A stretch of 64,000 nt of DNA. It comes from Bacteroidota bacterium (lineage in GTDB: Bacteria > Bacteroidota > Bacteroidia > Bacteroidales > VadinHA17). The notes beneath the pieces were generated by a model. That model made no database searches. It was not told where the DNA came from and worked only from the letters and a program-made list of their open reading frames with translations. Position 1 is the stretch's first letter, and each line of letters begins with the position of its first letter. Position numbers and translations under genes: made by a program. Below are positions 1-64,000 of the stretch, piece after piece. The stretch lies in assembly GCA_018262715.1 (NCBI GenBank), contig JADFDS010000041.1, positions 5,697 through 69,696 of the forward strand, written 5' to 3'.

Positions 1-2
1 CT

Positions 3-1874
3 CCCGGCAAACCCCTCAGCGAACTCGATTTCCTGTGGTACAGCGGCCTTTACCGCAACGTAAACCTGTATGTTACTGACAGATTGCACATTACCGCACC
101 ACCTGAGTATCTCTCCACACTGGGCGGAGGCATCCTTACCGGCGTCAGGGATGTGAGTCGCGAGTCGGCCACCCTGGCTCTCTCAGTGCATATAAGTAAT
201 GATGACCACATACCCAGGTCATTCAGGATGAAAAACACCCTTCTTGATGCCGCCGGACTGGAGGTTGCCTCCTCGCTGTCAGAGCTTACCGACCTGGAGC
301 CGGGACAGGGTCAGCGTCTCGAGACCAGGATGATTGTGATGCAACCTTCATTATGGACCCCGGCCACTCCTTTCCTGTATACCATACGTACCGAGCTACT
401 CTCAGACAACGGCACAGTGATTGACCGCCGGGAAACCCGCACCGGCATAAGGACAGTGAGGATCACACCTGACAAGGGTCTGCTCCTGAACGGTGAGTCT
501 GTCAGGATTACGGGAACCAACAGGCACCAGGAATATCCGTATATCGGATATGCCCTGTCTGACAATGCCAGTTATCGGGATGCCTTCAAGATCAGGGAGG
601 CAGGCTTCAACCTGGTCAGATGCTCCCATTATCCTCCGGCACCCGCATTTCTTGATGCCTGTGATGAGCTTGGCCTGATGGTCATTGATGCCATCCCCGG
701 ATGGCAGTTCATGGGCGACTCGCTTTTTGCAGAGGCTACTGTGCGTAATACACGCATGATGTGCCGTCGTGACCGCAACCACCCGTCGGTGGTGATGTGG
801 GAGTCATCACTGAATGAGACCGTCATGCCCGTCAGTTTCCTCACCAGGCTCCACCAGACGGTAAAGGATGAACTCCCCCTTGGCAATAACCTGACCTGCA
901 GCTGGATGGATACTGTCTGCGATGTGTTCATCCCGGCACGTCAGCATGCCGGAGCTCCCCGGTACTGGAAGGATTACAGCAAAGCAAAGCCTCTCTTCAT
1001 AAGTGAATACGGCGACCGGGAGTATTATGCGCAGAATGCAGGATTCAACCAGGCTGAATTTTCTGACCTTCAGCCTGCCGAAAGAAACTCAAGACAGCTG
1101 AGAGGTGATGGCGACAGACGCATGCTGCAGCAGGCATATATTTTCCAGGAGGCGCATAATGACAACCTGAACGGTCCGGGATTCGGCGATGCCAACTGGC
1201 TGATGTTCGACTACAACAGGGGCTATGCCCCCGATATTGAAGCCTCGGGCATCATGGACATATTCAGGCTGCCCAAGTTCGCCTGGTATTTCTACCGGAG
1301 CCAGACCGAAGAGGGCCCGGTATGCTTTATCGCCCATTATAACCTGCCCTCCTCAGGCAATACTGTAAGAGTGTACAGCAATGCTGACACCGTGAAGCTC
1401 TTCCGCAATGACACGCTTATTGCGGTTCAGGGGCCTGACACTGACAGCAACGCTGTCAATCTTCACCATCCCCCCTTCACATTCATCCTTCCGGATTATT
1501 TGCCAGGGACATTAAAGGCCACTCCACTGCGCAACGGAAAGGAGACTGCATCACATTCAGTCACCACCCCGGGCGGGCCTGCAATCATCCGGCTGTCAGC
1601 CGACTTCAGCAACAAGCCGTTGCGGGCTGACAATTCTGACGTTATCTTTGTTTACGCTACAGTAACGGATTCAGCGGGCAACCAGGTCCACACCTCCGAT
1701 GCCATGGTGGAGTTCACTGTCAGGGGCAATGCCTCCCTGATCGGTGACAACCCGGCAAAAGCCGAAGACGGAATCGCCTCCATCCTGCTCAGGGCCGGAA
1801 ATGCCGGCAAAATAATGATCAAGGCTTCTTCTCCGGGAATTTCGGAAGCAGAATTGATGACTGAGTCAAAATGA
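3..1874 (+). CDS. Glycoside hydrolase family 2 (beta-galactosidase/beta-mannosidase-like), 5' end cut by window edge
   Basis: The frame is open from nt 3; the listed ORF 84..1874 begins at an internal TTG. Upstream residues ...WYSGLYRNVNLYVTDRLHI and the stretch NRHQEYPYIGYA..RCSHYPPAPAFLDACDELGLMVIDAIPGWQ..RDRNHPSVVMWESSLNE are typical GH2 motifs. Confidence 0.8.
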   Translation, partial: PGKPLSELDFLWYSGLYRNVNLYVTDRLHITAPPEYLSTLGGGILTGVRDVSRESATLALSVHISNDDHIPRSFRMKNTLLDAAGLEVASSLSELTDLEPGQGQRLETRMIVMQPSLWTPATPFLYTIRTELLSDNGTVIDRRETRTGIRTVRITPDKGLLLNGESVRITGTNRHQEYPYIGYALSDNASYRDAFKIREAGFNLVRCSHYPPAPAFLDACDELGLMVIDAIPGWQFMGDSLFAEATVRNTRMMCRRDRNHPSVVMWESSLNETVMPVSFLTRLHQTVKDELPLGNNLTCSWMDTVCDVFIPARQHAGAPRYWKDYSKAKPLFISEYGDREYYAQNAGFNQAEFSDLQPAERNSRQLRGDGDRRMLQQAYIFQEAHNDNLNGPGFGDANWLMFDYNRGYAPDIEASGIMDIFRLPKFAWYFYRSQTEEGPVCFIAHYNLPSSGNTVRVYSNADTVKLFRNDTLIAVQGPDTDSNAVNLHHPPFTFILPDYLPGTLKATPLRNGKETASHSVTTPGGPAIIRLSADFSNKPLRADNSDVIFVYATVTDSAGNQVHTSDAMVEFTVRGNASLIGDNPAKAEDGIASILLRAGNAGKIMIKASSPGISEAELMTESK

Positions 1875-1903
1875 CTCCGCTTCCCGGGTTACCGGGAAAA
1901 CAA

Positions 1904-4900
1904 TCAGAAACGGAAATAGATGAAGGGTTGGACCACCTCTGATCCCACCTTGTGGAGAAGCAATACCACAGCAAGGGTAACCAGCACCTGTACCACCAGC
2001 GGGAGCCTGATAAAGAGTCCCCTGTATGACTCCTTGACTGTTACGGGCAGGAAGTGGAGGATGTATCCTGAAGCGATCAGTACAACGACAGGCAGGTATG
2101 ACATCAGCACCAGGCCATAGTCTCCCGGAGAAAACGATGAGAATACCTGGTTAAGCATCACCCCGGCCTGTTCCATGGTGCCGGCCCTGAAGAATATCCA
2201 TGCGAAGCTGACAAAGTTGAATGTGATGAAGATCCCGGCGATATGTGCGCCACGTCTTCTTACTGACACCTTTCTGAAGAGCCAGTGCCAGATCTTTTCC
2301 ACAACCAGTGCCATCCCGTGCAGTCCGCCCCAGACCACGAAACGTGTGGCAGCCCCGTGCCACAGACCGCCGAGCAACATGGTGACCATCAGGTTGATGC
2401 CGGTTCGCAGGGGACCTTTCCTGTTTCCTCCGAGGGGAATATAAAGATAATCCTTCAGCCACCTCGAGAGGGATATATGCCACCTCCTCCAGAAATCGCC
2501 TATGTTGGCAGCCTTGTAAGGCGAGTTAAAGTTCAGCGGAAGCCTGAATCCCATCAGCATTGCAACGCCGATGGCGATATCGGTATAGCCCGAGAAGTCA
2601 CAGTAGATCTGCAAGCCGTACCCGTACACCGCCATCAGGTTCTCAAAACCCGAATAGATGGCCGGGGCGTCAAAGACCCTGTCAATGAATCCGGTGGAGA
2701 TGAAATCGGAGATCAGCATCTTCTTGATCAATCCCTGGAGGATGAGAAACAATCCGTACCCGAACTCGTTGCGGCTGATGGTATACTTGCCGTGCATCTG
2801 CGGGATGAACTCTGACGCCCTTACGATAGGGCCTGCCACCAGCTGAGGAAAAAAGGTCAGGTAAAATGCAAAATCGACTATGTTCCGTTCTGCTGCCATC
2901 CGCCCCCGGTATACATCAATGCTGTAGCTGAGCGCCTGGAAGGTGAAGAATGAGATGCCCACCGGCAGTATGATTGTGCTGACATTGAAGTTCGTTCCGA
3001 ACAGGCTGTTCGACCAGGCTGAGAAGATGTCACGGCTGACCAGGGTGGTGTCGAACACAGAGTTGATCAGGTCTGTGAAGAACCCGGCATATTTGAAGTA
3101 TGAGAGGAAACCAAGAAGAATCACAAGGTTGGTTACCAGCCAGAACCTTTTGCCTCCCCTGGTACCTGCCCGGCCGGTCATGATGGCGGTGTAGAAGGTA
3201 AGCAGGGTGGTGAGCAGTAAAAGTATGATGAAGAATCCGCCTGCACGGTAATAAAAATAGAGACTGACAACCAGCAGCCATGTGTGGCACATGGCCCTCT
3301 TCCTGTGCAGCAGGGCGAACCCCGCCATCACCACGAGGAAGAATATCCAGAAGGCAGGTGTGGTAAAGATGAATGACTGGTCGGGGTGGTACCTGAGTAC
3401 TGACGCAATCCAGCCAATAATCTGGCTGACGATGCTGTATTTTCTTCCGTCTGAGATCCCGGTTTCTTCAGTCTCCTCCCCGGATGCGGTTCCGTCTGCT
3501 GAACCGGGATCCTGGCCTGTGGCAAATATTGCGGTGTCAGGCTGGGCCGTAACGCGGGCCTGCATGGAATCAGCAGTGTCTTTCAGACCGGCGGAAACTG
3601 AATCTGCGACTGACTGCGACGGCTGTACCAACGCTGGTGCCGGAGCAGGCCGGGGTATCATGAGGGATGAATAAATCCTGGCAGCAATGGTGTCTGTCCC
3701 TTCGTTTGAAAGGTGTGTCAGATCCTTCGATGACAGCGGAGGCTTGTGATTGTACCAGGTGAGTATTGATCCCGGGCCGCCCATAGACTCCCATGCGTCC
3801 CAGAACTCTGCCCCGCTGCGGGTTGCGGCCACCTTCTGTGCATCGCGGATGGCCCTGATGTTCGGGAACCGGCGTATGGTGTCATTATCCCTCAGGGCCA
3901 TGTCAGTCACGCTGACCAGCACCACAGGCGCCCCGCCGGAGGCCCTCTTCAGATAATTAACCTGCTTTACCAGTCCCTCTTCATAGTAATGGTACTCGCT
4001 TCTGACATTCCTTACCACGTTCAGGCCAAAATGCAGGAAGATGATGTCAGGCTTCAGGTCCGAATAGCATCCTTCAAAACCCCGGATGTCAGTCATTACA
4101 AACTCCAGCCCGGCGCTGCCGCGGACGGGCACGTTGTCTACGATCACGCCCGTGGTGCTCTCGAGGCTCAGTGCGTAAATGTCCGGTGAATTGCGTCCGG
4201 TAAACTCCACCGTCACCTCGGAGACTGACGGAAGTGGGACCGAGTATTCCATCGGCCCCTCGCCCATCTGCATCATTGCAAAATCAACCAGTGAGCTGCT
4301 TGACTTTATGCCGACGAGAACTGTGTCATGATTGTTGCCGTAGAATATCCTGAGGTTGTCATACTGAGATACTGAGGGATCAGCGCCCGGAACGGCACTT
4401 ATTTTCACGGTGGCAAAGGAACGTGTCTGCATGCTGTCACCCGGAGGGGTGAAACGGCACAGCGCCAGCATGGGACCCAGTCTGTTGTGGGGCAATGTCC
4501 CGTTCCTGTAATCAAGGAGCGTGTATCTCTTCCAGTTTGATGAGGAGCGTACCACCCATGACCTGGTATACATCACCGGCATCACCGGGGAGATCATGCC
4601 CGGACCGGTGCCTCCTCCCTCCTCCCTCAGCTCACGCCTGAGGGCTGAGGTGACACGGTCACCCTCAATCTGTGAGTCGCCGTAATAGATGATCCTTACC
4701 TGCCTGCCTGCAGCAACTGAATCCCTGACTGCATTGCCCGCATAAAAGGGAATGGTTGCGTCAGCCGCGGTGGGTGTGACTTCATTATTTCCGGATTCAA
4801 CCGGCAGTCGGGCTTCAACAGGCCTGTCATATAATACGCCGTCAGCCTCCGGCCCGGCACCGGATATTTGTACACTGTCATGTACGACACTCTCCTGCCC

Positions 4901-5008
4901 ATGCGGTATGATCGCCTTTCCCTGTCGCCGGCTGACGGTCAGCAGGCTCAGGAGGAACGATGTCAGAACGACAGCAAGCAGAAATAGCAGGATTCTGCCG
5001 GGGCGCAT
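1904..5008 (-). CDS. Fusion protein: N-terminal SGNH/GDSL-like hydrolase domain plus C-terminal MBOAT family O-acyltransferase (AlgI/PatA/DltB-like)
   Basis: N-terminal TM anchor. SGNH blocks follow (IIYYGDSQIEGD; FLHFGLN; DLTHLSNEG), then a Pro/Ala/Ser-rich linker. The C-terminal part is a polytopic MBOAT domain (FFTFQALSYSIDVYRG; FWRRWHISLSRWLKDYLYIPLGGNR; GGLWHGA). Confidence 0.8.
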   Translation of the reverse strand: MRPGRILLFLLAVVLTSFLLSLLTVSRRQGKAIIPHGQESVVHDSVQISGAGPEADGVLYDRPVEARLPVESGNNEVTPTAADATIPFYAGNAVRDSVAAGRQVRIIYYGDSQIEGDRVTSALRRELREEGGGTGPGMISPVMPVMYTRSWVVRSSSNWKRYTLLDYRNGTLPHNRLGPMLALCRFTPPGDSMQTRSFATVKISAVPGADPSVSQYDNLRIFYGNNHDTVLVGIKSSSSLVDFAMMQMGEGPMEYSVPLPSVSEVTVEFTGRNSPDIYALSLESTTGVIVDNVPVRGSAGLEFVMTDIRGFEGCYSDLKPDIIFLHFGLNVVRNVRSEYHYYEEGLVKQVNYLKRASGGAPVVLVSVTDMALRDNDTIRRFPNIRAIRDAQKVAATRSGAEFWDAWESMGGPGSILTWYNHKPPLSSKDLTHLSNEGTDTIAARIYSSLMIPRPAPAPALVQPSQSVADSVSAGLKDTADSMQARVTAQPDTAIFATGQDPGSADGTASGEETEETGISDGRKYSIVSQIIGWIASVLRYHPDQSFIFTTPAFWIFFLVVMAGFALLHRKRAMCHTWLLVVSLYFYYRAGGFFIILLLLTTLLTFYTAIMTGRAGTRGGKRFWLVTNLVILLGFLSYFKYAGFFTDLINSVFDTTLVSRDIFSAWSNSLFGTNFNVSTIILPVGISFFTFQALSYSIDVYRGRMAAERNIVDFAFYLTFFPQLVAGPIVRASEFIPQMHGKYTISRNEFGYGLFLILQGLIKKMLISDFISTGFIDRVFDAPAIYSGFENLMAVYGYGLQIYCDFSGYTDIAIGVAMLMGFRLPLNFNSPYKAANIGDFWRRWHISLSRWLKDYLYIPLGGNRKGPLRTGINLMVTMLLGGLWHGAATRFVVWGGLHGMALVVEKIWHWLFRKVSVRRRGAHIAGIFITFNFVSFAWIFFRAGTMEQAGVMLNQVFSSFSPGDYGLVLMSYLPVVVLIASGYILHFLPVTVKESYRGLFIRLPLVVQVLVTLAVVLLLHKVGSEVVQPFIYFRF

Positions 5009-5021
5009 TTTTCTTTATTAT

Positions 5022-6584
5022 TCAGCTTTTCTTTCTGATCCGCAGCTTCTGACCCACCATTATCCTTGAAGCATCGGAGATATTATTCAGGCTGAGGATG
5101 TCATTGGCTGAAACACCACTGAACTTCCTGGCTATATCCCACACCGTATCGCCATACCTGACGGTATAGAACTCGTAGTCACCATCTCCGGACGCTGAGG
5201 CTGATGACTGCGGTGATGCCAGTGCCAGTGATGTGGTTCCCACAGGTTTGCCCTCGAGTTGCTGCTTCTCGGCAAAGGTCATGCCGTTGATCTTGCTGTA
5301 ACGCTCTGCCTTTGCAGGATTGACGTATACCGTAAGCTTCTGCCCCACCCTGATGGTGTTGCGGTAGATGTTGTTCCAGTATCTCAGCTCAGAAAGGGGG
5401 ACATCATACCACTCCGAGATGAATCCAAGATTATCTCCGTCCTTGACGGTGTATGTCAGCTTGGTCTTGCCGCTGACATCAGGCGGTGTATACGTCGAGG
5501 TTGTGGGCTGTGGCATGGTGGTCTGGTTGACCGTGGTCAGGTACTGGTCTTTCCTGTAGCCCGTAATGGTGTCAGTCATTGCAATGAAGTCACCCAGCCT
5601 GTCAAGAGGCATGGTGACGGGGCTGGGCCTGCTTCGTCCGGGGACAAGGCCCGTGCGGTATTGGGGATTCATCGCCCTGAGCTCCTCCAGCGGCAGGTCA
5701 AGCACTGCTGCTATCTGCTCAAGATGCATGTCGGTTGACACCATTACTGTGTCAACTGCAAGCGGCAGATTGATCTGCACGGGAGTGATATTATGCTCAC
5801 GGTAGTAGTTCATCGCATAGGTGGCCGCCACATATGCCGGTATGTAACCACGGGTCTCACGGGGCAGGCGGTAGTATATCTCCCAGTAATCCTTCCTGTT
5901 TCCTGACCGGCGGATAGCCTTGTTGACATTGCCCGGTCCGCAGTTGTAGGCCGCAATAACCAGGATCCAGTCATTGTAGATACCGTACAGATCCTTCAGG
6001 TATTTTGCTGCAGCGTGGGTTGCCTTGACCGGGTCACGCCTCTCATCCACCACTGAATTGATCGTCAGACCATACATCCTTCCTGTGCTGTACATGAACT
6101 GCCACAATCCCGTTGCACCTACCCGGCTGACGGCATTTGGATTAAGAGCCGATTCAATGACTGCCATGTATTTAAGCTCCACCGGCAACCCGTAAGAATC
6201 GAAGATATCCTCTATCATCGGGAAATAAAAGTCCTGCATGCCCAGCATAACCCGGAACTTGTCCACCTTTCGTTCCGTGTAAACATGGATGTGGTTGCGG
6301 ACAATATTGTTATAGGGCGGAATTATAATGGAGTTGATTCGGCTGAGACGGTCCTTGTAGATTGAATCACTGAATTCATAAATAACCGAATCGGCAGCGG
6401 AAATGTCGGTGCCGGCAACTGACATCCTGATGAACCAGTTATTCAGGAGGCTGTCTAGATCACGCTCTATCAGCTCCGTTGATTCATCACTTCTTATTAT
6501 TATTGTATCATTAACCGCCAGGGCGGGAAGCGCCACCATCGACAGCAGCAGCGGAAGGACGAGTTTTATCAGATTCTTCTTCAT
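5022..6584 (-). CDS. mltD: Membrane-bound lytic murein transglycosylase D-like with two C-terminal LysM domains
   Basis: Signal peptide. SLT domain motifs (MAVIESALNPNAVSRVGATGLWQFMYSTGRMYGL; AAYNCGPGNV). Two LysM repeats (YTVKDGDNLGFISEWY..GQKLTVY and YTVRYGDTVWDIARKF..GQKLRI). Confidence 0.8.
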   Translation of the reverse strand: MKKNLIKLVLPLLLSMVALPALAVNDTIIIRSDESTELIERDLDSLLNNWFIRMSVAGTDISAADSVIYEFSDSIYKDRLSRINSIIIPPYNNIVRNHIHVYTERKVDKFRVMLGMQDFYFPMIEDIFDSYGLPVELKYMAVIESALNPNAVSRVGATGLWQFMYSTGRMYGLTINSVVDERRDPVKATHAAAKYLKDLYGIYNDWILVIAAYNCGPGNVNKAIRRSGNRKDYWEIYYRLPRETRGYIPAYVAATYAMNYYREHNITPVQINLPLAVDTVMVSTDMHLEQIAAVLDLPLEELRAMNPQYRTGLVPGRSRPSPVTMPLDRLGDFIAMTDTITGYRKDQYLTTVNQTTMPQPTTSTYTPPDVSGKTKLTYTVKDGDNLGFISEWYDVPLSELRYWNNIYRNTIRVGQKLTVYVNPAKAERYSKINGMTFAEKQQLEGKPVGTTSLALASPQSSASASGDGDYEFYTVRYGDTVWDIARKFSGVSANDILSLNNISDASRIMVGQKLRIRKKS

Positions 6585-6588
6585 AAAA

Positions 6589-7224
6589 TTAAAACGTCTT
6601 TACCAGGGCAAATGTTATACCGGGAGACACTCCGGAATAATTAAAATTCACCGGTACAACTGAAGCCCTGATGTCATCGGTTATATCATAGTCAAAAAGG
6701 CTGGCATCGACATGCGCGTCAATTATGGTAAAAAGGTACCATGCCGCAATGCCAATATATGAAAGATCACGGTACTTCCTGTAATAGTCAACACCGTTCT
6801 GGAGGGTGGTTCTGACCCATGCTTCGGTGGAAGGTTTGTAGTCTTTTGGGAAAAGCACAGGATCATAGGTCTTTGGATCCAGATTAACAAGCAGTTCGAG
6901 GTAACTGTCAGTCTCCGGGATGATATCGTTGAAATCCTGGTATGCGTTTATAAAAGTGTTGTAGCTTTTGGTGTTGTAGGTGACTGCATAGCCAAGTGCG
7001 CCGAAACCGGCATAGACTATCGGCACCTTCCAGTATTTACGGTTGTAGATCTGACCGAGGCCCGGGAGTGCGGCAGCGAACATGGTAGCCCTGATGGGTT
7101 CAATTGAATATCTCCTCGCCCTCTCTTTTCTTACAGGAACAGTGTCAGGCGGCTGGGCCGCGCAGGTTAAGGCAATGACAAAGAGAAGAAAAGCTGCTAT
7201 AGTGCTGCTGAGCTTCAAGGGCAA
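6589..7224 (-). CDS. DUF5683 domain-containing membrane protein
   Basis: Motif ALPGLGQIYNRKYWKVPIVYAGFGALGYAV. Lies directly downstream of parB, a position I recall as conserved in Bacteroidota. Confidence 0.65.
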   Translation of the reverse strand: MPLKLSSTIAAFLLFVIALTCAAQPPDTVPVRKERARRYSIEPIRATMFAAALPGLGQIYNRKYWKVPIVYAGFGALGYAVTYNTKSYNTFINAYQDFNDIIPETDSYLELLVNLDPKTYDPVLFPKDYKPSTEAWVRTTLQNGVDYYRKYRDLSYIGIAAWYLFTIIDAHVDASLFDYDITDDIRASVVPVNFNYSGVSPGITFALVKTF

Positions 7225-7256
7225 ACATTTTCGTTTGCCGGCAAATATAAATAAAA

Positions 7257-8144
7257 TTACCTGTTAAGTTTGTCGAGCAATCCTATTATGCGTTCCATCT
7301 CCTCGCTGTCAGAGAATGGAATTACGATTTTCCCGCGCCCTCTTTCATTTATCCGGAACTGTACTTCTGACCGGAAAAGGCTGCTGAGCTGTTTTGACAG
7401 CTCTTCGTATTCGGTGTTGAGCTTCTTCTTTTTCTCGATTTTTGCAGGGTCTTTTGCCGCGGCGCTCTGGAGATGCCTGACAAGGTCTTCTGTTGCCCGT
7501 ACAGACAGATCCTCCTCGATGATATGATAGAAAACATTAATCTGTTTAGCCGGATCTTCGATGTTTACCAGGGTTCGTGCGTGACCCATGGTGAGGTTAC
7601 GGTTGCGGATGCCGAGCTGTATCTCTGCGGGCAGGCGTAGCAGGCGCAGGTAGTTGGCCACCGTTGAACGCTGCTTCCCTACCCTGTCACTGAGCTGTTC
7701 CTGGGTCAGGCTGCATTCCTCTATAAGGCGCTGGTAGGTTATTGCAACCTCAATGGAATCGAGGTCTTCCCTCTGAATATTTTCCACGAGGGCCATCTCG
7801 AGCATAGCCGTGTCATCAGCCGTGCGGACATATGCAGGCACATGTGTCAGTCCGGCCATGCGCGCTGCGCGAAGGCGGCGTTCACCGGCAATGAGCTGGT
7901 AACGGCCGTCGCCTGTCTCACGGACTGTGAGCGGGACAACAATGCCCACCTGGCGGATGGAGGCGGCGAGCTCCTCGAGCGACTGGCTGTCGAAACGAGT
8001 ACGGGGCTGAAAAGGATTTCCATCAATTGCGTTGATGTCTATCTGGAGGTTAGCCTCCACCTTCTTTTCGAGAGCCTCTTTTTCAACACCTTCAATAAGG
8101 GCTCCGAGACCTCTGCCCAGCGGGCTCTTTTTGTTCGTGTTCAT
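7257..8144 (-). CDS. parB: Chromosome partitioning protein ParB
   Basis: N-terminal GRGLGALI, ParB box LIAGERRLRAARMAG, HTH region and a C-terminal dimerisation part. Confidence 0.93.
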   Translation of the reverse strand: MNTNKKSPLGRGLGALIEGVEKEALEKKVEANLQIDINAIDGNPFQPRTRFDSQSLEELAASIRQVGIVVPLTVRETGDGRYQLIAGERRLRAARMAGLTHVPAYVRTADDTAMLEMALVENIQREDLDSIEVAITYQRLIEECSLTQEQLSDRVGKQRSTVANYLRLLRLPAEIQLGIRNRNLTMGHARTLVNIEDPAKQINVFYHIIEEDLSVRATEDLVRHLQSAAAKDPAKIEKKKKLNTEYEELSKQLSSLFRSEVQFRINERGRGKIVIPFSDSEEMERIIGLLDKLNR

Positions 8145-8161
8145 GGTGCGGATAAACAGTT

Positions 8162-8941
8162 TTAGTTCTTCTGCCTGGCTTCCACCCTCTCAAGCAGTTC
8201 ACGGGCCAGGTTGAGATAATTGACCGTACCCCTTGATTCAGCATCATAAAGTATGGCAGGCTGCCCATAGCTGGGAGCCTCCGAGAGCTTCACATTGCGC
8301 TGTATGATTGTATTGAAGACCATCTGCTGGAAATGGCGCGTGACTTCCTCCACCACCTGGTTGGCCAGGCGCAGGCGCGAGTCATACATGGTCAGCAGGA
8401 ATCCCTCAATCTCAAGCGCCGGATTCAGGTTGGTCTGAATGATCTTGATAGTATTGAGCAGCTTGCCCAGACCCTCCAGCGCAAAATACTCACATTGAAC
8501 GGGAATGATCACTGAGTCGGCAGCCGTGAGTGCATTGACTGTCAGCAGGCCGAGCGACGGGGAACAGTCTATCAGTACGTAATCATAATCAGCAGCCACA
8601 GGTGCTATGATCTTCTTAAGTGTCTTCTCCCTCTCGGGCCTCTCAAGCATCTCTATCTCCGCCCCCACAAGGTCAATATTGGAAGGTATGACCGAAAGAT
8701 TGTCAATGCCGCACTGCAGGACAGCCTGCCTTGGATTGACCCCGTCAATCAGGCAGTCGTAAATGGTTGTCTTCACCTGCTTGAGGTCAATTCCCACCCC
8801 TGAGGTGGCATTGGCCTGTGGGTCAGCATCAACAATGAGAACCTTCTTTTCAAGCGCGGCCAGACTAGCGGCCAGATTGATTGCAGTGGTCGTCTTTCCT
8901 ACTCCTCCCTTCTGATTGGCCAGTGCTATTATCCTTGACAT
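8162..8941 (-). CDS. parA: Chromosome partitioning ATPase ParA/Soj
   Basis: Deviant Walker A NQKGGVGKTTTAINLA. Full-length ParA-like sequence immediately upstream of parB. Confidence 0.93.
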   Translation of the reverse strand: MSRIIALANQKGGVGKTTTAINLAASLAALEKKVLIVDADPQANATSGVGIDLKQVKTTIYDCLIDGVNPRQAVLQCGIDNLSVIPSNIDLVGAEIEMLERPEREKTLKKIIAPVAADYDYVLIDCSPSLGLLTVNALTAADSVIIPVQCEYFALEGLGKLLNTIKIIQTNLNPALEIEGFLLTMYDSRLRLANQVVEEVTRHFQQMVFNTIIQRNVKLSEAPSYGQPAILYDAESRGTVNYLNLARELLERVEARQKN

Positions 8942-8973
8942 ATGATCCCTTTTTTCCTTAAATTAATGAGCTT

Positions 8974-8981
8974 CAAATTTA
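8974..8981 (-). promoter_or_regulatory. Candidate Bacteroidota -7 promoter box (TAAATTTG on minus strand) for parAB
   Basis: Exact TAnnTTTG match 33 nt upstream of the parA ATG in an AT-rich intergenic region. An 8-mer with 6 fixed positions is expected by chance several times in 64 kb, so this is weak on its own. Confidence 0.3.
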
Positions 8982-9085
8982 CAATTAATGACCTTGCCCG
9001 AAAGCCGGCCCCATATGTTATTGTAAACAATTTTTTCGGGGTTATTAACACGTTTTGAACAGCCGGTGTGGCTTTCCCGGCCGCT

Positions 9086-10210
9086 TCAGTTGCGCGATGC
9101 GGGCAAGACAGTTATCTCATAAAGGCGCGGCCAGTATTTGCCCGTGACAAAGAGTCGTCTGCCCTCAGCATCCCAGGCAATACCGTTAAGCACATCCGTC
9201 ATCGGCTCGCGCTCCTCGCGCGGAAGAAGGTTATTCAGCTCAACATATCCCAGTACCTTCCCGGTACGGGGATCAATCCGTGCAATCCTGTCAGTCTGCC
9301 ATATGTTTGCCCATAGCTCGCCGTCAATAATCTCAAGTTCATTCAGGTTGTCAACAACACCCTTGTTGTCCCACACATCAACCGAGGAGAGAACATTGAA
9401 ATCAGCGTCAAGGAACCAGATCACGTTTGTTCCGTCACTCATCACCAGGCTGTCGCCCATTGTTGTAAGCCCCCATCCCTGGGTCTGATAATAAATGCGG
9501 TTTATCTGGCGGAGAGTCTCCTTCTCATATACAAACCCGACCTTGCTGGTCCATGTGAGCTGGTAGATCCGGTCTCCCAGCAGCGCCACCCCCTCACCGA
9601 AGAGTGAGCCGTCGAGGCTGACCTGGCTGAGTACCTTGCCTGTCTCCGGCTCTACCTTTCTTAGTGACGACTCTCCCTGCTGGCCGGTTCCCTCATAAAA
9701 GAACCCGTTGTCATATACCAATCCCTGGGTATAGGCTTTCCTGTCGTGCGGAAAACTTTTGACTACCCTGTAGCGGTACGTAACAGGAGTGATGTCCGAG
9801 ACCAGGTTAATGAAGAGGGCCACCGTCTGGGGCCTTGAGGCCTGGGAGAATGCAACTGCCCTGACAGAGATCCTGCCCGGATCACCGTTCATATCAAGTT
9901 CCGCCGTGGCGGGAATGGTTGTTATTGTCCGTGCCAGCCTGCTCCCCACCCACACCTGTACGGAGTCTGCCTGTACCTGACCTGCAGCGGGGGCTACGGA
10001 AAAAACGATCCTGTCCGTACAGGCATAGGAGGCATTGTCAGCAGGTGACAGCACCTCGATCAGTCTCTTTGCCGGCCTCGGGTCATTGTCTGTGGCAGCA
10101 GCAGCATCTTCACCGGCCTTTGTTCCGCGCTTCCCGGCCGAGCCGGAACATGAGATCACGGCTACAAGCGCCAGACTCAGCAGTGAGATGTAAACAGCAA
10201 TTCTCTTCAT
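9086..10210 (-). CDS. Glutaminyl-peptide cyclotransferase (beta-propeller type) lipoprotein with N-terminal extra domain
   Basis: Lipoprotein signal (..AVISC). Motif YTQGLVYDNGFFYEGTGQQGESSLRKVEPETGKV typical of plant/bacterial glutamine cyclotransferases. Confidence 0.75.
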   Translation of the reverse strand: MKRIAVYISLLSLALVAVISCSGSAGKRGTKAGEDAAAATDNDPRPAKRLIEVLSPADNASYACTDRIVFSVAPAAGQVQADSVQVWVGSRLARTITTIPATAELDMNGDPGRISVRAVAFSQASRPQTVALFINLVSDITPVTYRYRVVKSFPHDRKAYTQGLVYDNGFFYEGTGQQGESSLRKVEPETGKVLSQVSLDGSLFGEGVALLGDRIYQLTWTSKVGFVYEKETLRQINRIYYQTQGWGLTTMGDSLVMSDGTNVIWFLDADFNVLSSVDVWDNKGVVDNLNELEIIDGELWANIWQTDRIARIDPRTGKVLGYVELNNLLPREEREPMTDVLNGIAWDAEGRRLFVTGKYWPRLYEITVLPASRN

Positions 10211-10219
10211 GGGTTTTGT

Positions 10220-10642
10220 TCATTTTTTGCCAAACAGATTGAAGCGGCGCTTTTTTATCTCACGCATCGCCTGCTCTTCCCTGTCGGACCATGGGTCAAT
10301 CATGTTGAGAACCTCGCCCCATCCCGGGAAACCGCCAACGTTCTTGTCATCAATGAAGATATCCACATTGATCTTCCTCGGGGTACCGTCTGTCCACTGT
10401 TCCTCGGGGTAGTTGCGGTTCACGGCATAGAATTCGATTCCGTTCTGACTGCAGTAGTCGACGGCTTCCTGCAACTCCTTACCCTCACGGAAGGTCCACA
10501 TGATGAGCAGCGCCCCCCTCTTCTGAAGCTCCTTCAGAGTGATGAAGGCAAAAAGCTTCTCCTTGCCGATGGCGGGGTACTCATGATCAACAATGGTGCC
10601 GTCAAAGTCAACTGCTATTTTTATGTTAGTCAGGTCTCTCAT
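10220..10642 (-). CDS. Small HAD-fold-like hydrolase family protein (uncharacterised)
   Basis: N-terminal IAVDFDGTIV (DxDGT nucleophile motif) and a later FIDDK. 140 aa. Confidence 0.45.
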   Translation of the reverse strand: MRDLTNIKIAVDFDGTIVDHEYPAIGKEKLFAFITLKELQKRGALLIMWTFREGKELQEAVDYCSQNGIEFYAVNRNYPEEQWTDGTPRKINVDIFIDDKNVGGFPGWGEVLNMIDPWSDREEQAMREIKKRRFNLFGKK

Positions 10643-10714
10643 AATCCGAAAGCAAAAATAAACAAATAATAGTTGCCACTATTATTGTAATTTAGCGATG
10701 CCACAAAAAGAGTT

Positions 10715-11431
10715 ATGATAAGACATATCCCGAACACCCTTACCCTTCTGAACCTGATGTGTGGTTTTGCCGCAACAGTCTGCGCCATAAAAGGTTATAA
10801 TGATTATGCATCATACTGTATCATGACCGGAATGGTCCTTGATTTTTCAGATGGTTTTGCGGCGAGGCTGCTGAAGGCATATTCCGCCCTGGGAAAAGAC
10901 CTGGACAGCCTTGCTGATATGGTCACCTTCGGGATCGCTCCCGGTTCCATCGTATTCAACCTCCTTACTGCAGGAGGCATGACTGACCTGAAAGCCTTTG
11001 CAGTTGCAGTCATCGTACCTGCGGCCTCGGCGCTGAGGCTTGCAAAGTTCAACAATGACCCGGGCCAGTCATCATCATTCAGGGGATTGGCCACACCGGC
11101 AAGTGCCTTCACGGTGGTCTCGGTGGCGCTTGCCGCTGCATGGACTGACTGCCGCATTTACGACACGATGACCGGATCACCCCTGTTCATCAGCCTCCTG
11201 GCTCTTTTCCTGTCGGTAATGATGCTGCTGAATGCACGGATGTTTTCACTCAAGTTCACCAGCCTGAAATGGAAGGGAAATGAGGAGCGCCTCATCTTCG
11301 TAGCGGTGAGTCTCCTGCTGCTTGCTGTGTTCAGGATCACGGCGCTGCCGATGATAATGGCCGCCTATATCCTCATTTCATTCATTTTCCCCATCGCTGC
11401 CGGCAGGAGGACATCCTCCGGCGTCATGTAG
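10715..11431 (+). CDS. pssA: CDP-diacylglycerol--serine O-phosphatidyltransferase
   Basis: Complete CDP-alcohol phosphatidyltransferase motif D-x2-DG-x2-AR-x8-G-x3-D-x3-D (LDFSDGFAARLLKAYSALGKDLDSLAD). Polytopic membrane protein. Confidence 0.8.
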   Translation: MIRHIPNTLTLLNLMCGFAATVCAIKGYNDYASYCIMTGMVLDFSDGFAARLLKAYSALGKDLDSLADMVTFGIAPGSIVFNLLTAGGMTDLKAFAVAVIVPAASALRLAKFNNDPGQSSSFRGLATPASAFTVVSVALAAAWTDCRIYDTMTGSPLFISLLALFLSVMMLLNARMFSLKFTSLKWKGNEERLIFVAVSLLLLAVFRITALPMIMAAYILISFIFPIAAGRRTSSGVM

Positions 11432-12508
11432 CTTTTTTATCACCACATCCTGGCACCGGATGGATTCCTCATGAATCATCCGGATCACTTTGCCCACAAA
11501 CTCACTGTCAAGGCCCTCGCTGATGCCATGCTGTGTCCTCGACTCCAGAATCTCCAGCCATCGCTCGAGCTGGAAGACGGTTACGCCGCTGCGGCACTTG
11601 TACTCTCCCATCTCCTCTGATATGCGCATCCTCGAGGCGAGCAGTCCGATCAGCTGATGGTCAATGGAATCTATCCTGTTGCGCAGTTCCTCGAGATGAT
11701 TGATGAACCCGATATCTCCGCTGGTGGATGAACGGAAGAGCAGGCTTCCCATCATCTTATCAAATTCGTCAGGAGTAAGCTGCTGCTCCTTATCGCTCAG
11801 CGCACGGGCAGGGTCATGGTGCACCTCAATCATCAGTCCCGCCATGTTCATGTCAAGCGCTTTCTGTGCCGTCTCCGGTACCAGGCTTGCCTTCCCCGAC
11901 ATGTGGCTGGGATCACAGATCACAGGAAGGGATGGTATCCGGCTCCGGAGCTCAATTGCCAGCTCCCACTTTGGAAGATTGCGGTAGCGGCTTTTATCGT
12001 AGGGAGTGAATCCCCTGTGAATTGCTGCTATCTTGCGGATTCCTGCGCTGTATACTCTCTCGATGGCTCCCACCCACAGATCCAGGTCAGGGCTGAGCGG
12101 GTTCTTGACCATCACGGGCATATCTGTCCCCCGAAGGGCTGCAGCGATAGCGTCAACGCTGAACGGGTTCGACACTGTTCGTGCCCCGAGCCACACCGCA
12201 TCAACGCCTGCCTCAATGGCAGCACGGGCATGCTCAGGTGATGCCACCTCCACCGCCACAGGGAGCCCCGTCTCCGCCTTTACCCTGCGGAGCCACTCCA
12301 GCGCCCTGAATCCCTCACCCGTGAATGAAGAGGGCCTTGAACGCGGTTTCCATAATCCGGCCCTCAGCAGATGAACCCTGCCGGTGGCCTTCAGCGCCCT
12401 GGCCGTGGCCATTAGCTGTTCCTCGCTCTCGGCGCTGCACGGTCCGGCAATTATCAGAGGCCCTTCGCCAAAACCCCACGATCCCGTCTGCACTATATCC
12501 ATTGACAC
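11378..12508 (-). CDS. Bifunctional 3-deoxy-7-phosphoheptulonate synthase (type I-beta) / chorismate mutase
   Basis: KDO8P/DAHP synthase I-beta-like TIM barrel (IIAGPCSAESEEQ.. ; VICDPSH) followed by a C-terminal AroQ-like chorismate mutase segment (LEELRNRIDSIDHQLIGLLASRMRISEEMGEYK). This fusion order is known from Porphyromonas. Confidence 0.8.
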   Translation of the reverse strand: MSMDIVQTGSWGFGEGPLIIAGPCSAESEEQLMATARALKATGRVHLLRAGLWKPRSRPSSFTGEGFRALEWLRRVKAETGLPVAVEVASPEHARAAIEAGVDAVWLGARTVSNPFSVDAIAAALRGTDMPVMVKNPLSPDLDLWVGAIERVYSAGIRKIAAIHRGFTPYDKSRYRNLPKWELAIELRSRIPSLPVICDPSHMSGKASLVPETAQKALDMNMAGLMIEVHHDPARALSDKEQQLTPDEFDKMMGSLLFRSSTSGDIGFINHLEELRNRIDSIDHQLIGLLASRMRISEEMGEYKCRSGVTVFQLERWLEILESRTQHGISEGLDSEFVGKVIRMIHEESIRCQDVVIKKLHDAGGCPPAGSDGENE

Positions 12509-12530
12509 TTCCGCGACAATATTTAAAAAA

Positions 12531-13661
12531 TCAGTATGTGTGATCCTCTCCGGCCAGTTCCTCCCTGGTTATCCGGCTGCGGTTGATCGAGCTCCAGGCA
12601 TACCATATGTACGCCACCACAAACGGTATGATGAACGAAACGTACATCATCGTCTTCAGGGTGAAGTAACTCGATGATGCCTTAGCCAGCGTCAGTGAAC
12701 TGTCAGGGTCGGCAGATGAGGGATAGAAGGCTGTCTCTCCGTAGCCTGCCATCAGGAACAGGGCAATTACCACCGGCACCGTTCCGAAACCGGCATACCA
12801 TATTGCTCTTCGCGAACCCCTGAAGATGCCCAGCCAGAGCGCTACAAGGACCAGCACCACTCCTCCCGTGAAGAAAACCAGGGTGAAGACGTTGCCAACC
12901 AGGTTATGCAGGTAATGATATTTTACAAGTGTTACCTCTCCGGTGACAGGATCAGCCCTGTAACCTTTCCCGAGGAGAATAGCCGCGACAAACGCAAGGA
13001 AGAAGACCAGGAACGGAATGGCATTTCTCACCAGCGCCTTCTTTAATGATGCTGTCAGCTCCTTATCATCGATGCTGTTTTCAAGGTACATCAGTCCCAG
13101 CACCCTGGCCAGGAACAGCACCGCTAGTCCAAGCAGCAGGTTGACAGGGTTGATCAGTGCTTCCAGGCCATGCCAGCCTGAGCCCCACTGCACCCTGTTG
13201 AAAAGGTCGAGGGTGAAGTCAGAGCCTGTGAAGAATGTGGCCACGGCCACTCCGATAAGGAACGGGCCCAGGCAGCCGTTGATGAAGAGGAAGGTGTCAA
13301 AGACGCGTGTGCCGTAGACGTTTGCAGGCTTGGAGCGGTACTCGTAGGCAACCGCCTGTATGATAAAGCTGAACAGGATCGCCATCCAAACCCAGTATGC
13401 GCCTCCGAAGCTGGTTGCATAGAACAGCGGGAAAGAGGCAAAGAAGGCGCCACCGAATGTCACCAGGGTGGTGAAGGTGAACTCCCACTTCCGGCCGAGG
13501 GAGTTGACTACCATCTTCCGCTGCAAGTCGTTTCGCGGAAGCGAGAAAATAAACGACTGTCCTCCCTGAACGAACATGAGGAAGACGAGAAGGCCGCCGA
13601 GAAGTGAAATAATCAGCCACCAGTACTCACGCAGGAACAAATAAGATATCTGCAATGTCAT
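12531..13661 (-). CDS. cydB: Cytochrome bd ubiquinol/menaquinol oxidase subunit II
   Basis: Polytopic 376-aa protein directly downstream of cydA, with CydB-like sequence. Confidence 0.88.
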   Translation of the reverse strand: MTLQISYLFLREYWWLIISLLGGLLVFLMFVQGGQSFIFSLPRNDLQRKMVVNSLGRKWEFTFTTLVTFGGAFFASFPLFYATSFGGAYWVWMAILFSFIIQAVAYEYRSKPANVYGTRVFDTFLFINGCLGPFLIGVAVATFFTGSDFTLDLFNRVQWGSGWHGLEALINPVNLLLGLAVLFLARVLGLMYLENSIDDKELTASLKKALVRNAIPFLVFFLAFVAAILLGKGYRADPVTGEVTLVKYHYLHNLVGNVFTLVFFTGGVVLVLVALWLGIFRGSRRAIWYAGFGTVPVVIALFLMAGYGETAFYPSSADPDSSLTLAKASSSYFTLKTMMYVSFIIPFVVAYIWYAWSSINRSRITREELAGEDHTY

Positions 13662-13673
13662 AATCCTTTCCTC

Positions 13674-15230
13674 CTAATGTTTTGGTCCGGTTTTTATCTG
13701 TCTTACCATAATTGAAATCTCTGCGATCAGCAGGGCGGTGAACAGCACTGCAAAGAGCCAGAATGTTGTCTGGACAGCGCCCGCACTGATATTTGACACG
13801 GCCACATGAACAGGCATCAGGTTCTGTATAATCCAGGGCTGCCGTCCCATCTCGGTGACTATCCAGCCGAGTTCACTGGCCAGGTAAGCCAGCGGGATTG
13901 AGAAGAGGGCTATCCAGAGGAACCAGGGATTCCTCTCCAGGGTCTTTCTTCGGTGGAACCAGATGGCAAGCACAAAAAGCAGGATAAAGAAGAAGCCCAG
14001 GCCCACCATCACCCTGAAGGCATAGAACGTCACCGGAACAGAAGGTATGACCTGCCATGGATGATCAAAATAGCTGTACCCGAAATACCTGAAGTAGTTT
14101 TCGGTGAAATCCTTCTCTTCAAATTTGGCTGCCAGCGATGCCATTGATTCAGTGTCCCCGAGTTCCTTTGCCATCTTGTAGTCGATAAGCACCTGCCTTG
14201 CGTAGCGTCCTCTTTCCATCATTTCGCTGACAGACAGAATACCTCTCTCAGGATTGCCGTCAATCAGGTCCCTGAGGCCGGGGACGTAGCCTTCGCCCTT
14301 GCCGGTTGTCATGATTGAGAGCAGTTTGGGGATCTCAATCTTCAGTTTCATGTCATGTACCTTCTTTTCGCCGATCCGTTCGCCGCTGTCAGTAAGTGCG
14401 CCGATAACCGTGAGGCCTGCGTCGGTTTTTCCCTCATACAGAGCCTCCATTGCGGCAAATTTAACCGGCTGTACCTGTGCCAGTGTCCGTGCCGAAGAGT
14501 CTCCCGTCAGCGCCACTGCCAGTCCTGACACCAGGCCGAATATGCCTGCAATAAGTATACTCTTTCGTGCCAGTTCCTGCTCTCTCTTCCTTATCAGGAA
14601 CCATGCGCTTATGCCCACAACAAATACCGATGCCAGGACAAATCCTGATGTCACCGTGTGGAGGAATTTGTCTATTGCAACAGGATTGAAGACCACTTCG
14701 CGGAAGCTGTTCATCTCATTTCGGGCGGTATCAGGATTGAATACCATGCCAACCGGGTTTTCCATCCATGCATTGGCAACCAGGATCCAGAGGGCTGAAA
14801 GGTTCGCGCCTATGGCGACGAGCCAGGTGGAGGCCAGATGGAATTTTTTGCTCACCTTGTTCCAGCCGAAGAACATGACAGCCACGAAGGTCGATTCGAG
14901 GAAGAAGGCCAGTATGCCTTCTACAGCCAGCGGCGCCCCGAAGATGTCGCCCACAAACCAGGAATAGTTCGACCAGTTGGTGCCGAATTCAAATTCAAGT
15001 ATGATGCCGGTGGCCACCCCGATGGCGAAGTTGATGCCGAAGAGTGTCATCCAGAACTTTGTTATCTTCTTCCACATCTCATCACCGGTGCGCACATAGA
15101 GAGTCTCCATGAAGGCAAGGATGAATGAAAGGCCGAGCGTCAGAGGTACGAAGAGCCAGTGATAGATTGCTGTCAGTGCGAACTGAGCCCTCGACCAGTT
15201 TACTAGTGACAGGTCAAAGTTTTCAATCAT
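13674..15230 (-). CDS. cydA: Cytochrome bd oxidase subunit I
   Basis: N-terminal SRAQFALTAIYHWLFVPLTLG and Q-loop region, then GWIVTEMGRQPW near the C-terminus. These are hallmark CydA motifs. Confidence 0.93.
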   Translation of the reverse strand: MIENFDLSLVNWSRAQFALTAIYHWLFVPLTLGLSFILAFMETLYVRTGDEMWKKITKFWMTLFGINFAIGVATGIILEFEFGTNWSNYSWFVGDIFGAPLAVEGILAFFLESTFVAVMFFGWNKVSKKFHLASTWLVAIGANLSALWILVANAWMENPVGMVFNPDTARNEMNSFREVVFNPVAIDKFLHTVTSGFVLASVFVVGISAWFLIRKREQELARKSILIAGIFGLVSGLAVALTGDSSARTLAQVQPVKFAAMEALYEGKTDAGLTVIGALTDSGERIGEKKVHDMKLKIEIPKLLSIMTTGKGEGYVPGLRDLIDGNPERGILSVSEMMERGRYARQVLIDYKMAKELGDTESMASLAAKFEEKDFTENYFRYFGYSYFDHPWQVIPSVPVTFYAFRVMVGLGFFFILLFVLAIWFHRRKTLERNPWFLWIALFSIPLAYLASELGWIVTEMGRQPWIIQNLMPVHVAVSNISAGAVQTTFWLFAVLFTALLIAEISIMVRQIKTGPKH

Positions 15231-15234
15231 ATTG

Positions 15235-15462
15235 TCAGTTATTTCCGGTTAGTTGTTCAAGTACATAATCACCCCTATCCCTGTCATTGCTGAAATTAAC
15301 CTTCAGAAAATCAGGGAAGAAGAATATCCTGAGTATTAAAAACATGATGAAGAGCTTGACAAGGATGATGATCCAGACCTTTTTCCCCCACCATGACATG
15401 GTCCGGAAACCATCATAATAGAATCTGAATATCCTGTTGAGTGTTTTGCCTGCACTATCCAT
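15235..15462 (-). CDS. DUF4492 small membrane protein (cydAB-associated)
   Basis: 75 aa (FYYDGFRTMSWWGKKVWIIILVKLFIMF). Sits immediately upstream of cydA, as in other Bacteroidota. Its ATG shares 1 nt with the stop of the upstream gene (TAATG). Confidence 0.6.
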   Translation of the reverse strand: MDSAGKTLNRIFRFYYDGFRTMSWWGKKVWIIILVKLFIMFLILRIFFFPDFLKVNFSNDRDRGDYVLEQLTGNN

Positions 15463-16598
15463 TATGCCTCCGGTTCTGTTTCCCTGTTCTCTTTTCCCAG
15501 GCCCGATGTAATCTTTCTCACCGGCCCGAAGTTATAGAAGAACTCGCGGGCGAAGACCCTGAGTGCGGTATATGCCGGCACTGCCAGAATCATTCCGGTG
15601 ATTCCTGCAAAGCTGCCAACGGCGAAGATGACCAGGAAGATCTCAATCGGGTGGGCATTGACGCTTCGCGAATAGATCATCGGCTGGATAAGGTTGTTAT
15701 CAATGATCTGGGTACAGGCGATGACGATAACCATATAGATTATCAGCAGCCAGATCACAGGATAACCTGTTGTGGTCACCGCGGTGGCCACACCCATGAG
15801 AACTGCAACGGAACCTCCGAGCCAGGGGCCGACATAGGGAATGATGTTGAAGATCCCTATCAGCAGGCCCATCACCAGTGCCTGGTGGAACGGGAAACCG
15901 ACAATGGTCATCCCGATGGTGATGTTGATAAGCACCACGGTGCTCTGAAGAATGATACCTATAAAATACCTGATAAGCAGTTTCTTGATTGAATGAAGTA
16001 CATTCCTGATCCGCTTTTCATACTGGTCCGGCACCATCACCATGATCGTCTCCTTGAACAGCCCCTCATCCTTGAGGAAGAAGAATGCGAGGAAGGTAAT
16101 AGCCACGAAGGCGACGATGAGCTTGCGCAATACGGTGACAATATTTCCGGCAAAATCGGTAATGGAGGCCGGATTTAGAATGTTGGTTATTGTGGTGACC
16201 GCTATGTCATAAAGGGTTTTGTCAGCCGGCATATCCCTGTATACCTTTCTCAATGCCGTATCAAGCTTGTCAAGCTGGTCACGGAGACCCTGTACAATGG
16301 AACCGGCGTCAAAACCTGAAAGGGCATCAATCTGACTGCTCACCAGCGGGATGAAGATGACAAAGAACAGTGCAAGGAGCCCATACAGCATCAGAAGAGT
16401 CAGCAGCGAGCTGAGTGCCTTCGGAAACCTGAATTTCCAGATACGGATACCATTCAGCAGATCAACCACCGGCCTGCCAATGAGTGAGATCACCCCGGCA
16501 GCAAGAACATAGGCTATTATGTTCCTGAAATACCAGAAAAGATAAACCAGCAACGCCAGTCCTATAATAATGAGGATATTACGCAGGGTAGTATTCAT
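15462..16598 (-). CDS. AI-2E family transporter (PerM-like permease)
   Basis: 378-aa polytopic protein whose C-terminal half has the typical AI-2E/UPF0118 pattern (..IIPYVGPWLG.. ; ..VNAHPIEIFLVIFA..). Confidence 0.7.
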   Translation of the reverse strand: MNTTLRNILIIIGLALLVYLFWYFRNIIAYVLAAGVISLIGRPVVDLLNGIRIWKFRFPKALSSLLTLLMLYGLLALFFVIFIPLVSSQIDALSGFDAGSIVQGLRDQLDKLDTALRKVYRDMPADKTLYDIAVTTITNILNPASITDFAGNIVTVLRKLIVAFVAITFLAFFFLKDEGLFKETIMVMVPDQYEKRIRNVLHSIKKLLIRYFIGIILQSTVVLINITIGMTIVGFPFHQALVMGLLIGIFNIIPYVGPWLGGSVAVLMGVATAVTTTGYPVIWLLIIYMVIVIACTQIIDNNLIQPMIYSRSVNAHPIEIFLVIFAVGSFAGITGMILAVPAYTALRVFAREFFYNFGPVRKITSGLGKENRETEPEA

Positions 16599-16834
16599 TT
16601 TTCAACAGGTCTCAGGTAATTGGTTTTCCGTACTTCACCGTGCGGATTAAACACTGCAATTTCAAAATTAGGAATAATTCCCGGTTTAACAACCTGATCT
16701 TATAAAATGCCAATATGTCATGACTTATTTTTGATTTTGTGCCATTATGGCACCATTTTAAGAGCGGCACATGAATTGAAATAATGAGGGTGTAAATGCA
16801 AATAAAGTTTAACAATATAAAAAAGGAGGTTGCT

Positions 16835-17263
16835 ATGTTACCAATGATTACCAGGAGGAATTACAAGCCGCTTACGTTGTCGGATTTCCTCAATGAAGAT
16901 TTCTTCCCCACATTTGCCAGGTCGTCAACCAGTCTGCCTGCAGTGAATATCAGGGAAGATGAGAAGGCGTTTTATCTTGAGCTTGCCGTTCCCGGCATGG
17001 AGAAGAAGGACCTGAAGATTGAAGTGAAGGATGATGTTCTCACCATTTCTGCCGAGCAGAAGGAGGAGAAGCAGGAAGATCTTGAGGGATACAGGCGCAG
17101 GGAGTTCAGTTACAGCTCATTCTGCCGCAGTTTCTACCTGCCTGAGGATGTCAGCGGTGAAAGGATCGGTGCCACCTATAAGGATGGTATCCTGAATGTT
17201 GAGATACCCAAGCTTGAAGAAGAGAAGAAGAAGGAAAAGATCAGGACAATCTCAATCTCATAA
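16835..17263 (+). CDS. Hsp20/alpha-crystallin family small heat-shock protein
   Basis: Alpha-crystallin domain (PAVNIREDEKAFYLELAVPGMEKKDLKIEV..LTISAE..GILNVEIPK). I chose the ATG at 16835 because AAGGAGG lies 6 nt upstream. The listed ORF start 16796 is an alternative. Confidence 0.88.
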   Translation: MLPMITRRNYKPLTLSDFLNEDFFPTFARSSTSLPAVNIREDEKAFYLELAVPGMEKKDLKIEVKDDVLTISAEQKEEKQEDLEGYRRREFSYSSFCRSFYLPEDVSGERIGATYKDGILNVEIPKLEEEKKKEKIRTISIS

Positions 17264-17290
17264 TTTGCACGATCCTTCATACATGCACGT

Positions 17291-17315
17291 AGCGCCGGGT
17301 CTCAGACCCGGCGCT
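17291..17315. terminator. GC-rich hairpin between the convergent hsp20 and flavodiiron genes
   Basis: AGCGCCGGGTC-tca-GACCCGGCGCT, a perfect 11-bp stem. No clear T-tract, so it is not a canonical intrinsic terminator. Confidence 0.4.
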
Positions 17316-17341
17316 AACGTATGTATATTCCAAATATCCGG

Positions 17342-18568
17342 TTATACAGGAGATGTCAATGCCCTGCCAAACCGTTCACCATATTCCATGAGCGTTTTTT
17401 CCTTTCCATCCTCGGGTACAAACTTGAAGGCGGCAGGTTCTTCGAAATATTTCAGTTTCAGGTTCTTCAGCATCTCTGCAATCAGTGATGGCGCCTCTCC
17501 GCTCCATCCGTATGATCCAAAGGAGCCGGCCAGCTTTCCCCTGTCACGCAACGGGCTGACAACGGCCATGAGCCTGTAGACCGGCAGGAGGGTATTTTGG
17601 TTGATGGTAGGCGATCCGACAATGACACCGTCTGCTATGGTAAGCTTCGAGTCCATCTCTCCGATATCAGCCGTCTCAATGTCCAGCACCTCCACCTCCA
17701 GGTTATCTGCCTTTGAAGCGCCTGCAGCTATCAGTCTGGCCATCTCTGCTGTGTATCCGTATGCCGAGACGTAGGTTATCAGTAATCTCTTCATGCCTGA
17801 CCTCTCGGTAAGGGCAACATACTCTTCGGACAGACGGCGGGTTTCATCAACGATATTCTTCCAGTTCTTCCTGAGGACAGGGCCATGGCCGGTGGCAATC
17901 ATTGAGATGTCAAGCGGTCGTATCTTCTCTATGGCTTTGATCATGAACTTGCTGTAAGGCTTCAGGATCACGTCGAAATAATACCTGAAATCAGCATGAT
18001 AATCACCCACGAGATCGTCAAACAGGTCTTCATGGCAGTAATGCGCCCCGAATGAATCACATGTAAACAGGATCTTATCTTCCACAATGTAGGTATAGAT
18101 GCTGTCAGGCCAGTGAAGGTTAGGGGCCGAGATGAACTTCAGTGTCTTGTTGCCCAGGTCAAGCGTATCACCGTCTTTCACGATCAGTGATTTGAAAGGC
18201 CTGTTTACTATGTCACCGAGATACCTTATTGCGTTGCCGCTCCCAACCACCACTGCATCGGGAGCCAGATCCAGCAACTGGCGCATGGCGCCGGAATGGT
18301 CGGGCTCGGTATGATCAAGAACTATGTATGCAAGTTCAGCGGGATCAGTGACCTTCCGGAGCTTACTGAGAAAGACATCACTGAACTTTTCCTTGGCTGT
18401 CTCAATAATGGTCTTTTTTTCAGCATTGATGAAATAGGTGTTGTAGGTCGTACCGTGATCGGTATGCATCACGATATCAAAAGTCCTGATGTCATAATCA
18501 AGCACTCCAATCCATTTCACATCAGGGGTAAGATCAATTATACGGTTGTCTGCTTTCATTTTTATCAT
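17342..18568 (-). CDS. Flavodiiron protein (FprA-type A flavoprotein, O2/NO reductase)
   Basis: Metallo-beta-lactamase-like di-iron domain (VLDHTEPDHSG) plus a C-terminal flavodoxin domain (LLITYVSAYGYTAEMA). 408 aa. Confidence 0.85.
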   Translation of the reverse strand: MIKMKADNRIIDLTPDVKWIGVLDYDIRTFDIVMHTDHGTTYNTYFINAEKKTIIETAKEKFSDVFLSKLRKVTDPAELAYIVLDHTEPDHSGAMRQLLDLAPDAVVVGSGNAIRYLGDIVNRPFKSLIVKDGDTLDLGNKTLKFISAPNLHWPDSIYTYIVEDKILFTCDSFGAHYCHEDLFDDLVGDYHADFRYYFDVILKPYSKFMIKAIEKIRPLDISMIATGHGPVLRKNWKNIVDETRRLSEEYVALTERSGMKRLLITYVSAYGYTAEMARLIAAGASKADNLEVEVLDIETADIGEMDSKLTIADGVIVGSPTINQNTLLPVYRLMAVVSPLRDRGKLAGSFGSYGWSGEAPSLIAEMLKNLKLKYFEEPAAFKFVPEDGKEKTLMEYGERFGRALTSPV

Positions 18569-18571
18569 TCA

Positions 18572-19246
18572 TTAAATAACACTTGCAAGGATTGTTCTGC
18601 TGGCCCTTACCTGTTCGAACATCTGTACGTCTACCACCGTTCCGGTGGGAAGGAAGATATCAACGCGTGAGCCAAACTTGATGAATCCCAGTTCATCGCC
18701 CTGGTGCACCTTATCTCCCTTTTTCGAGTAGGTCACGATACGGCGGGCCACGGCACCTGCCACCTGCCTGACAAGAATTTCAGTGCCGCTTTCACTTGAA
18801 ACAACCACGCTGCTCCTTTCGTTCAGTTCGGAAGATTTGGGGCTTCGGGCATGGAATTTCCTGCCTGGCTGGTAGTGTGTCCAGATAACAGTCCCTGAAA
18901 TTGGATACCTGTTACTGTGCATGTTGAAGGGCGACATGAATATTGATATCTGAAGGCGGTTATCCCTGAAATACTCCTTTTCATATGTCTCCTCAATAAC
19001 CACAATTTTACCGTCAGCCGGCGCATAGATGAGAAGAGGGTCGGGCTCAAGCGGCCTGGCCGGTGCCCTGAAAAACATCACGATGAAGACGAACAGGAGG
19101 AATGACGCCAAAAGGGCCAGCCAGTGATAGATCGTCGGGCCGGGCCATACCATCCATCCGGCGATATTCAGGGCAGCCAGCCCAAGAAGCACCCCTCCAA
19201 TTATCTTGTAACCCTCCCTGTGTATCCTGAATTTTCCGATAGTCAT
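18572..19246 (-). CDS. psd: Phosphatidylserine decarboxylase proenzyme (short type)
   Basis: C-terminal GDELGFIKFGSRVD, a G-S self-cleavage motif. N-terminal TM region. Adjacent to cdsA. Confidence 0.85.
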   Translation of the reverse strand: MTIGKFRIHREGYKIIGGVLLGLAALNIAGWMVWPGPTIYHWLALLASFLLFVFIVMFFRAPARPLEPDPLLIYAPADGKIVVIEETYEKEYFRDNRLQISIFMSPFNMHSNRYPISGTVIWTHYQPGRKFHARSPKSSELNERSSVVVSSESGTEILVRQVAGAVARRIVTYSKKGDKVHQGDELGFIKFGSRVDIFLPTGTVVDVQMFEQVRASRTILASVI

Positions 19247-19247
19247 A

Positions 19248-20090
19248 TCAAAGCATCGTTGCTATGTAAAGATAAACCAGCGGGAATGCCACCACCACGC
19301 TGTCAAACCTGTCAAGAAATCCACCATGCCCCGGCAGAATCGTCCCTGAATCTTTCAATCCTACACTCCGTTTGAGCATCGACTCGAGCAGGTCACCAAA
19401 CGTTCCCCCGACGGAGATGATCAGTGCAATGGCCATCCACCCTTTGGTATCAGCCACCCCGAGCCATCCGGAAAAGAGCCTTGCCACCAGTAATGTCAAT
19501 ATGAAGCCACCGAAGAATCCTTCCCATGATTTCTTTGGTGATATGCGTTCAAACAGCCGGTGCCTGCCAAGTGCGGATCCGACAAGATAGGCGCCGGTAT
19601 CATTTGTCCATAGCAGTAGGAAAAAACCAACCATGATTCCGGGTGAAAAAGCAATGCCTTCCATCGGTATCAGCGGGCTCAGCCCTGTCTGGTTGAAAGC
19701 CGAGAATGGGAACATTGAAAACGGCACGGCGGTGTACAGTATCGAGAAAAAGGTGTGAGCCAGGGAATCAAAAGGCCTTTCGACGTTTCGGAAAAGCTCG
19801 ATGACCATTACGATGCTTATCACCGGGATCATTGCAAGGAACCAGCTTCTCGGCAGCCATCCCAGCGCCACCGTGGTAGAGATGACATAGAGGAGGAATC
19901 CGCTGATTATGCCGGTGATCAGCTGCGGCCGTACCCCGGTACCCCTGACCATTACGTAATACTCGCGCTGTGTGCCGGCGATCATCACTGCTCCGACAAG
20001 GAAGAATGACACAGGGTGGAGCCACAATCCCCCGAGAACGAAAATCACTATGAAGGCACCCGTGACGGTGCGCCTGACAAAATTTGTCAC
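19248..20090 (-). CDS. cdsA: Phosphatidate cytidylyltransferase
   Basis: Signature SMLKRSVGLKDSGTILPGHGGFLDRFDS near the C-terminus. Polytopic. Confidence 0.88.
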   Translation of the reverse strand: MTNFVRRTVTGAFIVIFVLGGLWLHPVSFFLVGAVMIAGTQREYYVMVRGTGVRPQLITGIISGFLLYVISTTVALGWLPRSWFLAMIPVISIVMVIELFRNVERPFDSLAHTFFSILYTAVPFSMFPFSAFNQTGLSPLIPMEGIAFSPGIMVGFFLLLWTNDTGAYLVGSALGRHRLFERISPKKSWEGFFGGFILTLLVARLFSGWLGVADTKGWMAIALIISVGGTFGDLLESMLKRSVGLKDSGTILPGHGGFLDRFDSVVVAFPLVYLYIATML

Positions 20091-20091
20091 A

Positions 20092-20289
20092 CTACAGATC
20101 CTTGATTATTTCCTTAGCTATGAGCACATTATCACGATGGACAAAAATCTCGATCTCACCTATCCTGTATATGCTGTCACGTTTGTCTATCGCCACTGCA
20201 TCCACACCGTTTGTCAGCAGCCTTTCAACGGCAATCTGGCTTCTGACATCATCGGTGAAGCCTGCTATGACAACCCACTCATTCTCCAT
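20092..20289 (-). CDS. DUF2007-like small protein (putative signal-transducing fold)
   Basis: [38 protein letters not shown].. resembles DUF2007. I chose the start at 20289. The longer listed ORF (to 20499) would run far into ftsH in another frame. The ATG overlaps the ftsH stop by 11 nt. Confidence 0.5.
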   Translation of the reverse strand: MENEWVVIAGFTDDVRSQIAVERLLTNGVDAVAIDKRDSIYRIGEIEIFVHRDNVLIAKEIIKDL

Positions 20290-22354
20290 TACCGGGACCT
20301 GGGACTTCAGTGGCGGGAGCGGCAGGGGCTTCAGCCTCCCGGGCCGGTGAACCGGCAACACCGCTTTCTCCTGCCGATGAACCTGCTGTGGAAGCTTCCG
20401 CTGCTGCAGCCTCGGCATGCTTTTCACCACGGCGCTTGCCGAAGATCCGCTCAAGGTCCTCACTGAAGATGACCTCCTTCTCAAGCAACTGCTCGGCAAG
20501 CTGGGTCAACCCGGCTATATTGGACGCGATGACCTCTTTAGCCTTCAGGTATGACTCCTCGACGATTTTCTTTGCCTCGCTGTCAATCAGCTCGGCTGTC
20601 TTCTCGCTGTATGGCTTGGTGAAGCCGTACTCACTCTGGCCGGAGGAGTCGTAGAAGCTGATGTTGCCAACCTCATCAGACATGCCGAAGTAAGCCACCA
20701 TGGCGTATGCCTGCTTGGTAACCTTCTCCAGGTCACTCAGTGCGCCGGTTGATATTTTTCCTATGACCAGCTCCTCGGCGGCTCTACCGCCAAGGGCATA
20801 AGCCAGTTCGTCAAGTATGTGCTCACGTGTTGAGATAGACCTCTCCTCGGGCAGGTACCACGCTGCACCCAGCGCTTTGCCCCTGGGGATGATGGTCACC
20901 TTGAGCAGCGGGCTGGCGTGTTCGAGGAGCCAGCTTACAGTCGCATGACCGGCCTCATGGTAGGCAATGGTCTTCTTCTCATCCATGGAGATGATCTTGT
21001 TCTTTTTCTCCAGTCCTCCTATGATACGGTCAATGGCATCAAGGAAATCCTGCTTCTGCACCATGGTCTTGTTTCCCCTGGCAGCTATAAGCGCAGCCTC
21101 ATTGCACACGTTGGCAATGTCAGCGCCGGAGAATCCCGGAGTCTGCTTGGCCAGGAAGGCTATGTCAAATCCCTCCTCGAGCTTGATCGGGCGGAGATGC
21201 ACCTTGAAAATGGCCTCCCGTTCCTTCAGGTCGGGAAGCTCCACGTGTATCTGCCGGTCAAAACGGCCTGCCCTGAGCAGTGCCTTGTCAAGGATATCGG
21301 CCCTGTTTGTGGCTGCAAGGATGATCACTCCGCTGTTGGTGCCGAACCCGTCCATCTCGGTGAGGAGCTGGTTAAGGGTGTTCTCCCGCTCATCATTGGC
21401 GCCGAAATTCGGGTTGCGTCCACGGGCACGCCCCACGGCGTCAATCTCATCAATGAAGACAATACAGGGAGCCTTCTCCTTGGCCTGCTTGAACAGGTCC
21501 CTTACCCTCGAGGCGCCCACTCCAACGAACATTTCCACAAAGTCAGACCCTGAGATGGAGAAGAAAGGGACGTTGGCTTCACCGGCAACAGCCTTGGCCA
21601 GCAGTGTCTTTCCCGTTCCGGGAGGGCCGACAAGCAATGCTCCCTTGGGTATTTTGCCACCCAGGGATGTGTATTTCTTCGGGTTCTTGAGAAAGTCAAC
21701 TATCTCCATAACCTCTGTCTTGGCCTCCTCGAGGCCTGCCACGTCATTGAAGTTGATCTTGATATGGGTATCCTTGTCAAATATCTGGGCTTTCGATTTC
21801 CCGACGCTGAATATGTTCCCGGCGCCGCCACCGGCACCGGCAGACATGCGGCGCATGAAATAGATCCAGACAGCGGCTATCAATATGAACGGAAGTATGA
21901 CCCCAAGGAACGTTCCCAGGTAGTCCTTCCTCTTCTGGTAATCGAGATATATGCGCTGATCATCTGTATATCCGGCCTTGTCCTGTGCCTCATTGAAGAA
22001 ATTCTGGAAAAGCTCCACAGTGCCGAAGGTATGATAGAAATGGGGTTTGGGTGGCTGCAGGCCGAAGCTGCGATGTTCCGTAAAATCTGGATAACGGCCG
22101 CTCTTCAGCGAGTCAGGGAACAGATATATCTCCGCCTGCTCCTCGTTGATTATGATCACCTTTTCAATGTCATGGTGCATGACCATCTCCTCTATCTCCC
22201 TCTGGCCCGCCTTCTGTGTATACTTGCCTGAGGTAAGGACCTGGAAAACGATGAATGTCAGCAACAGGATTGCAAACAGCCAGCTGGAATTAAACCACGA
22301 CTTGCCGTTACTCTTTTCATTCTTGTTTGACTTCGGAGTATTGCTCTCTGCCAT
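20279..22354 (-). CDS. ftsH: ATP-dependent zinc metalloprotease FtsH
   Basis: Walker [17 protein letters not shown] region, zinc motif HEAGHA. Has an Ala/Pro-rich C-terminal tail. Confidence 0.95.
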
Positions 22355-22362
22355 AGTATAAA

Positions 22363-22749
22363 TTAACCTTTCTTTTCCATGTTGTCATCGAGATACGTTA
22401 TGCGGCCGTCTGCCCACAACGACTCGAGGTCATAAAATTCCCTGTAAGGCTTCTGGAAGATATGCACGAGAATATCGCCGTAGTCGAGCAGGACCCATAT
22501 GCAGTTTTCCCTGCCCTCGATGTGGTAGGGTTTTACCCCTGTTTCCTTTCTGACCACATCCTCCACTGACCATGCAAGTGAATCAACCTGTCTGGTGGAG
22601 GCGGCGTGACTGATAACGAACCAGTCACAAATCCTGCTTTCAATATTCCTCAGATCAATCAGGGCCACCTTTTCACCCTTTTTCTCCAGCAGACCCCTGA
22701 CAATGCTGTCAGTTACCCCGGTGGCTTCCTTTGTGCCTTTTCTCATCAA
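22363..22749 (-). CDS. rsfS: Ribosome silencing factor RsfS
   Basis: About 125 aa with an RsfS/iojap-like core (DWFVISHAASTRQVDSLA..VLLDYGDILVHIFQ..REFYDLE.LW). Confidence 0.85.
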   Translation of the reverse strand: MMRKGTKEATGVTDSIVRGLLEKKGEKVALIDLRNIESRICDWFVISHAASTRQVDSLAWSVEDVVRKETGVKPYHIEGRENCIWVLLDYGDILVHIFQKPYREFYDLESLWADGRITYLDDNMEKKG

Positions 22750-22786
22750 TAATCTTTTCAGTTATAAACAGTTCTGTAAGCAGACG

Positions 22787-22794
22787 CAAAATTA
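22787..22794 (-). promoter_or_regulatory. Candidate -7 promoter box (TAATTTTG on minus strand) for the rsfS-ftsH operon
   Basis: Exact TAnnTTTG match 38 nt upstream of the rsfS ATG, in an intergenic region. Confidence 0.3.
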
Positions 22795-22916
22795 CGAACA
22801 TTTATCCGTATTTTAGCCCGGCCTTAGCTCTTTTTACAATTTGGGTGCCAATTTGTTCAGAACGGTAATTACTGCCGTTTTCCGTCAGAAAAGCACCCCT
22901 TTGTCAGGTGATTGTC

Positions 22917-23657
22917 ATGATAGTAGGTACATATGTCAGGCACTTTGAGAAAGTGTCATCCACGAATGCAGTTGCAGCTGCCATGCTGAATGAGCAAACT
23001 CCTGCTGAAGGTACGGTGATAACCGCTTCATACCAGGAGAGCGGCAAGGGACAGCCCGGGAACAGTTGGGAGAGCGAGTCCGGCAAGAATTTGATTATGA
23101 GTGTAATACTTTACCCGGTCATGGTCCGGCCAGCCGATCAGTTCATCATTTCAAGGATGGTCTCGCTGGCAGTTTATGACCTGGTATCGAATCATACGCG
23201 GAATGCGAGTATAAAGTGGCCGAATGACATTTATGTGGGTAATGACAAAATTGCAGGCATTCTGATCGAGAACAGCATCATGGGTGACACCCTCGGCAGC
23301 AGTGTATCCGGCATCGGGCTCAATGTAAACCAGGTCGTCTTCAGGAGCGGTGCGCCAAATCCCGTCTCGCTGAAGCAGGTTACAGGCACAACCCATTATC
23401 TCAAAGCTGTGAAAGAGGAGATGATGGCGGCCCTTGACAGGAGGTATGCCATGGTCATCAGAGGAGAAGCCGCCTCGCTTGAAAGTGAATACCAACGGGT
23501 CCTCTACCGGGCCGGAGGATGGCACCGCTATTCAGACGACAGCGGCGAGTTTGAAGGGATGATAGAGAGGGTCATGGCTGACGGTATGCTCTCCGTCAGG
23601 AGAAGAGACGGCACCTGCCGGCTCTATGCGTTCAGGGAGATTGATTACATCCTCTGA
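22917..23657 (+). CDS. birA: Biotin--[acetyl-CoA-carboxylase] ligase
   Basis: VSSTN near the N-terminus, GKGQPGNSWES (a variant of GRGRxGRxW) and KWPNDIYV. ATG at 22917; a GTG at 22908 is an alternative start. Confidence 0.8.
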   Translation: MIVGTYVRHFEKVSSTNAVAAAMLNEQTPAEGTVITASYQESGKGQPGNSWESESGKNLIMSVILYPVMVRPADQFIISRMVSLAVYDLVSNHTRNASIKWPNDIYVGNDKIAGILIENSIMGDTLGSSVSGIGLNVNQVVFRSGAPNPVSLKQVTGTTHYLKAVKEEMMAALDRRYAMVIRGEAASLESEYQRVLYRAGGWHRYSDDSGEFEGMIERVMADGMLSVRRRDGTCRLYAFREIDYIL

Positions 23658-24078
23658 CCCTGTCATACCCGTCGTATGATTCGATGATATCCATCAGCAT
23701 CTCAAGGTATCGTCCCGCCGAATCACCAATGAGCATCCTCAGCAGGGGGTTCATGTTCAGCCCGGTGTCAACGCGCACCGCTGACCTCATCCCGCTGATG
23801 AATTCAATGGTGATCCTCACCTTTATCCTGCCGGTGAGGAACGACTCTGCCTCATAGGATATCTCCGAATGAGGCAATGCTTCCGACAGAGCCACGGTGA
23901 TACGTCCTGCCCCGTCAGTTTTGAAACTGCACCTGTCTTCCGTAGCTTCCCAGTCGGTGACTGATCCGGAAGGAAGTACCGTTTGGAAGTTTCTCATGTC
24001 TGTCAGGAATGCGTAGAGGTCGCTGTCTCCGCACGGGACCTCTCCCCTCCTGCTTGTAAAAGTGGTCATCGGGCTCAT
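23632..24078 (-). CDS. SRPBCC/START-like fold protein (hypothetical)
   Basis: 148 aa with a beta-rich pattern and C-terminal helix resembling polyketide-cyclase/SRPBCC proteins. I recognise no catalytic motif. Confidence 0.35.
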   Translation of the reverse strand: MSPMTTFTSRRGEVPCGDSDLYAFLTDMRNFQTVLPSGSVTDWEATEDRCSFKTDGAGRITVALSEALPHSEISYEAESFLTGRIKVRITIEFISGMRSAVRVDTGLNMNPLLRMLIGDSAGRYLEMLMDIIESYDGYDRVRGCNQSP

Positions 24079-24127
24079 ATCAGGGTCCCTCCTTCTTTCT
24101 TCATAATCAATAATCTGCCCCCTTCTT

Positions 24128-24769
24128 TTACTCCTTCCCTGTTCCCCATGAGGCCGGGTCCTTGCGCCACTCCTTCAGTGTTTCCACGTCGCCGTGGGAA
24201 ATATAACCCGATGCAGCAGCCAGATCAACCAGCATGCTGTAGTTGCTGAGAGTATCGAGTCTGCATCCTTCCGCCCGGAAGGCGTCAACCGCCTTTGCAA
24301 AGCCATAGGTGAAAATGGCAATCATTCCCAGCACCTCACATCCCGCATCGCGGAGGGCCCTGACAGCGCCCAGGCTGCTTCCGCCGGTTGAGATCAGGTC
24401 TTCTATTACAACCACTTTCTGCCCTTTTTCATACCTCCCCTCAATCTGGTTTCCCAGGCCGTGATCCTTGGCGCCTGACCTGACATATACGAAGGGCATT
24501 CCCAGTGCGTCTGCCGCCAGTGCACCGTGCGCAATGGCACCCGTAGCCACTCCGGCTATCAGGTCGGCACCCGGGTAAAGCTCCCTCACCCTGGCGGCAA
24601 AGGAGTCACGGATGAACCCGCGAACCTCCGGAAAGGACAGTGTCATGCGGTTGTCGCAGTAAATGGGCGACTTCCATCCGGAGGCCCATGTAAAAGGTTT
24701 TGCCGGTTGTAATTTTATTGCTTTAATTTGCAGTAGGTATTCTGCGGTTTTTCTGGCTGTTTCGTCCAT
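24128..24769 (-). CDS. pyrE: Orotate phosphoribosyltransferase
   Basis: PRPP-binding motif KVVVIEDLISTGGSS. Start chosen at MDETARKTAEYLLQIKAIKLQP (213 aa, typical length). The listed ORF extends 40 codons further upstream. Confidence 0.88.
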   Translation of the reverse strand: MDETARKTAEYLLQIKAIKLQPAKPFTWASGWKSPIYCDNRMTLSFPEVRGFIRDSFAARVRELYPGADLIAGVATGAIAHGALAADALGMPFVYVRSGAKDHGLGNQIEGRYEKGQKVVVIEDLISTGGSSLGAVRALRDAGCEVLGMIAIFTYGFAKAVDAFRAEGCRLDTLSNYSMLVDLAAASGYISHGDVETLKEWRKDPASWGTGKE

Positions 24770-25387
24770 ATGGTGAAGTATAAGGTATATTTCGACAACA
24801 GGGTTATCACACTCTCCCCCGAGCCTGACAGGGTTCAAAAATACACCCTTTATCATAAATACAACCAGCCGGAGGAACTCTTCACCCAAATATCACAGTT
24901 TGCAGTCAATAATGAAATCCCCTCACTGAATATTTATTCATTGGATATCAACAACCTCTGGAAGGTCTTTTCCTCATGGTTTGTGGTTATTAATGCTGCC
25001 GGAGGCCTGGTGGGGCACCCCTCGGGCCGCTACCTGTTCATTATGAGGTATGGCCGGTGGGACCTCCCGAAGGGTCATATGGAGGAAAATGAGACGCCTG
25101 AAGAGTGCGCCATCAGGGAGGTGACGGAAGAGTGCAACATCCAGGGACACATCATCGAGGGTCCTCTTCCGCCGAGCTACCACACCTATCTCTTTGACAA
25201 CAAACCATATATGAAGAAGACATGGTGGTTCAGGATGAGCTACAGGGGAGAAATGATCACTGACCCTCAGGCATCGGAGGGGATCACCCACGCAGAATGG
25301 CTTGCACCTGACGAGATAGCAAGAATCAAGTCAAACACTTTCCAGTCGCTTCTCGATCTGTTGAATTTTACCCTCAGGGTAAAGTAA
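24770..25387 (+). CDS. NUDIX hydrolase with N-terminal accessory domain
   Basis: Nudix box GHMEENETPEECAIREVTEECNI (G-x5-E-x7-REUxEExGU). Confidence 0.8.
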   Translation: MVKYKVYFDNRVITLSPEPDRVQKYTLYHKYNQPEELFTQISQFAVNNEIPSLNIYSLDINNLWKVFSSWFVVINAAGGLVGHPSGRYLFIMRYGRWDLPKGHMEENETPEECAIREVTEECNIQGHIIEGPLPPSYHTYLFDNKPYMKKTWWFRMSYRGEMITDPQASEGITHAEWLAPDEIARIKSNTFQSLLDLLNFTLRVK

Positions 25388-25482
25388 TCACACCTGTGCC
25401 GTATTGGTTTACCTGTGCAGAACGGCCGGGGCTGTACCGCTGTGTCACCGGGCATGCCGGGAAAGCTGTCAGGCAGGACATA

Positions 25483-25959
25483 CTATTTTCCCAGGTAGTC
25501 TGAAATATTGATCACCGCGGGAACGAACATGGAAACATCGCCGCCGTTCCTGATTATGTCGCGGACTATTGTGGAGTTGATCGGGGTATGCTCAGTGCTG
25601 GTAAGGAGGAACACGGTATCGATCTCCGGAGCCATCTTCCAGTTCATGTGACCCATTGCCCTTTCATATTCAAAGTCAACTGCGGTACGGAGCCCCCTGA
25701 GGATGTACCGTGCTCCGCAACTGCGGCAGAATTCCACCGTAAGGCCGCTGTAGCGGGTAACCTCAATCCTGTTCTCTCCCTCGAATACCCTGGAGATCAT
25801 CTTCATGCGCATCTCTATGCTGAAGAGATTTTTCTTGTCGGCATTCTCCCCTACAGCAATGACTATCCTGTCAAAGAGCTGGAGGCCTCTTTTTACAAGT
25901 GATTCATGACCGACAGTGAAGGGATCAAACGAACCCGGGAAAAGAGCAACTTTATCCAT
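25483..25959 (-). CDS. coaD: Pantetheine-phosphate adenylyltransferase
   Basis: FPGSFDPFTVGHESLV (nucleotidyltransferase HxGH-type motif). 158 aa. Confidence 0.9.
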   Translation of the reverse strand: MDKVALFPGSFDPFTVGHESLVKRGLQLFDRIVIAVGENADKKNLFSIEMRMKMISRVFEGENRIEVTRYSGLTVEFCRSCGARYILRGLRTAVDFEYERAMGHMNWKMAPEIDTVFLLTSTEHTPINSTIVRDIIRNGGDVSMFVPAVINISDYLGK

Positions 25960-25974
25960 GGCCTGATTATGCTG

Positions 25975-28437
<2,463 letters not shown>

Positions 28438-28453
28438 ATGGAGTAAAAGTATG

Positions 28454-28461
28454 CAAATTTA
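28454..28461 (-). promoter_or_regulatory. Candidate -7 promoter box (TAAATTTG on minus strand) for lon
   Basis: Exact TAnnTTTG match 17 nt upstream of the lon ATG. Confidence 0.3.
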
Positions 28462-28523
28462 CTTAATATTACTCTAACTGTGCGGGCATCCGCCGTATCC
28501 GGGGGGCATATGCCATAGACAAA

Positions 28524-28555
28524 CAAAAAAAAAGCCGCCTTGTTTAAGGCAGCCC
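28524..28555 (-). terminator. Rho-independent terminator downstream of rpmE2
   Basis: On the minus strand: GCTGCCTT-aaac-AAGGCGGC hairpin followed by a run of 9 T. Confidence 0.7.
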
Positions 28556-28574
28556 TGTATCATGTGACTATCAG

Positions 28575-28841
28575 TTACTTCGTCTTCTTTGTAAGATGAT
28601 CCTTGTAACGGTTCATGAACTTGTCTACCCTTCCGGCTGTGTCAACAAGCTTCATCTTACCCGTGTAGAAAGGATGTGATGTGTTTGAAATCTCAAGCTT
28701 GATGAGCGGATACTCCTTGCCGTCTTCCCACTTGATGGTATCACGTGATCCGGCCGTTGAACGCGTCATAAAGGTGAATCCGTTTGACATATCCTGAAAT
28801 ACAACCAGCCTGTAATTGTTCGGATGTATACCTTCTTTCAT
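28575..28841 (-). CDS. rpmE2: 50S ribosomal protein L31, type B (no CxxC zinc motif)
   Basis: [16 protein letters not shown] motif. 88 aa. The Cys pairs of type A are absent. Confidence 0.9.
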
Positions 28842-28864
28842 CTCTGATATAATTTATTACTGTT

Positions 28865-28887
28865 TAAAAATCCCTTTTTCAAGGGAG
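28865..28887 (-). terminator. Small hairpin plus T-run downstream of the 28939..30147 gene
   Basis: On the minus strand: TCCCTT-gaaa-AAGGGA followed by TTTTT. Confidence 0.45.
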
Positions 28888-28938
28888 TGCAAAGATAATC
28901 AACAATAAAGAAAATGCAAAAAGAGTATTAAAAAAATT

Positions 28939-30147
28939 TCACTCCTTCTGTCTGGCCTGCCTGGCGGCCCTGTTTTCCTCCATTTCGTCCTTGTACATTT
29001 TAAACGGGAGGGTCTCATCCATCATATATCTCATGGTGAGGTGGGTCTTTGCCTTCGTAGCGCCGATAGCCTCGTAAATTGATATCATCTTCGGATTGAA
29101 ATCTCCCACCCATGAGAGTTCAAGCTCCCTGTAGTACCTCTTCTTTCTGAAGACGCGGAAGAGCTCCAGGAAGATCGCCGATTCGATGCCGGTGTTCTGG
29201 TAAGAGGGGTGTACGCCGGCAACAAGCGCCCTGGCCCTGGTCATCTCATGAGTCATCTTGTACCAGAGGAACCGGATCTTGTTCAGCAATGTCAGGCGGC
29301 CGTTGAAATGCCTTATAATCTGGTTCAGATCCGGGAAAATGATGAAGAATGCCACAGGCCTGTCATTATGGTATGCAAACCAGATCAGCTCGGGATCAAT
29401 AAAGGCACTGGCCTGGTGCAGGGTGTTCTCTATCCTCGCGGGATCAAGCGGGGTGAAGTCCTCCTTGAACACTGCCCATGTGGCGTTGTAGATCTCCACC
29501 ATGTCGGCAGCAAATTTGTCACGCTGTGAAAAGTCAAAATGGCGGTAAGTGTATCCCGGCTTCTTAGAGATCCACTCGGCTATCTTTCTGAACCGTTCGG
29601 GAAAGACTTCCACGGCAGCCACATCCTTATGGTAACTGTATTGCTCGAAGTAGGTCCGGAAACCGTACCCGGTAAAATACTCTTTGTAGTAGGGCTTGTT
29701 GTAAGGCATTCCGAAACCTGGCTGAATGAATCCATCCACCAGGAGACCCCAGTAGTTGTCATTTTCTCCGAAGTTTATGGGGCCGTCCATCGCCTTCATC
29801 CCTCTCTCTGTCAGCCACTGCCGGGCGGTATCGAAGAGGATGAAGGCAGCTTCGCGCGATGCGATGACCTCGAAGAAACCGAGACCTCCCGTGGGCTGCC
29901 TGTTTGCCTTTGAGCGGATCTCATCAATGAATGCTGCCACCCTGCCTATGGTGGTGCCATCATCGTCAGAGAGGATCCAGCGGACTGCCTCGCCGTGCCT
30001 GAAGGCAGCATTGCGTTCATGGTCAAAGACAGCCTCAGTTTCACGGTCAAGGGGACAGACCCAGTTGGGATCTCCCTTGTAGAGCTTTTTCGGAAACTCA
30101 ATGAATTCCTTTCTGAGGAATTCATTGGTAACTTCAGTAATTTTCAT
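28939..30147 (-). CDS. Uncharacterised GNAT-like acyltransferase family protein
   Basis: About 400 aa beginning MKITEVTNEFLRKEFIEFPKKLYKGDPNWVCPL, a pattern I associate with a conserved Bacteroidota family usually annotated as GNAT N-acetyltransferase. The second ATG (30147) avoids overlap with the upstream gene. Confidence 0.45.
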   Translation of the reverse strand: MKITEVTNEFLRKEFIEFPKKLYKGDPNWVCPLDRETEAVFDHERNAAFRHGEAVRWILSDDDGTTIGRVAAFIDEIRSKANRQPTGGLGFFEVIASREAAFILFDTARQWLTERGMKAMDGPINFGENDNYWGLLVDGFIQPGFGMPYNKPYYKEYFTGYGFRTYFEQYSYHKDVAAVEVFPERFRKIAEWISKKPGYTYRHFDFSQRDKFAADMVEIYNATWAVFKEDFTPLDPARIENTLHQASAFIDPELIWFAYHNDRPVAFFIIFPDLNQIIRHFNGRLTLLNKIRFLWYKMTHEMTRARALVAGVHPSYQNTGIESAIFLELFRVFRKKRYYRELELSWVGDFNPKMISIYEAIGATKAKTHLTMRYMMDETLPFKMYKDEMEENRAARQARQKE

Positions 30148-30152
30148 TGTCT

Positions 30153-31640
30153 TCAGGTCTGAAGGTTGAACCACGAGCTGACTCTCTCCATTCCGGCGCC
30201 GGTCTGATCACGGTGGGTGAATTCATTTGTGCGCCTGCAGTATATATAATCATTGCTCCATTCAGTTGCATTGTCCCGGATTTCCGCCAGGGCGGCAATA
30301 ACCGTTTCAAGTTCAGCGGCGGTCATGGTGGGATGTACTGACAGCCTGACCCATCCGGGTTTTTCTGACAGGTCACCCTTGTTGATCATCTCGGTGATCC
30401 GGTGGCTGTGATCATAGGTGACGTCGAGCAGGTAATGGCCGTAGGTGCCTGCACACGCGCATCCTCCCCTGACCTGGATGCCGTAGCGGTCACTCAGCAG
30501 TTTGACCACCAGGTTGTAGTGGAGGCCGTCAATATAAAAGGAGACTGCGCCCAGCCGGTGCCTGATGTCTGATGCCAGGATGTGCAGCCCCGGTATGGCT
30601 GACAGCCCGCTGAAAGTCCTGGCCACGAGCTCTTCCTCGCGGGCCCTTATCTTTGCGGTTCCCATCTGTTCTTTCAGCCTGATTGCAAGTGCAGCCCTTA
30701 TCATCTGCAGAAAGGCCGGGGTACCACCGTCTTCCCTCGACTCGATGTTGTCAACATACTTGTACTCACCCCATGGATTGGTCCAGTCAACCGTGCCTCC
30801 TCCGGGCTGGTCAGGTGCTGATGACTTGTATAATGACTTATCAAACAGCATTATGCCTGATGACCCCGGTCCGCCAAGGAACTTATGTGGTGAAAAGAAA
30901 ATGGCGTCCAGCTTTTCCATGGGGTCATCCGGATGCATGTTCATATCCACATAGGGTGCCGAGGCGGCGAAATCAATGAAGCAGAGTCCCCCGTGCTCAT
31001 GCATGATGCGGGCCAGGGTGTGATAGGGAGTGAAGACTCCTGTTACGTTTGAGCAGGCCGAAAATGATCCTATCTTGAACTTTCTGTCGCTGTACTTTTC
31101 AAGCGCTTTTTTCAGGTTCTCAGGGTCAACGGTGAGATCGCTTCCCGGTTCAATGATTACCACATCGGCAAGGGTCTCGTACCATGAGGTCTGATTCGAA
31201 TGGTGTTCGATATGGGTGATAAAGACCACCGGGCGGTCTGTATCGCCCAGGCAGCGTGCCGTTCTGGGGTAGCTGCAGCCCTTGAGCCCCAGTATCCTCT
31301 GGAATTTGTTTATGACAGCCGTCATGCCGGCTCCTGCGGCAATGAGCACGTCGTCAGGCCCGGCATTCACATGTTTCTTGATTATCTCCTGGGCATGATG
31401 ATATGCCCACGTCATCATCGAGCCTGTTTCGGAGGTTTCGGTATGTGTGTTGCCTACGAAGGGACCGAAAAGATGGCTCATCTTTTCTTCTATCGGTTCG
31501 TAGAGTCTGCCGCTGGCTATCCAGTCACAATAGATGATCTTCTTCTTACCATAAGGAGAGGTGTAATCCTGGTGGATCCCCACAATATTTCTTCTGAATG
31601 TGCCGAAATAATCCTCCAGGCCGCTGTCGTGAAAAGCCAT
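30153..31640 (-). CDS. Aminotransferase class V-fold PLP-dependent enzyme (cysteine desulfurase/selenocysteine lyase-like)
   Basis: PLP-lysine region FFSPHKFLGGPGSSG and HHSN motif. Start chosen at MAFHD (31640) because a TATATTTG -7 box lies 24 nt upstream. The alternatives at 31685 and 31703 lie upstream of that box. Confidence 0.7.
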   Translation of the reverse strand: MAFHDSGLEDYFGTFRRNIVGIHQDYTSPYGKKKIIYCDWIASGRLYEPIEEKMSHLFGPFVGNTHTETSETGSMMTWAYHHAQEIIKKHVNAGPDDVLIAAGAGMTAVINKFQRILGLKGCSYPRTARCLGDTDRPVVFITHIEHHSNQTSWYETLADVVIIEPGSDLTVDPENLKKALEKYSDRKFKIGSFSACSNVTGVFTPYHTLARIMHEHGGLCFIDFAASAPYVDMNMHPDDPMEKLDAIFFSPHKFLGGPGSSGIMLFDKSLYKSSAPDQPGGGTVDWTNPWGEYKYVDNIESREDGGTPAFLQMIRAALAIRLKEQMGTAKIRAREEELVARTFSGLSAIPGLHILASDIRHRLGAVSFYIDGLHYNLVVKLLSDRYGIQVRGGCACAGTYGHYLLDVTYDHSHRITEMINKGDLSEKPGWVRLSVHPTMTAAELETVIAALAEIRDNATEWSNDYIYCRRTNEFTHRDQTGAGMERVSSWFNLQT

Positions 31641-31663
31641 ACTTTTAGGCGTTATATATGTCC

Positions 31664-31671
31664 CAAATATA
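31664..31671 (-). promoter_or_regulatory. Candidate -7 promoter box (TATATTTG on minus strand)
   Basis: Exact TAnnTTTG match 24 nt upstream of the ATG at 31640. Confidence 0.3.
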
Positions 31672-31727
31672 ATTCTTTTTGGCATTATGGAAGAGCCGGG
31701 CACCCTTCCGCAGTTTCCGTAAAGGAA

Positions 31728-33074
31728 TCAGTAGATGTCTATGATGCGATGGTCAATCAGCACGAAGAGCAGGATGAGCAATGCAGAAAAGATGATCCAC
31801 CGGGTAAGGGGTATATATTCTGCGGGCCTGATCTTCATTTTTTTCCACACATAATACATCAGGAATATCTTTTCGAGGAAATAGACAATGAAGGTGGCCA
31901 GTGCCACGCCAACCACACCATATGGCTTAATAAGCATGAGGCTGAGGGGGATGTTCACAGCTATCTCAATGGCAGCGGCATAGAGTGTCACATTGGTTTT
32001 GCGTCTTCCAATCACGATGGTTTGAGGGAATACCAGCCTTGGAATGATCAGAAGCAGGTAGATCATGAACACGTCAGCGCTGCGGGTGAATTCGGGGGTG
32101 AACAGGCGCGGGTAGACCCATCTGGCCACGAGCATTGTAACCATTGAAAGCGGGAACAGGTATTTGATCAGTCTGTCAGACCGTTTCCGGAGTGTCACAA
32201 GTGCTTCGCGCATCCCTTCCCTGGTGCTGAACTGAGGCAGAAGGGCGTTGCTCAGGCCGTTGGCAAGGAGCAGGACAAGAGGGAACTCTTTTGCCCCGTA
32301 ACGGTACATGGCAAAGACACCGGGATCGGAATAACGGGCGGAGATGATGATTCCGTCAACATACTGTGCCGAGCCGCTTATCAGGAAGGTAAGGATAAGC
32401 GGCATCCCCACCCTGAGGTGTTCCCTGATGAATCCGGGTGACACCTTCAGGAGTGTATACCTCCTGAGAAGGATGATTAGCCAGATCCACCTCACAGCAG
32501 TGATGGCGAATAGTCCCCAGATAGCGCTCTTCTCATCGTATCCGGCAACCACCGGGGCCAGGACGAGCAGAAGCTGGGCAGAGTAGGTGTAGATACCGTA
32601 CTGGAGTATCCTGTGAGGACGCTTGTTCAGCAGGTAGATGTATTCAATGAGGGCAACGGGATTGCTGAGCAGGATATAGAGCAGCAGAAGGTTGGGATAG
32701 GGAATGTCAGGGTCTGCCGGTGATGATTCGAGCACAGACCTGATGGGTATGCCCAGGATGAACACCATCAGGCTGAAGAAAGAGATCAGAAGGAATGCAT
32801 TGTAGATCTCGGGTGATTTTCTACCCTCCCTTGCTCCGTCGTCCCTGAAAGTGCGGTTGCGTTCATAGAGGGTAAGGAGTGACTGGATTATGCCGGTGAC
32901 CCAGAAGAAGCTGAGCAGGCTGGAGATGAAGAGAAACAGTTCCCAGTTGCCTATCTGTGCCCGGGAGAGATGGCTCTTGGTAAATACGATGCTGATAATC
33001 AGGAAGGTGAGGAATCTCAGCAGCTGCACGGCCTGCAGTCCCGAGATGTTGTCTATGATCTTCAGCCTGCTCAA
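31728..33074 (-). CDS. Oligosaccharide/polysaccharide flippase (MOP superfamily, Wzx/MurJ-like)
   Basis: 448-aa protein with about 12-14 predicted TM segments and MOP-like organisation. Apparent TTG start; the first in-frame ATG is more than 100 codons downstream. Confidence 0.6.
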   Translation of the reverse strand: MSRLKIIDNISGLQAVQLLRFLTFLIISIVFTKSHLSRAQIGNWELFLFISSLLSFFWVTGIIQSLLTLYERNRTFRDDGAREGRKSPEIYNAFLLISFFSLMVFILGIPIRSVLESSPADPDIPYPNLLLLYILLSNPVALIEYIYLLNKRPHRILQYGIYTYSAQLLLVLAPVVAGYDEKSAIWGLFAITAVRWIWLIILLRRYTLLKVSPGFIREHLRVGMPLILTFLISGSAQYVDGIIISARYSDPGVFAMYRYGAKEFPLVLLLANGLSNALLPQFSTREGMREALVTLRKRSDRLIKYLFPLSMVTMLVARWVYPRLFTPEFTRSADVFMIYLLLIIPRLVFPQTIVIGRRKTNVTLYAAAIEIAVNIPLSLMLIKPYGVVGVALATFIVYFLEKIFLMYYVWKKMKIRPAEYIPLTRWIIFSALLILLFVLIDHRIIDIY

Positions 33075-33230
33075 ACTGTCACGTTATGAATCTGAAACGC
33101 CTGGATGCCGCAATAATTATACCATCTTGTTTTTGGTGCGGCTAAGTTACTATATGAATGAATTGATAACAAAATAAAAATAACTGTTTGCAAAATGGGA
33201 TTTTTGCTGTTTCTTTGCACTCCGTAAAAC

Positions 33231-33305
33231 GGTGGTTGTAGCTCAGTTGGTTAGAGCGCCAGATTGTGGATCTGGAGGTCGCCGGTTCGAACCCGGTCTT
33301 CCACC
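33231..33305 (+). tRNA. tRNA-His (anticodon GTG) with encoded G-1; no encoded CCA
   Basis: Hand-folded cloverleaf. D arm GCTC/GAGC. Anticodon stem CCAGA/TCTGG with loop TTGTGGA. T arm GCCGG-TTCGAAC-CCGGT. G-1 pairs with C73. Acceptor positions 5:68 and 6:67 are U-U in my fold. Confidence 0.8.
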
Positions 33306-33320
33306 CTGTCAGAATAGGCT

Positions 33321-33353
33321 GCCCCTGGCTTTTGCCAGGGGCGGTTGTTTTTT
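33321..33353 (+). terminator. Rho-independent terminator after tRNA-His
   Basis: GCCCCTGGC-tttt-GCCAGGGGC, a perfect 9-bp stem, followed by GGTTGTTTTTT. Confidence 0.8.
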
Positions 33354-33413
33354 AAGGCCTGAGATGAAGCTTGGTTCAGATCAGGGCAAAAAAAACAGCC
33401 GAAGAATGCCGCA

Positions 33414-33490
33414 GGCATTCAGCCTTTTCTGACAGAGATCCCTCCCTCCCGGCTCGCCGTCCGAACCCCGGCATTCAGCCTTTCCTGACG
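33414..33490. repeat. Two 21-bp direct repeats (19/21 identical) 35 bp apart
   Basis: GGCATTCAGCCTTTTCTGACA at 33414 and GGCATTCAGCCTTTCCTGACG at 33470. The first copy also forms the palindrome GAATGCC-gca-GGCATTC with upstream sequence. Confidence 0.6.
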
Positions 33491-33495
33491 ACCCC

Positions 33496-36400
33496 TTATC
33501 GCCTCAGCGCTTTCCTGTATGCATATCCGGATGCAACAGCCAGGCTGATGAGCACCGCCACTGCCACGTAGACAAACGCCGGTACCGGCACTGCATCGCC
33601 GCCGGCATAGGAGTGCAACCCCGACAGGTAATAGTTGACACCAAAATAGGTCATCAGCACCGACGAAAACGCAAACAGCGAAAGGAGATTGAATATGTAC
33701 GTGTCCTTCATCCCCGGCATCATCCTCGAATGGGTCACGAGGGTGTAAACAATGATGGTGATCAGTGACCATGTCTCCTTCGGATCCCACCCCCAGTACC
33801 GGCCCCATGACTCATTGGCCCATACAGCGCCGAGGAAAGTACCGATGGTCAGGAAATAGAGCCCCAGGGTCAGAGTCCTGTAATTGATAACCGTAAGCTC
33901 ATCTATCACGGCACTGATCCTCGCCCTGTTACCTTCATGGATGAACAGCATCATCACAAGAACGACTATCCCGAGGATGGCGCCCAGCCCCAGGAAACCG
34001 TAGCTGCCCGTGATAACGGAGACATGCAGGGTAAGCCAGTATGACCGCAACACGGGAACCAGGTTCGTTATCTCCGGATCCATGAAGCTCAGGTGAGCAA
34101 CCATCAGTGTCAGTCCGCCAAGAACAGAGGTGGCTGCCAGGGTCAGAAGTGATTTCCTGCTGAAGATCAGCCCGGCAAGCAATGTCACCCATGAGATGAA
34201 CAGCATTGATTCATAACCGTTGCTCATTGGCGAATGCCCGGAAATATACCACCTGATACCAAGACCAATTGTATGGAACAGGAAACCGGCAGCCACCAGT
34301 CCTGCAAGCACCCGGAGGACTGCTCCCCTGAGCTCCCTGCCCCTGATAATCATCGTAATGATGGTAATTATCATTATGAGTCCGACGGTGGCGTACCATG
34401 GGAAAAGCCTCTCAAATATCCTGGCCCTGTAATAGAAGAGTTCGGCCTTTACCTTGCCCTCTGAAGGCAGTTCATACCCGGCATAACGAAGCTGGTAGTT
34501 GGTGAGCGCGGTGATATAGTCTGCCGGGGGAGCCATCGGGCGCCCCACTGATGTCACAGACTGAGCCCACAGCGGAACAACACCCATCACAAAGAGAGAA
34601 TCCTCCCGGCTGATGCCGTGCCTGACAGCCTCCTCCGCACTTCCCCAGTGATCAGTGCCGTCGCGCAGCGGAAATATCTGCATGAAATCTCCCCTTGACA
34701 TCATATAGCAAATATTGACTCTCTCGTCCACCTTGATTACTTCCTTGTCAAACTTCGTGCGCTCAGTCACACTCTTTGCATAGGCTTTGTCAACAAGTGA
34801 AGCAAGCAGGTAGCCGCCGCCTTCACCCATCTTTACGATATCGGAGAAAGCCGCCTTTTCGCCCTTAAGGTTAAGCTCACGGCGGAGCTCCTCGTTTGAA
34901 ACCTTTATGAGGGGCACATTCTGCCAGTGATAAAAATCAAGCGAGCATCCAAGGAATACCTGCATGGGTGACATCCCGTCAAAACTATTCTCCCTCGACA
35001 CCTTCCTCAGGATGTCACTGCTGATGGTATAGAGGGGTTTTGTCCTGCCTTTCTGATCCTGTGCCAGCACCGCACCGAAACTGTCTGCCGCCTTCCGCTC
35101 TATAACCAGCTGCTGACTCTTCAGCGGTGACAGGGAAGTCAGAAGAAGCAAAACAAGGGCAGCAGCAGGTTTGCGGTAGTTCGAGGTCCAGTGTCCGGGA
35201 GCCACTGTGCGGAAGAATGATTTCCTGTTAAGAAGTGAGAGTATTATGAAAAGGAACAGCAAACCATAACCGGTGTAAGTGGTGTACATCCCCGCCGGAT
35301 CATGGTTGACAGACAGGACAGTGCCAAGCTCGTCATTATCATAAGACGACTGGTAAAAACGGTAACCGCGGTATTTCAGGATATGATTCATGTAAATGTC
35401 ATAAGGCATACCGGTGCCGTGTTCCGGATCGCTGAGAGTCACCCTGCTCCTGAATCCTGACGGACTGCTGGAGCCGGGATACCGTTCCACGACAAAGTCG
35501 TCAAGCCTGAGGCTGAAGGGCAGTTCCCTTCCGCTGGCGCCGTAACTCACCCTGGCAGTAAGTCTGCCGGCATTACCGTTCCATACCGACCGCTCTTCCC
35601 CGCCGTCATCCCAGAGCCAGATTCTTTCCTGAAAACCATCACCTTTAAGGGAGAACTCCAGCGCCCCCCCGGGACCTTTTCCTGCCGCAGTGGCAGAGGG
35701 CACTATGGTACCGCTCAAGGTCATCATCTGGGGCATTATCCTGTAGCTCCCGGCAGTGTAAACGGTGCCTGCCATCAGTGGCACAAGAGAGTCAGCAGGG
35801 TATTCTGCCGATTTCATCTCCTGCATTACCGTCGACCTGAGTCCCGTGGATGAACTGATAAAGAAAGAGTTTCCGTCATTTGTCACGGAGATGTCTGCCG
35901 GGGTTCCGAAACCGGCCTTCATATCACCTATCATCGCCGACTCTCCCAATGCCAGAACCAAAGTTTCGCTGCTGACCATGTCCGGTGTGAATAGCAGGGA
36001 TACCATTGGTTTTCCTCCGGGAGTCTCCTGCACCGTTTTTACGGCGCCGGCAACGTACCTTTCGAAGGTCAGGGCAGCTTTTGCCCCGTCAGCCTCAAGG
36101 CTCTTCCTGTATTTGCCATGCCGGCCTCCGGAGATGTTCAGAGGTGCTGAGTGACTGTCAAGGATGGCGCCATCATTCCCCGCAAGCTCGAATGTAAGAG
36201 TGTTGCCGGAGGAGAATGTGACATTTGAGGAGTATCCCTCCCTTATATGCATCATGCCGTCATAACCAGTAAACCTGGTTATTGCGGCGCCTGCCACCAT
36301 AACTATAAATGCTGCATGAAAAAGGAGAACGGTAAGCTTTTCCCTGCGCCACAGCCTGAAGGTGTAAATCTGCCCGACCAGGTTCAGGGCCAGCAGCAAA

Positions 36401-36576
36401 AAGAGCAGCTCAAACCACCTGGTGTTGTATACTGCTGCCCTGGCAGCTTCCTGTCCGAAATCATTCTCGATGAACGTTGCTGCAGCCATCGATGCTGCAA
36501 GAGCAATGAAGAGTACACCCATCATTGCAGGAGAAATCAGAAACCTTAATGCTTTCATTAAATCAATTTGATGCAA
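33496..36576 (-). CDS. ccsBA: Fused system II cytochrome c biogenesis protein CcsBA (ResB-like plus CcsA heme-handling domains)
   Basis: 1026 aa. N-terminal ResB-like TM segments and a large periplasmic domain. C-terminal CcsA domain with the Trp-rich WWD motif WGRYWGWDPKETWSL and flanking His residues. Confidence 0.85.
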   Translation of the reverse strand: MHQIDLMKALRFLISPAMMGVLFIALAASMAAATFIENDFGQEAARAAVYNTRWFELLFLLLALNLVGQIYTFRLWRREKLTVLLFHAAFIVMVAGAAITRFTGYDGMMHIREGYSSNVTFSSGNTLTFELAGNDGAILDSHSAPLNISGGRHGKYRKSLEADGAKAALTFERYVAGAVKTVQETPGGKPMVSLLFTPDMVSSETLVLALGESAMIGDMKAGFGTPADISVTNDGNSFFISSSTGLRSTVMQEMKSAEYPADSLVPLMAGTVYTAGSYRIMPQMMTLSGTIVPSATAAGKGPGGALEFSLKGDGFQERIWLWDDGGEERSVWNGNAGRLTARVSYGASGRELPFSLRLDDFVVERYPGSSSPSGFRSRVTLSDPEHGTGMPYDIYMNHILKYRGYRFYQSSYDNDELGTVLSVNHDPAGMYTTYTGYGLLFLFIILSLLNRKSFFRTVAPGHWTSNYRKPAAALVLLLLTSLSPLKSQQLVIERKAADSFGAVLAQDQKGRTKPLYTISSDILRKVSRENSFDGMSPMQVFLGCSLDFYHWQNVPLIKVSNEELRRELNLKGEKAAFSDIVKMGEGGGYLLASLVDKAYAKSVTERTKFDKEVIKVDERVNICYMMSRGDFMQIFPLRDGTDHWGSAEEAVRHGISREDSLFVMGVVPLWAQSVTSVGRPMAPPADYITALTNYQLRYAGYELPSEGKVKAELFYYRARIFERLFPWYATVGLIMIITIITMIIRGRELRGAVLRVLAGLVAAGFLFHTIGLGIRWYISGHSPMSNGYESMLFISWVTLLAGLIFSRKSLLTLAATSVLGGLTLMVAHLSFMDPEITNLVPVLRSYWLTLHVSVITGSYGFLGLGAILGIVVLVMMLFIHEGNRARISAVIDELTVINYRTLTLGLYFLTIGTFLGAVWANESWGRYWGWDPKETWSLITIIVYTLVTHSRMMPGMKDTYIFNLLSLFAFSSVLMTYFGVNYYLSGLHSYAGGDAVPVPAFVYVAVAVLISLAVASGYAYRKALRR

Positions 36577-36578
36577 AT

Positions 36579-37274
36579 CTATCCCTTTTCGGAAATTACC
36601 AGCAGTTTTTCCCTGTTGAGTATCCTGACAGACCTGGGAGTGGCATGAATAATATTTTCGTTTTCAAACTCACCGATAATTCTTACGACGCTCTCCTTGG
36701 CCATATTGGTCATTTCGCCCAGTTCCTGGCGTGAAAGCACCATCTCAAATTCATCGGAATGGAAAATGGAATCTGAAAAATAAAGCAATGCTTCGGCGAG
36801 CCTCCCGTGCATCTTTTTCTGGGTCAGGTTAAGCATCTTCTGGTGGAGCCTCAGTGCCTTGTCGCTGAGGTCTTCGATAAAGCCTGCCGCGAAGCCGGGG
36901 TTGGCTGAAATCACATTCCTGATGACGTCAAAGTTGATAAAGCAGGCCTGCACATGTGTGATGGCCGCCACGGAATAACAATAGCGGGAGTTGACATGAA
37001 CTCCCGGACCAGCCAGCAGGGTTTTTGATTCTGCCAGGTTGAGTATGAGATTCTTCCCTGCATACCCTTCCATATATACTTTTGCCAGTCCTGACAGAAG
37101 GAATATTGCATTGGAAGATGGCGAGCCCTGTTTGATGATTATCTCCGATGGTTTGAAGGTTGCCTCATATCTGTTCTTGTTGACGAGTTCCAGTTCCTCT
37201 GCGGAGAGGGTCTTGAAGTTCGACCAGCACCTTGAACAGAATTCACAGCTGATTATCTTGTTATCTGTGTACAT
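36579..37274 (-). CDS. Crp/Fnr family transcriptional regulator, FNR-like (N-terminal Cys cluster)
   Basis: cNMP-binding-like beta-roll plus a C-terminal HTH (SRQELGEMTNMAKESVVRIIGEF; the E and R of the FNR E--SR recognition motif are present). Cys10-x2-Cys13-x2-Cys16 plus Cys111 just before the dimerisation helix mirrors the FNR [4Fe-4S] ligand layout. Stops 2 nt before ccsBA. Confidence 0.8.
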   Translation of the reverse strand: MYTDNKIISCEFCSRCWSNFKTLSAEELELVNKNRYEATFKPSEIIIKQGSPSSNAIFLLSGLAKVYMEGYAGKNLILNLAESKTLLAGPGVHVNSRYCYSVAAITHVQACFINFDVIRNVISANPGFAAGFIEDLSDKALRLHQKMLNLTQKKMHGRLAEALLYFSDSIFHSDEFEMVLSRQELGEMTNMAKESVVRIIGEFENENIIHATPRSVRILNREKLLVISEKG

Positions 37275-37349
37275 CCGGGTAGATTTTGCGTAAATTTACC
37301 CTGTCACTTCTAAAAGGTCTGTTAATTATGACATATATCACAATTGAAT

Positions 37350-37363
37350 TTGATCTTTGTCAA
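37350..37363. promoter_or_regulatory. FNR/CRP-type box TTGATCTTTGTCAA (TTGAT-N4-GTCAA)
   Basis: One mismatch to the FNR consensus TTGAT-N4-ATCAA. It lies in the divergent intergenic region, 76 nt from the regulator ATG and 114 nt from the hexaheme gene ATG. It shares TTGATnTTTGTCA with the site at 42027. Confidence 0.5.
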
Positions 37364-37476
37364 TCAGACTGACCGTACTTATCAATCCATTGTGATTGAA
37401 ATATCAACGCCCCGGCGTGCTGACCAATCATCAGTCTTGTTACCTTTCATCGGAATAAAACGAAACATAAACCTAT

Positions 37477-38544
37477 ATGAAAAAAAGTCTTAAATTTGCC
37501 GCGCTTGTTGTTTCAGCAGGTCTTATAATGGCCTCCTGCGAAGGGCCGATGGGTCCGGTTGGTGAAGATGGTCCCAAGGGCGACAAGGGTGATCCCGGAA
37601 CAACTCTGGGATGTGCCGAATGCCACAATCCCGGCAGCCCGATGTCAGCTTTCTCCGCACAGTGGAGTGAGTCGACTCACGCAAAGGGGGGCAATGCAGC
37701 ATATGCCAACAGGGCCGGCTGCGTACAATGTCACACCAGCCAGGGATTCCTCGAGTATCTGGCGGAAGGATCAACGGCCAACATAGCTGTACCCGATAAT
37801 CCGATGCAGATCAACTGCGCCACATGCCACAAGATTCACGAGACCTACTCAGCAGCTGACTGGTCCCTGACCAAACCGGGTGCACAGACACTGGAGGTAA
37901 AGTACGCCGGCGCTGATGTCATCTGGGACAAAGGGAGCAGCAACCAGTGTGCTTTCTGTCACCAGTCACGCACTGTCTCTCCTGCGCCCGCAGTCAACGG
38001 AGCTGACTTCAACATAACCAATACCCGCATGGGACCTCACCACGGTCCGAATACCAATCTCATCCTCGGCAAGACTCCATTCGAGCTCCCTGGAGAAGCT
38101 CATCCGACCACCAATCCTCACTCAACTGCCAACGGATGCGTTACCTGCCACATGTCAGCCCCCTACGGCTATCTTGCCGGCGGGCACAACATGGGAGTAT
38201 GGTATGACAGCCACGGGACAGAGACATTGCTTAAGACCGGATGCACAACATGCCACACCAATACCACCACCCTTGATACCAAAATAGCTGACCTTAAATC
38301 TGATATAACAGAAAAGATGGCAAGTCTTGAAGCACAGCTGATTGCAGCAGGCATTTACAACTCCGCGACCGGGCTTGCCAAAACCGGCACATTCAAGGCA
38401 AATGCGGTTCTTGCATACCTGAACTACAACACTGTCAAGGAAGACCGCAGCAACGGTATTCACAACCCCGGGTACATCAGTACATTGCTTGATAACTCAA
38501 TTGCAACAATGGAGGCCCTGGGTTACCCGGTTCCCGGAAAATAG
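37477..38544 (+). CDS. Hexaheme c-type cytochrome lipoprotein with N-terminal collagen-like (G-X-Y)6 segment
   Basis: Lipoprotein signal MKKSLKFAALVVSAGLIMASC, then GPMGPVGEDGPKGDKGDPG. Six CXXCH motifs (CAECH, CVQCH, CATCH, CAFCH, CVTCH, CTTCH). No CXXCK. Confidence 0.8.
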   Translation: MKKSLKFAALVVSAGLIMASCEGPMGPVGEDGPKGDKGDPGTTLGCAECHNPGSPMSAFSAQWSESTHAKGGNAAYANRAGCVQCHTSQGFLEYLAEGSTANIAVPDNPMQINCATCHKIHETYSAADWSLTKPGAQTLEVKYAGADVIWDKGSSNQCAFCHQSRTVSPAPAVNGADFNITNTRMGPHHGPNTNLILGKTPFELPGEAHPTTNPHSTANGCVTCHMSAPYGYLAGGHNMGVWYDSHGTETLLKTGCTTCHTNTTTLDTKIADLKSDITEKMASLEAQLIAAGIYNSATGLAKTGTFKANAVLAYLNYNTVKEDRSNGIHNPGYISTLLDNSIATMEALGYPVPGK

Positions 38545-38558
38545 GGATTGCAAAAGCA

Positions 38559-38598
38559 CAAAAAAAAGCTGCCCGCCAACGCGGACAGCTTTTTTTTT
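38559..38598. terminator. Bidirectional rho-independent terminator between convergent cytochrome genes
   Basis: A-run, then AGCTGCCCGC-caac-GCGGACAGCT (one mismatch), then a run of 8 T. Confidence 0.75.
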
Positions 38599-38610
38599 GA
38601 CTCCTGATAT

Positions 38611-39027
38611 CTACTTTTTAAGTGTTCTCATATAGTTGACGATACTCCAGATCTCATTATCAGGAATCTTCTTGTCATATGCCGGCATCTCGCCTCTGCC
38701 CATCTTTGTCTGGTAAAACATCTCTCCATCAGTGAATCCCTGGAAGGCGGCGCCTGAGAAGTCGCCCGGGAATGTTTTGCACATTCTTCCCTTCGGGCCG
38801 TCACCCAGGCCTGTCTTGCCATGGCATGAAGCGCAGTTCTTGTTATAGGAAACCATGCCAGCCTTGACTGACGCATCATCCTTGGCGACGGGATTGGCCA
38901 TCTTCTTGTACTCTGCAGGGATTACCCACGGTTCTCCCTTCTTCTGCTGGGCATTTGCCGTTACTGAAGCAAAGGCGAACAGGGCTGTTGCCAGCACAAC
39001 GGAAATAGTTTTAAATGTTCTCTTCAT
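38611..39027 (-). CDS. Class I monoheme c-type cytochrome (periplasmic)
   Basis: Signal peptide, single CASCH motif and a distal Met region (GRGEMPAY). 138 aa. Confidence 0.8.
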   Translation of the reverse strand: MKRTFKTISVVLATALFAFASVTANAQQKKGEPWVIPAEYKKMANPVAKDDASVKAGMVSYNKNCASCHGKTGLGDGPKGRMCKTFPGDFSGAAFQGFTDGEMFYQTKMGRGEMPAYDKKIPDNEIWSIVNYMRTLKK

Positions 39028-39056
39028 AAACCTTGATTTTAATTAGACTCATATTA

Positions 39057-39677
39057 TTAATGACTCTCCTGCCAGCCGGTGATGATACTCCTGAAATTAC
39101 TAAGGGGTGATTTACCCATTGTGCTGACATAGAGGTGAATAAACAGGAAAATTACAACCAGGAACCCTAGGATTACATGGAACTGGTCTGTGAGGAACAC
39201 GCCGCTGAATCCCAGGAACCTCTTGAGTATGAACTCCGGGAACATCAGCGCCCATCCCGTGACAAACAGCATCGGGAGGACAAAATACATCACTCCCACA
39301 TATGAGACCTGCTGCAACGGATTGAACTTGCGGTTGCCGGTGACGGGAAAAGGAGACTCTTCTCCTTTAAAATAACCGAATCCATAATAGCGGGCCTGCT
39401 TCCAGAGCCTTTCAGCCATACCCCTGATGGCAATCAGGTAGTGTCTGCCGTTTTCGGTAAAGATATTTCCGATAACAAAAGCCGTATAACTGATCGTAAG
39501 GAGCACGCCGCACACATTATGAATCGAGACTGCCCGCTGGAATTTCACAACCAGGGCACGGTCAGGATCGGAATAAAGCATGCTGAATCCTGTCACAATC
39601 AGGAACAGGCACAGGATGGCGTTTGTTAGGTGCCATAACCTGACCCAGACCGGATAATGGTAAAAATTCTTACTCAT
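39057..39677 (-). CDS. Membrane cytochrome b subunit (Ni/Fe-hydrogenase / FdnI / PhsC-type cytochrome b family)
   Basis: 206 aa with 4-5 TM segments. N-terminus ..YPVWVRLWHLTNAILCLFLIVTGFSMLY is typical of PF01292-like cytochrome b. Conserved His in the TM helices (WHL, IHNV, FHV, FIHLY). Confidence 0.7.
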   Translation of the reverse strand: MSKNFYHYPVWVRLWHLTNAILCLFLIVTGFSMLYSDPDRALVVKFQRAVSIHNVCGVLLTISYTAFVIGNIFTENGRHYLIAIRGMAERLWKQARYYGFGYFKGEESPFPVTGNRKFNPLQQVSYVGVMYFVLPMLFVTGWALMFPEFILKRFLGFSGVFLTDQFHVILGFLVVIFLFIHLYVSTMGKSPLSNFRSIITGWQESH

Positions 39678-40674
39678 GAACTATCTTCTTCCGTTTGATA
39701 ATGATCCTGAAAAATGTGTGCACCATGGCTATTGCAATTGTCATGCCAATAAGGAAGAGACCTGTGAAGGATATGAATTTGCTTCGGTTGGCTCCAATCA
39801 CATACGATTCATTGCGCAGGATCACCCCGTTGAGAAAGCCCTTTTCAACACGGGTTTCCTGGGCGACATATTTATAAAGTGTACCCATCAGGATTGAGTT
39901 CTGGCTGTGACATTCGGCACAACCCTGAACAGCACTGTCAGCCGGCATAACCTCATGAGCCACGAGGACACTGTCATTCATCCTGGTGTGGCAGTCAATG
40001 CACCTGACAGCCTCCATGTGACGATCGACATCGGGCAGCCATTCATGCTTCGGCAGCACGATACTGACATTCTCGTCATTAATCAGACCCATCACATCAG
40101 AGTTACCATGGCACCGGAGACACATCTCATTTGAGCGGATGATATATTCCCGGCCTCCCGTGGTTTGCCTGGCAAGAGGATTGTAATAGTGAGGGTCATG
40201 ACATTTCCAGCATGTTATCAGCCCTTCTGTGGCAGTATAATGGATGCTGCGCTGATACTCGGCATCGATCTCCTCAAACCTGTACTGGGCATAGTTCGGG
40301 TCGTAGCCATGACAATCAATGCACCCCCAGGAACTCTCAAACCGCGTTTCAAGCGGATGGGGAAATGTCTTGAACCCCTCAGCATGACAATCGAGGCAGT
40401 TAAAGCTCCAGTGCACAGAATTGTAGAACATGTCGGGTACAACCAGGTTATGTTCAGACATGAGCTGTTTCCTGGTGGTTCCCGTGGTGGTGTCGGTAAG
40501 AGAATAAACAAGTCTGCCGTGGCATACCAGGCAGTTGTTCTCATTGTCTTCTGCGTAAAGGCTGTTTGAGGCTCCGCGGACCGACTTTACCGTATCAGTC
40601 TCCTGGCCGGCCGCATCAGGGCTTGCAAGGAGAGGCAGAAAATAAAGTAAGAGCAGCAGCTTTCTTATGATCAT
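39670..40674 (-). CDS. Heptaheme c-type cytochrome with C-terminal membrane anchor
   Basis: Signal peptide. Seven CXXCH motifs (CLVCH, CLDCH, CIDCH, CWKCH, CLRCH, CIDCH, CAECH). C-terminal TM helix FISFTGLFLIGMTIAIAMVHTFF followed by basic residues. Its stop overlaps the cytochrome b start by 8 nt. Confidence 0.8.
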   Translation of the reverse strand: MIIRKLLLLLYFLPLLASPDAAGQETDTVKSVRGASNSLYAEDNENNCLVCHGRLVYSLTDTTTGTTRKQLMSEHNLVVPDMFYNSVHWSFNCLDCHAEGFKTFPHPLETRFESSWGCIDCHGYDPNYAQYRFEEIDAEYQRSIHYTATEGLITCWKCHDPHYYNPLARQTTGGREYIIRSNEMCLRCHGNSDVMGLINDENVSIVLPKHEWLPDVDRHMEAVRCIDCHTRMNDSVLVAHEVMPADSAVQGCAECHSQNSILMGTLYKYVAQETRVEKGFLNGVILRNESYVIGANRSKFISFTGLFLIGMTIAIAMVHTFFRIIIKRKKIVHE

Positions 40675-40687
40675 AATCCTTCTTCTG

Positions 40688-41524
40688 TCAGAACCGTACT
40701 GTCACATTCAGTCCTATCAGGAACTTACCGTCACTGATACTGTTCTGGTTGTATACAAAGTTATACTGTCCGAGGATATCTTTGTAATTTGCAAAGAAAA
40801 TCTGGAATGCATGTGTAGCTGTCCCTATCTCCCATCCCAGTGCCAGCTGTGGTTTGGCATTCAGAGACTCATCCTTCTGGCTGCTGAAGAGCTGGTCATA
40901 CTCGGCTATTATGCTGTGGGAGCCGGTCACATTGTACCTTGCACCGGCCGAGATGCCGTAATGGGCGTTCTTATAACCCACCTCAACGGCATTGAGCCAG
41001 ATAAATGTGGGCGCAAGCTGCAACGAAAGCTTCGTTCCGAACTGGCGCGCCACCAGGATCTGGTTGAAATATGAAAGACGGTGGATTTCACGCCAGTCAT
41101 GAGCCGGACCAAATGTATTCTGATTCAACAGGTTAATCCCCATATTACCGTAGTAGCTCAGTGATACGGGAACCGAACCTGACGAAGTCTGCTGCAGTAT
41201 GGCAAACTTCACCGCCAGATCCTGTGCCTTGTAGTTCTTGGCAGTACCTATGCCGATCATCAGTCTGTCAGTAATGCCGTAATTGAGCCCCAGGCGGATG
41301 TTGGCAGGGGCCCACAGGCCGAAGAGGTCATCAAGGGCATTGTTCACCGTCCCGAAACGGTGATGAATTTCAAACTCGAGCATGCCCTTGAAAGGCGTTG
41401 CCACAGTCTGATTATCAATTAAAATACTGGTCTCAAAAACCCTTACCGGGTAATCTTCGCTATCCTGGCAGAACACCGGGATAGTAATCAGGGCCAGAAT
41501 GACGGATATGACAATTTTTTTCAT
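40688..41524 (-). CDS. Outer-membrane beta-barrel protein (DUF5777-like, uncharacterised)
   Basis: Signal peptide, alternating hydrophobic beta-strand pattern throughout, C-terminal ..GLNVTVRF (terminal Phe). The motif MLEFEIHHRFG reminds me of DUF5777. Confidence 0.55.
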   Translation of the reverse strand: MKKIVISVILALITIPVFCQDSEDYPVRVFETSILIDNQTVATPFKGMLEFEIHHRFGTVNNALDDLFGLWAPANIRLGLNYGITDRLMIGIGTAKNYKAQDLAVKFAILQQTSSGSVPVSLSYYGNMGINLLNQNTFGPAHDWREIHRLSYFNQILVARQFGTKLSLQLAPTFIWLNAVEVGYKNAHYGISAGARYNVTGSHSIIAEYDQLFSSQKDESLNAKPQLALGWEIGTATHAFQIFFANYKDILGQYNFVYNQNSISDGKFLIGLNVTVRF

Positions 41525-41552
41525 GGTTGACTTTATTAAGGTTTCCTGGAAT

Positions 41553-41918
41553 CTAATTTTTTTCTGCTCCCTGTGTAGCCCACAGTTTTATGACATCCGT
41601 TGCCGGAATCAGAAGCGTGTCAATCTGCAGCATCTGCGATCCGAACGCTGTTATCGAAGAATGAATAGACAGTACCCTGCTTGAAGCTGGTGTTACTGTA
41701 TCAACATTTGCCGAGAGCTTGTCATAAGTCCGGTCAACGGTCCACGCTCCGTGGCAGCCCTGGCAGAATGGCTGAAGTGTTTCGGAGAAGCTCACCGTCA
41801 GATCCTGGGGTACTTCCTGCTTAGCCCAGGAATACTGTTCACACGAGGAAAGGGAAATCGCGCCCGCCACAACCAGGGCAGCCGCAAACGCTCTTGTAAT
41901 CCATGCCTTTCGCTTCAT
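41553..41918 (-). CDS. Small lipoprotein with a single CXXCH heme-binding motif
   Basis: Start chosen at MKRKAWITRAFAAALVVAGAISLSSC (lipobox LSSC). One CQGCH motif. The longer listed ORF start (41966) lies upstream of the candidate -7 box. Confidence 0.55.
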   Translation of the reverse strand: MKRKAWITRAFAAALVVAGAISLSSCEQYSWAKQEVPQDLTVSFSETLQPFCQGCHGAWTVDRTYDKLSANVDTVTPASSRVLSIHSSITAFGSQMLQIDTLLIPATDVIKLWATQGAEKN

Positions 41919-41941
41919 TTTGCTTTCTGTTATATTATTCA

Positions 41942-41949
41942 CAAATATA
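41942..41949 (-). promoter_or_regulatory. Candidate -7 promoter box (TATATTTG on minus strand) for the five-gene cytochrome operon
   Basis: Exact TAnnTTTG match 24 nt upstream of the ATG at 41918. Confidence 0.35.
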
Positions 41950-42026
41950 CCGGAATAAGAATACACCCCTCACGCAGTCAGGGCATATTTGGATTGATAT
42001 ACAGGTGTTTCTTGTCAACCCGGAAA

Positions 42027-42040
42027 TTGATATTTGTCAT
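42027..42040. promoter_or_regulatory. FNR/CRP-type box TTGATATTTGTCAT
   Basis: Shares 12 of 14 positions (TTGATnTTTGTCA) with the box at 37350. It lies 109 nt upstream of the operon start codon. Further TTGAT half-sites are at 41994 and 42092. Confidence 0.4.
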
Positions 42041-42154
42041 CCGGGAAACTGTTAAATGCTTTCCCGCACAGGAAAAGATTTACCGCTAAAATTGATGATC
42101 AACCCTGGAAACCTTATCAGGAAAGGTCATCAGGGAGATGAAGGCATGGGTGTT

Positions 42155-43861
42155 TCAGCTTACCTTATAGAGGCCAAGTGCTTTTTCCTCGAAAGAGCCG
42201 ATATACTCTGACCTCACGCGGTTTTCCGAGACAGCGAATGAAATGAACAACTCGGCCGAGGAGGTATAGCCGGCATCACGCTGGGCATCATGGAGCAGCA
42301 GGTAACCCATGACAATGTTGGCAGCCATCTCAACAAGGCGGCGTGCATGGAAATCTGTCAGTTCATTGTTGCCTGCAGAAACCACCTGTGCCACTCTCAT
42401 TTCATAATCACCGGCCAGGGAGACAAGTTCTTTCTTCAGGTGATCAAGTTCCGGCCTGAGCTCCTTCTTTTCATATTCACGTATCTGAGCCAGGTATCCT
42501 CCCGTTGTCACGCCCCTTATGGCAGCAACGACCTGCAACTGGGATGTGCCTTCATAAATGGATGTGATACGTGCGTCACGGTAAAGCCTCTCAACCGGGA
42601 AATCCTTTATGAAGCCTGCACCGCCGTGGATCTGAACAGCGTCATACGCTATCCGGTTGCACCACTCGCTGCTGATCAGCTTCACCATCGGGGTGTAGAT
42701 GTCTGCCAGCCTGGTGTTGTTCTTCAGATCCTCACGTTCCTCTTTTGTAAGCGGGCGTTCTGCCGCAATAAATGACCATGCCTTGTATGTGTCGACATAT
42801 CGGGCAGTCTCATAGAGGAGTGAACGCATCGCCTCAAGGCGGACCCTCATCAGGGTCAGCATCTCGTAAACAGCGGGAAACTGGTCTATCGTCTTTCCGA
42901 ACTGTTTCCTCTCAGATGCATATTTTCTGGCTTCCTCGTAGGCAGCCTGGGCTATTCCGACTGACTGTGCACCTACTCCCAGGCGGGCACCGTTCATCAG
43001 TGACATAACATACTTGATAAGGCCCATCCGGCGCTCACCTACCAGTTTTGCCGGTGCATTGCGGAAGACCAGTTCGCAGGTTGGTGAGCCCTTGATGCCC
43101 ATCTTGTTCTCGATACGTCTGACGATGACACCGCCGTCGGCCCTGTCATATACAAAGAGTGACAGTCCCCTGCCATCAGAGGTCCCCTCTTCGGAGCGGG
43201 CAAGGACGAGAGAGATTTCGGCATCGCCGTTGGTGATGAAACGTTTCACCCCGTTAAGCAGCCATGTACCCCCTGATTCGTCATAGTGAGCCTTGAGCTG
43301 CACTGCCTGCAGGTCAGACCCGGCATCCGGCTCGGTAAGGTCCATGGCGGCTGTAGCGCCTTTATTGAACCTGGGAAGGAATTCCTGCCTTATCTCGTCA
43401 GTGGCAAACTCGAGGATAGTCTCACCGCAGTCCTGCAGTCCCCAGATGTTTGCAAAGCCTGCATCAGCCCTTGAAACCAGTTCAGCAGCCATGACATATG
43501 GCACCATCGGGAAATTCAGTCCGTCATACTGCCTCGGGAAATTCATCCCTATCACCCCGGCCCTGGTGAGTGCCTCATGGTTCTCACGTGTGCCCCGGGC
43601 ATAGGTAACATGACCGTCAGCCACAGTGGGGCCCTCATGATCAACATCCTCCGCATTGGGAGCAATGACCTCGGCACAGATGGCGCCGATGATCTCCAGA
43701 ACCCTGTCATAGTTGTCCATGGCATCCTCGAAGTCATGAGGGGCATAGTCATATTTCTCCCTCTCCCTGTAATCCATCTCCTTCAGCCTGACGATCTTCT
43801 CCATCGCCGGGTGCTTCAGGTGGAACCTGAGGTCCTTGTTGTCAGTATAGAAATTTGCCAT
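42155..43861 (-). CDS. Acyl-CoA dehydrogenase (long form with C-terminal extension)
   Basis: ACAD motifs (..RFITNGD.. ; ..RITSIYEGTSQLQ..). 568 aa. Downstream of etfBA in the same orientation. Confidence 0.85.
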   Translation of the reverse strand: MANFYTDNKDLRFHLKHPAMEKIVRLKEMDYREREKYDYAPHDFEDAMDNYDRVLEIIGAICAEVIAPNAEDVDHEGPTVADGHVTYARGTRENHEALTRAGVIGMNFPRQYDGLNFPMVPYVMAAELVSRADAGFANIWGLQDCGETILEFATDEIRQEFLPRFNKGATAAMDLTEPDAGSDLQAVQLKAHYDESGGTWLLNGVKRFITNGDAEISLVLARSEEGTSDGRGLSLFVYDRADGGVIVRRIENKMGIKGSPTCELVFRNAPAKLVGERRMGLIKYVMSLMNGARLGVGAQSVGIAQAAYEEARKYASERKQFGKTIDQFPAVYEMLTLMRVRLEAMRSLLYETARYVDTYKAWSFIAAERPLTKEEREDLKNNTRLADIYTPMVKLISSEWCNRIAYDAVQIHGGAGFIKDFPVERLYRDARITSIYEGTSQLQVVAAIRGVTTGGYLAQIREYEKKELRPELDHLKKELVSLAGDYEMRVAQVVSAGNNELTDFHARRLVEMAANIVMGYLLLHDAQRDAGYTSSAELFISFAVSENRVRSEYIGSFEEKALGLYKVS

Positions 43862-43896
43862 TGCTGTTTCTTTTTGCGTTCAGACTGCTGTTGATT

Positions 43897-44916
43897 TTAC
43901 CTGGCGTTGGCCTTGTAGTATTTGATGAGCTTCGGAATGACCTCTGCCACATCACCGTTTATGACATAGTCAGCTATACTGTTGATGGGGGCCATCGGGT
44001 CATTGTTGATGGCGATGATCTTGCCGCTCTGGTTCATCCCGGCGGTATGCTGTATCTGACCTGAGATGCCGCATGCTATATAAAGCTTTGGCCTTACTGT
44101 CACCCCGGTCTGGCCTACCTGGCGTTCATGCCCGGCGTACCCTGCATCGACGGCAGCCCTTGAAGCAGCCACCTCGCCGCCAAGCACGGAAGCAAGCTCG
44201 TAAAGCAGGGCAAAATTCTCCTTTGATCCCATCCCGTAACCGCCGGAAACAATTATCTGGGCCGACTTGATATCCACCTTTCTGGCCTCCATGTGCCTTT
44301 CAATGATCTCCACGGCAAGGTCTTCGGGTCTGATGAAGGAGGCGACATCGATTTTCTTAAGCTCGCCTCTGTGGTTCCTGTTTACGATCTCGCGCTTCAT
44401 GACCCCCTCGCGTACGGTGGCCATCTGCGGCCGGTGGTCAGGATTGATGATGGTGGCAATGATGTTGCCGCCGAAGGCAGGTCTGATCTGGTAGAGCAGG
44501 TTTTTGTACGTGGTATCGGTCTTCTTGACATAGTGGTCGCCTATCTCAAGGCTGGTGCAGTCGGCCGTCAGTCCGCTGTGCAGGGCTGATGAGACCCTTG
44601 GGCCGAGGTCACGGCCGGTGGATGTGGCTCCCATCAGTGCAACCCCGGGTTGTTCCTGCCTGAAAAGGCCGGTGATCACCGAGGTGTAAGGCAGGGTGCG
44701 GTAGTGTTCCAGCACCGGATCATCAGCCACATGTACCACATCGGCACCATAGGGGAAAAGCTCGTTTTCAATGCCGTCAAGTCCGCTGCCGAGGACCACC
44801 GCTTCGAGGCGGCAGCCAAGGGTATTGGCCAGTGACCTGCCCCTGGTGAGCAATTCGAGGCTGACGTCGGCAGGCCTGCCTTCATCAAGCTCGCAAAAGA
44901 CGAATAGATTGTTCAC
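43897..44916 (-). CDS. etfA: Electron transfer flavoprotein subunit alpha
   Basis: FAD-binding C-terminal motif PKLYIACGISGQIQHTAGM. 339 aa. Confidence 0.9.
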   Translation of the reverse strand: MNNLFVFCELDEGRPADVSLELLTRGRSLANTLGCRLEAVVLGSGLDGIENELFPYGADVVHVADDPVLEHYRTLPYTSVITGLFRQEQPGVALMGATSTGRDLGPRVSSALHSGLTADCTSLEIGDHYVKKTDTTYKNLLYQIRPAFGGNIIATIINPDHRPQMATVREGVMKREIVNRNHRGELKKIDVASFIRPEDLAVEIIERHMEARKVDIKSAQIIVSGGYGMGSKENFALLYELASVLGGEVAASRAAVDAGYAGHERQVGQTGVTVRPKLYIACGISGQIQHTAGMNQSGKIIAINNDPMAPINSIADYVINGDVAEVIPKLIKYYKANAR

Positions 44917-44939
44917 TGCAACTATATTTTATCCGTTTA

Positions 44940-45803
44940 TCAACCAATTGTATGATTCTCAAGCAACTCCCTGACCAGTGACTCAACGTCTGCGTTTGAC
45001 GAGGTAAGGCGCTTCGACTCCTTTGCCTGGAGGATTACGTTCTCGATTTCCTTCACCTTTGTGGGTGACCCGGAGAGTCCGAGCTGTTCGGGATCAGCCC
45101 CGATGGCGTCTACGCCCCATTCGGTTATCCTGACGGATGACCTGCCTGCAGCAATGTAGTCAGAGCTTTCAGCCTGCAGTTCGGTGTCAGTGCGGGCATA
45201 CTTGTACTTCATCACCAGCCTGGCGTTGCGGTAACGGCATGCCGGGGCTGTTCCGTTCACTGTAACTACCAGCGGCAGAGGGGCTGATACTGTCTCCACT
45301 CCCCTCTCAAGACGGCGGCGAATGATCAGTTTTTCGCCCTCGAAATGCATCTCTTCGGCATAGGTCACCTGCGGCCATCCCAGCTTCTCAGCCACCTGCG
45401 GACCCACCTGGGCGGTATCGCCGTCAATGGCCTGCCGCCCTCCTATGACCAGGTCCGGCGCCAGCCTGTGCACTGCCAGCGCAAGAGCATATGAGGTGGC
45501 CAGCGTGTCTGAACCCGCAAAGGCCCTGTCAGTTAGCAGCACCCCGTCATCTGCACCACGGTACAATCCCTCCCGGATTATTTCCGCCGCCCTGACCGGA
45601 CCCATTGTGAGCAGGGTCACCGTTACCCCTTCATAACGCTCCTTTATTCGCAGAGCCTGCTCCAGGGCATTCAGGTCCTCGGGATTGAATATGGCAGGCA
45701 GAACGCTCCTGTTGACCGTCCCGTCAGCTTTCATGGCATCAGGACCGACATTTCGCGTATCCGGAACCTGCTTGGCAAGTACAACGATCTTGATTCCGTT
45801 CAT
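44940..45803 (-). CDS. etfB: Electron transfer flavoprotein subunit beta
   Basis: Start chosen at MNGIKIVVLAKQVPDTRNV (typical EtfB N-terminus). A TATATTTG box lies 23 nt upstream. The listed ORF adds 24 implausible codons. Confidence 0.9.
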   Translation of the reverse strand: MNGIKIVVLAKQVPDTRNVGPDAMKADGTVNRSVLPAIFNPEDLNALEQALRIKERYEGVTVTLLTMGPVRAAEIIREGLYRGADDGVLLTDRAFAGSDTLATSYALALAVHRLAPDLVIGGRQAIDGDTAQVGPQVAEKLGWPQVTYAEEMHFEGEKLIIRRRLERGVETVSAPLPLVVTVNGTAPACRYRNARLVMKYKYARTDTELQAESSDYIAAGRSSVRITEWGVDAIGADPEQLGLSGSPTKVKEIENVILQAKESKRLTSSNADVESLVRELLENHTIG

Positions 45804-45825
45804 CTCATTCTCGCTTTTGAAGTGG

Positions 45826-45833
45826 CAAATATA
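45826..45833 (-). promoter_or_regulatory. Candidate -7 promoter box (TATATTTG on minus strand) for etfBA-acd
   Basis: Exact TAnnTTTG match 23 nt upstream of the etfB ATG at 45803. Confidence 0.35.
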
Positions 45834-46058
45834 ACAATAAAACCATACCGCAAAACGGATGAAACTGAATTTCATTTATGCCGGTCGAAAGATATATGAT
45901 GTGCATTATGCTGTATATTATATTATTATGATATTTTCGCCGACCGGTCAATTAACACGTTCGAAACCTGAAACTTCTTTGTGTCGCGCTCTGCCACGGG
46001 TATTGAAAAATCAGTTAATTTCGTCGCCGACAAAATCACTTATTTTTTTTCCTCTCCG

Positions 46059-46973
46059 ATGAAAGGTAGACCCTACGCAGCCCTTGTTCTTTCCATGATT
46101 TTCTGGTCGTTCTCATTTGTCTGGTTCAAGGTGGCCAACGTTGACTATGACCCCATAACCATCGTCTTCATCAGGCTGTGCATTGCAATACTCTTTCTCA
46201 CAGGCTTTCTGTGGATCACCAGACGGTTCACCGCCATAAAAAAGGGGGACCGGAAGTATTTCTTCCTCCTTGCGCTTTTTGAGCCTTTCCTGTACTTCCT
46301 GGGTGAAAGCTTCGGTCTGACATACGTCTCATCAACAGTGGGTTCGGTAATAATATCAACCATACCGGTCTTTGCAGTCATCTTCGCATGGGTCATCTAT
46401 CGTGAGCGGCTGAAACTGATTAACTATATGGGTGTTATTCTCTCATTCATGGGAGTTCTCATTTTCATCACCAACAGTACAGGCAATATAATGATGAACC
46501 CGAAAGGGCTGGCGCTGATGTTCCTGGCAGTGGTGTCTGCCGTCGGTTACAACATGGTTCTTCACCGGCTGGCTCATGAATATGATCCGGTCACGATAGT
46601 CAACATTCAGAATATAATTGGCGCAATACTTTTCCTTCCGCTCTTCCTTGTGTTCGATCTTAAGGACCTGCTTGCCACAGGCATCGTTGCGAAGAGCTTC
46701 GGCTCGATAATTCTCCTGGCCATCTTCGCCTCGTGCGGAGCATTCGTGCTCTTTGCCTATTCAGTCAGGTATGTCGGGATTGCCCGGGCCAACATCTTCA
46801 GCAATCTTATTCCGGTGTTCACAGCAATCTTTGCGTTCTTCATCGTTGGCGACAGGCTGACGGCCCGAAACGGGGTGGGGATGGCGGTGGTGATTGCCGG
46901 CCTCTTCCTCTCGCAGGCCAGGAAGAACAGGAAGGCAGTGGTTGATACCGACTTTGCAGGGAGGAGTGCCTGA
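46059..46973 (+). CDS. DMT superfamily (EamA-like) transporter
   Basis: Ten predicted TM segments in two EamA-like halves. Start chosen at the ATG MKGRPYAALVLSMIFWSFSF. The listed ORF begins at an upstream GTG. Confidence 0.7.
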   Translation: MKGRPYAALVLSMIFWSFSFVWFKVANVDYDPITIVFIRLCIAILFLTGFLWITRRFTAIKKGDRKYFFLLALFEPFLYFLGESFGLTYVSSTVGSVIISTIPVFAVIFAWVIYRERLKLINYMGVILSFMGVLIFITNSTGNIMMNPKGLALMFLAVVSAVGYNMVLHRLAHEYDPVTIVNIQNIIGAILFLPLFLVFDLKDLLATGIVAKSFGSIILLAIFASCGAFVLFAYSVRYVGIARANIFSNLIPVFTAIFAFFIVGDRLTARNGVGMAVVIAGLFLSQARKNRKAVVDTDFAGRSA

Positions 46974-47033
46974 TAACCCTGAAATACCAGCTTTGATCAA
47001 CCCATTTTGCCGGGATTGTTATCTTTGTCCTTA

Positions 47034-48119
47034 ATGATTCAGAGGATGAGGCACAGGGCTCCCAATCTGCTTTCCGGCATTGCTGTTCTGCGACGGTGGG
47101 CTGTCGTTCTCCTGTTTCTCCCGGCCCTGTCCGGGCAGGTGCTTAAAGGCCAGACCGGCGGAGACAATACCTATGAGTTTCTTAACCTCAGTCATTCAGC
47201 ATTTGCCAATGCCACCGGCGGAATTAACGTTGCCTCGCGGCGAAGCGACCTGACCCTGCCGTACTTCAACCCCGCGCTGCTCGATGCCTCTATGGACAAT
47301 GACATCTCACTAAGCTTCTCATCCTGGTTTGCCGGAATCAGGTATGGCTACGCCTCCTGGGCTCACAGCACTGCCACTGCAGGTAACTTCGCCGGGGGGA
47401 TAAGTTTTATAAGCTACGGCACCTTCACCGAAGCCGACGAAGCGGGAAATATTACCGGTAGCTTCACTGCTGCCGAATACGGGTTCAATATCATCTGGTC
47501 ATGGCAGATAGACTCCTCCTTCTCCTTAGGTGTGAATCTCAAACCTGTGATCTCGAACCTCGAAAGGTATTTTTCTGCAGGTCTCTGTGCCGATATCGGG
47601 GCTACATACCGCAATGAGCGGATGCTGCTCGATGCCGGGCTGGTGATCCGCAACGCCGGACTGCTGCTCGTGGGTTATACCGCTGACGGAGGTGAGCCGC
47701 TTCCGTTTGAGATCATTGCCGGAGCCACCAAGAGGCTCGCCCATGCCCCCTTCAGTTTCTCCCTCACACTCAGGCACCTGGAGAAACCTGACCTGACTTA
47801 CGATTATGATCCTGAAGATGATGCCGGTCCTGGCGGTCTCGGTGAGGACATTCTCAGGCACATTGTCCTGGGCGTCGAGGTTCTTCCTTCAGACGCATTC
47901 TGGATCGGCGCAGGCCTTGACTACCGGCGCAGGGCTGAAATGCGGACCGGGCAGCGGACCGGCATGGCAGGCTTTACGGCTGGATTCGGAATACGAACAA
48001 AGGCCTTTGAACTGGCATTTGCACATGGCGCTTTCCACCCTGCCGGCGGATCAAACCACATAACGGTCACACTGAGACCTGAAATTATATTCAAAAAAAC
48101 AGAACATGCTGAACCTTAA
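47034..48119 (+). CDS. porQ: Type IX secretion system PorQ-like outer-membrane beta-barrel protein
   Basis: Signal peptide, then GGDNTYEFLNLSHSAFANATGGINVA..LPYFNPALL, which matches my memory of the PorQ N-terminal signature. Beta-barrel pattern. Assignment by recollection only. Confidence 0.5.
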   Translation: MIQRMRHRAPNLLSGIAVLRRWAVVLLFLPALSGQVLKGQTGGDNTYEFLNLSHSAFANATGGINVASRRSDLTLPYFNPALLDASMDNDISLSFSSWFAGIRYGYASWAHSTATAGNFAGGISFISYGTFTEADEAGNITGSFTAAEYGFNIIWSWQIDSSFSLGVNLKPVISNLERYFSAGLCADIGATYRNERMLLDAGLVIRNAGLLLVGYTADGGEPLPFEIIAGATKRLAHAPFSFSLTLRHLEKPDLTYDYDPEDDAGPGGLGEDILRHIVLGVEVLPSDAFWIGAGLDYRRRAEMRTGQRTGMAGFTAGFGIRTKAFELAFAHGAFHPAGGSNHITVTLRPEIIFKKTEHAEP

Positions 48120-48151
48120 CTGCACCGGTTCGTTTTAACCTGAAGAAGACA

Positions 48152-48856
48152 ATGACAAGGAAAAAAAGAAAAATAATCATTACGGTTGACGGATACTCAT
48201 CGTGCGGTAAAAGCACTTTCGCGAAAGCAATAGCCAGGGAACTGGGATACATCTATATCGACTCGGGAGCTATGTACAGGGCTGTGACTCTCTTCGCGCT
48301 GAGGCGCGGACTGGCAGGTAACGGAATTGCTGACGAAGCCGGAATTCTGAATGCTCTTCCGGAGATCACCATCACTTTCAGACCTGACAGCGAGACAGGA
48401 TTCTCAGCCACTTACCTCAATGGCGAGAAGGTGGAGAGGGAGATACGTGACCGCGAGGTCTCGGATAATGTCAGTCCTGTCAGCACTATTGCCGGCGTGA
48501 GGGCAAGGCTGGTGGAGCTCCAGAGGTCACTGGGCGCCGGCGGGGGTGTGGTGATGGACGGCCGTGACATAGGAACAGTGGTCTTCCCGGCCGCCCGGCT
48601 CAAGATCTTCATGACGGCAAGGCCTGAGGTGAGGGCGCAGAGGCGCTACCTCGAGCTGGTGAGCAAGGGACTGCCGGCTGACTTTGATGCGGTGATGAAA
48701 AACATAAGCGAACGTGACAGAATAGACTCATCGAGGGAAGTGAGCCCGCTCCGTCAGGCTGATGATGCGGTTGTGCTTGACAACAGCGACATGACGCCCG
48801 AAGAGCAGATGGTCTGGTTCAGGGAGCTTTACAAAAAAAGGATAAATGAAAGTTGA
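48152..48856 (+). CDS. cmk: Cytidylate kinase
   Basis: P-loop VDGYSSCGKST, then YIDSGAMYRA and RD..D..R motifs. Confidence 0.9.
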   Translation: MTRKKRKIIITVDGYSSCGKSTFAKAIARELGYIYIDSGAMYRAVTLFALRRGLAGNGIADEAGILNALPEITITFRPDSETGFSATYLNGEKVEREIRDREVSDNVSPVSTIAGVRARLVELQRSLGAGGGVVMDGRDIGTVVFPAARLKIFMTARPEVRAQRRYLELVSKGLPADFDAVMKNISERDRIDSSREVSPLRQADDAVVLDNSDMTPEEQMVWFRELYKKRINES

Positions 48857-49721
48857 CATAGAACAGAGTTCGGGATTCTGTTTCGGAGTTGAAAATGCCG
48901 TTGCAATCGCTGAGGATGCACTGCGCAACGGAGAGACCGTGTATTGCCTCGGTGAGATAGTTCACAATGACATCGAGGTATCCAGGCTGACCGGCCTCGG
49001 ACTGAAGGCAATCACATATGAGGAGTTCGCAAACCTGCGCGACTGCAAGGTGCTGATCAGGGCACACGGCGAGCCGCCATCAACATACGCGAAGGCAAGG
49101 GAGAATAACATCACTATTATTGACGCCACCTGCCCTATAGTCAGGTCAATGCAGGAGAAGATACGAAAGGTGGCCGAGCTGTCGCGCGACGAGAGGGGAC
49201 AGATAGTCATCTACGGTAAGGAAGGTCATGCCGAGGTCATAGGGCTGATGGGTGCCGCAGGACCAAGGGGTATACTTGTGACCGGCAAGGGAGACCTGCA
49301 CAGGATAGACTACACCAGGCCGGTCTTCCTCTTCTCACAGACCACCAAGAGCAAGGTGCAGTACGAGGTTGTGGCTGAGATCATCAGGCTCAATATTGAA
49401 AAGGTCTCGCCTGATCATTCGTCCTCCAACCTGAAGGTGCACAACACCATCTGCAGGCAGGTGTCAGGGCGTGAGCCACGTCTGCGGGAATTCGCAATGA
49501 AGCACCATGTGATCATCTTCGTCAGCGGAAGGAACAGCTCCAACGGCCGTATGCTCTTCGAGGTATGTCTTAAGGTGAATCCCCGCTCCCACTTTATCTC
49601 CTCACCGGATGAGCTGAATCCCGAATGGTTCAGGGGTGCGGCAAGCGCAGGTGTATGCGGTGCCACTTCCACCCCGAGGTGGCTCATACAGGAAGTTGCA
49701 GAACTTGTTGCTGCGATGTGA
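48846..49721 (+). CDS. ispH: 4-hydroxy-3-methylbut-2-enyl diphosphate reductase
   Basis: N-terminal SSGFCFGVENAV, then DATCPIV and the third Cys region (HNTICRQV). Overlaps the cmk stop by 11 nt. Confidence 0.9.
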   Translation: MKVDIEQSSGFCFGVENAVAIAEDALRNGETVYCLGEIVHNDIEVSRLTGLGLKAITYEEFANLRDCKVLIRAHGEPPSTYAKARENNITIIDATCPIVRSMQEKIRKVAELSRDERGQIVIYGKEGHAEVIGLMGAAGPRGILVTGKGDLHRIDYTRPVFLFSQTTKSKVQYEVVAEIIRLNIEKVSPDHSSSNLKVHNTICRQVSGREPRLREFAMKHHVIIFVSGRNSSNGRMLFEVCLKVNPRSHFISSPDELNPEWFRGAASAGVCGATSTPRWLIQEVAELVAAM

Positions 49722-49792
49722 TATTGTTATTTTCTAAATTGCTGAAACATGAAATTGTAGTAATTTCGCACCGTCAATAAATAATTTCTATA

Positions 49793-50773
49793 ATGGGGAA
49801 AATTAAGAAGATAGGCGTACTCACATCGGGTGGAGACGCTCCAGGAATGAATGCAGCTATCCGCGCCGTGACGCGCACTGCTATTTATAACGGGCTTGAG
49901 GTAGTCGGCATAAGGCACGGCTACATGGGAATGATCAATGCCAATTTCAAGCCTCTTTACGCACACACGGTTTCAGATACCATCCAGCGCGGGGGTACAA
50001 TACTCAAAACAGCCAGGTGCGACGCGTTCCGTACTCCCGAGGGGAGGAAGGTTGCCTATGACAACCTGAGAGTTGCAGGAATTGACGGTGTTGTTGTGAT
50101 AGGAGGCGACGGCTCATTCAAGGGAGCCAGCCTTTTCAACGAAGAGCACAACATCCCGTTTGTGGGTGTGCCCGGCACGATAGACAATGATATCTATGGT
50201 ACTGACTACACAATAGGCTATGACACCGCACTCAACACCGTGGTGGAGGCCGTTGACAAGATACGTGATACCGCCAGCGCTCTCAACAGGATGTTTTTTG
50301 TAGAGGTGATGGGCGCCGAGGCGGGCCACATTGCCCTTTACAGCGGAATCGCCAGCGGCGCCGAAGCTATCATCATGCCTGAGATAAAGGGTGAGGCGCG
50401 TGACATCAACAAGATGATCGAGACGGGCAACAAGCGAAAGAAATCAAGCAATATCATCATTGTTGCTGAAGGCGATGAAGAGGGAGGTGCCATAGCGCTG
50501 GCCGAGAGACTCAAACCTCAGCTCAAGGGCTACGAGGTAAGGGTGGCCATACTCGGGCACCTGCAGCGCGGCGGTTCGCCGTCAGCACTTGACCGCGTAA
50601 ACGCCAGCAGGCTGGGCAATGCAGCAGTGGAGGCGCTCCTTGACGGTCAGCAGAGTGTGATGGTGGGACTGCAGAATGACGAAATAGTGCTCGTTCCTTT
50701 CAGGAAAGCCGTAAAACAGCATAAGGGACTGAACCAGCACCTTGTTGACATAATTGATATACTTAACGTCTGA
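49793..50773 (+). CDS. pfkA: ATP-dependent 6-phosphofructokinase
   Basis: IGVLTSGGDAPGMNAAIRAV, IGGDGS, GVPGTIDND and LGHLQRGG motifs. Confidence 0.93.
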   Translation: MGKIKKIGVLTSGGDAPGMNAAIRAVTRTAIYNGLEVVGIRHGYMGMINANFKPLYAHTVSDTIQRGGTILKTARCDAFRTPEGRKVAYDNLRVAGIDGVVVIGGDGSFKGASLFNEEHNIPFVGVPGTIDNDIYGTDYTIGYDTALNTVVEAVDKIRDTASALNRMFFVEVMGAEAGHIALYSGIASGAEAIIMPEIKGEARDINKMIETGNKRKKSSNIIIVAEGDEEGGAIALAERLKPQLKGYEVRVAILGHLQRGGSPSALDRVNASRLGNAAVEALLDGQQSVMVGLQNDEIVLVPFRKAVKQHKGLNQHLVDIIDILNV

Positions 50774-50793
50774 CAAAGAACGTTTTATAATTG

Positions 50794-51906
50794 ATGGGAC
50801 CTTCTGAGGTATATTTTACAGATATGCACAGCACCTCATCGCTGAACCTGCTGAAGAAGCTGGAGAGGCTGGTGAAAGCTGCCGGCTTTGAAAAACTTGA
50901 TTTCGAGCGTAAGATGACCGCTATCAAGGTCCATTTCGGTGAGCCGGGCAACCTCGCATATCTCAGACCCAACTTTGCAGCAAGGCTGGCTTCCATGGTG
51001 AAGGAGAAGGGCGGTAAACCGTACCTTACCGACTGCAACACACTTTATTCAGGGGAGAGGACAAATGCACCCGACCACCTTGATGCTGCATTCTCAAACG
51101 GGTACAACCCCCTCAGTGCAGGGTGCCATGTGATAATTGGCGACGGAGTCAAGGGGACTGATTACCGTGAGATAGAGGTTAACCTCGATTATACGCAGAC
51201 GGCGATGATCGGTACGGCGATAGCCGATGCTGATATAATTATCACCCTGAATCACTTCAAGGGGCATGAGCAGACCGGTTTCGGAGGTGCATTGAAGAAC
51301 CTCGGGATGGGCTGTGCTTCCATTGGAGGAAAGCTTTTCCAGCACTCGGGGAATCCGCCCTTTATTTACCAGAAGAACTGTACCGGCTGCAACATCTGCG
51401 TGATCAGTTGTGCACATGATGCTGTTCACCTGGGTGAAGACCGTAAGGCATTTATTGACAACGACAAATGCACCGGCTGCGGCCAGTGTGTGGCTGTCTG
51501 CCAGTTTGATGCCGCCAGGGTGCAGTGGAGCTCTGAGGGAGACGTGCTCAGCAAGAAAGTGGCAGAGTATGCTTTTGCCGTTGTGAAAGATAAGCCTGCA
51601 CTGCATATCAACTTCATCATTGATGTTTCGCCCGACTGTGACTGCTGGGGGCATAATGACAGGCCACTGGTTGAGGACATAGGAATTGCAGCGTCCACAG
51701 ACCCGCTTGCCCTTGACAAGGCATGCGCCGATATGGTCATGGAAGCGCCTGCGGCATGGCATTTGAGGGAAAAGGATAATGACAATGATCTCCGCGGGGA
51801 GGATAAGTTCCGGATAGCGCATGGCAGCACCGACTGGAACACGGGGCTCCTTCACGGGGAGAAGATTAAACTTGGATCTTTATCATACAAACTGATTAAG
51901 ATATGA
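50794..51906 (+). CDS. DUF362 domain protein with 4Fe-4S dicluster ferredoxin insert
   Basis: N-terminal DUF362-like region (..AIKVHFGEPGN..) and two CxxCxxCxxxC motifs (CTGCNICVISC; CTGCGQCVAVC). Confidence 0.7.
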   Translation: MGPSEVYFTDMHSTSSLNLLKKLERLVKAAGFEKLDFERKMTAIKVHFGEPGNLAYLRPNFAARLASMVKEKGGKPYLTDCNTLYSGERTNAPDHLDAAFSNGYNPLSAGCHVIIGDGVKGTDYREIEVNLDYTQTAMIGTAIADADIIITLNHFKGHEQTGFGGALKNLGMGCASIGGKLFQHSGNPPFIYQKNCTGCNICVISCAHDAVHLGEDRKAFIDNDKCTGCGQCVAVCQFDAARVQWSSEGDVLSKKVAEYAFAVVKDKPALHINFIIDVSPDCDCWGHNDRPLVEDIGIAASTDPLALDKACADMVMEAPAAWHLREKDNDNDLRGEDKFRIAHGSTDWNTGLLHGEKIKLGSLSYKLIKI

Positions 51907-52292
51907 AGGACCCGTCATCATCAAAGCGAATGGCCATTCTCATCGTTGAGGATGATCCGCATAGTCAGCTTTATTTCACGAAGCTGCTGTCAGGTATGTA
52001 TGACACTGCTGTGGCTGAGTCCGCTGCAGAGGCATGGGATCAGCTTCATGACCGGAAGTTTGACCTGGTGCTGATGGATATCTCCCTTAAGGGGGATGAG
52101 GATGGTCTCTCACTGACCCGCAGGCTGCGTGTCGAGGATGGTTATGGAACTCTGCCTATTGTAGCGGTGACGGCATATGCTTTCCCTGATGACCGGAAGC
52201 GGGCGATGGAAGCCGGCTGCACTGATTATCTGCCCAAGCCGGTGAGCAGCAACGACTTGCATCGCAAGATCGCGGAGCTGACTCTTAAATAG
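51903..52292 (+). CDS. Stand-alone response regulator receiver domain (CheY-like)
   Basis: ILIVEDD.., phospho-acceptor context LVLMDISL, and conserved T (VTAY) and K (LPKP). The ATG overlaps the upstream stop (ATGA). Confidence 0.8.
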   Translation: MKDPSSSKRMAILIVEDDPHSQLYFTKLLSGMYDTAVAESAAEAWDQLHDRKFDLVLMDISLKGDEDGLSLTRRLRVEDGYGTLPIVAVTAYAFPDDRKRAMEAGCTDYLPKPVSSNDLHRKIAELTLK

Positions 52293-52394
52293 TCAAAAAG
52301 TTCCTTCAGGATAAAAATTTTATTATTTTTGCGAACCTGAATTTTGTTCAGGCAGCCCTCCTTCTCCGCCGGCTGGCGGATACGGAGGTTAAAA

Positions 52395-52467
52395 CGGGGT
52401 GTAGCGCAGTTGGTAGCGTACTACGTTCGGGACGTAGGGGCCGGAAGTTCGAGTCTTCTCACCCCGA
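52395..52467 (+). tRNA. tRNA-Pro (anticodon CGG)
   Basis: Hand-folded. Acceptor CGGGGTG/CACCCCG. D arm GCGC/GCGT. Anticodon stem CTACG/CGTAG with loop TTCGGGA. T arm GGAAG-TTCGAGT-CTTCT. Discriminator A. No encoded CCA. Confidence 0.88.
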
Positions 52468-52480
52468 CAAGAGAAAAATG

Positions 52481-52512
52481 ACCACCGCCGGTTTTCCGGT
52501 GGTGGTTTTTTT
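52481..52512 (+). terminator. Rho-independent terminator after tRNA-Pro
   Basis: ACCACCGCCGG-tttt-CCGGTGGTGGT (one G-U pair) followed by a run of 7 T. Confidence 0.8.
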
Positions 52513-52835
52513 ATTGTCCTGTAGCGTCAACAGCTTGCTGTTGTAAGAGAAAGGGCAGTAAAAAAGAACCTTTGAGTGAAGCGAAAAGGTCATTTTTCTC
52601 TTCCGGTTGGCCCCATGGAAGTCCGCGAGTCCCGATTTATCGGGCGAGCAATCTTCTCCCTGATGTATCCACCCCATAACAGCCCGCCAGATCCGGAGCC
52701 GGCAATCTTCCCGCCAATGAATCTGTAATTAAGTCAGCAGGTTTGGCAAATTTCAAACAATTGTTAATCATTGACAATGCATTTCTTAAAGGAAAAAAGT
52801 AATTTGGTGTACCTTTTTGACTACCTGAAGATACA

Positions 52836-53957
52836 ATGGAACCCATTCTACTGTTTGGAGTATTTGAAGCATTGATAATCTTTCTTCTGATCATCCTGAA
52901 ACGGAAGAAGACGGTCTCAGACTACCTGCTGTCATCATTCTTCCTGGTTTATTCATTAAATACCTTTCTGAGTTACCTGGAAATATACAATCGCACGCAC
53001 GGATTCCCATACCCGCTCTTCTTTTTTGTCTCTACCCCGTTTCTGTTGCTTCACTGGCCGATTCTGTGGCTGTATGTGAAATCACTGACCGACCAGCATT
53101 TCAGGTTCAGACCGGTGTACCTGCTGAACCTGTTACCCTTTGTGCTTTGCATTATACTGTTCACCTTCGAGTACTACACCAAACCCCTGAACGAAAAGAT
53201 AGTCATTCTTCAGTCGGAATCATTTAAACATCAGTGGGATTACCCGGTTGTGATTATCACAATGACCTTGTCATCACTTGTTTACCTATCCTGGGCAGCA
53301 GTACTTGTGAGGCGCTACAACTGCAGGATCAAAGTGTATTTTTCGGAAACCTCAAGGTATGACCTGCACTGGCTTCGCGTGCTGATGATAGCTTCAGCTG
53401 CGATCTACACTGTCATTTACCTGGCTTTCGCAATTGATCTTATAGTTCCCCTGGCCCCGTTCAGATGGATGCACCAGATAAGCTTTCTGCTGGGTGCAGT
53501 TTATATCATTGTCCTCGGATTCTTCGGACACCGTCAGGGCAACCTGTTTTCGGAAAAAACAATTGGCATAAACCTTCAGGAACCCGGTACGATATCAGGC
53601 ATAACCTATTCATTAACCGACAAGGAAAATGATTTTATTCAGAACCTGCTGAAATATATGAATGAAAACAAACCTTTCCTGGTCCCGGAAATTACCCTTG
53701 CAGCCCTGGCTTCTGAACTGGAAGTTACGCCCGATTACCTGTCCGGAATCATAAACAATAAACTTGGAAAGAATTTCTTTGATTTCATCAATCACTATCG
53801 CATCGAGGAATTTAAAACCCGGTCCCTGGCACCCGAAAACAAAAAATTCACCCTTCTCTCAATTGCCTACGACTGCGGATTCAATTCAAAAGCCACATTT
53901 AACCGCGTTTTTAAGAATGTCACCGGCATTACTCCGGGTGAATATGCCAGCCGGTAA
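52836..53957 (+). CDS. Membrane-associated AraC family transcriptional regulator
   Basis: N-terminal half has about 6-7 TM helices. C-terminal AraC-type HTH (..LAALASELEVTPDYLSGIIN.. ; ..IAYDCGFNSKATFNRVFKNVTGITPGEY). Confidence 0.8.
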   Translation: MEPILLFGVFEALIIFLLIILKRKKTVSDYLLSSFFLVYSLNTFLSYLEIYNRTHGFPYPLFFFVSTPFLLLHWPILWLYVKSLTDQHFRFRPVYLLNLLPFVLCIILFTFEYYTKPLNEKIVILQSESFKHQWDYPVVIITMTLSSLVYLSWAAVLVRRYNCRIKVYFSETSRYDLHWLRVLMIASAAIYTVIYLAFAIDLIVPLAPFRWMHQISFLLGAVYIIVLGFFGHRQGNLFSEKTIGINLQEPGTISGITYSLTDKENDFIQNLLKYMNENKPFLVPEITLAALASELEVTPDYLSGIINNKLGKNFFDFINHYRIEEFKTRSLAPENKKFTLLSIAYDCGFNSKATFNRVFKNVTGITPGEYASR

Positions 53958-54080
53958 ATCTGCTCTCCTTTTCAGAAAAATACCGTGAGTCTCATTAAGC
54001 TGAGACCTCTGTTCCCCATAAAAGCCGTTTTCCGAGACCTCCTCAGAACTTGTTGAGACCCCCGTCATTCGGGCCTCATC

Positions 54081-54088
54081 TACCTTTG
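54081..54088 (+). promoter_or_regulatory. Candidate -7 promoter box TACCTTTG for the flavodoxin-like gene
   Basis: Exact TAnnTTTG match 26 nt upstream of the ATG at 54114. Preceded by three GAGACC direct repeats (54002, 54034, 54055). Confidence 0.35.
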
Positions 54089-54113
54089 TGCCATAATCTC
54101 AAAACACAAAGAA

Positions 54114-54638
54114 ATGAAAACAGCAGTTGTTTATGCATCCAAACATGGCACAACCGGTTTCGTGGCACAGAAGATAAGGAATCTTCTGCCTGACGATGAG
54201 GTGGTCATGTTTAACCTCGACAGGCGGGAGCGGATCGATCTCCGTCCATTCGGGCGCATTATTATAGGAAGCCCACTGTATTCAGGTACGTCGTTGCCGG
54301 TTGTCAGAAAGTTTATTGAACAGAATCTCCTTGACCTGCTTCAGAAGGAAGTCGGAATATTTGTCTGCTGCATGTTCCATGATAAAGCTGACAGTCAGAT
54401 TATCAAAGGATTCCCGGAATTGCTCAGGAATCATGCCCGCAGCATCAGAAACATGGGAGGTGAATACCGGTTTGAAGAGATGAACTGTATCGAACGCCTT
54501 GTGGTGAAGAAAATCTCCGGGGCAACAGGCAGTGTTTCCGAGATAAATGCCAGGAACATTGAACTGTTCGTCAGGGAATTGACTGTTGATGCTTCACAAC
54601 CCTGCTTCACTGAACCAAATTCATTTGTAAAACTTTAA
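54114..54638 (+). CDS. Flavodoxin domain-containing protein (HemG/Flavodoxin_5-like)
   Basis: MKTAVVYASKHGTTGFVAQKI FMN-phosphate loop. 174 aa. Confidence 0.65.
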   Translation: MKTAVVYASKHGTTGFVAQKIRNLLPDDEVVMFNLDRRERIDLRPFGRIIIGSPLYSGTSLPVVRKFIEQNLLDLLQKEVGIFVCCMFHDKADSQIIKGFPELLRNHARSIRNMGGEYRFEEMNCIERLVVKKISGATGSVSEINARNIELFVRELTVDASQPCFTEPNSFVKL

Positions 54639-54650
54639 AACTGAATTACG

Positions 54651-55997
54651 ATGAACTACTTACATTGTTTTGCAATCACTTACGGAGTGTCCGGAGCAGC
54701 AGCAGCCATCATGCTGGCTTTCGGAGTCTTGCTTGTCCTTTTATGGCTGACAGCCTTATTACTGGAAAACACCCTTCTTATTACCATTGTCCTTGCACTT
54801 TCTGCTTTGCACGGTCTTTTTCTGGTTCTCTCGTGGTTAAATCCGCTTAAGGCGAGGAAATCATCAATGGCTATTGCTCTGCCTGCAGCTCTTATGTTTT
54901 TTGAGGGCGGGGCAGCGCATGGTCAGACTCCTGAGGTTAGTCCTAAGAGCCCCATGCCTGACAACAGGTTCGTTTTTCCGCTGAGCTTAAATGAGGAACC
55001 GATGGAACGTCTGCTTGTTGCCAGTTTTAAAGATGATCCCGAGTACGAGGGGATTGAACCGCAATTGTTTGACAACAATGCTTCGGGGAAAGGCTTAAAG
55101 ATTCTTATGTACAGAAAAGACAAGAAGGTCGATGTGTACTATGAACCGGGGGTCTGCTTTGATGAAAAGACATTCACCCTTGGCGAGGGCCTTGGTTATA
55201 CGGCTGAGACCAAGATGTCACCGTCACAATTTGCCATATCAGAAAGCGGAGTTGATATCGATATTGCCTTCAGGGATAAATCGGGCCGTAATGTAAAAAT
55301 CCTGATAAAAGAAAACACCCGGGATGTGCGCCCCTTTCCGTTTCTTGCTCCCGTGGGCGACAATGTAAAGGATCCCGCTAAGCTTTTCGCGGTATATATG
55401 AAGGGATTCGATTTCGTGAGAAGAAAAGGAACAACCGTACATGTTACAGTAGGCGACAGGGAACTGACACCCGCAAATTTTCCAATCACGAGAGACAGGC
55501 AAAAAGTGTACCTCATGCGTTATGCATCCAGCCTTGTCATCGGTGAAATAAATGCATCTGTAACAAAACCTTATGTCATTGAAAATATTTCACGGGGAGT
55601 AGTTAAAACCGGGGATATGAGAATGCTGATCAATGAGGGGGGTAAGGTGCAGAGCTGTTGGATCGACGCGAATTCTGACACAATTGAGCTGAGATTCCCG
55701 AACGGTTTTCCAAATCTTCTGACATTACCACAGAACAGGGAAGTCAGGGGTTCCTGGCAGTATGCCGTCTCCGGCGAAGAGCTTTTCGGAGGTACATATT
55801 CACTTCTGAGAGATGGCAGCAAGGTATGTATTGAGCTCGATGTCACAAAAAACTGGAAGCCTCGCAATATCCCGTTCAGTTTCAGGGTATTTACCGGCAT
55901 CGTCCGGATGTTCCGGACATGGCCGGCTTCTTACAGGTGGAATGCAACCGTTGATCTGAACGGGATGTCAACCGAAAGCAAATGGCAAAGGAAATAG
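54651..55997 (+). CDS. Hypothetical membrane-anchored protein, no recognisable domain
   Basis: 448 aa. Two or three N-terminal TM helices followed by a beta-rich soluble region of about 340 aa. I recognise no motif. Its position 12 nt after the flavodoxin gene suggests co-transcription. Confidence 0.5.
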   Translation: MNYLHCFAITYGVSGAAAAIMLAFGVLLVLLWLTALLLENTLLITIVLALSALHGLFLVLSWLNPLKARKSSMAIALPAALMFFEGGAAHGQTPEVSPKSPMPDNRFVFPLSLNEEPMERLLVASFKDDPEYEGIEPQLFDNNASGKGLKILMYRKDKKVDVYYEPGVCFDEKTFTLGEGLGYTAETKMSPSQFAISESGVDIDIAFRDKSGRNVKILIKENTRDVRPFPFLAPVGDNVKDPAKLFAVYMKGFDFVRRKGTTVHVTVGDRELTPANFPITRDRQKVYLMRYASSLVIGEINASVTKPYVIENISRGVVKTGDMRMLINEGGKVQSCWIDANSDTIELRFPNGFPNLLTLPQNREVRGSWQYAVSGEELFGGTYSLLRDGSKVCIELDVTKNWKPRNIPFSFRVFTGIVRMFRTWPASYRWNATVDLNGMSTESKWQRK

Positions 55998-56022
55998 CAG
56001 AAAGCCGGAAGGGGGACAGGTA

Positions 56023-56661
56023 TCAGATCTCATCTCCCGGCTTCAGGTAGAATCCGATAGCATTCAGGGAGTCACTCTTACGGTAATATTCAGGATCAGC
56101 AAACTTCGTATTCTCCAGCCTGGTGACCTTTATCATAACGCTGCCATCCTTAGGTTTCATAACCTGTACTCCTTTTGTTGTCCTGCTATCCACCGCATTG
56201 ATCAGGGAGGTGTTGAACAGGACAACCTTTTTAATGCTGCTCACGGCAACCAGGTCAATATCATGCTCGATGAGTTCAATAAAAACCAGGCGCGATTCGC
56301 CATTGAAGGCACTTCTGAGTTTCTTCCTTGTGTACTCGGTTTTATAGCTTTCCATTGAGATCTTCCCGATTTTGCCATTCTCAAATGCGACTATCAGAAA
56401 GCCTTTATATCTCTTTTCTCCGGTCAGATATACAGGTCTTTCACCCGGTTCAGCATCAATCTTCTGAAGCGCCTGTACTTTGTCCATTAGCTCCTTTTTC
56501 TGAACCTTATAAACATTGCACAGGGTGGTAAAGACAAGGATCTCTCCTGAATTTGAATCGTCCCCGATTTTTATGGTTGCTGTTCCGGAGGGAGATTCCC
56601 TTATTGAATCATTCCTCTTTTCCATCTCTATTTTCCTTCTCAGGCTTTCTGCACTTTGCAT
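56023..56661 (-). CDS. Orphan GyrA/ParC C-terminal-domain-like protein (possible gene remnant)
   Basis: Repeated blades of the type ..ILVFTTLCNVYKV.. , ..LIVAFENGKIGKI.. , ..LVAVSSIKKVVLF.. and ..RTTKGVQVMKPKDGSVMIKV resemble the beta-pinwheel repeats of type IIA topoisomerase A subunits. No catalytic N-terminal part lies nearby. Confidence 0.35.
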   Translation of the reverse strand: MQSAESLRRKIEMEKRNDSIRESPSGTATIKIGDDSNSGEILVFTTLCNVYKVQKKELMDKVQALQKIDAEPGERPVYLTGEKRYKGFLIVAFENGKIGKISMESYKTEYTRKKLRSAFNGESRLVFIELIEHDIDLVAVSSIKKVVLFNTSLINAVDSRTTKGVQVMKPKDGSVMIKVTRLENTKFADPEYYRKSDSLNAIGFYLKPGDEI

Positions 56662-56765
56662 GGTAATCAGGTTTTGATTTGAACCCAAATGTGGGAATTA
56701 TTCAATTTGCATCTGCATAATTCCATAGGATTTTTCGCTGTTATAATTAACTGTAAAATCAATGC

Positions 56766-57281
56766 TCAGGCATTCAGCAGCCTCTCATAGATTTCATGGT
56801 TTTCCCGGTCAAAACAGACGAACACCACTTCACGCAGCGATTTGTCATTTTTCAAAAACTTCCTGACGGCTTCGATTGCAATCTTTGCTGCTCTCTCTTT
56901 CGGGAAGCCGTAGACTCCGGTGCTGATATTGGGAAATGCAATAGTTTTTACTCCGTTATCCGCTGCAAGCTGCAATGAGTTGGAATAGGCGTTCGTCAGC
57001 AGCTGATCCTCATTGTTAATTCCGCCGTGCCATACCGGACCCACCGTATGGATGACATACCTGGCCGGCAGCTTCCCGGCCGTGGTTATCACCGCCTCAC
57101 CAGTCCGGCAACCGCCCTGTCTTTCAACAATCCTCCTGCATTCGTCCAGAATGGCCCTGCCTCCTGCCCTGTGGATTGCGCCGTCCACCCCACCCCCGCC
57201 GAGAAGCGACGAATTTGCTGCGTTGACAATTGCATCAACTTCGATCCTTGTAATGTCGCCAAGTAACAGTTTTATCATCAT
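56766..57281 (-). CDS. Macro domain protein (O-acetyl-ADP-ribose deacetylase, YmdB-like)
   Basis: [34 protein letters not shown] and ..[12 protein letters not shown].. are canonical macro-domain motifs. Confidence 0.88.
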
Positions 57282-57327
57282 TCAATCATATGAGTTTACT
57301 GAGGTATGCCAACCATTCTGAAAACAA

Positions 57328-57519
57328 TCACAACTCATTGTACTTCCTTGCAGTATCCTTTGATTTGTCAACCGGTTTCCACAGAAAGAGCTCATTCAGC
57401 TCGGCTGTCTCAATTGACAAGGCCAGGGCCAGATCCTTTGTGTTGTGAAACTGCTCCCATTGCCGTGCATCCCTGAATTTAACCAGCTCGTCAATCAACA
57501 TCTGAAAGTCACTCATCAC
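57328..57519 (-). CDS. MazG-like nucleotide pyrophosphohydrolase, shortened (63 aa; possibly degenerate)
   Basis: The N-terminal half matches the dCTPase/MazG-like pattern (FRDARQWEQFHNTKDLALALSIETAELNELFLWK, first ExxE motif). The second metal-binding helix (E..ADV) is missing and the protein ends soon after. Confidence 0.5.
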   Translation of the reverse strand: MMSDFQMLIDELVKFRDARQWEQFHNTKDLALALSIETAELNELFLWKPVDKSKDTARKYNEL

Positions 57520-57530
57520 ATATCTTTCTA

Positions 57531-58298
57531 TTAAATTATTCCTATCCTCGTTGCATAGTTCAGCGCCTCCGAGGTATTGGCCACATCCATTTTCTCAATG
57601 ATCCTCTGGCGGTGATTATTCACCGTGTTGACACTGATGAATAGCTCGTCGGCAATCTCCTTGCTGACCATGCCCCTGGCAAGCAAACCGAGGATCTCAA
57701 TCTCCCGCTTGGTGAGCTGCGACTGCCTCTCTTCAACTTCCTCGGTGAAAGACACCACCTTCCCTGTCTTCATGTTCACCGTACTGCGCAACATCTGCTT
57801 GCTGCCCTGCTGGTTCGGGTTAACATCCATCACGATCAGTATCAGCCACATATTCCCCTGCAGATCCAGCTCCAGGTTTACCAGCTGCTGTATGAACCTG
57901 ATATACTTCCCTTCCCTGTTCCTCAGCCTGAACTCGAAAATGGTCTTATAATCCTTTCGTTCTGCTGGAGGCAGCCCTATAATATGCTCAATTGCCCTGA
58001 TGCTTGTGTCAAGCACAAACGAGATGTCATCCGGGTGCATCAGCCTGAAAAAAAAGGCATAACCCTGTTCGGCGGCAGCCTGCTCGTCATAGTCAATCAG
58101 CTCACGGAAACGGTTACGGACAAAGACGTACCTCTTCTGAAGAATATCGTATATCGTCATTGAGCTGTTCTCCATGAGGGCTATCTGCTCAAGCAACCGC
58201 ATATGGTAGTTCAGTATGGAATAATCTGTGTGTTCAGGGGAGGGCTTCTGGCTGTCGAGAAGCCTGGTCATCCTGTTCTGCAGTGACTGTACGTCCAT
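57531..58298 (-). CDS. LuxR-family transcriptional regulator with N-terminal PAS-like domain
   Basis: C-terminal LuxR HTH (LTKREIEILGLLARGMVSKEIADELFISVNTVNNHRQRIIEKM). The N-terminal 180 aa are PAS-like. Confidence 0.8.
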   Translation of the reverse strand: MDVQSLQNRMTRLLDSQKPSPEHTDYSILNYHMRLLEQIALMENSSMTIYDILQKRYVFVRNRFRELIDYDEQAAAEQGYAFFFRLMHPDDISFVLDTSIRAIEHIIGLPPAERKDYKTIFEFRLRNREGKYIRFIQQLVNLELDLQGNMWLILIVMDVNPNQQGSKQMLRSTVNMKTGKVVSFTEEVEERQSQLTKREIEILGLLARGMVSKEIADELFISVNTVNNHRQRIIEKMDVANTSEALNYATRIGII

Positions 58299-58374
58299 AA
58301 AAATGATGAATGATCACTATTGAGCAGCATTCCGGGCCGCCCGTACTTTGCATAACAAACTTAACCATAAAAAA

Positions 58375-58815
58375 ATGGAAACCGAAAAAAGATTAAAGAT
58401 GCTGCAGCTCTTCTATGCCGGAGTACTTGCAGATTCAGTGAGACGCTACTCCGAAGCCGGCATCCTTGCCGACGTTGAAGCTCAGAAGGAAAAGGAACAG
58501 AAAATGGCCGCGAAGGGTCAGCTGGCACAGCTCCGGATCACCGACCCGTCCGGAATATTCAATGTCTTCTCAGAGGTGTTTGGCTGCATCTCATGGAACA
58601 TCGAGGAGACTGAGGAGAAGCTCACAGCCAGAGGTCACTCATGCCTCCTCTGCGCTATCGCGAAGAAGATGAACCTGCCCAAACCCTGCAACATCTACTG
58701 TATCAATCCCGTCAGGGCACAGGTAGAAGGCCTTGAAAGAGGCTACCGCCTCAACGTCAGATCCACCCTGTGGGAAAGCGACAAATGCGAGTTTGTTGTC
58801 ACCGGGAACAAATAA
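58375..58815 (+). CDS. Small Cys-rich protein, possibly L-2-amino-thiazoline-4-carboxylic acid hydrolase-like
   Basis: C-terminal pattern GHSCLLCAIAKKMNLPKPCNIYCINPV resembles my memory of the ATC-hydrolase family. ATG at 58375; the listed ORF starts at an upstream TTG. Confidence 0.3.
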   Translation: METEKRLKMLQLFYAGVLADSVRRYSEAGILADVEAQKEKEQKMAAKGQLAQLRITDPSGIFNVFSEVFGCISWNIEETEEKLTARGHSCLLCAIAKKMNLPKPCNIYCINPVRAQVEGLERGYRLNVRSTLWESDKCEFVVTGNK

Positions 58816-59157
58816 ATGCCGGCAGCCGTGAAGAATGTTGCAATCACCTTTTTAGCAGTTGCTTTCCTGTTGGCGTTGTCATCAGAGACCGGCAAGCTGA
58901 TATCTGATCCCCGTCAGGAAAGCGAAGTGCGGACCCGGGGCAGCCTGAAAGGGCTGCCCGACAGTCCGCACACTGTCATCTGCAGCCTCTCCGGCACTTT
59001 CGTCAATGAAAGCGGCAGGTGCCTTGTCCTGTGGATTGAATGCAGGAACCGGTACCAAATAGGCGATTGCCTGAACCTGCAGATTGATTTATATTTGTAC
59101 AATGCTCTTAATAGGGAAGACAGGACAATTTCAAGGAGAATTTATTTAAATCCATAA
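58816..59157 (+). CDS. Hypothetical small secreted/membrane protein
   Basis: The ATG immediately follows the preceding stop. The N-terminus is hydrophobic (VAITFLAVAFLLALSS). No recognisable motif, and coding status is uncertain. Confidence 0.3.
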   Translation: MPAAVKNVAITFLAVAFLLALSSETGKLISDPRQESEVRTRGSLKGLPDSPHTVICSLSGTFVNESGRCLVLWIECRNRYQIGDCLNLQIDLYLYNALNREDRTISRRIYLNP

Positions 59158-59227
59158 CAGACCTCTTGAGAAGGATCAGATTAACACCTCCGCGGTTTTC
59201 AGGTGAAGCACTTAAAATTCCCGGCTC

Positions 59228-59698
59228 ATGAATGAAAAGGGAAACAGGAGCAGCCTGAAGGAAAACCTCACGAAGGTAGTGGCTGAGTTATTCTCAACCT
59301 CGGGCACTGTCAGGTGCAAGACACTGTCCGTTGCAACAGGTGTATTCATTGGCCTGTCTCCCGTATGGGGATTTCAGACGGTGACTGCAATTGCAGCGAG
59401 TTATCTTTTCAGGCTTAACAAGATACTGACCATAGGTTCCAGTGCCATAAGCCTGCCCCCTCTGATCCCCGTCATTATCTACGGAAGTTACCGGCTCGGA
59501 GGATTAATCCTCGGCAGCGGGGCAATTGACCCGGATTATAACAGTATCAAAGACTTCAGAGACATCACTGAAGGGATGCTTCAATTCGTTACCGGCAGTC
59601 TTGTCATGGCACTGATCGTGTCATCCGTTGCCGGACTGACAACATTCCTGATACTCCGGAGGCAGGAGCGAAAAAGGAACAGGAAAGCCGGAAACTGA
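59228..59698 (+). CDS. DUF2062 domain-containing membrane protein
   Basis: VATGVFIGLSPVWGFQTVTAIAASYLFRLNKILTIGSSAISLPPLIPVI matches the DUF2062 pattern. Confidence 0.6.
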   Translation: MNEKGNRSSLKENLTKVVAELFSTSGTVRCKTLSVATGVFIGLSPVWGFQTVTAIAASYLFRLNKILTIGSSAISLPPLIPVIIYGSYRLGGLILGSGAIDPDYNSIKDFRDITEGMLQFVTGSLVMALIVSSVAGLTTFLILRRQERKRNRKAGN

Positions 59699-59767
59699 CT
59701 TCGCACCATTTGTGATTCCGGTTTATGTTTAGTAAATTCATGAACTCCTGTTAATCTTTATCTGTTC

Positions 59768-60886
59768 ATGAGCGTACTGAAACTACTGGTTGTTGATGAC
59801 GAACCCGGCATCAGATCAGGCACCGAGAGGGCGATGAGGAACTTCCGGGTGAGTTACCCGTTCCTCGATGAAGACTTCACATATGAGATTATGACTGCAG
59901 AGAGCGGAGAAGAGGCTCTCCGTATTATTGACAGTACCCCCGTCGATATCCTCCTCCTTGACAACAAGCTGCCCGGGATGGACGGCATCGAGGTGCTGGA
60001 ATACATCAGGGAGAAGAAGCATGACATTGCAGTTATGATGATAACCTCATACGCTTCACTTGACCTGGCCGTCAAAGCCACCACCATCGGAGCGCACAGC
60101 TTCATGCCCAAACCCTTCACCCCCCAGGAACTGAGAACCGCAGTGGAAGCCATTACCAAAAACCTCTTCCTGAGGCGTATGACCACCCGCATGACTGAAG
60201 AGGGCAGGCAGAGCCAGTTCCAGTTCCTCTCCGTGCTGTCACATGAACTGAAATCGCCAATCAACGCAGTGGAAGGGTACCTGAACATCATTCTTGAAAA
60301 ACAGGTTGGCGACTCGGTTGATGATTACATGGTGATGCTTGAGAGATGCAAGGAGCGCCTGCGCGGGATGAGAGCCCTCATAACCGACCTGATAGACCTT
60401 ACCAAAATCGAGGCCGGGGAAAAAAACCGCCACATTACCAATGTTGACCTCCACCAGGTGACTAAAAGCGTAATCGACACCATTGAGCCTCTTGCGAAAC
60501 AAAAGAAGGTAAAGATTCATGCCGACATTCCCGAAAACTGCTTCATCAGGGCTGACCGTAACGAGATCGAGATCATAATCAGCAATCTTGTCTCAAATGC
60601 AGTGAAATACAATCATGATGAAGGTGAGGTATTTATAGACATTTCGAGGCCGGATAATACCTGTATAATTGTAGTTGAGGATACCGGGATTGGCATCAGC
60701 AGTGAGGATCAGGGAAGACTGTTCCAGGACTTTGTAAGGATAAGGACCAGTGAGACGAAGAACATATCGGGAAGCGGGCTTGGCCTCTCAATTGCAAAGA
60801 AGATGATTGACCTTTACGGAGGATCCGTGCAGGTTGAAAGCACTCCGGGAAAAGGAAGCAGGTTTACCGTAACCATCCCGTTATAA
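59768..60886 (+). CDS. Hybrid response-regulator receiver / histidine kinase (REC-HisKA-HATPase_c), soluble
   Basis: N-terminal REC (LLVVDDEPG; ILLLDNKLPGMDG; PKPF). H-box FLSVLSHELKSPIN, N-box NLVSNAVKYN, G-boxes DTGIGI and GSGLGLS. No TM or obvious sensor domain. Confidence 0.85.
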   Translation: MSVLKLLVVDDEPGIRSGTERAMRNFRVSYPFLDEDFTYEIMTAESGEEALRIIDSTPVDILLLDNKLPGMDGIEVLEYIREKKHDIAVMMITSYASLDLAVKATTIGAHSFMPKPFTPQELRTAVEAITKNLFLRRMTTRMTEEGRQSQFQFLSVLSHELKSPINAVEGYLNIILEKQVGDSVDDYMVMLERCKERLRGMRALITDLIDLTKIEAGEKNRHITNVDLHQVTKSVIDTIEPLAKQKKVKIHADIPENCFIRADRNEIEIIISNLVSNAVKYNHDEGEVFIDISRPDNTCIIVVEDTGIGISSEDQGRLFQDFVRIRTSETKNISGSGLGLSIAKKMIDLYGGSVQVESTPGKGSRFTVTIPL

Positions 60887-60917
60887 TTCCCTGAAAGAAG
60901 AAACAGATTTAATCTGA

Positions 60918-61979
60918 CTACTCTTCCTCCCTTACCGGGATGACCAGTCTCATGTCAGGCATGGCGAATATGACTCCCTTATTGGCCTGTTTGAGCTCCT
61001 GAACGGTGATATCGTATTTCTTTGCTATATCTGCAAGAGACTCACCTTTTTGCACCTTGTGTATCTTTTTCTTCTCAGGCTGGGCGGGTTTTGGTTTGTC
61101 ATCGCTCTTACTGGCTGAAGGTGTCTGCTGCTGAGCCTGCTGCTGCGTGTCTGCCGCAGGCTGCTCCTCCTGGCGGGGCAGCTGGGTCTCCTGGCGGGGA
61201 GTCTCCTGCCTTGGCAGCTGGGTCTCCTGGCGGGGAGTCTCCTGCCTTGGCAGCTGGGTCTCCTGGCGGGGAGTCTCCTGCCTTGGCATGTTTGTTACTG
61301 CAGCGGTATTACCCCCGGATGCATTTGCCGCAGCTGCGGTGCTCCTGTCAGGAGTTGCAGCAGCGGCTGAAGGAGGTGTCTGCTCCTCAGACACCATTAG
61401 CGCCGATGATGCCGGAATCTTCAGAACCTGGCCCGCCTGAATCCCTCCCGGCGGTATAGAGTTCTCACGATCAATATCCAGAATGGTAACCCTGTAGGCC
61501 TTTGCAATCGAATAAAGAGTCTGGCCCTTCTGTACCTCATGCATGAAAAAAGTCTTTCCGCCCGATATGATCTTTTCACCTGAAATATCTATCCCGGGAA
61601 CACCGCTGGTAAGCGCAGGTCGTGAAGGCTGCGCTGCGGGACGGGGCTGGGTGACAGCAGCAGCCTGCTGAGCCGGCAGACGGGGCTGCGACGCAGCTGA
61701 ACCCTGCTGATCGGGTGCGGGTACCCTCAGCACCTGCCCCGTCTGGATCCCGTTTGGAGGGATGACATTCTCACGTGACAGGGCATCAACGGATACTCTG
61801 TAGGCCTTCGCAATGGAATAGAGAGTCTGGTTCTTCTGAACCTCATGCATGTAATAAACCCTTCCGCCGGAGACCACTTTCTCAGTTGACACCTCCACAG
61901 GTACCTGCGCACTGACGACTGAGGGGACAGTCAGGGTTATAATCAAAGCAAATGTTGGCAGAATGCGCGTCAAAGACAT
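60918..61979 (-). CDS. Secreted triple-LysM peptidoglycan-binding protein with Pro/Gln-rich repeat linker
   Basis: Start chosen at MSLTRILPTFALIITLTVPSVVSAQ (signal peptide). Three LysM domains (two closely related N-terminal copies and one C-terminal). Central (PRQETPRQETQL)x3. Confidence 0.8.
   Translation of the reverse strand: MSLTRILPTFALIITLTVPSVVSAQVPVEVSTEKVVSGGRVYYMHEVQKNQTLYSIAKAYRVSVDALSRENVIPPNGIQTGQVLRVPAPDQQGSAASQPRLPAQQAAAVTQPRPAAQPSRPALTSGVPGIDISGEKIISGGKTFFMHEVQKGQTLYSIAKAYRVTILDIDRENSIPPGGIQAGQVLKIPASSALMVSEEQTPPSAAAATPDRSTAAAANASGGNTAAVTNMPRQETPRQETQLPRQETPRQETQLPRQETPRQETQLPRQEEQPAADTQQQAQQQTPSASKSDDKPKPAQPEKKKIHKVQKGESLADIAKKYDITVQELKQANKGVIFAMPDMRLVIPVREEE
61180..61287. 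repeat. Perfect 3 x 36-bp tandem repeat inside the LysM gene
   Basis: CAGCTGGGTCTCCTGGCGGGGAGTCTCCTGCCTTGG occurs three times head-to-tail (61180, 61216, 61252), in frame. A degenerate partial copy lies upstream. Confidence 0.9.
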
Positions 61980-62095
61980 ACGTTTATGTTTTTCTAAAAC
62001 AAATGTAGTATTTTCAATCCAATGTAACCGACAATGCAAAATAAACATAATCAACAGACAGGTGTTTCTTTTCAGTAATAAAATCTTCTGACCTT

Positions 62096-62752
62096 ATGAA
62101 TTCAATCCGCAGAATGACGACTCTTCTCAGAAATGAGTATCATGGTGAGGGTTTAAACCTCGCCGATTTCTCACATGACCCGGTGGTCCAGTTCGGGCGA
62201 TGGATGGAAGATGCCATCTCGTATAAGGTAATGGATCCCAATGCCGTACACCTCGCCACGGCAGATGCTGAAGGAAGGCCGTCAGGAAGGATCGTGCTTC
62301 TAAGGGACTTCAGCCCGAAGGGATTTACCTTCTTCACGAACTACGGGAGCCGCAAGGGGGATGAGCTGAGAAACAACAGCCATGCTGCAATGACCTTCTT
62401 CTGGAATGAGCTCTACAGGCAGATCCGGATAGGCGGAAGAGTGTCAAGGTTGCCGTCGGATGAATCAGATGCCTACTTCCGCAGCCGACCGCGCGAGAGC
62501 CAGATCAGCGCCGTGGCATCACAGCAGAGCAGGCACCTGGAGAGCAGGGAACTGCTTGACAGAACTGCTGCGGAGACAGAGGAAAAATACAGGGACAGGC
62601 CCATACCAAGGCCTGACGACTGGGGCGGATACTGCCTTGACCCTGATTATGTGGAATTCTGGCAGGGAAGGGAACACCGCCTGCATGACAGGCTGATCTA
62701 CACAAGGAACAGCGACAGGGAGGGGTGGACAATCAGGCTTCTGTATCCCTGA
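62096..62752 (+). CDS. pdxH: Pyridoxamine 5'-phosphate oxidase
   Basis: ..RIVLLRDFSPKGFTFFTNYGSRKG.. and C-terminal ..EFWQGREHRLHDRL.Y are hallmark PdxH motifs. 218 aa. Confidence 0.9.
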   Translation: MNSIRRMTTLLRNEYHGEGLNLADFSHDPVVQFGRWMEDAISYKVMDPNAVHLATADAEGRPSGRIVLLRDFSPKGFTFFTNYGSRKGDELRNNSHAAMTFFWNELYRQIRIGGRVSRLPSDESDAYFRSRPRESQISAVASQQSRHLESRELLDRTAAETEEKYRDRPIPRPDDWGGYCLDPDYVEFWQGREHRLHDRLIYTRNSDREGWTIRLLYP

Positions 62753-62835
62753 AAAGCAGGAACAGCCACTGAGTGTTATCTGTCATCCCGGAAGGCAATC
62801 AGCGCAACACCGCTGTCACACCAGACAGGCGTGAC

Positions 62836-64000
62836 TCACAGGCTGAACTGCAGCTCGGTAAGTGTTTTGTAAAGCCCGTTTCCGTTGGAGATCAGGTCTG
62901 TGTGGGTCCCCTGCTCAACAATCCTTCCATCATTCAGCACTATGATGTGATCTGAGTTGCGTACAGTGGAGAGCCTGTGTGCTATTACGAGTGATGTGCG
63001 TCCCTTCATCAGCTTTTCAAGCGCCTCCTGCACCTGTCGTTCTGATTCGGAATCGAGTGACGAGGTGGCCTCGTCAAGTATCAGTATCCGCGGGTTCTTC
63101 AGCACCGCACGTGCAATGGCAATCCTCTGCCTCTGTCCGCCCGAGAGCTGCACACCTCTCTCTCCCACCACTGTCTCAAGTTGCCCGGGGAATGTCCTGA
63201 TGAAGTCCCACGCGTTGGCCTGTTTCGCAGCATCAATAACCTCATCTTCAGTAGCGCCCGGTTTTCCATAGGCAATATTTTCCCTGATGGTGCCTCCGAA
63301 GAGAAACACATCCTGCATCACCACTGCCATCTGTGACCGCAGGGCTGTCAGGGGGAAGCCTGTGCTGTCGCGGCCGTCAAACAGAATCCTTCCCTCAGTG
63401 GGGTCATAAAGCCTCAGAAGAAGTGAAGCTATCGTAGATTTGCCGGCACCGCTGGGCCCAACCAGTGCCACCTGCCTGCCGGGAGCAACCTCGAAGCTGA
63501 CATCTCTCAGGACCACCACTTCATTGCGCGACGGATACCTGAACCCTACTCCCTCAAAGGTTATCTCACCATTCAGAAGGTGGGCTTCACCGGGAATAAA
63601 TGAAGGATCTATTTCTTCAGTCTTTTCATCAAGCAGTTGCAGCAGGTTCTCCGAAGCGCCTATGGTTTTCTGTAGTCTTGCATAGACTCCCGCCATCCCG
63701 GCGATATTGCCGCCAATGAATCCTGAATAGATTACAAAGGTGAAAAGCTGTCCGGCTTCCATCTGACCCTTTGCAATCATGGTGGCACCCTGCCAGATGA
63801 CAGCCGCCATGGAAACAAAGAACCCCAGAACTATAAATGAGATGGCAGCCTGGTACTTTCCGCCGGTAATGCCTGCCCTGGCCACCTGCTCCGTCTTCTC
63901 ACGATACCGGCGGCTCTCAAATGACTCATTGGTGAAGGCCTTAACGTTCTGTATCCCCTGCAAAGTCTCCTCCACTATGGTGTTTGACTCTGCCACGAAA
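62836..64000 (-). CDS. ABC transporter permease/ATP-binding fusion protein (MsbA/ABCB-type exporter), 5' end beyond window
   Basis: Walker A GPSGAGKST, signature LSGGQRQR, Walker B ILILDEATS, H-loop. The upstream TMD part continues to the window edge; the frame is open at 64000. Confidence 0.85.
   Translation of the reverse strand, partial: FVAESNTIVEETLQGIQNVKAFTNESFESRRYREKTEQVARAGITGGKYQAAISFIVLGFFVSMAAVIWQGATMIAKGQMEAGQLFTFVIYSGFIGGNIAGMAGVYARLQKTIGASENLLQLLDEKTEEIDPSFIPGEAHLLNGEITFEGVGFRYPSRNEVVVLRDVSFEVAPGRQVALVGPSGAGKSTIASLLLRLYDPTEGRILFDGRDSTGFPLTALRSQMAVVMQDVFLFGGTIRENIAYGKPGATEDEVIDAAKQANAWDFIRTFPGQLETVVGERGVQLSGGQRQRIAIARAVLKNPRILILDEATSSLDSESERQVQEALEKLMKGRTSLVIAHRLSTVRNSDHIIVLNDGRIVEQGTHTDLISNGNGLYKTLTELQFSL

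Follow-up and report, generated by a model that had tools for sequence, protein, structure and literature searches.

A conserved gene cassette around a CbcBA-like cytochrome pair in uncultured Bacteroidales, a candidate route for menaquinol electrons to the cell envelope

An uncultured anaerobic member of the Bacteroidales carries a five-gene cytochrome operon that is judged, with moderate confidence, to belong to an FNR-type anaerobic respiratory set that exports electrons from menaquinol to cytochromes of the envelope. At its core, and well supported at the level of sequence, a cytochrome b and a heptahaem cytochrome c would together form one inner-membrane menaquinol:cytochrome c oxidoreductase of the CbcBA type. 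The operon lies in a window of 64,000 nucleotides, the whole stretch of DNA that was analysed, and the features of the locus are given below in window coordinates.

41942–42040, minus strand: operon promoter region, with the −7 element TAtaTTTG and a degenerate FNR-like site, ATGACAAATATCAA
41553–41918, minus strand: monohaem lipoprotein (lipoC), 121 aa; open reading frame with lipobox LSSC and one CQGCH
40688–41524, minus strand: DUF5777 outer-membrane beta-barrel, 278 aa; PF19089, 12-strand AF2 model, C-terminal Phe
39670–40674, minus strand: CbcA-like heptahaem cytochrome c, 334 aa; exactly 7 CXXCH and a C-terminal TM helix
39057–39677, minus strand: CbcB-like dihaem cytochrome b, 206 aa, 4 TM helices; PF01292
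38611–39027, minus strand: soluble periplasmic class I monohaem cytochrome c, 138 aa; PF13442 and PF00034
38560–38597, no strand assigned: bidirectional intrinsic terminator, 17-bp stem with flanking A- and T-runs
37477–38544, plus strand: hexahaem lipoprotein, 355 aa; 6 CXXCH, lipobox MASC, collagen-like linker
37350–37363, no strand assigned: FNR/CRP-type palindrome TTGATCTTTGTCAA, between the hexahaem gene and crp
36579–37274, minus strand: Crp/Fnr-family regulator, 231 aa; PF00027 and PF13545
33496–36576, minus strand: CcsBA (ResB-CcsA fusion), system II cytochrome c synthase; PF05140, PF01578 and TIGR03144

The cassette, its relatives and its regulation

All five operon genes are on the minus strand (38611–41918 in the open reading frame listing of the window), separated by 28, 13, −8 and 29 nt, with the start of the cytochrome b gene overlapping the heptahaem gene by 8 nt; genes and gaps are as the original prediction gave them, and its family guesses are borne out by Pfam matches, with the monohaem cytochrome in PF13442, cytochrome b in PF01292 and the barrel in DUF5777. 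Comparison of gene neighbourhoods, proposed there as a check for a conserved cassette, found the order monohaem lipoprotein, DUF5777 barrel, CbcA, CbcB and class I cytochrome c kept in 65–76 of 80 related loci, all from uncultured organisms. Given this conservation and hundreds of homologues for each protein, the five open reading frames are real and not due to chance.

In relatives the five-gene set is followed by the convergent hexahaem lipoprotein, the FNR/CRP regulator (adjacent in 69 loci) and CcsBA (following crp in 55 loci). The hexahaem gene had been described as divergently encoded, but it is convergent with the operon and divergent only from the crp/fnr gene. CcsBA scores 196.8 bits against TIGR03144, over the cutoff of 187.6. 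The c-type cytochrome genes of the window all adjoin CcsBA.

Control of the cassette by an FNR-type regulator, as had been proposed, is supported at the sequence level by conserved FNR boxes and by the cysteines of the neighbouring Crp/Fnr protein. The regulator matches PF00027 and PF13545 and, weakly, the FNR and CRP models; Cys10, Cys13 and Cys111 are conserved at 96–99% and a fourth Cys is variable. The site before the hexahaem gene (37350–37363) has one mismatch to TTGAT-N4-ATCAA, and 46 of 64 loci have a site with at most one mismatch in the hexahaem-crp intergenic region, compared with a background of 0.11 sites per kb. Upstream of the operon, the FNR-like site (42027–42040) has two mismatches to the same consensus, and 21 of 70 relatives have a site with at most one mismatch upstream of lipoC, its distance being conserved. 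The sequence also confirms the predicted Bacteroidetes-type −7 element (41942–41949) and the predicted terminator, which has a 17-bp stem with 7 GC pairs, an A-run upstream and a T-run downstream, and serves both the operon and the hexahaem gene that converges on it.

The quinol-dehydrogenase part of the cassette varies among relatives, being CbcBA alone, CbcBA with NrfCD-like genes, or CbcBA with a NapC/NirT-like gene. The NrfC-like and NrfD-like genes lie inside the operon in about 25 of the 80 relatives, encode a TAT-signal 4Fe-4S protein and an NrfD-family membrane protein, and resemble NrfCD-type modules such as E. coli NrfBCD, Geobacter Cbc4/CbcSTU and ACIII ActBC. The window lacks NrfCD-type genes, as well as a molybdopterin-like ActB part and an ActA, ActD, ActE and ActF set. 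The earlier remark on ACIII, that ActB and ActC are absent, is correct for the window, but these relatives do carry the NrfC-like and NrfD-like genes.

The CbcBA-like pair

The cytochrome b matches PF01292 at 85.8 bits in the Pfam scan and the PhsC-like NCBIfam model NF011582 at 181 bits, under the model cutoff of 204; H16, H53, H167 and H181 are invariant across 76 sequences. The heptahaem protein begins with a signal peptide; its 7 CXXCH motifs are invariant (7 are present in 78 of 80 relatives), as are 7 more periplasmic His, and its C-terminal TM helix bears the invariant residues H319 and R323. The formation of one complex by these two proteins is supported by 49 long cytochrome b relatives in other organisms, which are heptahaem-cytochrome b fusions with exactly 7 CXXCH each. 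One such fusion, P0365, can be aligned colinearly with each of the two window proteins, and its N-terminal half is 34% identical to the heptahaem protein. The best PDB match of the heptahaem protein, 28pb_A, is colinear across haems 2–6 at 30% identity and is probably CbcA of G. sulfurreducens, identified through a review that gives the code as '2BPB'.

Extracellular respiration by G. sulfurreducens below about −0.21 V depends on CbcBA (Cbc5), a menaquinol oxidase of the inner membrane (Joshi, Chan and Bond 2021). CbcB is a 4-TM dihaem protein with a 'thiosulfate-reductase-like' annotation, and CbcA has seven haems and a C-terminal TM anchor with a His (Joshi et al. 2021). The window pair, compared through these published features rather than by alignment with GSU0593/GSU0594, has the same split unit of a 4-TM dihaem b and a seven-haem c with a His-bearing C-terminal anchor, and the same gene order, cbcA then cbcB, with fused versions elsewhere. 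Two differences count against a CbcBA-type reading. The conserved His are three in CbcB and one in CbcA (Joshi et al. 2021), whereas the window has four in cytochrome b and a fifth in the anchor, and the CbcBA regulator is the sigma-54 protein BccR, whereas that of the window is of the Crp/Fnr type with FNR boxes. A BccR-like sigma-54 regulator adjoins the cassette in 4 of 80 loci. The dodecahaem neighbour CbcC is also missing here; its place is taken by the barrel, two lipoprotein cytochromes, the class I cytochrome c and CcsBA.

The original prediction had seen in the pair a quinol oxidase of the kind used in Geobacter extracellular electron transfer, which agrees with these results, and had taken CbcL as its model. 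CbcL likewise oxidises menaquinol, by means of a dihaem cytochrome b of the HydC/FdnI-like kind that is coupled to a multihaem c domain in the periplasm. However, CbcL is one fused polypeptide, with nine c haems, six TM helices and no sequence homology to CbcB (Joshi et al. 2021), and the precise counterpart of the split, 7-haem, 4-TM pair with its anchor His is CbcBA.

The barrel and the monohaem cytochromes

The DUF5777 barrel is the best-conserved protein in the cassette. It matches PF19089 at 242 bits (cutoff 23.1) in the Pfam scan and has a type I signal peptide, an invariant Gln at +1 and a C-terminal Phe. The AF2 model has 12 strands (pLDDT 76, pTM 0.74), and its best structural matches are barrels of 12–14 strands (Foldseek matches to OmpG, FapF, NanC, Tsx and COG4313 barrels; TM about 0.5). 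Conservation extends to charged and polar residues and glycines in the lumen-facing register and, to an unusual degree, to the loops on both faces.

The original prediction had invoked porin-cytochrome conduits of the Mtr/Pcc type, in which a cytochrome threaded through the DUF5777 barrel would wire the periplasm to a surface multihaem lipoprotein. Such a conduit is highly improbable here. There is a superficial likeness in gene content to MtrCAB/Pcc clusters (OmaB/OmbB/OmcB), which combine an outer-membrane barrel with multihaem cytochromes, both periplasmic and lipoprotein, downstream of a quinol oxidase; the heptahaem and hexahaem proteins both score just above the cutoff of PF22113 (MtrC/MtrF domain), and the conserved loops on both barrel faces also fit. 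MtrCAB/Pcc barrels, however, enclose a multihaem protein, whereas the modelled barrel here has 278 aa and about 12 strands, compared with 26 in MtrB, about 20 in Pcc porins and 16 in the single-haem Cyc2. Among 120 DUF5777 homologues none exceeds 302 aa and none has a CXXCH motif, and the heptahaem protein is held at its C-terminus in the inner membrane. With about 12 strands it has no room for a multihaem cytochrome of the sort that MtrB and the Pcc porins enclose, and a conduit in the Mtr/Pcc sense is therefore not supported; the DUF5777 protein is most likely a dedicated outer-membrane barrel under strong constraint, too narrow to hold a multihaem wire.

The gene for lipoC was found in 70 of 81 loci, in every case directly upstream of the barrel, and its 121-aa start is supported by a Met conserved in 96% of 70 relatives. 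The lipobox LSSC is followed by an invariant CE after the signal and by one CQGCH. The alignment of relatives shows no invariant positions other than the lipobox Cys, the CXXCH motif and one Trp, and no conserved Met or His as a sixth ligand. Family scans gave no Pfam match for lipoC itself and sub-threshold matches of its relatives to PF13442, PF00034 and PccH; lipoC is a divergent class I-like cytochrome c. Neither lipoC nor the hexahaem protein has a clear Bacteroidetes lipoprotein export signal, apart from one Glu. The soluble class I cytochrome c, present in 65–70 of 80 loci and duplicated in some, matches PF13442 at 49.8 bits and also PF00034, and has a signal peptide, a CASCH motif and a conserved GxMPAY Met ligand region. 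A His/Met signature usually denotes high potential, and this cytochrome is therefore a poor fit to a very low-potential chain.

A cytochrome with one CXXCH beside a small outer-membrane barrel that is unable to hold a multihaem wire, with a class I cytochrome c as partner, recalls the Cyc2/Cyc1 layout. The cassette could on that basis work in reverse, lipoC and the barrel taking up electrons from Fe(II), a partner or a cathode, the class I cytochrome c relaying them like Cyc1 and CbcBA feeding the quinone pool in support of reductive metabolism, for example via the adjoining ETF and acyl-CoA dehydrogenase. In 46 of 80 loci etfBA and an acyl-CoA dehydrogenase gene are indeed found immediately upstream, and PccH, matched below threshold by lipoC relatives, is a cathode-associated Geobacter cytochrome. 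We nevertheless regard electron uptake as the least probable of the readings considered. The cassette encodes no oxidase or other energy-yielding sink, electrons would have to move uphill from a high-potential cytochrome c to menaquinone, and both the fermentative, anaerobic life of the hosts and the FNR-type regulation speak against it. Cyc2 is moreover one polypeptide with a 16-strand barrel, whereas here two genes encode a lipoprotein cytochrome and a PF19089 barrel of about 12 strands, neither with sequence similarity to Cyc2 in family scans. In contrast to Cyc2, electron flow is probably outward.

The hexahaem lipoprotein and the route of electrons

In the hexahaem protein the lipobox MASC is followed by an invariant CEG and a collagen-like G-X-Y linker (37543–37599), the length of which varies among relatives. 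Its C-terminus is a two-haem and long-helix module of the NrfA/ONR/OcwA superfamily, and it has in common with that superfamily the final pair of haem motifs (CxxCHM...CxxCH), long helices at the C-terminus and an SxGxHNP motif. It departs from that superfamily in its six CXXCH without CXXCK, its length (355 versus 440–520 aa) and its nature as a lipoprotein with a collagen-like linker. The score against PF02335 is 19.7 bits, below the cutoff of 24.1, and its profile matches 3ubr (2.4e-5) and TvNiR (1.3e-4) in the PDB. The top 27 Foldseek matches of its model are all OcwA, ONR or NrfA, with OcwA the best, for a model of low confidence (pLDDT 63; Foldseek E 2e-3 or worse, TM about 0.3). On this low-confidence model and these weak PDB matches, the hexahaem protein is a divergent member of the superfamily.

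This membership makes a periplasmic reductase for a soluble substrate possible, and a system serving nitrite, hydroxylamine, NO, sulfite or another oxyanion is a credible but rather unlikely alternative. The hexahaem protein would then be the periplasm-facing enzyme, DUF5777 a substrate-specific outer-membrane channel, and CbcBA, the NrfCD-like genes and the NapC/NirT-like gene alternative quinol dehydrogenases, comparable to NrfH and NrfBCD for NrfA. Several observations suit such a system: the C-terminal module and SxGxHNP motif common to NrfA and octahaem nitrite reductases, the confinement of every top fold match to the NrfA superfamily, the interchangeable quinol modules, and the FNR regulator and adjoining CcsBA, which recall nrf-type loci. 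The twelve-strand barrels NanC, KdgM and Tsx are solute-specific channels, and class I cytochromes c of the His/Met type, like the soluble one here, are typical donors to periplasmic N-oxide reductases. However, neither CXXCK nor another special active-site haem motif was found in the hexahaem protein, its seven or eight invariant non-motif His could render all six haems bis-His, and the N-terminal catalytic haem 1 of NrfA is unmatched in a linear, weak alignment. OcwA is a surface terminal reductase for extracellular acceptors. A soluble acceptor would also leave the monohaem lipoprotein that is paired with the barrel without a role, and the CbcBA module has so far been tied to extracellular acceptors only (Joshi et al. 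2021). No characterised reductase of a soluble substrate was matched and synteny is strong, both in keeping with the original prediction.

In the favoured reading of electron export, cytochrome b and the heptahaem protein would oxidise menaquinol in the inner membrane, the soluble class I cytochrome c would receive the electrons from the heptahaem domain and would in turn supply the two lipoprotein cytochromes, the monohaem one by the barrel and the hexahaem one. The hexahaem protein would most likely be the terminal reductase, since it is a constant partner while the quinol-dehydrogenase modules of relatives vary. For the barrel two roles are most likely: a single-haem gate formed together with the monohaem lipoprotein, like a split Cyc2, or a specific channel or anchor that unites the acceptor with the lipoprotein reductase. 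We infer the outer-membrane step and with it the class of acceptor, which may be extracellular, chelated or soluble.

Clusters of CbcBA homologues were noted in Bacteroidetes, and fusions in other phyla, by Joshi, Chan and Bond (2021), and the inner-membrane design is consequently not new. The novelty lies in the genomic context of the pair and not in the heptahaem/cytochrome b design: the cassette appears to be a new setting of barrel, haem lipoproteins and FNR control around a known CbcBA pair, kept in many species.

Gene content and conservation of the cassette

The five minus-strand ORFs of the operon are exactly those of the original prediction, with gaps of 28, 13, -8 and 29 nt between consecutive genes. 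The family assignments PF13442, PF01292 and PF19089 (DUF5777) were borne out in Pfam, and the start chosen for the 121-aa monohaem lipoprotein, here called lipoC, is right, the same Met being kept in 96% of 70 relatives.

Genes of the operon and FNR-type sites of the region
38611-39027, minus strand: class I cytochrome c, 138 aa (ORF)
39057-39677, minus strand: cytochrome b, 206 aa (ORF)
39670-40674, minus strand: heptahaem cytochrome, 334 aa, with seven CXXCH motifs and a C-terminal hydrophobic helix (ORF)
40688-41524, minus strand: DUF5777 barrel, 278 aa, with a signal peptide and a C-terminal Phe (ORF)
41553-41918, minus strand: lipoprotein lipoC, with one CQGCH motif (ORF)
37350-37363: FNR-type site, one mismatch
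42027-42040: FNR-type site, two mismatches

The proposed -7 box (TAtaTTTG, 41942-41949) fits the Bacteroidetes -7 element, and the bidirectional terminator consists of a 17-bp stem between A and T runs (38560-38597). A sigma-70 promoter scan gave sites no more numerous than in shuffled sequence, with a model that is not applicable to Bacteroidetes promoters. The gene encoding a hexahaem lipoprotein (37477-38544, plus strand) had been described as divergent from the operon. It is instead convergent with it, the terminator being common to both, and is divergent from crp/fnr only.

When one genome for each GTDB species was scanned, 423 stretches proved to encode a relative of the heptahaem cytochrome. 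The loci studied are the best 80 of these 423, and all but one, a Chlorobiota MAG, are uncultured Bacteroidota-type MAGs. The expectation of a conserved cassette was confirmed by two methods, tblastn and independent ORF clustering, which agree on a kept order comprising the lipoprotein, barrel, heptahaem cytochrome, cytochrome b and class I cytochrome c, the hexahaem gene on the opposite strand, a Crp/Fnr regulator and CcsBA. In the best 80 of 423 loci, tblastn detected the barrel in 76, cytochrome b in 79, class I cytochrome c in 70, Crp in 68 and the hexahaem protein in 62. ORF clustering, in which the window locus is counted, placed the small lipoprotein at 70 loci, the hexahaem protein at 64, Crp/Fnr at 69 and CcsBA at 55. 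Several of the missing genes are accounted for by contig ends. The cassette is kept down to approximately 43-47% heptahaem identity, and two more DUF5777 genes, found independently, are each surrounded by the same cassette; DUF5777 lies beside the cbcA-like heptahaem gene at every locus examined (82 in all). The barrel is the most conserved cassette member, which is unusual for an outer-membrane barrel (median identity over 40 complete loci of 85.6%, compared to 82.5% for cytochrome b, 68% for the heptahaem cytochrome and 65% for the lipoprotein). No description of the conserved link of DUF5777 with two lipoprotein cytochromes and with a dedicated CcsBA and FNR-type regulator was found in the literature searched.

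FNR boxes, defined as TTGAT-N4-ATCAA with at most one mismatch, are present in the hexahaem-crp intergenic region at 46 of 64 loci; 21 of 70 loci have one upstream of the lipoprotein gene. The background is 0.11 sites per kb, which gives an expectation of about 0.03 for each region. Across 69 sequences of the Crp/Fnr regulator, Cys10, Cys13 and Cys111 are 96-99% conserved and a fourth Cys is shared by just 54%, and the NCBIfam FNR scores of the regulator fall far below cutoff. CcsBA exceeds its NCBIfam cutoff, and every c-type cytochrome gene in the 64-kb window is located next to it, within 33.5-42 kb. The listed TTG start of the CcsBA gene (33496-36576, minus strand) is 2 nt past the crp/fnr stop, and the true start may be a Met six codons downstream (MKALRF...).

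Approximately 25 of the 80 loci carry three further genes between cytochrome b and class I cytochrome c (for example, 9686-12856 in the related locus L016), a position at which the window has none (39027-39057). These encode a TAT-signal 4Fe-4S protein (PF13247), an NrfD-family membrane protein (PF03916) and a protein of about 300 aa that is anchored at its C-terminus and matches no Pfam family. As a set, they resemble an additional quinone module, NrfCD/Cbc4-like, within the operon. They bear on the exclusion of ACIII made in the original prediction, which stands for the window, where ActB (FeS/molybdopterin-like) and ActC/ActF (NrfD-like) are absent, and is qualified by the NrfC-like and NrfD-like genes of these relatives, found only in this subset. 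Like ACIII, nrfHA, Otr/Hao/MccA, PhsABC and Fdn/Hyd were rejected as identities because the catalytic partner genes are absent, the scores against these families fall far short of the cutoffs and the numbers of haems do not fit. Five loci encode a NapC/NirT-like multihaem protein of approximately 490 aa; in L060, L061, L068 and L070 its gene lies between those for class I cytochrome c and the hexahaem protein, and in L011 it is found downstream of CcsBA.

Directly upstream of the operon and on the same strand, 46 of the 80 loci have etfB, etfA and a long acyl-CoA dehydrogenase gene (42155-45875, minus strand, in the window; also 2619-4703 in L037, as well as in L081 and L082). In distant relatives, a membrane FeS/CCG oxidoreductase with a NarI-like N-terminus is found among these genes. 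The neighbourhood resembles an ETF:menaquinone input module and would suit electron input to menaquinone; the link may be only inherited synteny. A subgroup of loci, L041 (10301-14833), L043, L045, L047 and L055, has haem-uptake-type genes between the operon and the hexahaem gene, encoding two HmuY-like proteins, the first of which has a T9SS sorting domain, and a TonB-dependent receptor.

A probable CbcBA-type inner-membrane pair

The heptahaem cytochrome and cytochrome b together possess every published structural feature of CbcBA, an inner-membrane quinol oxidase of Geobacter sulfurreducens. In that species, CbcB is a dihaem cytochrome b with four TM helices, usually annotated as thiosulfate-reductase-like, and CbcA is a periplasmic seven-haem cytochrome c with a C-terminal TM anchor, the His of which is thought to be a b-haem co-ligand (Joshi, Chan and Bond, bioRxiv 10.1101/2021.04.15.440034). 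The cytochrome b of the window matches PF01292 at 85.8 bits in Pfam, and its nearest NCBIfam model is the PhsC-like NF011582 (181 bits versus a cutoff of 204). It has four hydrophobic/TM helices, with H16, H53, H167 and H181 invariant in 76 sequences. The heptahaem protein has a signal peptide, seven invariant CXXCH motifs (exactly seven in 78 of 80 relatives), seven further invariant periplasmic His, sufficient for seven bis-His haems, and, at the C-terminus, a hydrophobic helix with a basic tail behind it. Within this anchor helix, H319 and R323 show no variation in alignment A1 and are kept in at least 97% of 80 sequences. The two genes overlap by 8 nt and are side by side in 79 of the 80 loci (best 80 of 423).

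An exhaustive cytochrome b search of 1.84 billion representatives returned 596 relatives. Among the best 150 of these 596, which were inspected, 49 long proteins carry exactly seven CXXCH motifs ahead of the cytochrome b domain. One fusion protein, the cytochrome b representative P0365, aligns colinearly with both proteins of the window, has the anchor His as well and shares 34% identity with the heptahaem protein. Two other representatives, P0371 and P0373, show this cytochrome b type in N-terminal fusion to a NapC/NirT-like multihaem protein, of which the 490-aa protein of the five loci above is a free-standing version. Fusions of cbcB and cbcA have been reported from Chloroflexi, and cbcBA-homologous clusters from the Bacteroidetes Prolixibacter, Marinilabiliales and Labilibaculum (10.1101/2021.04.15.440034). 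A named Geobacter CbcB was sought among 20 cytochrome b representatives, and only Bacteroidales/Magnetococcales MAGs or labels reading "thiosulfate reductase cytochrome b subunit" were found. A search for a solved-structure relative of cytochrome b found none. The best PDB match of the heptahaem profile (E 1.4e-6) is 28pb_A, a 278-aa chain entitled "Cytochrome c", which has 30% pairwise identity to the heptahaem protein, is colinear with it over haems 2-6 and has the motif WLPxxxLHxxAxxCIxCHT in common with it. This entry is probably CbcA, since the code of a new CbcA crystal structure is printed as "2BPB" in a review from 2026.

The inner-membrane module is therefore assigned to the known CbcBA type, already predicted for Bacteroidetes, and we infer that the pair is homologous to GSU0594 (CbcA) and GSU0593 (CbcB). 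By analogy, its putative function would be menaquinol oxidation serving low-potential extracellular acceptors. The window differs from the Geobacter system in its regulator, which is of the Crp/Fnr type rather than a sigma-54 regulator like BccR, the regulator beside cbcBA. A regulator with the domain architecture of BccR (REC, sigma-54 AAA, HTH_8) adjoins the cassette in 4 of the 80 relatives (L038, 10478-11842; L046, L058 and L065). The original prediction had likened the pair to CbcL, a single polypeptide in which a six-TM cytochrome b is fused to a nine-haem c domain. In contrast, the window has two genes, four TM helices and seven haems.

The DUF5777 barrel and its monohaem lipoprotein

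The barrel protein matches PF19089 over the whole model length at 242 bits, compared to a gathering score of 23.1. No mention of DUF5777 was found in the literature searched. AlphaFold2, run with a 22-sequence alignment, produced a 12-strand barrel (pLDDT 76, pTM 0.74), for which Foldseek found generic 12-14-strand outer-membrane barrels only (OmpG, FapF, NanC, Tsx and COG4313; TM ~0.5, ~10% identity). The original prediction had pointed to an Mtr/Pcc porin-cytochrome conduit, in which a barrel is combined with multihaem and lipoprotein cytochromes. The company of cytochrome genes recalls such systems, but the size of the barrel speaks against this reading, which we disfavour: an Mtr/Pcc conduit barrel has roughly 20-26 strands and encloses a multihaem cytochrome, whereas DUF5777 is predicted to have about 12. 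With 26 strands in MtrB and 16 in the monohaem Cyc2, the modelled 12-strand barrel excludes an enclosed multihaem wire. All 120 DUF5777 homologues are 277-302 aa long, and CXXCH occurs in none. Cyc2 differs further in that its N-terminal monohaem domain is fused to the 16-strand porin, while the window encodes lipoprotein and barrel in separate genes.

By strand register, the polar face of the barrel includes the invariant residues E50, R56, R77, N81, K106, Q155, Q169, E208, E232, N273 and T275, and many glycines are likewise invariant. Conservation extends to the N-terminal 28-residue segment (F30, E31, L35, N38, T40 and P44 invariant) and to the putative loops, which have invariant parts on both faces. 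Judged by sequence, we read this pattern as that of a probably tightly constrained lumen or plug, unlike a general porin. H55 and H238 are invariant, and H54 and H148 nearly so. N-terminal pyroglutamate is habitual in Bacteroidetes, and the invariant Gln that starts the mature DUF5777 protein and the mature class I cytochrome c, and probably also the mature heptahaem protein, is consistent with this habit.

The lipoC gene is always immediately upstream of the barrel gene. Its only conserved residues are the lipobox Cys, the Glu that follows it, the CXXCH motif and one C-terminal Trp, and a search of the relatives for a Met or His sixth ligand found none conserved. Pfam gave sub-threshold class I cytochrome c and PccH matches for lipoC relatives; a planctomycete PSCyt1-type domain, considered because of a motif resemblance, was rejected on this result. 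Thus, lipoC is a fast-evolving monohaem cytochrome, the haem of which may be five-coordinate or completed by a partner.

The hexahaem lipoprotein and possible routes for electrons

The hexahaem lipoprotein has six CXXCH motifs and seven further His that are invariant. Its lipobox Cys is followed by an invariant CEG and then by a collagen-like G-X-Y run (37543-37599, plus strand), which has six triplets in the window and 3-11 triplets in 59 of 64 hexahaem relatives. Some databases label the protein "collagen-like"; the searchable literature gave no example of a multihaem cytochrome lipoprotein with such a stalk. Against the PDB, the hexahaem profile matches NrfA (2.4e-5) and octahaem nitrite reductases, or ONRs (1.3e-4 and 5.6e-4), over the last two haem motifs, the long C-terminal helices and an SxGxHNP motif. 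The AlphaFold2 model is of low confidence (pLDDT 63) and poor in the haem-rich N-terminal half; 27 of its 27 top Foldseek matches are OcwA, ONR or NrfA. An OmcS-type nanowire subunit was rejected, no such fold match being present among the Foldseek results. NrfA itself (PF02335) has a pentahaem core with CXXCK, whereas the hexahaem protein lacks CXXCK, scores 19.7 bits versus a cutoff of 24.1 and aligns only through its C-terminal two-haem and helix module. The C-terminal match and the fold matches, taken with the missing CXXCK and the sub-threshold Pfam score, identify it as a short, divergent member of the NrfA/ONR/OcwA superfamily.

A member of this superfamily could be either an enzyme or an OcwA-like electron-output protein. 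Because the hexahaem protein is the constant partner of alternative quinol modules in relatives, it is likely to be the terminal reductase. The main rival to the route inferred below is a periplasmic reductase of a soluble substrate built around this protein. The NrfA and nitrite reductase matches agree with such an enzyme, while the OcwA matches and the absence of CXXCK fit it less well, and we consider it rather unlikely. If this reading is correct, the hexahaem protein would represent a new short branch of the NrfA superfamily.

In the route that we infer for the cassette, menaquinol would donate electrons to cytochrome b and these would pass to the heptahaem cytochrome c, and from there, by way of the soluble class I cytochrome c, to the lipoprotein cytochromes. 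The DUF5777 barrel could form a single-haem gate with the monohaem lipoprotein, or could be a dedicated channel or anchor for an acceptor or reductase. In its most specific form, DUF5777 and lipoC would be a two-protein, 12-strand, single-haem gate connecting CbcBA with a hexahaem reductase of the NrfA/OcwA superfamily that is exposed at the cell surface on a collagen-like stalk. This proposal is quite unlikely to hold in full. If true, the gate would be a third architecture for extracellular electron-transfer conduits beside Mtr/Pcc and Cyc2, and a minimal outer-membrane electron route present in hundreds of Bacteroidales species, uncultured anaerobes of digesters, sediments and groundwater. 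More broadly, should the barrel/lipoprotein pair move either electrons or an acceptor through the outer membrane, it would solve this task in a new and compact way and offer a usable genomic marker for electroactive Bacteroidota. The cassette also gives the uncharacterised DUF5777 a defined respiratory setting. Prolixibacter and Labilibaculum are cultured relatives reported to carry cbcBA.

Anaerobic digesters, sediments and aquifers are rich in fermentative Bacteroidales. These bacteria are frequent suspects for metal, humic or interspecies electron transfer, although no mechanism for it is known. The cassette would supply them with a Geobacter-type menaquinol exit, together with its own haem-attachment enzyme, regulator and envelope cytochromes.
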